Source of the DNA: an archaeon | GTDB lineage: Archaea > EX4484-52 > B79-G9 | DNA length: 24,037 nt | Reading direction: 5' to 3' | NCBI GenBank assembly: GCA_043813875.1 | Contig: JBDRKP010000063.1 | Location: 1 to 24,037, forward strand | In this document: in pieces, positions 1-24,037 of the stretch | Layout: every line of letters begins with the position of its first letter | Numbering within the stretch: position 1 is the stretch's first letter | Translations under genes and position numbers: made by a program | Notes under the pieces: model-generated | Seen by the model: only the letters and a program-made list of their open reading frames with translations | What the model was told of the DNA's origin: nothing | Database searches by the model: none

Positions 1-699
1 GTCGTCCCTGTATTCGGTCACGATTATCTTTGCGCCGGCATCTACTATTGATCTTATGTGCTCTTTTGATGCGCCGTGCGTCTCTACGATCATGGTTATG
101 TCTGATGTCTCTTTTATTTCTTTGATCATCTCTTTTGGCACTTGTATACTGCTTTTGGCGCCGGTCTCAAGGTAGAGGTATCGCATGCCGAAGTATTCGC
201 CGCCGAGCGCGTGCATGGCTGCAAGGCGCGAGCTGTCTTTCGGTATGGGCTTGACGTCGCCCATCCATGACAAGGTTGCTCCGGGCTCTATCACAAGATA
301 TGCTGCCGGTATCGCCTCTATGTTCATCATCTTTACTACTGGAGCGCCCAGTGCCTGCGCGCCTACCATCCAGTAGATGTTCCTTGAGTTGAGGAGCGTC
401 ACAAAGAGGATTGCGCTGACTTCTTTTGAGATGTCGCCTACGTTCGTTGGCAGCAGGATGACGGGCAGTTCTGTGGATGCCCTTATTTCTTTTGCGCATC
501 TGCTTATGGTGAGGGGGGATGCTCCGAGTGTCGGCCTTAAAAGAATCGCGTCTGTTCTTGAGTCATTTGCGTTTTTTGTGAGTATGCTGCATGTCGAGTT
601 GTTTTCGCATTCGTCCGGGTCGATGACGGTGAAGTGGAGCGCTTTGTCTTTCTTCAGTTTTTCGATTATTATTTTTTCTATTTTGCCTTTTTTTATCAT
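1..699 (-). CDS. Geranylgeranylglyceryl-phosphate synthase-like protein (group II GGGPS/PcrB TIM barrel), degenerate active-site motifs; 3' end runs off the window
   Basis: Absent from the ORF track (no stop in window). Manual translation from ATG 699: MIKKGKIEK...LHFTVIDPDE...TDAILL...LPVILLP...LLNSRNIYWMVGAQALGAPVVK...IEAIPAAYLVIEPG...EYFGMRYLYLETG...DAGAKIIVT, matching the GGGPS signatures IDPD, LLNSRNxYW, GAQALGAP and GMRxxYLE. Confidence 0.9.
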   Translation of the reverse strand, partial: MIKKGKIEKIIIEKLKKDKALHFTVIDPDECENNSTCSILTKNANDSRTDAILLRPTLGASPLTISRCAKEIRASTELPVILLPTNVGDISKEVSAILFVTLLNSRNIYWMVGAQALGAPVVKMMNIEAIPAAYLVIEPGATLSWMGDVKPIPKDSSRLAAMHALGGEYFGMRYLYLETGAKSSIQVPKEMIKEIKETSDITMIVETHGASKEHIRSIVDAGAKIIVTEYRDD

Positions 700-919
700 G
701 CAATCACATTGTTGTGAGCCTATTGGTATTCCGATAGTTATTTTTCGGGATTATCCTTTGTCGTATGCCGATGCTTTACTGGTTCAGTTTGTCTGCTTAT
801 TAATAGCCTTGTCATACTTTTAAATTTATTGGACTATGTTTGCCTGTGTGTGATTGGCGTTTGCTCAATATAAAATAGAAAAAAGAAAAAGTGTGTCCAT
901 GAATCGAGGACTGTGTTAT

Positions 920-1060
920 CTAGCCGCCTATCTTGAACATCTTGGTTCCGCAAGTAGGACATGTGCCCTTTGTCGCTTTTCTTCCGTTTTTCATTGTTGT
1001 CTGTTCCGGATTTTTCATCTCTCTTTTTGCTTTGCATTTTACACAATATGCTTCTACCAT
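920..1060 (-). CDS. Small zinc-ribbon protein, DUF5679 family (46 aa)
   Basis: Manual translation MVEAYCVKCKAKREMKNPEQTTMKNGRKATKGTCPTCGTKMFKIGG*: two CxxC pairs, AYCVKC...KNGR...G.CP.CG.KMF pattern, and an AGGTGA SD just upstream. Below the ORF-track length cut-off. Confidence 0.9.
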   Translation of the reverse strand: MVEAYCVKCKAKREMKNPEQTTMKNGRKATKGTCPTCGTKMFKIGG

Positions 1061-1136
1061 ATTATCACCTAAGTATTAATGGTCTAGGTAATATATAAAG
1101 ATTGATGACGGCATTTGCGGATGAAGAATATGAGAG

Positions 1137-1220
1137 TGCAGGGGACGCGATTCGAACGCGCGAAGGAACTAATCCACAGGGCCCTCAACCCTGCCTCTTA
1201 GGCCGCTTGAGTACCCCTGC
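1137..1220 (-). tRNA. tRNA-Leu(GAG)
   Basis: GCAGGGG/CCCCTGC acceptor stem, anticodon arm CAGGG-TTGAGGG-CCCTG, long variable arm, GTTCGAATC T-loop; CCA not encoded. Confidence 0.95.
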
Positions 1221-1250
1221 ATGTAATAATCAGTATAACTTCCTAAAAGT

Positions 1251-1502
1251 TTAAAAACCTTGTTGAATGTCTGTCATTGCGCTCATGCCGAAATCAGCAG
1301 CGTTTCCTTTGGGTTTTGTGTTCAGGAGGTCGGCGAGTACCAGCTTGAAGCTTTCCTGGAAGACGAATCGCTGCATTCCAAGGTCTCCTGAGAGGCTTTT
1401 TGTCCTGAAGGCGTCTATGCAGGAGTCTTCTGATATTCTTATGGCTGTTTTTACCAGCTTTCTCAGTTCGAGTTCTTTTAGTTTAAGTTCATCCATTTCC
1501 AT
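1251..1502 (-). CDS. Hypothetical protein (83 aa), probably co-transcribed with nnrE
   Basis: ORF overlaps the nnrE 3' end by 14 nt and has an AAGGAG SD upstream; mostly helical, no family recognised. Confidence 0.6.
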   Translation of the reverse strand: MEMDELKLKELELRKLVKTAIRISEDSCIDAFRTKSLSGDLGMQRFVFQESFKLVLADLLNTKPKGNAADFGMSAMTDIQQGF

Positions 1503-2130
1503 GCTGTCCAGCTCCTTTTTTTATTCCTATGTCTGTTATTATGATCTGTCCTGAGTTTGATTCGGTCATGCCTTTTTTTATGTCGTGGAATGTTATGGTG
1601 ATGTCAGGCTTTACGGCGGTTCCGAGGGCATTGCCTGTGTCCGGGTCTATGCCGCTTGGGCAGTCGAGTGATATTTTTGTGCAGTGCATGTCGTTGAATG
1701 TCTCTATCATTGTCTTGTAGGGGTCTTTTACTTTGTCTTCCAGACCTATGCCGAGCATTGCGTCGATGGCTATGTCTGTTGTTTTTAGTATGTTTTTTGG
1801 TGGTTTTCCTGTGTATATGCTGATTTTCTGGTTTTTTACGATGTTATAGTTTGTTTTTGTTTCTTCTGTTCTTATGTTTTCGGGTGGTTTTGCGAGGAGG
1901 ATGGCTACGTTTGCGCCGTATTTTTTGGCGTGTCTTGCAAAGACTAGGCCGTCGCCGCCGTTGTTGCCTGTGCCGCAGAAGATGAGGATGTTCTTGTCTT
2001 TGAGGCTGCCGAGTTTTTCGTGGACGATTCTTGCTGCATTTGCGCCGGCGTTTTCCATGAGAATTATGGCAGGTATGCCTCTTTTTTGGGCGTCTTTGTC
2101 TATCTCATACATATCTTTTACTGAGATCAT
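1489..2130 (-). CDS. nnrE: NAD(P)H-hydrate epimerase (stand-alone YjeF_N domain)
   Basis: LMENAG, CGTGNNGGDG, IDAMLGIG, SLDCPSG and TITFH motifs; no fused dehydratase domain. Confidence 0.95.
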   Translation of the reverse strand: MISVKDMYEIDKDAQKRGIPAIILMENAGANAARIVHEKLGSLKDKNILIFCGTGNNGGDGLVFARHAKKYGANVAILLAKPPENIRTEETKTNYNIVKNQKISIYTGKPPKNILKTTDIAIDAMLGIGLEDKVKDPYKTMIETFNDMHCTKISLDCPSGIDPDTGNALGTAVKPDITITFHDIKKGMTESNSGQIIITDIGIKKGAGQHGNG

Positions 2131-2194
2131 GTATGTTTTATGGGTGTCTTTATTAATAAAATGTCGTGGTCTATGTATATTGAAGAAAAAAGAA

Positions 2195-2268
2195 TGCTCC
2201 TGCCGGGATTTGAACCCAGGTCGCTGGCGTGAGAGGCCAGAATGATTACCGGACTACACTACAGGAGC
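2195..2268 (-). tRNA. tRNA-Glu(CTC)
   Basis: GCTCCTG/CAGGAGC acceptor stem, anticodon arm CTGGC-CTCTCAC-GCCAG, GGTTCAAATCC T-arm. Confidence 0.95.
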
Positions 2269-2370
2269 GTCGGGAATATCAGAATATGCAGAAGTATATT
2301 TTAAATAATTAATGGATTATATAATAGTTATTGCAACTTATGGCTGGTCATTTTGTGGCTTGTCTATCGT

Positions 2371-2526
2371 GGGCCGGTGGTCTAGTTGGTTATGACGGCG
2401 CCTTGACGGAAACTTCGATAAGTTTCATCATCCGGGTGACCTTGAGCTTCGCTTGAGGGCACTATCGCATTGATGAATGGGTTTTCAAATTGGCGCAGAT
2501 CGGCGGTTCGAATCCGCCTCGGCCCA
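2371..2526 (+). tRNA. tRNA-Val(GAC) with an 82-nt intron at position 37/38
   Basis: 5' exon 2371-2408 (GGGCCGG...GCGCC TT GAC G) and 3' exon 2491-2526 (T GGCGC...GGTTCGAATCC...TCGGCCCA) splice to a 74-nt cloverleaf. Confidence 0.93.
2409..2490 (+). other. Archaeal tRNA intron with canonical bulge-helix-bulge junction
   Basis: Central helix TTGA (2403-2406) pairs with TCAA (2485-2488); 3-nt bulges CG|G and AT|T; outer helix AAACT/GGTTT. Confidence 0.9.
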
Positions 2527-2589
2527 TGCTTTTTTTGATCTGTAGTTGTTAGTTTCTGTAGTTTTATTGTGTGTCTTTACAGGCAGATA

Positions 2590-3453
2590 TTATTCTTTGC
2601 TCCTAAGCTCTACAATGAAAATGTTATCATCTTTATGTATTGTCTTTTTGAAGCAGTTAAAGAAAGACTCGTTTTCCTCGAGGCATTTCTGTATTTTCTC
2701 GATATTTTGCCTGCCTATGCCGTGTATGTGAATAAAATCTATGCCATATCTTTTTGATATATTCAGCTTATTCTCTATCTGTTTTTTAATCTCTATTTTG
2801 CTCATTTCCTTGTGTACAAATACGGCGACAATTGATTTTGATACGATGACATCATATATGTTTTTAAAATCGTCTTCTGTACACTTTTTTTCTTTTAATG
2901 AATTGTATAAGGGCATCAGCATAGCCTCAAAATAACCAGCGCTATAGAGATTTGCAATGTTATTCCCGCGGGTTCCGAACTGGCATCTTATGTCGCTTTT
3001 TATTTTTTCTATGCTTTTTCCTTCTTTAAAGAGAGATTTCATAAAAAGTGCGGTTTCCAGTGCTTCATAGTCTGATTGAGGTATCACGCCGTTGAAGAAC
3101 CGAAGAATTGCCCGGTCGTTCTTGCTTTCTTTTTCATAGTACTCAATAATCCTGTCGAACATGGTTGATGCATTCTTTTCAAGTATCTTATTGCCTTCAT
3201 CCAGATATCCTGTCAGTAAAGGTAAAAGCTGTTTTTTTGCATCTTCGGATATTACGCCCGTGTCTAAAGTCAATTCCTGTTTTTTTTCGTCGAGGTATAT
3301 TCCATCTGCAAGCTTTCTGCTGCTTGAATTGACTGTAAGAGAATTCCCATTGTTGTTGGAATTAATCGTTTTTGAGTTATCGATATTTATATTCAGAAGA
3401 GGAGAATTGATCTCTATTTTTATGATCTCTTTCAGTTTATCGAGGAGACTCAT
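2590..3453 (-). CDS. Hypothetical protein (~287 aa) with possible C-terminal Smr/Alba-like domain
   Basis: Long AT-rich ORF; start taken at ATG 3453 (MSLLDKL), 4 nt after the upstream stop. The C-terminus FVH...YGIDFIHIHGIG...IFIVEL resembles the Smr IIHGxG pattern. Confidence 0.75.
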   Translation of the reverse strand: MSLLDKLKEIIKIEINSPLLNINIDNSKTINSNNNGNSLTVNSSSRKLADGIYLDEKKQELTLDTGVISEDAKKQLLPLLTGYLDEGNKILEKNASTMFDRIIEYYEKESKNDRAILRFFNGVIPQSDYEALETALFMKSLFKEGKSIEKIKSDIRCQFGTRGNNIANLYSAGYFEAMLMPLYNSLKEKKCTEDDFKNIYDVIVSKSIVAVFVHKEMSKIEIKKQIENKLNISKRYGIDFIHIHGIGRQNIEKIQKCLEENESFFNCFKKTIHKDDNIFIVELRSKE

Positions 3454-3457
3454 GCAA

Positions 3458-3688
3458 TCATCTTTTTGCAAGCTTCATAAGGGAAACTACATTATTCTTG
3501 ATGAAAACTTCTGATCCCCTTTGAAAGCCTCCAAACTCATCAAGATTTATCTCCTCCCCGTCAAAAGTAAGAACTTTCTGTTCGGGGTTGCCTTTCTCCA
3601 CAATATACCCTTCATTGTCTACGCTTTTGCCAAGCATATCCAGAATATCTCTTTTTGCGGAGGATGTAAAAGTAATTCTTGTATTCAT
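3458..3688 (-). CDS. Small hypothetical protein (76 aa), first gene of a two-gene module
   Basis: AAGGTG SD upstream of ATG; globular-looking sequence; closely coupled to the downstream ORF. Confidence 0.75.
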   Translation of the reverse strand: MNTRITFTSSAKRDILDMLGKSVDNEGYIVEKGNPEQKVLTFDGEEINLDEFGGFQRGSEVFIKNNVVSLMKLAKR

Positions 3689-3801
3689 ATAAACACCTTT
3701 GGAATTTTATCTCTAATTCGTATAACCTGTTCAACTATATGGATAACTTTAATTAGATTTGCATCTATTTAAAATATTCTTGTACCAGACGATGTGATAT
3801 T

Positions 3802-4791
3802 TTATGTCAGTCCCAGCATGTCGCCGAAGATCATGAACAGGATTGTTTTTGCGCCGTAGTTTATCAGGAGCGCTAAGCTTACGAAGATGGGGACGTATTT
3901 TATGCCGCCTTTCAGGTTGCCGGACTGTATCAGGGATATGAGGAGGCCTGCAAAGAAGGTGGTTATGACGAGGGCTGCGATGCTGAAGTAGTTGAAGAGA
4001 TCAAGATCGATGTCCGGCTTTGACATCTTCAGCATCCCTGTGTCTGCGAATTCTGTGTCGAAGTCCATGTCCTGCCACATGCCTACTGTCGATGAGACAA
4101 GGAATGATGATATCGCGAAGAGGAAGGGTGCGCCGAGCACTGCAGCCATGAAGATGAACATTATGTACATCATGACGCTTGATTGTATCTCTTTCTGGAG
4201 CGTTTCCGTGTTCCTGATGTCGACTGCGGTCTCTTCTAAGAGTTTTGCAACTGCGCCGCCGGATCTCAGTCCTTCTACCAGGAGCCCTACTGTCCTTTCG
4301 AGAATGCATGATTTCACTTTTTTTGTCAGGCTCTGGAATGATTCGTCAATCGGCTGTCCGCCGTAAATCTCGAATGCCACTCTCCTGAATTCCTGGCCCA
4401 GATCCCCGAATTCCGGCCTTGCTGAAAACAGGAGTGCCCGGTCTATGGTCAGCCCGGACTTGATGTTGGATGCGGTCAGAAGCAGCATGTCCGGGAGCAG
4501 TTGTTCCATGTTTTTTCTTCTTGCTTCTGCAACGACAGAGTAGATTATGTATGGTGAGCCGAATCCGACTATCATGATCAAAAGCGGAGGTATGATGCTA
4601 AGCCAGAGCGGGGCGCCACTAAAGCCGTATAGTATGAAGAAGTCCAGGAATGCCATGGTGTAGAAAACCATGAATAACCGGGATACAAAAGTTTCTTTGT
4701 AAAATTCGTGGCCTGCATAGCGTGCTTCTTTATCGAGCAGTTCCTTATACCATCTCGGAATCAGGTTGTAAATCATATTTTCGTAATTCAT
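3802..4791 (-). CDS. tadC: Type IV/Tad pilus membrane platform protein (T2SS-F domain, TadC/FlaJ-like)
   Basis: LPDMLLLTASNIKSGLTIDRAL...ARPEFGDLGQEF...GLRSGG T2SSF motifs plus several TM helices; in operon with the ATPase. Confidence 0.88.
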   Translation of the reverse strand: MNYENMIYNLIPRWYKELLDKEARYAGHEFYKETFVSRLFMVFYTMAFLDFFILYGFSGAPLWLSIIPPLLIMIVGFGSPYIIYSVVAEARRKNMEQLLPDMLLLTASNIKSGLTIDRALLFSARPEFGDLGQEFRRVAFEIYGGQPIDESFQSLTKKVKSCILERTVGLLVEGLRSGGAVAKLLEETAVDIRNTETLQKEIQSSVMMYIMFIFMAAVLGAPFLFAISSFLVSSTVGMWQDMDFDTEFADTGMLKMSKPDIDLDLFNYFSIAALVITTFFAGLLISLIQSGNLKGGIKYVPIFVSLALLINYGAKTILFMIFGDMLGLT

Positions 4792-4797
4792 GTTGTC

Positions 4798-5667
4798 CTA
4801 CACCCTTACTGTCGGTCTTTTTGTCTTTATCAAGTTCAGGAAAATCAGCTGGAAGAATATCAGCCCTACAAGTATTGTGATGAGTATTGCCGGTGAGAGG
4901 GCTGTTCCTGTGAATGTCGATAGTATTATCATGAAGGTTATGCCAAGGGACGGCATGATCACGCCGACCATCATGTACATCAGTGTCCAGGGGTTCAGTT
5001 CCTGGCCGTATTTCTTTATCGAGATCAGCTGATCCTTTATTATGTCGTCTACGATGTTGCCTAATGGAGTGCCTATGTCTGTTCCTGTTTTCATCGCGTT
5101 CAAAAGCTGCCAGAATGATCTCCTGTAAGAGAGGGACGGATTGACGAGTATGCTATCTTCGATCGCTTCTGTTTCTGATTTGCCGCCGTTGATGTCGCGG
5201 ACTATCTTCTTGAATTCTTCTGATACGGTGCCGTATCCTTCTGAGACTGCAACGAAGGCCTGGTATAGCGGTATGCCTGACCTTACCTCGATGAGGATGT
5301 GGCGCAGTGCGTTCGGAAGGTCCTGTTCTATCTTGCGTGCTTTCACCTTTGCCTTGACTTTTGGCCTGAACATTGTCGTATAGAACATCATGGCGAAGAC
5401 AAGCGGGCCAAGAAGGACGATCATTTTCAGCAAAAACATCATTTCCAGCCTCAATATAAGGCCAGTCACGACTATGCCTACAATGAGCATGACTGTCTGG
5501 TTGACGGTCAGGTATATGGAAATGGCGATGTGCTGCCTTAGGGTGAGGTCTGTGTCAGACTGGCGCAGATCCATGGCTATGGATGCGAACATGGGTTCCA
5601 GGTCTCCTGAAATCTTCAGGTACTTCCTTGACTTGTTGAGCATGAATTTCTTCTGGAGTGTTTTCAT
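4798..5667 (-). CDS. tadB: Type IV/Tad pilus membrane platform protein (T2SS-F domain, TadB-like)
   Basis: IEQDLPNALRHILIEVRSGIPLYQA...YGTVSEEF...VIMPSLG, with TM helices. Confidence 0.85.
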   Translation of the reverse strand: MKTLQKKFMLNKSRKYLKISGDLEPMFASIAMDLRQSDTDLTLRQHIAISIYLTVNQTVMLIVGIVVTGLILRLEMMFLLKMIVLLGPLVFAMMFYTTMFRPKVKAKVKARKIEQDLPNALRHILIEVRSGIPLYQAFVAVSEGYGTVSEEFKKIVRDINGGKSETEAIEDSILVNPSLSYRRSFWQLLNAMKTGTDIGTPLGNIVDDIIKDQLISIKKYGQELNPWTLMYMMVGVIMPSLGITFMIILSTFTGTALSPAILITILVGLIFFQLIFLNLIKTKRPTVRV

Positions 5668-5741
5668 AGGATCGTGCCATCGGTTGTTTTCAGCGCTTTC
5701 AGGGGTCTTTTAGCAGATTGCGGGCAAGGACTGAAGCAATA

Positions 5742-7910
5742 TTATTTCGGAGCTATCTCTTTGTAGAGCTCTTCTCCCAGTATCTCTTTTGGTGATGCAT
5801 TTTTTTCTGCGAATCTTATGACTGAGCTCTCATCACGGTAGTATTCTGCAAATATCTTGCCTACGGTGTTTATTGTCTTGATCTGGTATTTTATCATCCA
5901 TTCGAGGATTTTCACTTTGTTTGCCAGGTCCATGTCAATCTCTTCGTTGGTCATGCCTGTATATAGCTGGATCTCTTTGTATATCCGGTAAGACTTGCCC
6001 ATCTTTTCGAGGGTGTCTGTTCTTGGATTCCACTGGTATATCAGGTTCAGGGAGCTTCCTTCTTCTGCCTTGACGACCTCTGCGACTTCAAGCGTCCTTC
6101 TGATGCCCTTTCTTCTGTGCCTGTACTGGACGACGATTATGTGGAGAGCACTTAACATGCTTACGGGGAGGTTTATCGGCGGGTTGGTCAGCCTTTTGTA
6201 GACCTCTTCTGCTTTGTCGCCATGGAATGTGGCGTATGCCGAGTGACCGGTCCTGATGGCTTCGAACATGACTTCTGCTTCTTTTGCCCTTCTTATCTCG
6301 CCGACGATGATCCTGTCTGGCCTCATCCTCAATGAGTTGGCAAGCAGATCAAGCATCGTGACCTGTCCTTTGCCTTCCGGATTGGCTTCGCGCGATGAGA
6401 ACGGTACCCAATGCAGGAATTTCGGGAGGTTGATCTCGCGGGTGTCTTCTATGGAGATTATTCTCTGGTTGGGGGGCATGAATGGCATCAGTATGTTAAG
6501 CATCGATGTCTTTCCGGAGGCTGTACCGCCGGCGACCAGGATGTTGAGTTCATATTGTATGGCAAGCCACAGGAGAGCGGCGACTTCGTTGGTCAGTGTC
6601 TTGACTTCAAGGAAATGAATTATGGTCCAGGGGGATCTTGAGAATTTTCTTATGGTTATGGTGTTACCGTTTGTGGATATCGGGAACAATGTCGCGTTTA
6701 CCCTGTCTCCTGTGCTCAGGTGGGCGTCCATCAGCGGTTCCAGGTTTGTTATCTGCCGGCCGACTCTCCTTCCGATGGATGATGAGTAGTTGTATATCTT
6801 GTCTTCGCTTTTGGTGAACATGTTTGTCTTGAGCCAGCCGTGGTGTTTGTGATATACCCATATCGGGAATTCGTGGCCGTTGACTACTATCTCTTCAAGG
6901 TACGGGTCGTTTAAGAGCAGTTCTATGTCCCCGAGTCCCAGCATCTCGTGTATAAGGTTGCCTGACAGTGTCTTTTTCTCTTCGTCAGATACGTTCGGCA
7001 GGTAGCGGTCGAGAAGGTCGTAGGCTTTTTTCATGAATTTTTCTTTTACGACGCCGAGAGCTGAAGGGTCGACAAATTCTTTTGTGGATACCTGGACGAG
7101 CATGATGAGCTGTTCTCTGATGGCGTTCAATATCGCATGTGTGCCTATTGTCACCATGGGGCGTTTTATGTAATATATAGGCGTGTATTGGGTGGTTACG
7201 TTGTATATTGTGACTGTTGCATGGACGTTGTCTGCAATGACGTCGTATTTTTCGACCTCTATCCCGCCGGTGATGTCTATGTCTCTGTCATCGCTTGTCT
7301 TTTGCAGCAATGAGCTTATCGCTATTTTTTTTTCTTCGTCATCGTCGTCCTGGGCCTCTGATTCTTTTTCGTTTTTTTCTTTATCTTTTGGCTTGCTGCC
7401 TGAATCTGATTTGGGTGCGCTGTTTTTTTGGTTTCCTGGTATCTCCTGCTTTTTATCTTCGTGTTTTTCAGGTTCGTGTGGCGCCTGTTTACTGATCTCA
7501 CCGGGCGGAGCAGGATTTTTATCTGTTGCAGTATCATTGATGGTTTCCTTATCTGTGCTCTTTATTTTTTTGACCATGCCTTTTGTGGTCTCTTTTTTAG
7601 TTTTGCTGGCAGGTGTCTTTTCTAATCTTATCATTTTCTTTATGATCTTCTCTTTTGCTTTCTTTAGTCTTTCTTCTTTTGAATCTGTTTTTTTTCTTTG
7701 TTTGGGGGTGCCTTTTTCTTTTGTCTTTTTTGTGTCCACTTCTTTTGATTTATCTTTTTTTTCTTCAGTATCATCTTTTGCTGTCGTGGCATCTATCTTC
7801 TTGTCCAGCACGTGTGATTTTATCTCATCGTGGCTGGTTGTTGTGTCTGTTTTTGACGTTTCAATTGGTTTTTTTTTGATGAAAGAGAATATTCCCATAA
7901 TTTCACGCAT
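5742..7910 (-). CDS. tadA: Pilus assembly ATPase (TadA/CpaF/FlaI, VirB11 family) with a long charged N-terminal extension
   Basis: Walker A GGTASGKT, Asp box IEDTREI, Walker B RMRPDRIIVGEIR, His box TGHSAYATFH. Alternative start at ATG 7898. Confidence 0.95.
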   Translation of the reverse strand: MREIMGIFSFIKKKPIETSKTDTTTSHDEIKSHVLDKKIDATTAKDDTEEKKDKSKEVDTKKTKEKGTPKQRKKTDSKEERLKKAKEKIIKKMIRLEKTPASKTKKETTKGMVKKIKSTDKETINDTATDKNPAPPGEISKQAPHEPEKHEDKKQEIPGNQKNSAPKSDSGSKPKDKEKNEKESEAQDDDDEEKKIAISSLLQKTSDDRDIDITGGIEVEKYDVIADNVHATVTIYNVTTQYTPIYYIKRPMVTIGTHAILNAIREQLIMLVQVSTKEFVDPSALGVVKEKFMKKAYDLLDRYLPNVSDEEKKTLSGNLIHEMLGLGDIELLLNDPYLEEIVVNGHEFPIWVYHKHHGWLKTNMFTKSEDKIYNYSSSIGRRVGRQITNLEPLMDAHLSTGDRVNATLFPISTNGNTITIRKFSRSPWTIIHFLEVKTLTNEVAALLWLAIQYELNILVAGGTASGKTSMLNILMPFMPPNQRIISIEDTREINLPKFLHWVPFSSREANPEGKGQVTMLDLLANSLRMRPDRIIVGEIRRAKEAEVMFEAIRTGHSAYATFHGDKAEEVYKRLTNPPINLPVSMLSALHIIVVQYRHRRKGIRRTLEVAEVVKAEEGSSLNLIYQWNPRTDTLEKMGKSYRIYKEIQLYTGMTNEEIDMDLANKVKILEWMIKYQIKTINTVGKIFAEYYRDESSVIRFAEKNASPKEILGEELYKEIAPK

Positions 7911-8232
7911 TTTAGTTCTTATGTAGAAATATATATGAGGTTGTTAATATAGTTTTTTTAGGAGGAAATGTGTTTATTGCGTGTTGTTATTTGAGAATGA
8001 GCCTTTGGGTTATGCATTGGCGGAAAAAGGGGATATCCATGGCACTGGTTTGATTGATTTTACTGATGATAAATGTTGGTAGAATCAGATTGAGTGGTTT
8101 TTCTATGGTATATATAGTAAATCGAAAATTCGAAAAATGAAAAAGTGAGGCAGTGTGATGTTTTATAGGTGCCTCTTTATAAATAAAATTTCTGAGACTT
8201 CTCTGTGATGCAAGAACTAATAATCAGAGACG

Positions 8233-8325
8233 TTACTTTTTCTTCTTGTGCCTCATTCTCTTGAGCTTTTTCTTTTGCTTGTGTTTTCTCATTTTTGAGG
8301 ATTTTCTTTTTTTGCCGCAAGGCAC
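8233..8325 (-). CDS. 30-aa basic protein resembling ribosomal protein bS22/mS38 (AURKAIP1/COX24 family)
   Basis: GTG start with a GGGTGA SD 5 nt upstream; translates MPCGKKRKSSKMRKHKQKKKLKRMRHKKKK*, matching the recalled MP(S/C)GKKRKRHKMATHKRKKRLRKNRHKKK pattern. Not in the ORF track. Confidence 0.75.
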   Translation of the reverse strand: MPCGKKRKSSKMRKHKQKKKLKRMRHKKKK

Positions 8326-8337
8326 AATTTTCACCCT

Positions 8338-9099
8338 TTATATTTTGCTTATCATTCTTCTTACGATGCTGTATTTTTTGTCAAGAATCCTGCTTTGTTT
8401 TCTGATCTCCAATATGTCTTTTTCGATCTCTTCTATCTTGTTTGCCATATCTGCCGGGTGTTCTTTGCTGATGGCTTTAGACAGTCTTTTAATGATTTCA
8501 ATATCTTTAAATAACCTGTCTTTTTGCGCTTCGTATGATTTTAAATTTTCTTCTGTCTCTTTTATCTGCTTCATCTTGTTCTTGATTATCTGGTTGATTG
8601 CCAGATGGTCTTTTTTGACATTCGATTCTTCGTCTTCGATTGTCTTCAGCATCTTTTTGAGTTGTTCCTCGCGCAGGTTGAGTTCATTTATCTTGTTTTC
8701 GAGGGTGAGTGATTCGCCGTATTCTTTTTTTATCACTTCCTCGAATTTCAATATGGATCTGTGCTCTTCGTCCATGATCTTTGATTCTTCTTTTACATTC
8801 TGTTCTATGCCGGATATCTCGCTTTCGACTTCGTCTCTTAGTCCTTCAACTTTCTTTTTTTTCTCTTTTACATTGCTTATCTTGTTGTTCAGTATCAGTT
8901 TGCCGTAGCGGTCGTAGTCTACGGATATGATGTTCTCCTTGCTCAATATCTCTGCCCATGTCTCGATGGTCTCAATGGGTAGTGATAGTTCTTTTGACAG
9001 GTCGCTTGCTGATATGGTTTTTCTTTCGGATACTATCTCGAGCAGCTGATCTATGCCTGTTTCGAGCATGGTCTCTTTCCATTCTGTCAAGTCTTTCAC
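8338..9099 (-). CDS. N-terminal winged-helix-like domain plus long coiled coil
   Basis: ETGIDQLLEIV...ISASDLSKELSLPIETIETWAEILSKENIISVDY has a wHTH pattern and is followed by a long E/K-rich heptad region; AAGGTGA SD. Confidence 0.8.
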   Translation of the reverse strand: MKDLTEWKETMLETGIDQLLEIVSERKTISASDLSKELSLPIETIETWAEILSKENIISVDYDRYGKLILNNKISNVKEKKKKVEGLRDEVESEISGIEQNVKEESKIMDEEHRSILKFEEVIKKEYGESLTLENKINELNLREEQLKKMLKTIEDEESNVKKDHLAINQIIKNKMKQIKETEENLKSYEAQKDRLFKDIEIIKRLSKAISKEHPADMANKIEEIEKDILEIRKQSRILDKKYSIVRRMISKI

Positions 9100-9161
9100 C
9101 TTATTGGATTGTTATGTCTCTAATGTACAATAATATAAAGTAGTTTTATAATAATATATCT

Positions 9162-9593
9162 ATGCAATGTTTTAAAAGATATGGGAGATATGCCCAGGCT
9201 GCGACTGAGTATCTTATTGTGATCGCGTTTTCGCTATTGCTTTTGACGCCGATTCTGCTGATGGGCGGCAATTCTGTTGTCGATCTCAAGCGGACTACTG
9301 ATGGGGTGGTCGCAAGGGATACGGTGGATAAGATTGCGGATATGGCGAGGATCGTGTATTCTCAGGGTGCGCCGGCGATGATGACGGAAAAGGTAAGGTT
9401 TCCCGATAATATCGATTCGACCTATGTCGGCGATAAGATGATTATCATGACGATGACCCATGGGTCTGTGACCAATGATATCTTCAGTATCATGGACTTC
9501 AATGTGACTGGTGCCCTGCCGATTCTTCAGGGCAGCTATAAGATCCGGGTGGAAGCAATAGAATATGGCGTGAACATCTCTGTCGTGCCGTAG
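9162..9593 (+). CDS. Archaeal type IV pilin (class III signal peptide)
   Basis: Basic leader RYA|QAATEYLIVIAFSLLLLTPIL (Q+1, E+5, hydrophobic helix) followed by a beta-rich head; adjacent to the Tad locus. Confidence 0.88.
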   Translation: MQCFKRYGRYAQAATEYLIVIAFSLLLLTPILLMGGNSVVDLKRTTDGVVARDTVDKIADMARIVYSQGAPAMMTEKVRFPDNIDSTYVGDKMIIMTMTHGSVTNDIFSIMDFNVTGALPILQGSYKIRVEAIEYGVNISVVP

Positions 9594-9665
9594 TGCGTTG
9601 TATGCCGTTTTCTTTTGATGGGAAGATATTTAATGATTCATATTAAAGGACTGGATGGACGCTTG

Positions 9666-9734
9666 TCTGATGATGAATAGGAGGTGAAATGATCCTTTTA
9701 GGAGATGATTCCACCTGCTTATCTGAGATCATCA
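9666..9734 (+). ncRNA. Candidate box C/D (double K-turn) small RNA
   Basis: C box ATGATGA 9670-9676, 12-nt spacer, D' ATGA 9689-9692, TCCT-TTT-AGGA hairpin, C'-like ATGATT 9705-9710, 12-nt spacer, D box CTGA 9723-9726. Intergenic, with a TATA-like ATATTTAAT upstream (9626-9634). Confidence 0.55.
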
Positions 9735-11792
9735 TTCTTTATATCCTGTGATTATGTTCTCTTTTTCCAGCCTGAATTTCAGGATGTTTTTTTTCACTTT
9801 CTTTCCCTTGTGCTCTATGCTCTTTATCCATCCCGGCAGGATCAGTTCGCAGGTGGTGCCTTTCGGGTCTTTCTTGAAGTCTATCCTGGCTTCGATGCCT
9901 CCTGTGGTCCTTTCGATCTTCAGGTCGAATGTGTGTGCGCCTGCTTTCTTCCCGGTCTTGTACATGTGACCCCAGGTGTCGGGTATCCTGGGCTCGATCC
10001 TGATGTGATTATCCTGCATGTCGGGTTTTATGCCGAAGAGATAATCGTCAATCGCATAGATAAAAAGCGATGAGGACCATGCCTGTTCTGTGGTGCCAAG
10101 CAGGCTGCCTGTTTCAGCGTCTATCACTTCGGATAGCGCCCCGGGCTGGAATCTTTCGGAGTCGTAAGCGAAGTCATCAAGGCAGTTGAGTCCGGTCTCT
10201 GTCATGCCGTATCTCAGGAAGGCTACTGCGCCCCAGCCTGTCGTCAGTCCCCAGCATGATCCTGTATGATAGCCGGAGGGGTTGTAGTTTTTGCTTGTCT
10301 TTGATCTTGTCCTGATGCCGTATATGCTCTTGAGCTCGGTTTTCGCCCTTTCCAGGACCAGATCTCCTTTCGCGTCCGGTGTCAGGCCGAAGAAGAGGGG
10401 GACCAGGCTGTTTGCGGTCACCTCGGGGTTCGGCAGGGTTGAGTATGTGTCGTAGTAGTTTTTCTTGTCGTTGTTCCAGAAGTTCTGGTTCAGTCTAGTG
10501 TTCATCTTCATCGACAGTTTCGGTTCAAGCGTCTTTAGCGCTTCTATCCACATCGCCTGGATTTCGACTGCGCTTCCCGGCCTTTCAATGGAGTCCATCC
10601 ATGTCTCGTCCGGCTTGTGGGTAACTATGTAGTCCATGAGTTCGAGATCCTTTAGTGATGTGTCTATGTTGCTTTTGAGCTCTTTTCTTAAGGACATATC
10701 GCCGCTTTTTTTCTCGTAGTCCATCAGTGTTATCAGGAATAGCGGGTCTATGTCGGCGCCGTGGAATTCTTTTGTCCCGTCGAGATGTATTATGCATGGC
10801 ATCTTTTTTTCCTGGTTTTTTGCCATTGTCCTGAATATCTCTTTTGCGGTCCCGAATTCACCCATGTCTATCAGGCCAAGAAGGCTCCAGAAGACGTCCC
10901 TACCCCAGAATTCAAGGAACCATGGATAGCCTGCGAATATGCTTAGGCCAAGTTCTGATCTGTTCAGGAGCCCGAGCAGGTTGTATTGGGTCCAGATGTA
11001 TGTCTTGTCCAGCCTGTCGTCGGGGGTGTTGATGTCGTGGTTGTGGTATATCTCTACTGATTTTTTCACTTTTGATGTCAGGATGCTGCTCCAGTTTTGA
11101 GCGCAGTAGTCGTATGCGTCTGTGAGCGCGTCTTTGCTTTTGGTGGTTGCGCAGTAGATGATGGGTATTTTTGTATCTTCTCCCGGGCCCAGATTGAGGC
11201 TGACGGAATAAACGGATGGGATGAAGCAGCGCTGCGGCGAGCCAGGGTTGTGGTTCTTGTAGTCTTTGATGAACCTGTTCTTTATTTCCAATGGAATCTC
11301 TGTCTTTCCGGCACCGAACATAGAGCATCCTATCTCTGAGGAGGTAAAGACGGAATTTCTCAGGTCGTTGTAGCCTGTCTCGTAGGTCCTGTCGTGGAGG
11401 TTTTCTTCTTTTGTCCTTATGTTGACTGCCGCTTCGATGGAAATGTCTATTTTTTGCTTATCTCTGGTCCTGTTCTTCAGGTGGAGGACTGAGATCACCG
11501 ATGGATATTCGTCTGGCGCAAAGACTGTCTCTGTGACGTCGAGGCCGTCCAGTGAAAAGTAATGTTTGGAGCCCCATGGCTTGATGGTGCATCTTGTTGA
11601 GTTGTTTCCAGAGAGCCATGTCCCGTTTATCTTATATGAATAATATTCGAATGCCTTGATGGGCGGGACCCATATGCCGCACCATTTGGTCTTGAAGCCG
11701 GTGTCTGTGAACCTGTTGATGAAAGAATAGAGGCCTGCGGTATTGTATTGCTTTTTTTCCAGCTCATTTTTTTCTATGTTCCAGCTTAGCAT
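9732..11792 (-). CDS. Glycogen debranching enzyme, amylo-alpha-1,6-glucosidase (GDE_C-type (alpha/alpha)6 barrel)
   Basis: AGYPWF..FWGRD, TWMDS, AVEIQA, YGIRT, YHTGSCW and QAWSS motifs; divergent from glycogen synthase. Confidence 0.9.
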   Translation of the reverse strand: MLSWNIEKNELEKKQYNTAGLYSFINRFTDTGFKTKWCGIWVPPIKAFEYYSYKINGTWLSGNNSTRCTIKPWGSKHYFSLDGLDVTETVFAPDEYPSVISVLHLKNRTRDKQKIDISIEAAVNIRTKEENLHDRTYETGYNDLRNSVFTSSEIGCSMFGAGKTEIPLEIKNRFIKDYKNHNPGSPQRCFIPSVYSVSLNLGPGEDTKIPIIYCATTKSKDALTDAYDYCAQNWSSILTSKVKKSVEIYHNHDINTPDDRLDKTYIWTQYNLLGLLNRSELGLSIFAGYPWFLEFWGRDVFWSLLGLIDMGEFGTAKEIFRTMAKNQEKKMPCIIHLDGTKEFHGADIDPLFLITLMDYEKKSGDMSLRKELKSNIDTSLKDLELMDYIVTHKPDETWMDSIERPGSAVEIQAMWIEALKTLEPKLSMKMNTRLNQNFWNNDKKNYYDTYSTLPNPEVTANSLVPLFFGLTPDAKGDLVLERAKTELKSIYGIRTRSKTSKNYNPSGYHTGSCWGLTTGWGAVAFLRYGMTETGLNCLDDFAYDSERFQPGALSEVIDAETGSLLGTTEQAWSSSLFIYAIDDYLFGIKPDMQDNHIRIEPRIPDTWGHMYKTGKKAGAHTFDLKIERTTGGIEARIDFKKDPKGTTCELILPGWIKSIEHKGKKVKKNILKFRLEKENIITGYKE

Positions 11793-12024
11793 GGTATCAC
11801 TTCTTCATATCTTTTCAATGTTCTTTTCTCTATACCGGGCTATATCCTGTCAATAATATTTGACTGATAAAACTATTTAAACGGAAACGTATATATATCT
11901 AACTAAAAGAATGGTTATATCTGAGTTATTGTCACTATATTGTCCTAAAAATGCTTGATTTGATGGAAGGACGATTCTTTAGTGATGAAAATTCTGTGCG
12001 ATAAGAAAAAAGGGTGTAAACACT

Positions 12025-13842
12025 ATGGATGATGTTGGGGCTGCTGGCGATTTTCTTTTTGAGGTGTCGTATGAGGTTGCAAATAAGGTAGGCGGTATCT
12101 ATGCTGTGATCCGTACGAAGTCAGAGCAGATGATGAAGTATTATGGCAATAACTATTATGTTATAGGATTCTATATTCCTGAACAGGCGAAGGTCGAATT
12201 CGAGGAAGAGGATCCGAAAGGGCTGAAGAAGACATTTCTTAAGCTTGAGAAGATGGGTATCAAGTGCCATTTCGGAAAGTGGGTCACTGCCGGGGGAAGG
12301 CCTAATTGCATATTGCTTGATATAAATGGTTATAAGCATCGGCTGAATGATATAAAGACCGAGCTATGGATGAAGTATAAGATCGATTCACTGCGCTCTG
12401 ATTCGTGGTTCGGGGATCCGGTGGTCTGGTCGTATGCAGTCGGCCTGCTTTTAGAGATGCTTGAGAAGGATATCGGGCTTAAGAATGCTGTCGCACAGTT
12501 CCATGAGTGGATGGCCGGTGTCGGACTGCTTTATCTCAAGTCGAAAGATTCCAAGATCGCGACGGTGTTCACTACGCATGCCACGATGCTTGGCAGGACG
12601 ATGGCAAGCTATACTGACAGTCTTGTCGATGAGATCGATGAAGGGCTGAAAAGCGGCAGGACTGTGGATCCGAAGAAGGCTTATGAGTATAGTGTCGAGG
12701 CGAAGCATCTTACTGGGGCTGCGTGCGCAAGGACATGCGATGTCTTTACGACGGTTTCGGAAACGACTGCAAGGGAGGCGGAATATATCCTGTCAAAGAA
12801 GCCTGATGTGGTGCTTCCGAACGGGCTTGACCTTGGAACTTATCCTTCCATGGAGGAGTGCGTATATCTGCATCGCAAGTATAAGGGCAAGATCATGGAG
12901 TTTCTTTCTGCTTATTTCAAGCCGTATTATGAGGTGAATCTCAATGATCCCCGTATCATGTATATCTCAGGGAGATATGAGATTCGCAACAAGGGCATAG
13001 ATATATTTGTGCGCAGCCTTTCGAAGCTGAATGATGAGCTCAAGGGAAAGAATTCTAATAAGGATGTGTTCGCTTTCATACTCATACCTGCAAATACGAG
13101 GAGCGAGAATCACGAGGTCCTTGAGAACCTCTCTTTGTTTTCCGGTATGAGGGAGTATGTCGATGACCTGTCTTTGGATATACGCTCGAATATGCTTGAT
13201 TCGCTTACGTCTGGCAAGACTGATATCAGGATATCTGATTATCTTACAGAGTACCAGAAGATCGAGGTGAAGAAGCTTGCTACATCTTTCAAGTCCCGGT
13301 CCGGCCGTTCGCCGCCTCTGTCTGCTTTTGACCTGTATGACCAGGGGGACCTGATCATCAAGATGCTTGTCGAGAACGGGCTTCTGAACCGCGAGGAGGA
13401 CAGGGTGAAGGTGATATTTTATCCCGCGTATCTTTCCAATTCGGACAGGATGCTTTCGTTGAGCTATAATTCGTTTACTATCGGATGCAGTCTTGGGGTG
13501 TTCCCGTCATCTTATGAGCCGTGGGGGTATACGCCGCTCGAGACTATAGCAAACGGGGCGCTGACTGTGACGACGGATCTTGCAGGGTACGGAAAGTTCA
13601 TGGAGAAGCATGTGAAGGGCCAGAAGGATAGCGGCATATACATATTGAAGAGAAGCGAAAAGAAGGATAATGAGGTTGTCGATGACCTGAAGAATATACT
13701 CCTTGAGGTTGTGAGGCTGGACAAGAGCGAGATAATATCCCGGAAGCATAATGCGAAGAAGCTGTCGCTTGTCGCTGACTGGAAGAATCTTGCGGGAAAT
13801 TATATTGTTGCGCATAACATGGCGCTCAAGAAGGTCAGGTGA
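12025..13842 (+). CDS. Glycogen synthase, GT3 family
   Basis: FEVSYEVANKVGGIY, FHEWMAG, FTTHATMLGR, SGRYEIRNKGID, RVKVIFYPAYL, and an intact catalytic FPSSYEPWGYTPLE (EX7E). Confidence 0.95.
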   Translation: MDDVGAAGDFLFEVSYEVANKVGGIYAVIRTKSEQMMKYYGNNYYVIGFYIPEQAKVEFEEEDPKGLKKTFLKLEKMGIKCHFGKWVTAGGRPNCILLDINGYKHRLNDIKTELWMKYKIDSLRSDSWFGDPVVWSYAVGLLLEMLEKDIGLKNAVAQFHEWMAGVGLLYLKSKDSKIATVFTTHATMLGRTMASYTDSLVDEIDEGLKSGRTVDPKKAYEYSVEAKHLTGAACARTCDVFTTVSETTAREAEYILSKKPDVVLPNGLDLGTYPSMEECVYLHRKYKGKIMEFLSAYFKPYYEVNLNDPRIMYISGRYEIRNKGIDIFVRSLSKLNDELKGKNSNKDVFAFILIPANTRSENHEVLENLSLFSGMREYVDDLSLDIRSNMLDSLTSGKTDIRISDYLTEYQKIEVKKLATSFKSRSGRSPPLSAFDLYDQGDLIIKMLVENGLLNREEDRVKVIFYPAYLSNSDRMLSLSYNSFTIGCSLGVFPSSYEPWGYTPLETIANGALTVTTDLAGYGKFMEKHVKGQKDSGIYILKRSEKKDNEVVDDLKNILLEVVRLDKSEIISRKHNAKKLSLVADWKNLAGNYIVAHNMALKKVR

Positions 13843-14009
13843 ATGCCTGACACTGGTTGATTTTCATGTGGCTTTCGAGGGGCACGTCAACATATGTTTG
13901 CATGATGAGTGGATATTATTGATTTATAACAGCGTTATATAATTTATGTTATTTTGTTACGGTTTTATAAACTATGAAATATAATATTTTATTTTGAATT
14001 GTGGGTTTT

Positions 14010-14762
14010 ATGGTAAATGGGTTGAATCAGGCGAATCAGAAGATCATCGAGAAGATATTGAAGCAGCTGCGGATGAGCCCTGCTGATGTGTCTTATGAAA
14101 AGAAGCCGAAGAATGTTGTTCTTATCACTGCCGAGTACCTGCCACGGGATATCACCCAGATTTCGCTCCAGTGCAAGAGTCTTGCTGAAGGCCTTGTCCA
14201 GAAGGGCATCAATACTCACGTGGTGTCTTTTGATCCATGGAAGGATGGGCAGACGGCAAATATCGGCGGGGCGGAAGTGCATTATGTCGGGAATTCGATT
14301 AAGTCGTATTCGCCTCTTACATGGGCTATCACTTTGAGCATGGAGATAGGACGGGTTGTCGCTGACATATATCATGCCGAGGGGAATATCGATCTTATCC
14401 ATACGCATGAGTGGCTGATGTTTCCGACGGGGATCACGCTTCAGCATGCGCTCAGGAAGCCGCTTATCACGAGCTATTATACGCTGCAGGAGCAGAGGAC
14501 TCCGGGGGTTGTCAATGGGTTCACGGAGGCTGTGAAGCAGATTGAGTGGAGGGCCAGCCAGGATGCGAACAGCATACATGTCAATGAAGACTGGATGAAG
14601 AATGCTCTCGTGCAGTTCTATTCTCCGAAGGAGTCGAAAGTGAATGTCTTCAGCCCGCAGACGCCGACGTGGGCGAAGGATATTGTGAGGGATTATTCGT
14701 GGGTGCTCAAGAACTGGGACGGGCTTGAGTGCAGCCTTAAGAAAGAGGAAATGGCCAAATAA
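14010..14762 (+). CDS. GT4 N-terminal-domain-only protein (probable pseudo-glycosyltransferase)
   Basis: Aligns with the N-terminal half of the next gene (ITAEYLP, IHTHEWL, KPLITS) but lacks the donor-binding domain and EX7E. Alternative GTG start at 14001. Confidence 0.8.
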   Translation: MVNGLNQANQKIIEKILKQLRMSPADVSYEKKPKNVVLITAEYLPRDITQISLQCKSLAEGLVQKGINTHVVSFDPWKDGQTANIGGAEVHYVGNSIKSYSPLTWAITLSMEIGRVVADIYHAEGNIDLIHTHEWLMFPTGITLQHALRKPLITSYYTLQEQRTPGVVNGFTEAVKQIEWRASQDANSIHVNEDWMKNALVQFYSPKESKVNVFSPQTPTWAKDIVRDYSWVLKNWDGLECSLKKEEMAK

Positions 14763-14781
14763 GATAATAAGGGTTTATGCT

Positions 14782-15996
14782 ATGAGAGTGCTTCATCTGA
14801 CATCTGAATATCCGCCGCATAAGGTCGGCGGGCTTGGGACGCATGTAGAGGAGCTGACGAGGGCGCAGGTGAAGGCAGGGATCGAGCCGATTGTTGTTGT
14901 CTGCGCTTTTTCGGGTAACCAGGGTTATGAAAATGTTGGCGGCGTGCATGTGTTCCGTTTCGATGCTGATAATATCCCGGCAGAGGATTTCCCTTCATGG
15001 GCGCTGCAGATGAATGTCCTTATGCAGAACAAGGCGAGCGAGGTCATCGAGGAGTTCAAGGATATCTCCCTGATACATGCGCATGACTGGCTTGTGGCGA
15101 CGGCGGCTGTCGGGATCAAGCATATATTCAGGATACCTTTGATTTCTACTGTCCATTCGCTTGAGAAAGGGCGGCGGGGCGGGATATATGAGGACCGCCA
15201 AGAGCTGATACATGATATCGAGCGCAAGATGGTGTATGAGTCGTGGAGGGTCATCACATGTTCTCATTTTATGAAGCAGTGTGTGTGCTCGTCGTTTTCT
15301 ACGCCCTGGGATAAGATTGACGTGATACCGAACGGGGTTGATATGTCCAGGTATGATTTTGATTATGCGCGTTACCAGGAAGTCAAGGGCAGGTTTGCTC
15401 TTCCTCATGAGAAGATTGTCTTTTTTGTGGGGAGGCATGTGTGGGAGAAGGGGCTTGATGTGCTTATCGGGGCTGCACGGTCGGTCATCGCCGAGGTGCC
15501 TGATGTCAAGTTTGTCGTCACGGGCGAAGGATATATGACTGATAAGTGCAAGGATATGGCGCATCAGATGGGTCTTGGCGATAAGGTCATGTTTACTGGA
15601 TATACTGATGAGGAAACGCTGAATGCGCTGTTCCATGTGTCGGATGTCATTGCTGTGCCTTCGAGGTACGAGCCGTTCGGGATTGTGGCGCTTGAGGGCA
15701 TGGCGTCAAGGACACCTGTTGTGGCTGCTGATACGGGTGGGCTTTCTGAGATCATACAGCATGACATCAACGGCCTGAAAGTGTGGGCGGGCCATTCGGA
15801 GTCTCTTGCTGTCGGGATCAAGCGGATACTCAAGGATCCCAAGCTGAAGGAGAGTATTGTCAGCAATGCATATGACACTGTGAAGAATGCGTATAGCTGG
15901 GGGGCTATCGCGAATATGACGAAGGCCACGTATGAGCGGATTGCCGGGGAGTACCAGAAGGCCAGCTGGAAGCCGAGTCCTGCGCTGATTAACTAG
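14782..15996 (+). CDS. Glycosyltransferase family 4 (alpha-glucan-cluster type)
   Basis: MRVLHLTSEYPPHKVGGLG, IHAHDWL, VIPNGVD, FVGR..EKG, PSRYEPFGIVALEGMA; start placed at ATG 14782 after the upstream stop. Confidence 0.93.
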   Translation: MRVLHLTSEYPPHKVGGLGTHVEELTRAQVKAGIEPIVVVCAFSGNQGYENVGGVHVFRFDADNIPAEDFPSWALQMNVLMQNKASEVIEEFKDISLIHAHDWLVATAAVGIKHIFRIPLISTVHSLEKGRRGGIYEDRQELIHDIERKMVYESWRVITCSHFMKQCVCSSFSTPWDKIDVIPNGVDMSRYDFDYARYQEVKGRFALPHEKIVFFVGRHVWEKGLDVLIGAARSVIAEVPDVKFVVTGEGYMTDKCKDMAHQMGLGDKVMFTGYTDEETLNALFHVSDVIAVPSRYEPFGIVALEGMASRTPVVAADTGGLSEIIQHDINGLKVWAGHSESLAVGIKRILKDPKLKESIVSNAYDTVKNAYSWGAIANMTKATYERIAGEYQKASWKPSPALIN

Positions 15997-16026
15997 ACGA
16001 TTTCTTATCAAAGCGGAGTTAGGGTT

Positions 16027-16255
16027 TTATGCCAGGTCATTAAACTCATTTACTGATATCTCTGATTGTTTCAATATCTTTCTCAATAGCCCTCGGCCAA
16101 CAGTCTGATGGAGCGGAACAGTAATAGGCGCCTTCGAGTTATCACTTCTATGTATCATCCGGACATGACTCCCTTTCTGTCGCACAATCTCATATCCTAA
16201 CTTTTCAAAGCGCATTATGATCTCCCTTACCGGAAAGAACCGGAAGCTTGTTCAT
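16027..16255 (-). pseudogene. hicA: HicA mRNA interferase toxin with a 1-nt insertion frameshift after codon 10
   Basis: ATG 16255 gives MNKLPVLSGK; an extra G in AAG-G-GAG (16224-16226) then shifts to a stop at 16205-16207. The shifted frame continues EIIMRFEKLGYEIVRQKGSHVRM...ITVPLH...GLLRKILK (HicA GSH motif). Confidence 0.85.
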
Positions 16256-16260
16256 GACAG

Positions 16261-16515
16261 TCACACGTTAACCGCTACTGTATGAAATCCGAAGTCTTGC
16301 GCCTTTTGCATGTGAGACCGAATTTCGTCCCTTTTTTCTTCAACACAAATCTCTATGACTTCTTCTATGTTTTTCAGAGCTTCATCATGAGTTTTTCCCT
16401 GGGTAAAGCAGCCTTCAAGAACAGGACATTCAGCAATGAAAAAACCGTCTTCATCTTTTTCTACAAATACCGGGAACTGCATTCTCTCTTTTGTTGCCAT
16501 TGAATCACCATACAT
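16261..16515 (-). CDS. hicB: HicB-like antitoxin (short form), upstream of hicA
   Basis: FPVFVEKDEDGFFIAECPVLEGCFTQGKTHDEALKNIEEVI is the HicB N-terminal signature; no C-terminal DNA-binding domain. Confidence 0.92.
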   Translation of the reverse strand: MYGDSMATKERMQFPVFVEKDEDGFFIAECPVLEGCFTQGKTHDEALKNIEEVIEICVEEKRDEIRSHMQKAQDFGFHTVAVNV

Positions 16516-16574
16516 ATTATATCTCTGCTAAATTATTTAAAAACTGTTTTTATCAATAATGGCGCCTTATTTCA

Positions 16575-16664
16575 TCAAACATATTTTTCTGAATTCCATT
16601 CTGGTCCTTTTTTCTTTTTCTTTGCGTGATTTTCGAGGAATCCTTCGGTCTCGTCGGGGGACAT
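16575..16664 (-). other. Orphan 29-codon diverged copy of the C-terminus of the upstream TIM-barrel gene (small ORF or relic)
   Basis: MSPDETEGFLENHAKKKKKGPEWNSEKYV* aligns without gaps to ANPEEDHGLMSTEAVKKSKLTEWLAGRYR* (10/29 identical, same stop position). Confidence 0.7.
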
Positions 16665-16674
16665 ATCAAGTCAT

Positions 16675-18777
16675 CTACCTGTATCTTCCTGCCAGCCATT
16701 CTGTGAGCTTGCTTTTCTTTACTGCTTCCGTGGACATGAGGCCGTGGTCTTCTTCGGGGTTCGCTATCAGGCCTTTCAAGGGGTCGTAGGCGTGCTCGCG
16801 CATGTTTACCCATTGCTGGCTTTCGAACATCTCGTCTATGCCGTAGAATTCTTTAGGGAGTTTGAGAGGGTCGGTGTCTTTTGATAGTTCTTTCATGAGC
16901 AGCCTGAATGAGACTGCGCTTTCTTTTATGCCGTATGAGCCCATCTCCCAGATGAGGTATGAGTTCTTCATGCCTTTCTGTTTCATCTGGTAGAGCCAGC
17001 GGTAGATTATCTGCATGTCGCGGGATATGCGGTCTATCGGGGCGTGGGCGCCCATGACGGGTCTTGGGGCGTTTATGTGGACCATTTTTATGTATCTGCC
17101 TTCGCCGTCTTTCAGTGTCTTTATGTCGTCGGGGACGCTGATGTAGTTTACTGTGAGGTGCTCGAAGTCGACGCAGTAGGCGGTGCGTTTGCCTTCGTCG
17201 AGGTTCTTCACCAGTTTTATGTGGTCGCCTGCGCTCATGATCCTCAGCTGGCCTTCCTGGCCCTGGGGCGGCATGGCGGTCTCGATGAAGATGTTGACGT
17301 TGCCGGCTGCGCAGTAGTCGTAGACTGACTGGTCTTTTTCCAGGTCTTTGTCGTCTGCTTTCATGGACCATCGCTGGTTGCTTACGAAGAGGTGGCCCTG
17401 GATGTATTTGCATGCGACTGCGGTTATGAGTTTTTCGACGAGTTCTTTTGATTTCGGGCCGCTTTTTTCTTCTGTGGCGGAGTCGCCTGGTTTTGAGCGG
17501 TAGTGTTCGTAGCCCTGCTCGTTGTTCCATGTGATGAGGTCGGGGTCGTATTTCTTGCCGACTATGTCTTCCCAGAGGGGGTCGCCCGTCACCCACAGGT
17601 ATTTTGCGATGACGCGGTATGCTACCTGCTCTTCGCCTTCGGAGCCGTGGCGGCGCCAGAAATTAAATACTTCGTTGAAATCTGTTCTTTCGAGATAAGC
17701 ATTAGTACTCTGGAATTCTTTTATCCTTTTCTGGATATCCGGTTTCTTTCTTAACACTGCCTGTTGAAATATTGATTCCATTGTTCCCGTATCTATGCTC
17801 CTAAGTGTTGCTTCTACTCTAGCAAGCATTACTTCAACATTTACAAGTTCGTTTGTTGCCGAAGGATCAACTAATGCTTTACTTTGAAGTTGAGCTTTTC
17901 TAGCTACCAAATACTCCTTTTTATTTAATTCTTCTTGTTGTGCTTTGTTTCTTTCTTCTCTTACTCCTTCGTTCCATTCACGTAAAAGCCGATCATATTC
18001 TCCTTTTACTTTATCTTCTCCGTCTTCAAAACCACTTCCATTCTTATCCAACATGAACTCGTCGAAATATGCCACTGTGCTAACGTCAGCAGGTGCGCCC
18101 ATGGCATTGAACAGGATGCTGACAAAACGGCCCATGAACCAGTCTTGCATACTCTTGAATTTAGTGCCGCTTGGCGTTGTTTTCGGGCATGTGATGAGTC
18201 CTCTTTTCGGGTCGTTGTATTCGCATTTGTCTACTTTTTTCATGAATTCGGCGAGGTTCATGCCGTCGAAGGCGTAGAGCGCTACTCTGGGTTCCTGCTG
18301 GCCTACGTCGAAGGTGACGTGGGGGCGTATTCTTGATGAGGTGTGGAACAAGAGGTATTTGGATTCTATGAGCTTCCGTGCGGAGTAGGCGCCTTTTGTC
18401 AGCCTTTCGTGCATGATCTTCCATTCGTAGGCGCCGGCAATGCATAAGTCTATGTCGGTCATGAGGTGGAGGCCGACTTCGAATTTGCGGCCTGTGTGGA
18501 TGTCGCCCTGGCTTTTTTTTATGTGGGCGATCTGTTCTTTTATGTCGGCTTCGAACATCTCTGACAATGCCTCGTAGTCTATCTGGCAGAAGTCAAAGCC
18601 GAGCCTTGCGGCTTTCATTATCTTCCGGGCGAGGCCCATGTTGGTCAGTTTCTCTTCGCCCTGCTCGAACTGCGAGAAGCCGGGGGTGACGCCGATGATA
18701 TAGTCTATCGGATGGTTGTCTTTTGTCCATCTCTTGTCTATGAAGTTGTCTTTTGTCTGTCCGGCCATGCTGCTCAC
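16675..18777 (-). CDS. Large AP-endonuclease-2/xylose-isomerase-like TIM-barrel metalloprotein with a long helical insertion
   Basis: Metal-ligand-like motifs in endonuclease IV order: VGLH, LLFH, [~350-aa insert], IFIE, VDFEH, MVH, AH, LIWE. Start GTG 18777 or ATG 18768. Confidence 0.8.
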   Translation of the reverse strand: MSSMAGQTKDNFIDKRWTKDNHPIDYIIGVTPGFSQFEQGEEKLTNMGLARKIMKAARLGFDFCQIDYEALSEMFEADIKEQIAHIKKSQGDIHTGRKFEVGLHLMTDIDLCIAGAYEWKIMHERLTKGAYSARKLIESKYLLFHTSSRIRPHVTFDVGQQEPRVALYAFDGMNLAEFMKKVDKCEYNDPKRGLITCPKTTPSGTKFKSMQDWFMGRFVSILFNAMGAPADVSTVAYFDEFMLDKNGSGFEDGEDKVKGEYDRLLREWNEGVREERNKAQQEELNKKEYLVARKAQLQSKALVDPSATNELVNVEVMLARVEATLRSIDTGTMESIFQQAVLRKKPDIQKRIKEFQSTNAYLERTDFNEVFNFWRRHGSEGEEQVAYRVIAKYLWVTGDPLWEDIVGKKYDPDLITWNNEQGYEHYRSKPGDSATEEKSGPKSKELVEKLITAVACKYIQGHLFVSNQRWSMKADDKDLEKDQSVYDYCAAGNVNIFIETAMPPQGQEGQLRIMSAGDHIKLVKNLDEGKRTAYCVDFEHLTVNYISVPDDIKTLKDGEGRYIKMVHINAPRPVMGAHAPIDRISRDMQIIYRWLYQMKQKGMKNSYLIWEMGSYGIKESAVSFRLLMKELSKDTDPLKLPKEFYGIDEMFESQQWVNMREHAYDPLKGLIANPEEDHGLMSTEAVKKSKLTEWLAGRYR

Positions 18778-18879
18778 AAGTGTCTAAAATATATATACCT
18801 TGGTGTCTTAATAGATATTGTATATTATGCCGGTGCCAGAATAAATAATTTTTTGGGTATTGCCGGTTTATGGGTGGTC

Positions 18880-19398
18880 ATGATAAATCTTGATTTTGTC
18901 GATAAGCTGAAGACGAAGTTCCAGAAGAAGAACCTGGATCAGGAGATTGATGCTGCTTTTGATGATTCGGGGGCTTATTCTAAGAAGGTGCTTGACAGCA
19001 ATAGCAAGTATTCGCGGGGTGATGAGCAGCTGAGCAGCGCGTACCAGCTTGAGAGGCAGCCTGAGCCGCCGAAGCCGGTTGTTGCGCCGGGTCTTGATAA
19101 TCCGGTCGATGTCTATGATCAGCGGCAGTCGACAGATATTGATGATCCGCTTTCGCTTCCTGCCGGTATTGACCGGCCGCCGCAGCAGGGTGGGGCGCCT
19201 TTGCAGAGGATGAAGGAGCGATCGACGGATTATGAGCGAAGGGAGTTTTTCGGTGCGAGTCCGCCGATGGCGAGCAGGTCTGATCTTGCAAATGCTGATG
19301 TGGGTACTATCCTTCTTGAGCTTAAGGATCTGCGTACGCAGAATGAGCATATCATGGATCTGCTGAAGAATATCCAGGACCGGCTGAGACGGTACTAG
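18880..19398 (+). CDS. Hypothetical protein (172 aa): disordered P/D-rich body and C-terminal coiled coil
   Basis: Start moved to ATG 18880 (GGGTGG SD; avoids overlap with the divergent gene). C-terminal heptads ILLELKDLRTQNEHIMDLLKNIQDRL. Confidence 0.8.
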   Translation: MINLDFVDKLKTKFQKKNLDQEIDAAFDDSGAYSKKVLDSNSKYSRGDEQLSSAYQLERQPEPPKPVVAPGLDNPVDVYDQRQSTDIDDPLSLPAGIDRPPQQGGAPLQRMKERSTDYERREFFGASPPMASRSDLANADVGTILLELKDLRTQNEHIMDLLKNIQDRLRRY

Positions 19399-19404
19399 GC
19401 GAGG

Positions 19405-19914
19405 TCATAGTTTTTGCGCGACTGTCTGTTCTCTTTGGTATATGCCGTATAGTTTTTTCATCTCGATGAGCATCCTGTAGTAGATCTCTCTTCCTTCTTC
19501 CAGTACTTTTGTGCGGTAGTTGTTGTAGAACATGTAGTTGTAGGACCACCACAGGCTTTTCTGGATGCTGTGGGTGTATTCGTATTCTGTCTCGAGGGTG
19601 CCTACCAGTTTCATTTTCATCCAGCCGTTTTTTTCGGGGTCGCCAAGTGTCTGCTGTCCCCAGGCGCGGACCATTATCCTTATGTTTGTCCAACGGTCCC
19701 ATGGCCTTTTGCCTACCCATTCGGCTTTGAAGTCGCCGCCTGTCTGGTCCCAGCCGAGGTAGTGTATGTAGAATTTGGGGTTGTCTATCTCCATTGTCTT
19801 TAAGACTATGTCTTTTACGTATCTTCTTACGCGGAACGGCTCTTTTCCTTTGAAGCTTATGACGATGTTGTCTGATTCCTGGGTCAGTTCATCCTTGTAC
19901 TTTAACATGGGCAT
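19405..19914 (-). CDS. Hypothetical alpha/beta protein, paralog of 19889-20422
   Basis: Native codon bias; shares G..P, W...D..T, TEY....IQ.S and FY...R....E.G motifs with its neighbour. Confidence 0.85.
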   Translation of the reverse strand: MPMLKYKDELTQESDNIVISFKGKEPFRVRRYVKDIVLKTMEIDNPKFYIHYLGWDQTGGDFKAEWVGKRPWDRWTNIRIMVRAWGQQTLGDPEKNGWMKMKLVGTLETEYEYTHSIQKSLWWSYNYMFYNNYRTKVLEEGREIYYRMLIEMKKLYGIYQREQTVAQKL

Positions 19915-20422
19915 GGTGTCTCAATTCCTCGGAGTATTCCTTCAGGGTGTTTTCAAATTCTGATGCCAGGTCTTTGCCTAGCTCTATCCATTTCTGCCTT
20001 TGCTTGGCGTAGAATGTGTCATGCCAGAAACGACGGACCATCTCGTAGAGTATTGATTGCTGGATGAGGGTGTCCTGGGGGTATTCTGTGATTATCCTCG
20101 GCTTCAGCCTTACGGAGGCGGATCCTTCGCCTTCTGTGGTGCTTCCGACAAGCACGATGTCGTATCTTAGGTATGTGTATATGTCCATCTCTTTTGTAAG
20201 GCGCCATTTGATGTTGAATTTGTCTGTGTTCTTGTGGGTTTCCCAGGTGTAGTTCATTTCCTGGATGCGGCCGACGGGTATGTTGAATATGTCGTGCATC
20301 ATCGAGCGGATCTTGTTGTAGAATTTCTCGGGGTGAGGGCCGGCGTAGTTGAAGAGGATGTCTTTTTCGCCTGGCTCGTAGAGGTTGTCGAATATTACCA
20401 GTTTTGTCCTTGCCCATACCAT
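19889..20422 (-). CDS. Hypothetical alpha/beta protein, paralog of 19405-19914
   Basis: Same motif series as its neighbour; 26-nt overlap with the downstream paralog. Confidence 0.85.
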   Translation of the reverse strand: MVWARTKLVIFDNLYEPGEKDILFNYAGPHPEKFYNKIRSMMHDIFNIPVGRIQEMNYTWETHKNTDKFNIKWRLTKEMDIYTYLRYDIVLVGSTTEGEGSASVRLKPRIITEYPQDTLIQQSILYEMVRRFWHDTFYAKQRQKWIELGKDLASEFENTLKEYSEELRHHAHVKVQG

Positions 20423-20519
20423 GTGAATTCCCCTGAAATTGTGTTAAATATATATATTAATAATTGCGGTACTATATATTATTTATCATGTGATGTGTTT
20501 GTTTGCGGGGGGTGTTTCA

Positions 20520-20798
20520 TTGCATCCGATATATGATCCAAAGACTCTTAAGAAGGCTACTGAGGCGTATTTCCAGGAGGACTGGAATGAGATGCTAAAG
20601 ATAAATCTTTCTATGCTTGATGAGCGGCCCGGTGATGAGTTTCTTTTATGGCATATCGCTGATACGTATATCAAGCTCGGCAATGTCGGGAAGGCTGTCG
20701 AGTTTGCGGAGATGATCAAGGAGAGCGATGTCCACCGGGATGATATCATGATAAAGGCGGCGCACCTGTTGCCGGCGGAGCCTCTGGATAAGGATTGA
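20520..20798 (+). CDS. Small TPR-like protein (~92 aa)
   Basis: TTG start after a GGGGGTG SD; A..YF..DW......LDERPGD...LWHIADTYIKLGNVGKAVE is a TPR pattern. Confidence 0.65.
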   Translation: MHPIYDPKTLKKATEAYFQEDWNEMLKINLSMLDERPGDEFLLWHIADTYIKLGNVGKAVEFAEMIKESDVHRDDIMIKAAHLLPAEPLDKD

Positions 20799-20813
20799 TG
20801 ACTGGTGAGGCTT

Positions 20814-20866
20814 TCTATCTTTGGCCGCGCGCGATTATCTATCTTTGGCCGCGCGCGATTATCTAT
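20814..20866. repeat. Perfect 24-nt tandem duplication (2.2 copies)
   Basis: TCTATCTTTGGCCGCGCGCGATTA at 20814-20837 and 20838-20861, followed by TCTAT. Confidence 0.95.
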
Positions 20867-21527
20867 GCCTGATATCTGCCATGTCTTTCATGCTTGATTT
20901 TTTGCTTATAGCAAATATCTTTCTTGGTTTTTTGCGGAATTGATATATCGCATTTTCCGGCTCTATTTTACTTATGTTCAAAAACGGGTATCTTTCTATG
21001 AAAGAATCGTCTGTAAACTGGGATAATGCGGTGTTCAAAACAGATATGATGTCTCTATTATATTGTGTCAGATATGGCACAATGACCATGGATTTGCCCT
21101 GCTGGATCAAATCGGTCGAAGTCTTGGCAAAACCGACTATATCGAATACTTCTTTACCATATTTGCCTGTAATCATGTAATCCTCAACAACAAGGATATC
21201 AGGATCAAATGCTTGTATGTTCGCCACACGCGTCCCTTCTCTGGGAGAAATCAATTCACTGATGTCATTTTTATAAACACTTAATCTGAAGCTCCCTTTT
21301 TCTGTATCAAAATATTCGTTCCGGTCAGCCATCAGGCTTTTCCATTCTTTTTCGTTCAGGTAATTTTCACCCATCTTTAAATAATCCGGTATCTTTTCAG
21401 TATCTTTCAGAGTATCATAGAATGTGAAATATGCATTGAAAGGGCCACCAGAGACATGGGGCAACATGCGATACAATACCCTTTTTTCGTTGACGTCAAC
21501 GACACGCCCTATTTTTTCTAAAGTCAT
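20859..21527 (-). CDS. Hypothetical protein (222 aa), AT-rich
   Basis: Long open frame with globular alpha/beta composition; codon usage differs from neighbours; no family recognised. Confidence 0.75.
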   Translation of the reverse strand: MTLEKIGRVVDVNEKRVLYRMLPHVSGGPFNAYFTFYDTLKDTEKIPDYLKMGENYLNEKEWKSLMADRNEYFDTEKGSFRLSVYKNDISELISPREGTRVANIQAFDPDILVVEDYMITGKYGKEVFDIVGFAKTSTDLIQQGKSMVIVPYLTQYNRDIISVLNTALSQFTDDSFIERYPFLNISKIEPENAIYQFRKKPRKIFAISKKSSMKDMADIRHR

Positions 21528-21646
21528 TATTGAGTAGTGAATACATAAGTTTATTAATCTTTGGGCTGATGTCTGTTACGGTCCGCAAGAGAGCTTTATC
21601 ATGCCTGAGAATCCGCATTTTGGGGCGCGTGTCCGGATGATGATCA

Positions 21647-22963
21647 TCAGCCGATGAGCTGTCTTTCTCTGCGTCTTTTGATGATGTATCTTATGAGCGC
21701 GTAGGATATGATGAGTATTGAGAGCATGAGGGCTATCTTTGCGCCTGACGGGGTGAGGTATCTTTCGATGATGTTTCCTGTCGGGGTGTTTTGGATTTCT
21801 GCTGCATTAGCCGGGATGGTGAATGATTGTTCGTATATTGTGCCTTCTGTGCCTGATATCGCAAGGCTGTGGATGCCGGGGCCAAGCGAGGCTGTGGAGA
21901 GGGCAATGTAGAAGCAGTTGTCTTTGTCCAGCATGAAGGCGATGTCCATCCTGCTGTCTATCGTGACGGTGAGGTCTTTTGCGCTGCCGTTGAGGCAGCC
22001 CTCTACTGTGAGTAACTCTTTTTTATCGTCGTAGCCGAGGAGGGGGTCTTTCTTTTCTTTCCTGTCTTCTGTGGGGATGTCTTGTTCCTGCACTTCGAAT
22101 GTGATCTTGCGCTCGATGGTGGCTGCGCCCGAGCTGACGGTTATTTTCGCTGTGCGGATGCCGATGTCTGCGGGCCCGGGGGTCATCGTGAATGCGTACC
22201 GGGATTCCTCTCCGGGGGCTATGTTCTGTGTCTCTGCGCCGGTGATGTCCAGTGCGACGCTGACGTCGTATGGTTTGTTGCCTGTGTTCTTTATTGTGAC
22301 GATGATGGATTCCTCTACTGACGGGTGCATGACGAGGGGGTATTGTATGGATCTTATCTCGAGCATGGGGGGCTGTTCTATCTGTATGGTCGTGGTGCTT
22401 GTCTTTGATGAGCCTGATTTTTTTGAGTATGAGCCGGATGATGGCGGGGTGGTGAGTGTGATCGCAGTCTTGGTGCTGTATGTGTAGTTTTTGGCTTTTG
22501 CGGAGATGTTTATGGTGTGGAGGCCTGCGTTGTAGGCCTTTGTGTCCCAGGCGATGCCGTAGGCCATGCCGGGCTGGATGTAGCCGTAGCCGTAGCCGAA
22601 GTGGTGCTGGTGGGATGTGCTGTTGTCGTTTGCGTAGCCGTAGCCGTATGTGTATGAAGAGAGGGATGTGGGGGTGAGTGTGAATGTGGAGCATATCTGC
22701 GGGGATGAGGGGGAGAGGGTGCCATTGATGCTGTATGCGCAGCCGGTGCCGTCTATGGCGAGGATTATCTCTTCGAGCGGGATGCGTTCGCCTGTGTCTA
22801 TGTCTATGTGGAATGTGAATGTGATGATGTCGCCGATTGCCGCATTTTGCGGGAGGCCGGATATGTCGAGCCTTACGGCCTCTGCGGGGCCTGAGGCGAG
22901 TAGTATGGCCAGGGTGAATATTGTTATGAGGGCGCTTGTGTATGCTCTTTCTTTGAGTACCAT
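21647..22963 (-). CDS. Membrane-anchored cell-surface protein (signal peptide, GYGYGY domain, S/T linker, Ig/CARDB-like domains, C-terminal TM)
   Basis: Signal peptide ending AEA; YTYGYGY and FGYGYGY motifs; S/T/K linker; VTIKNTG...IAPGEE CARDB-like motif; PTGNII, TM helix and KRRRER tail. Confidence 0.85.
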   Translation of the reverse strand: MVLKERAYTSALITIFTLAILLASGPAEAVRLDISGLPQNAAIGDIITFTFHIDIDTGERIPLEEIILAIDGTGCAYSINGTLSPSSPQICSTFTLTPTSLSSYTYGYGYANDNSTSHQHHFGYGYGYIQPGMAYGIAWDTKAYNAGLHTINISAKAKNYTYSTKTAITLTTPPSSGSYSKKSGSSKTSTTTIQIEQPPMLEIRSIQYPLVMHPSVEESIIVTIKNTGNKPYDVSVALDITGAETQNIAPGEESRYAFTMTPGPADIGIRTAKITVSSGAATIERKITFEVQEQDIPTEDRKEKKDPLLGYDDKKELLTVEGCLNGSAKDLTVTIDSRMDIAFMLDKDNCFYIALSTASLGPGIHSLAISGTEGTIYEQSFTIPANAAEIQNTPTGNIIERYLTPSGAKIALMLSILIISYALIRYIIKRRRERQLIG

Positions 22964-23123
22964 ATTTACACCTGTATGGTGGTTAGTACTACAAGTCGAT
23001 GAGTAAACTTATATATGTTGTGCTTGTCTGGGGATTACATGTGTATGAATGAGTGTCAATGATTGTGGGTTATGAGGAGGCATCGGCTGGATGAGAACAT
23101 CTTTTCCTGCCGCGCTCCATGGG

Positions 23124-23144
23124 GCGGGTTCCTGCGCGGGGCTG
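23124..23144. repeat. 21-nt direct repeat, copy 1
   Basis: GCGGGTTCCTGCGCGGGGCTG; 19/21 identical to 23755-23775. Confidence 0.75.
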
Positions 23145-23193
23145 TTTTCGTGGATGCGCGTGAACATCACTGATCCATGGATGATTTAGTCCA

Positions 23194-23595
23194 TCAGTCG
23201 CACACGATTTTCATTATATATGCTTCTATGTCATCAATTATGGGATCATAATCTTCTTCCTGTATGAATCTGTATCCTGTCTCTTTGGATCCTGTGATGA
23301 ACGGCAGCTTCTTTGTGATACCGCCCAGAGTGGCGCCTACCTTGCGCTCCAGTTGATGCGAGTTGTACTTGTCCATATCTCCAATGCGCTGAATCAGCCC
23401 GGGGTCCTGCCCGGCGATATAGCTGATGATGGGATCAGTGCCGTATCGTGCGTCGCTTTCCGTGCGCTGCCCGATAAGAAAAAGGACAATATATTTTTTG
23501 AGTTCGCAGATCTCTTTTGTGTATCTGCAGCTTCTTTCGAAAAAATTGTCGATAGACGGCTTTGCGTCTTCGAATGTCTTATTTTTTTGGGGCAT
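23194..23595 (-). CDS. Hypothetical protein (~133 aa), possible winged-helix DNA-binding fold
   Basis: Start placed at ATG 23595 (AGTGA SD-like); helices ending LERKVGATLGGITKKLPFI followed by a TGSKETGYRF wing-like hairpin. The ORF track extends it to 23709. Confidence 0.6.
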   Translation of the reverse strand: MPQKNKTFEDAKPSIDNFFERSCRYTKEICELKKYIVLFLIGQRTESDARYGTDPIISYIAGQDPGLIQRIGDMDKYNSHQLERKVGATLGGITKKLPFITGSKETGYRFIQEEDYDPIIDDIEAYIMKIVCD

Positions 23596-23754
23596 GTCAT
23601 CACTTTTGATCGCTGAAGTTCTGCGGTTCCCTGCGGAGCGAAACATCCGGAGGCCTGATACGGAGTTTAGCCCGTGGCTGAACCAATGTTTCTTTTTAAA
23701 GGATATCATCTTTTAATGTTTTTGTCTTTTTGAGGTGGCGGCCCCGGCCCAGGC

Positions 23755-23775
23755 GCGGGTTCCTATGCGGGGCTG
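23755..23775. repeat. 21-nt direct repeat, copy 2
   Basis: GCGGGTTCCTATGCGGGGCTG; 19/21 identical to 23124-23144. Confidence 0.75.
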
Positions 23776-23985
23776 CCTTAAGGCCATCAGAAGGTATAGG
23801 AATGTGATTGTCGAGATGATGTAGCCGGATCTCTTTTGTATTTTCCTGGATGTTTTGGGGTGATTTTTTGATGCGGACATGTCACGGATGAAAGAGAGAC
23901 TAGTACCATGACATATTAATTACCTTACGTATAAATACTACCTCTACAAAATTTATGCTTATTCTAACAAAGGGAGGTAGACAAT

Positions 23986-24037
23986 ATGAAAAGTGTAGAT
24001 ATTCATCTAAAGGATGATGAAATTGATTTTTTAAAGA
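23986..24037 (+). CDS. Partial CDS, possible ribbon-helix-helix protein N-terminus
   Basis: Strong GGAGGT SD; MKSVDIHLKDDEIDFLK shows a beta-strand-then-helix pattern; truncated by the window end. Confidence 0.5.
   Translation, partial: MKSVDIHLKDDEIDFLK

Follow-up and report, generated by a model that had tools for sequence, protein, structure and literature searches.

A core archaeal gene for a predicted metallo-barrel protein with a lineage-exchanged coiled-coil cassette and a tail-homologous micro-gene

We analyzed a 24,037-nucleotide stretch of archaeal DNA (the window) and propose that its gene for a 700-aa protein encodes a core metallo-barrel enzyme carrying a coiled-coil cassette exchanged between lineages. 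According to this proposal, the conserved C-terminal tail of the enzyme would be a docking peptide, and a conserved micro-gene homologous to the tail would encode its free mimic. We assign this reading as a whole a probability of about 0.6.

Results

A single-copy gene family of one Aenigmatarchaeota order

The gene under study and its immediate extent are as follows.

16675..18777, minus strand: gene for the 700-aa protein, a single-copy core gene (GTG start; the database copy begins at Met4)

This family was found in 38 of 42 genomes of one Aenigmatarchaeota order (10 of 10 when only the high-quality ones are counted), with one ORF per genome carrying the gene and one copy in the window's own genome. 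Among the 65 homologs that were collected, every labeled one is archaeal or DPANN, and 141 family representatives were present among 1.8 billion proteins. Searches of Pfam, NCBIfam, PADLOC, PHROGs, and PDB sequences with the protein or its profile returned nothing or coiled-coil noise, a search of the window with Rfam returned only a single tRNA outside the locus of the gene, and titles and abstracts in the literature contained nothing on the family, the cassette, or the tail-derived micro-gene. From these results, we conclude that the 700-aa protein is the product of a core, single-copy, Aenigmatarchaeota-specific, unnamed family.

When the cassette is left out, the codon usage of this gene falls in the most G/C3-biased class of its genome, and the protein is probably abundant and important in the cell. 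It looks cytoplasmic, having neither a signal peptide nor a surface anchor. The hosts of the gene are tiny symbiotic archaea.

Conserved neighbors of the gene and an unrelated hicAB pair

Comparison of loci, including a check of the genes at 18880-20798, showed that three neighbors, which we call c1, c2, and c4, are conserved near the gene in its relatives.

18874..19398, plus strand: c1, about 174 aa from an internal Met, with conserved ends and a disordered P/Q-rich middle (locus comparison)
19405..20422, minus strand: c2, two tandem paralogs of 169 and 177 aa with a 26-nt overlap (locus comparison)
20490..20798, plus strand: c4, conserved, 102 aa, with only weak TPR-like matches (Pfam, locus comparison)
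16027..16515, minus strand: hicB (16261..16515) and hicA (16027..16215), between the micro-ORF and conserved glycosyltransferase genes (Pfam)

The c1 gene is transcribed divergently from the 700-aa gene and adjoins it in most relatives, and c2 is a DPANN-specific family kept near it, for which an Atlas search gave a weak START/Bet v1-like lead (TM about 0.5). A further conserved partner, c3, was modeled from its 602-aa copy in the window's own genome (pLDDT 65); a structure search with this model gave no outstanding match (the highest Z, 9.5, fell on small domains and helical hairpins).

On the downstream side, the order of the glycosyltransferase and glycogen genes is collinear with that of relatives, the genes that directly follow the 700-aa gene vary between loci, and the only linked one is a 29-codon homolog of its tail. 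The sequence-only reading that preceded this work had noted hicBA beside the gene. Both genes are there (PF07927, E 4.8e-17; PF15919, E 4.2e-8), and they are missing from all five same-genus loci that extend far enough downstream (L003-L006 and L024), which have other genes in their place. In addition, none of the ORFs from the other loci grouped with the 84-aa hicB ORF in a clustering with a 70-aa cut-off, which the 62-aa hicA falls below. Because these five orthologous loci lack the pair, hicAB is a window-specific insertion that lies outside the system of the 700-aa gene.

The protein is predicted to be an interrupted (β/α)8 barrel

Secondary structure, structure alignments, and conservation divide the protein into two half-barrels and an insertion.

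18343..18705, minus strand: N-terminal half of the TIM barrel, residues 25-145, strands 1-4, with GLH (H104) and LFH (H145) (AF2 secondary structure, VIA alignments, conservation)
16864..17295, minus strand: C-terminal half of the TIM barrel, residues 495-638, strands 5-8, with FIE (E499), DFEH (D537, H540), MVH (H567), AH (H578), and IWE (E611) (conservation, AF2, VIA)
17296..18342, minus strand: insertion domain, residues 146-494 (conservation and AF2)

The AF2 model (pLDDT 90.4, pTM 0.86) contains an eight-strand barrel, and six of the seven motifs end one of its strands: GLH (102-104) in strand 100-104, LFH (143-145) in strand 141-145, FIE (497-499) in strand 495-499, DFEH (537-540) with strand 532-537, MVH (565-567) in strand 563-568, and IWE (609-611) in strand 607-611. 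The seventh, AH (577-578), is in the loop following strand 7 and not at a strand end. The His, Glu, and Asp residues of the motifs are invariant or nearly so across 46 family members, and 353 residues separate LFH from FIE, which confirms the earlier description of an ORF of about 700 aa with seven ligand motifs split by an insert of about 350 aa.

When the model was compared with known structures by VIA-align, Escherichia coli Endo IV (1qtw) gave a Z of 20.1 with 263 of 285 residues aligned (rmsd 3.5), level with IolI (1i6n, Z 20.0) and the ketose 3-epimerases (Z 19-20). The alignments cover model residues 25..638, and the best 48 rows are nearly all from the xylose isomerase-like superfamily (Z 15-20, 235-292 residues aligned); the top Foldseek match was 8xiv (E 8.7e-4). 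The model thus has the fold of this superfamily, with Glu, Asp, and His at strand ends as judged by position and conservation. At the sequence level, neither PF01261 nor the nfo and NCBIfam models (including TIGR00587) matched the protein at E up to 1, no PDB sequence was matched by the single sequence or its profile, and a precomputed PF01261 match is present in 28 of the 65 homologs and in none of the 27 closest. The model, the VIA alignments, and the conserved ligand residues support the metallo-TIM-barrel scaffold with a large insert that the earlier reading had suggested, and they show a fold, as modeled, of the xylose isomerase/Endo IV type, a (β/α)8 barrel into which a conserved domain of 350 aa is inserted after strand 4.

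Endo IV has a trinuclear metal site built from nine residues. Eight of the nine positions on its ligand list fit the 700-aa protein by motif order; at the ninth, where Endo IV has an Asp located two positions ahead of the last His, the protein has Gly576. We take H104, H145, E499, D537/H540, H567, H578, and E611 to follow the order of the Endo IV metal ligands. The sugar isomerases, as one-metal E-D-H-E enzymes, are not known to have the two early histidines. Because the conserved set keeps the Endo IV ligand order including these two histidines, metal-dependent phosphodiester hydrolysis appears more likely than sugar isomerization, and the protein may be an Endo-IV-like metallo-phosphodiesterase. 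It is possible, though we consider it the less probable chemistry, that the enzyme is instead a sugar or sugar-phosphate isomerase, epimerase, or dehydratase, as most PF01261 members are. The tie between the sugar enzymes and Endo IV in the structure comparison, the name "sugar phosphate isomerase/epimerase" given to one homolog in one source, and the glycogen-metabolism genes 3-7 kb from the gene are all consistent with this alternative; however, the DxxH motif and the conserved histidines that close strands 3 and 4 fit the ligand order of Endo IV, and the glycogen genes are unlinked to the 700-aa gene beyond its closest relatives. Also speaking against an Endo-IV-like role, the genome encodes a separate small protein that is weakly nfo-like; hhalign aligned only 28 columns of it with the family profile (probability 0.2%).

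The tip of the insertion is a hypervariable, AT3-rich cassette

The insertion domain consists of a conserved β-rich part (residues 146-245), a coiled-coil hairpin, and a conserved helical part (373-494), and the hairpin coincides with a compositional island.

17662..18042, minus strand: hypervariable AT3-rich coiled-coil cassette, codons 246-372 (GC3, AF2, trees)

In the AF2 model the cassette forms helices 250-301, 306-327, 331-344, and 346-364, which are predicted to build a long antiparallel coiled-coil hairpin at the tip of the insert. A maximum-likelihood change-point analysis set its boundaries at codons 246-372, with a GC3 of 0.21 inside and 0.70 elsewhere in the gene (2*dLL 105), so the in-frame cassette of distinct composition reported earlier is real. 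It contains 24 G/C-ending codons, compared with 81.8 (sd 4.4) expected from the per-amino-acid codon usage of the flanks. Because the count stays low against this expectation, the low GC3 is a matter of altered synonymous codon choice, not of amino-acid composition. None of the other genomic ORFs, in a set of 979 with 200 aa or more, shows an internal GC3 dip as deep as this one (-0.51), and the runner-up lies at -0.31.

The same dip is present in 13 of 19 orthologs, and a distant relative, L019, does not have it (GC3 0.68/0.66/0.66). Because so many orthologs share the dip, the low GC3 is no evidence of recent foreign import into this genome, and it could be an intrinsic property of the region instead of a trace of transfer; for method, the lesson is that a compositional island within a gene does not by itself establish recent import. 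These data demonstrate that the cassette evolves under another regime than the rest of the gene, being nearly free in sequence and length and using A/T-ending codons. The hairpin would be an exposed arm whose sequence is either unconstrained or under diversifying pressure.

We considered the cassette as the target of a diversity-generating retroelement and rejected this candidate, as the genome holds no copy of a template repeat: a blastn search of the entire genome with the cassette (word size 7) recovered only the cassette itself, all other matches being no longer than 48 nt and no better than E 0.04. Pfam found no reverse transcriptase among the ORFs at 14-24 kb and the few others scanned.

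Cassettes group against the phylogeny of their flanks

Homologs with closely similar flanks can carry very different cassettes. Identities in the N flank, cassette, and C flank are 94, 14, and 98% for P0009 and P0011; 94, 19, and 97% for P0008 and L002; and 95, 25, and 97% for P0007 and L006. At equal flank identity (94-98%), cassette identity spans 14-76%, and P0008 and P0011 have a common cassette type (51%) while belonging to different flank clades. The type-B cassettes come solely from protein cluster representatives of metagenome assemblies. In the protein trees, flanks and cassettes each hold starred clades that conflict with the other tree. AU tests on clades chosen after inspection of the trees rejected the cassette clades on flank data (p 2.1e-53 and 5.4e-9) and the flank clades on cassette data (p 2.2e-7 and 4.4e-4), and c1, c2, and c4 group as the flank tree does. 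The trees of the segments are thus not congruent.

Nucleotide comparisons agree in both directions: between L005 and L006, identity drops from 84-87% in the flanks to 51% in the cassette, and between L005 and L004 it is 78-79% and 76%, respectively. For L004-L005, pS is 0.36 in the cassette versus 0.83-0.84 in the flanks, and for L005-L024 it is 0.17 versus 0.34-0.36. Because four-taxon site counts at the nucleotide level, although significant, are distorted by GC3 differences between lineages, we relied on the protein trees and AU tests. The case for exchange rests on the conflict between trees and not on composition.

It has to be asked whether the cassette was exchanged at all, or is a fast-evolving linker with relaxed selection on amino acids and codon accuracy and A/T-biased mutation, so that the mosaics come from rate differences or assembly errors. 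The sharing of the GC3 dip by 13 of 19 orthologs fits such a linker, as does the cassette pN/pS, which is high yet below 1 with a pS that is often close to that of the flanks. A fall of GC3 with conservation is also seen in the flanks, from 0.74 in invariant to 0.57 in variable columns, and the window's cassette scores highest against same-genus cassettes. We nevertheless regard this explanation as improbable, because cassette identity varies so widely among pairs whose flanks are equally diverged, L004-L005 and L005-L024 show less divergence in the cassette than in the flanks, and one cassette type occurs in two flank clades with congruence rejected both ways. Moreover, the cassette columns lie at a GC3 of 0.19 (p 4e-10), whereas two other, comparably unconserved stretches of the gene have 0.63 and 0.48, and L019 shows that the region can have G/C3-rich codons.

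Based on these comparisons, recombination between lineages of the genus has replaced the cassette, while inheritance was vertical for the barrel, for the remainder of the insert, and for the neighboring genes. A phmmer search for a donor matched the window's own cassette to same-genus cassettes only, at about 25-30% identity, and a single pattern scan of viral contigs with it found no relative. Because none of the cassettes in the collected homologs matched it above about 30%, replacement in the window's own genome is inferred from its relatives.

A conserved micro-ORF downstream is homologous to the C-terminal tail

Past the barrel, the protein ends in a conserved tail, a homolog of which follows the gene.

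16678..16773, minus strand: conserved flexible C-terminal tail, residues 669-700 (conservation, AF2)
16575..16664, minus strand: 29-codon micro-ORF (with stop), homolog of the tail (profile search, conservation, codon-position statistics)

The C-terminus is among the best-conserved parts of the protein. Over the last 336 residues, the window's protein shares 74-85% identity with the same-genus proteins, and these share 85-100% with one another; within the tail P674, E675, A685, and W694 are nearly invariant. The tail has a pLDDT of 51-69 in an otherwise confident model. As candidate motifs, the PIP box and HbYX were rejected, since the hydrophobic positions that they require are not conserved over 19 tails.

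A profile of 45 tails searched against 44,779 six-frame ORFs of the genome found the gene itself (4e-14), then the micro-ORF (E 0.0017), and next a match at 1.4. The tail and micro-ORF profiles aligned end to end in hhalign (96.9% probability, E 1.8e-10), and the micro-ORF retains the four nearly invariant residues (P, E, A, and W). The spare C-terminus noted earlier at this place is therefore a real homolog of the tail. The micro-ORF is present in all six same-genus (g1) genomes in which the site is assembled and was found only there; in the window, L003, L004, L005, L006, and L024 it is intact, with 29 codons and the start and stop kept, and G005 has a full-length match over 29 positions. 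It begins 10 nt past the stop of the gene in the window and lies 979 nt away, behind an inserted ORF, in L003.

The micro-ORF might be a non-functional remnant of a partial 3' duplication, or of a displaced older allele, that has not yet decayed. Its homology to the tail and its place directly after the gene suit such an origin, and it is closer to the tails of distant clades (E 0.001-0.004) than to that of the 700-aa gene beside it (E about 8), which would be expected of a leftover from a replaced allele. Against this origin, the start, length, and stop are kept while host-gene pS reaches 0.5-1.0 and the spacer ranges from 10 to 979 nt. The micro-ORF also stays by the gene while its downstream neighbor changes (hicB, a glycosyltransferase, aRF1, and others), and its variable sites fall mostly in third positions (7, 9, and 25 at codon positions 1, 2, and 3, of 29 each), with pN 0.03-0.05 and pS 0.24-0.52 in the closer pairs. 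The antisense frame that shares its wobble positions has stops in four of six loci. We thus find a remnant decidedly improbable, and the data show a micro-gene whose own frame is under purifying selection and which is probably cotranscribed with the 700-aa gene.

The locus does not resemble a polymorphic toxin system

The sequence-only reading had likened the locus to polymorphic toxin and variable surface systems, in which a constant scaffold swaps modules and gathers orphan C-termini, with hicBA marking a conflict island. One internal module is indeed exchanged, a tail-like ORF follows the gene, and a hicAB pair is adjacent. Of its exchangeable modules, however, only the internal cassette qualifies; the C-terminus is conserved, with tail residues invariant over 19 loci, and the downstream copy is no exchanged spare. 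The variable part is an internal coiled coil and not a C-terminal toxin domain, and Pfam, NCBIfam, PADLOC, and PHROGs gave no secretion, trafficking, toxin, or defense domains. A single-copy gene in 38 of 42 genomes is not accessory or patchy, the supposed orphan is constant in length, start, and stop with a pN much lower than pS, and hicAB is absent at the five orthologous loci. Based on these observations, we regard a toxin- or effector-like locus as very improbable.

Recurrence in independent assemblies

The window comes from a 90-contig genome bin, and its cassette or tail region could in principle have been joined from another organism during metagenome assembly. Public runs contained only short, low-depth contigs, none spanning the whole stretch; no public contig with at least 31 nt on each side bridges the 5' boundary of the cassette, and contigs of three public runs equal the window over 16608..16878 and then diverge inside the micro-ORF at an A-rich run. 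Such a chimera has, in our estimation, a close to negligible probability, as a barrel with a low-GC3 cassette at the same place and the micro-ORF recur in independent assemblies. Inside the cassette, a contig from a different study shows 0 differences over 168 nt; one of 298 nt, from a third study, extends across the 3' boundary at 17662 with 15 differences; and the downstream gene order is collinear with that of relatives.

Discussion

The arrangement described above suggests how the parts of this locus may work together. The conserved flexible tail would be a docking peptide for a partner or a neighboring subunit, and the putative micro-protein would be a free copy of it that competes for or pre-occupies the same site, in the manner of a microProtein-type regulator. 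We are more doubtful of a fuller version, in which g1 translates its spare copy on its own as a 29-residue micro-protein, competition for the binding site of the tail regulates the enzyme, and the coiled-coil arm is an exposed interaction surface under diversifying pressure from a host or virus of the archaea, which are episymbionts, its alleles older than the species and moving between them by recombination.

DPANN archaea abound in conserved genes of unknown function, and this gene is near-universal in its order. The confident fold and Endo-IV-like ligand set make the enzyme open to direct biochemical tests. Exchange of the sharply bounded cassette between congeneric lineages can be traced in groundwater metagenomes, where it would mark recombination and perhaps an arms race, and this codon-deoptimized, swappable arm sits on what may be one of the most abundant proteins of the cell. 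If translated, the tail-derived micro-gene would give archaea one of few clear examples of a micro-protein that mimics a domain.

Compared with Endo IV (Nfo, 1qtw), the 700-aa protein has the same barrel, and the series H, H, E, DxxH, H, xH, and E that closes its strands 3-8 runs in the order of the Endo IV metal ligands. It differs in its length (700 versus about 285 aa), in the 353-aa coiled-coil insertion domain after strand 4, in having no nfo or PF01261 HMM match, in one ligand position being Gly, and in its conserved C-terminal tail. With the PF01261 sugar enzymes (IolI, 1i6n, and the ketose 3-epimerases) it shares the fold, and 28 of 65 homologs have PF01261, whereas the two extra conserved histidines and the insertion domain set it apart.

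Polymorphic toxin and CDI loci likewise have a tail-like coding fragment downstream of a full gene. In contrast, no cognate immunity gene follows the 700-aa gene, the only linked downstream ORF being the tail homolog; the C-terminus is conserved, the gene is a core gene, and the fragment is under purifying selection.

Streptococcal coiled-coil surface proteins are encoded by mosaic genes with recombining variable segments between conserved flanks. The 700-aa gene resembles them in its conserved flanks and in a hypervariable internal coiled coil that comes in discrete types against the flank phylogeny. Unlike them, it encodes a core, single-copy archaeal enzyme that looks cytoplasmic and is without signal peptide or surface anchor, and the codon usage of its cassette is opposite to that of the remainder of the gene.

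MicroProteins, as outlined in two papers (PMC9638782, PMC4807768), are small single-domain proteins that are related to an interaction domain of a larger protein and act by occupying its partners, and they are described there in plants and animals, mostly for transcription factors. The micro-ORF shares with them the encoding of a very small, putative protein homologous to an interaction-type segment of a larger protein in the same genome, whereas here it is a 29-residue copy of an enzyme's tail, immediately downstream of the gene, in an archaeon. If the proposed role is true, the micro-protein would be a prokaryotic, enzyme-directed counterpart of the eukaryotic microProteins.

The enzyme gene is a core gene and encodes a predicted endonuclease IV-like barrel

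The enzyme gene (16675..18777, minus strand) is a single open frame of 700 codons, in which all seven motifs named in the sequence-only reading are present:

GLH, residues 102-104
LFH, residues 143-145
FIE, residues 497-499
DFEH, residues 537-540
MVH, residues 565-567
AH, residues 577-578
IWE, residues 609-611

The His, Glu, and Asp residues of these motifs are invariant or nearly so across 46 family sequences. In an AlphaFold2 model of the enzyme made with 46 family members as input (pLDDT 90.4, pTM 0.86), the chain forms a barrel of eight strands (residues 27-31, 63-67, 100-104, and 141-145 in the N-terminal half; 495-499, 532-537, 563-568, and 607-611 in the C-terminal half), with six of the seven motifs at the ends of strands 3 to 8 and AH in the loop after strand 7. 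Because 353 residues part strand 4 from strand 5, the earlier description of a ∼350-aa insert within the barrel is correct.

When this model was compared with known structures, as the sequence-only reading had proposed, VIA-align returned a barrel of the xylose isomerase/Endo IV kind: Escherichia coli endonuclease IV (1qtw; Z 20.1, 263 aligned residues, rmsd 3.5), IolI (1i6n; Z 20.0), and ketose 3-epimerases and other xylose isomerase-like barrels (Z 15-20), with weak agreement from Foldseek. On the basis of the model this fold assignment is firm; the predicted structure gives no firm choice between a nuclease-like and a sugar-enzyme-like protein.

Searches with the enzyme against Pfam, NCBIfam, and PDB sequences gave no match. 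A word-indexed search returned 65 homologues, the labeled ones all from DPANN or unclassified archaeal MAGs; a precomputed PF01261 match is present in 28 of the 65 and in none of the 27 closest. Among 1.8 billion cluster representatives, searched exhaustively, only 141 relatives were found at E values up to 0.001, and in the Atlas the enzyme falls in Aenigmatarchaeota clusters. Although the enzyme behaves as a member of the xylose isomerase/Endo IV barrel superfamily, no sequence model places it in Nfo. The ordinary AP endonuclease of this genome is more likely to be a 267-aa PF01261 protein (L059:1426-2229, plus strand) with weak, sub-threshold nfo matches; two further small PF01261 proteins are encoded on L058 and L060.

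The enzyme gene, single-copy in the window's genome, was found as one ORF in each of 38 of the 42 genomes of the order, including 10 of 10 high-quality ones, and it is therefore a core gene and not an accessory one.

The predicted coiled-coil hairpin is encoded by a codon-deoptimized cassette

Over codons ∼241-350 of the enzyme gene, GC3 falls from ∼0.70 to 0.14-0.26 with GC1 and GC2 level, and a two-change-point fit delimits a cassette of codons 246-372 (17662..18042; GC3 0.21 versus 0.70). The cassette contains 24 codons ending in G or C, compared with 81.8 (sd 4.4) predicted from the per-amino-acid usage of its flanks. Asp is encoded by GAC at 40 of 41 flank positions and by GAT at 6 of 7 in the cassette, and Gly codons end in G or C in 37/40 and 0/6 cases, respectively. 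No other intragenic GC3 dip in the genome's 979 ORFs of 200 aa or more is as deep (-0.51; next, -0.31). The second-deepest, in a 508-aa ORF (C23:24128-25654, plus strand; codon 371, 0.30 versus 0.61), may be another cassette-like segment. In the AlphaFold2 model, the cassette coincides exactly with the insert's long antiparallel coiled-coil hairpin (helices at residues 250-301, 306-327, 331-344, and 346-364). The flank GC3 (0.69) exceeds the 99th percentile of the genome's genes (0.679), and the genes for aEF2 and the thermosome share the preferred codons of the flanks (GAC, GGC) with a GC3 of only 0.51; outside its cassette, the enzyme gene appears to be among the most codon-optimized in the cell.

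Of 19 orthologues in other assemblies, 13 have the dip (0.53/0.31/0.52 and 0.46/0.19/0.44 are examples) and 6, all of them distant, do not. One of the distant relatives, L019, is G/C3-rich throughout (0.68/0.66/0.66), so A/T richness is not compulsory in this region. An intrinsic explanation, weaker codon bias at unconstrained residues, was also checked. This effect exists, as flank GC3 is 0.74 at invariant, 0.71 at ≥70% conserved, and 0.57 at variable columns (p 5e-4). The cassette (0.19) is far under even the variable flank columns (p 4e-10), and two other unconserved stretches of the gene have GC3 of 0.63 and 0.48. Low GC3 alone is no sign of import. From the dip in the orthologues and the position of the cassette below the variable flank columns, we conclude that its composition reflects a separate history or a separate constraint of this segment, common to the whole family f1, and no recent event in the window's genome. 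The compositionally foreign cassette of the sequence-only reading is real; its composition does not show that it was imported recently.

Cassettes have been exchanged between lineages

Segments of this gene, for which separate trees and recombination tests had been proposed, were compared among 15 same-genus proteins (flanks defined as residues 20-240 and 365-700). The flanks form clear groups, X, Y, and Z, and three separate lineages, one of which contains the window, and the cassettes are discrete types that cut across groups X, Y, and Z. Divergence is far from uniform along the gene, with cassette identities of 14-25% between flanks of 94-98%:

Identity between protein pairs (N flank, cassette, C flank)
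P0009 and P0011: 94%, 14%, 98%
P0008 and L002: 94%, 19%, 97%
P0007 and L006: 95%, 25%, 97%

Conversely, one cassette type is shared at 51% by P0008 (group Y) and P0011 (group X), and another at 71% by P0005 (X) and L002 (Y). Starred clades of the maximum-likelihood trees of flanks and cassette are in conflict. AU tests, for clades chosen after the trees had been seen, rejected the cassette clades with the flank data (p 2.1e-53 and 5.4e-9) and the flank clades with the cassette data (p 2.2e-7 and 4.4e-4). The same mosaic is present in DNA. Between L005 and L006, nucleotide identity is 84-87% in the flanks and 51% in the cassette, which is unalignable save at its edges. For L005 and L004 the figures are 78-79% and, over the entire cassette, 76%; cassette pS for this pair is 0.36, versus 0.83-0.84 in the flanks. 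The neighbor genes c1, c2, and c4 follow the flank groups, and the exchange is therefore confined to the cassette. Cassette pN/pS is high (about 0.4-0.75) and never >1, a sequence pattern that indicates relaxed constraint with no sign of positive selection.

The window's cassette shares no more than ∼30% identity with any known cassette, and its flanks are 85-89% identical to P0003. No donor was found among the collected homologues or in a viral-contig pattern scan; a replacement in the window's genome is inferred from its relatives. That the cassette or the tail region is instead an assembly chimera is unlikely, as the same gene architecture is present in independent assemblies. Among short contigs from public groundwater and soil runs, one of 168 nt (X2) lies inside the cassette with zero differences from the window and one of 298 nt (X4 record 14) crosses the 3′ cassette boundary with 15 differences; at the 5′ boundary, no piece from these runs has at least 31 nt on each side.

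A conserved micro-ORF downstream encodes a homologue of the enzyme tail

Ten bases past the TAG of the enzyme gene, in another frame, is a micro-ORF (16575..16664, minus strand) of ATG, 28 codons, and a stop, whose product can be aligned over its full length with the final 28 residues of the enzyme. When the 44,779 six-frame ORFs of the genome were searched with a profile of 45 tails, it was the second-best match (E 0.0017), with the next at 1.4, and when 19 tails were compared with 6 micro-ORFs profile to profile, the probability was 96.9% (E 1.8e-10). The nearly invariant tail residues Pro, Glu, Ala, and Trp are all kept.

A micro-ORF with the same start, length, and stop lies 3′ of the gene in L003, L004, L005, L006, and L024 and also in G005. 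It is present in 6 of the 8 genomes of genus g1; the other two are uninformative, one contig ending 560 nt past the gene and one genome (68% complete) missing the gene as well. The spacer is 10 to 32 nt except in L003, where it is 979 nt because of an inserted 296-aa ORF of unassigned family (L003:8091-8981), beyond which the micro-ORF is intact. The next gene varies by locus (hicB, glycosyltransferase, aRF1, and others), and the micro-ORF travels with the enzyme gene. An order-wide scan outside g1 found only the enzyme's own C terminus (five places) and two weak partial matches.

Variable sites number 7, 9, and 25 at the three codon positions (of 29 each), and the sole antisense frame with coincident wobble positions has stops in 4 of 6 loci. 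Values of pN are 0.03-0.05 at pS 0.24-0.52 and about 0.2 at saturated pS, with pS noisy because synonymous sites are few. These substitution patterns argue that the micro-ORF is not a decaying orphan. The "spare C-terminus" of the sequence-only reading is accordingly a genuine tail homologue, and the orphan part of that proposal does not hold for an ORF kept in six of eight genomes with pN far below pS.

The micro-ORF is closer to tails of distant clades (E 0.001-0.004) than to the tail of its own gene or the tails of family f1 (both at E about 8), and its start Met is at the position of an internal Met in the tails of many relatives. It may have arisen by a partial 3′ duplication or be the remnant of a displaced allele. 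In three public groundwater runs from two studies, contigs have no difference from the window when read from 16878 to 16608 and then depart, at codon 19 of the micro-ORF, after a lysine run; by our own translation, their next 30 letters read QDVWHQEKYR, the ending found in L005 and L006. The micro-ORF may itself be mosaic, or the contig of the window may pass to another strain at 16608; the departure is a junction left by strain-level recombination or else a switch made by the assembly in the A-rich run.

The enzyme gene has conserved neighbors

Other features of the window are:

2195..2268, minus strand, tRNA gene, the sole Rfam match in the window
5742..7910, minus strand, T2SSE-type secretion/pilus ATPase, 722 aa
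9732..11792, minus strand, amylo-alpha-1,6-glucosidase-like
12025..13842, plus strand, glycogen synthase
14001..14762 and 14725..15996, plus strand, two GT4-like glycosyltransferases
16027..16515, hicA/hicB
19405..20422, minus strand, tandem c2 paralogues of 169 and 177 aa, DPANN-only family
21647..22963, minus strand, 438-aa protein carrying a weak CARDB-like repeat, a stretch rich in Ser and Thr, and a hydrophobic anchor at its C terminus

The glycogen-type block (9732..15996) is collinear with that of same-genus relatives, and hicB and hicA lie between it and the micro-ORF. The pair has a GC3 of 0.34-0.41, under the genome's usual range, is missing from orthologous loci, and looks like a recent insertion. 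In L003-L005 the block directly follows the micro-ORF, so hicAB is a local insertion unlinked to the enzyme gene; its presence beside the gene, noted in the sequence-only reading, is confirmed.

On the other side, a conservation check of the genes at 18880-20798 found that most relatives have a divergent ∼174-aa c1, tandem 170-aa c2 paralogues, and a ∼100-aa c4. The c2 family (an Atlas cluster of 1354 members, DPANN only) weakly resembles START/Bet v1-like proteins in structure (TM about 0.5), which is its only lead. Distant clades have a ∼600-aa c3 with very conserved motifs (L016:4077-5957, L017:4335-5978, and L020:4293-5996) and a ∼110-aa c7 directly upstream of the enzyme gene with 4-10-nt gaps; in the window's genome, c3 is unlinked to it (L062:1186-2994, minus strand). 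The c3 model was mediocre and its structure search gave no convincing match, and c1, c2, c3, c4, and c7 had no family match. This conserved neighbor set suggests that the enzyme has a multiprotein function.

Shorter relatives (about 570 aa) of the 722-aa ATPase adjoin c1 in two other genera, and the N-terminal extension of this ATPase has a GC3 dip of -0.26 at codon 36. The 438-aa protein is probably a surface protein, judging from its sequence features.

Proposed mechanism and comparison with known systems

By motif order, the putative ligands of the enzyme (H, H, E, DxxH, H, xH, E) correspond to the Endo IV trinuclear site at eight of nine positions; the ninth position is Gly576. One-metal sugar enzymes are not known to have the histidine that follows strand 3 or the one that follows strand 4. 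Given this Endo IV-like order with both histidines, metal-dependent phosphodiester chemistry would be favored over sugar isomerization, at about 55:30.

The coiled-coil arm, 86-173 residues long across the family, tolerates replacement and length change and would be either a spacer under structural constraint only or an exposed surface under diversifying pressure. The enzyme tail is conserved yet has a pLDDT of 51-69 in the monomer model, a combination typical of docking peptides; it may dock on something else. The microprotein would be a free, selected copy of this tail peptide from the same locus, most simply a competitor or placeholder for the putative docking site of the tail.

Two kinds of known locus were considered as models and rejected, as the enzyme gene fails the defining features of both the polymorphic-toxin locus, to which it had been likened and which its core status also contradicts, and the DGR target. 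Mosaic genes whose variable segments recombine are known. MicroProteins are known in eukaryotes (PMC9638782, PMC4807768). The archaeal enzyme gene with its exchanged cassette and micro-ORF is a real and unusual feature. In the literature searched, by titles and abstracts, a core archaeal enzyme that combines a codon-deoptimized, swappable coiled coil with a tail-derived micro-gene is undescribed.
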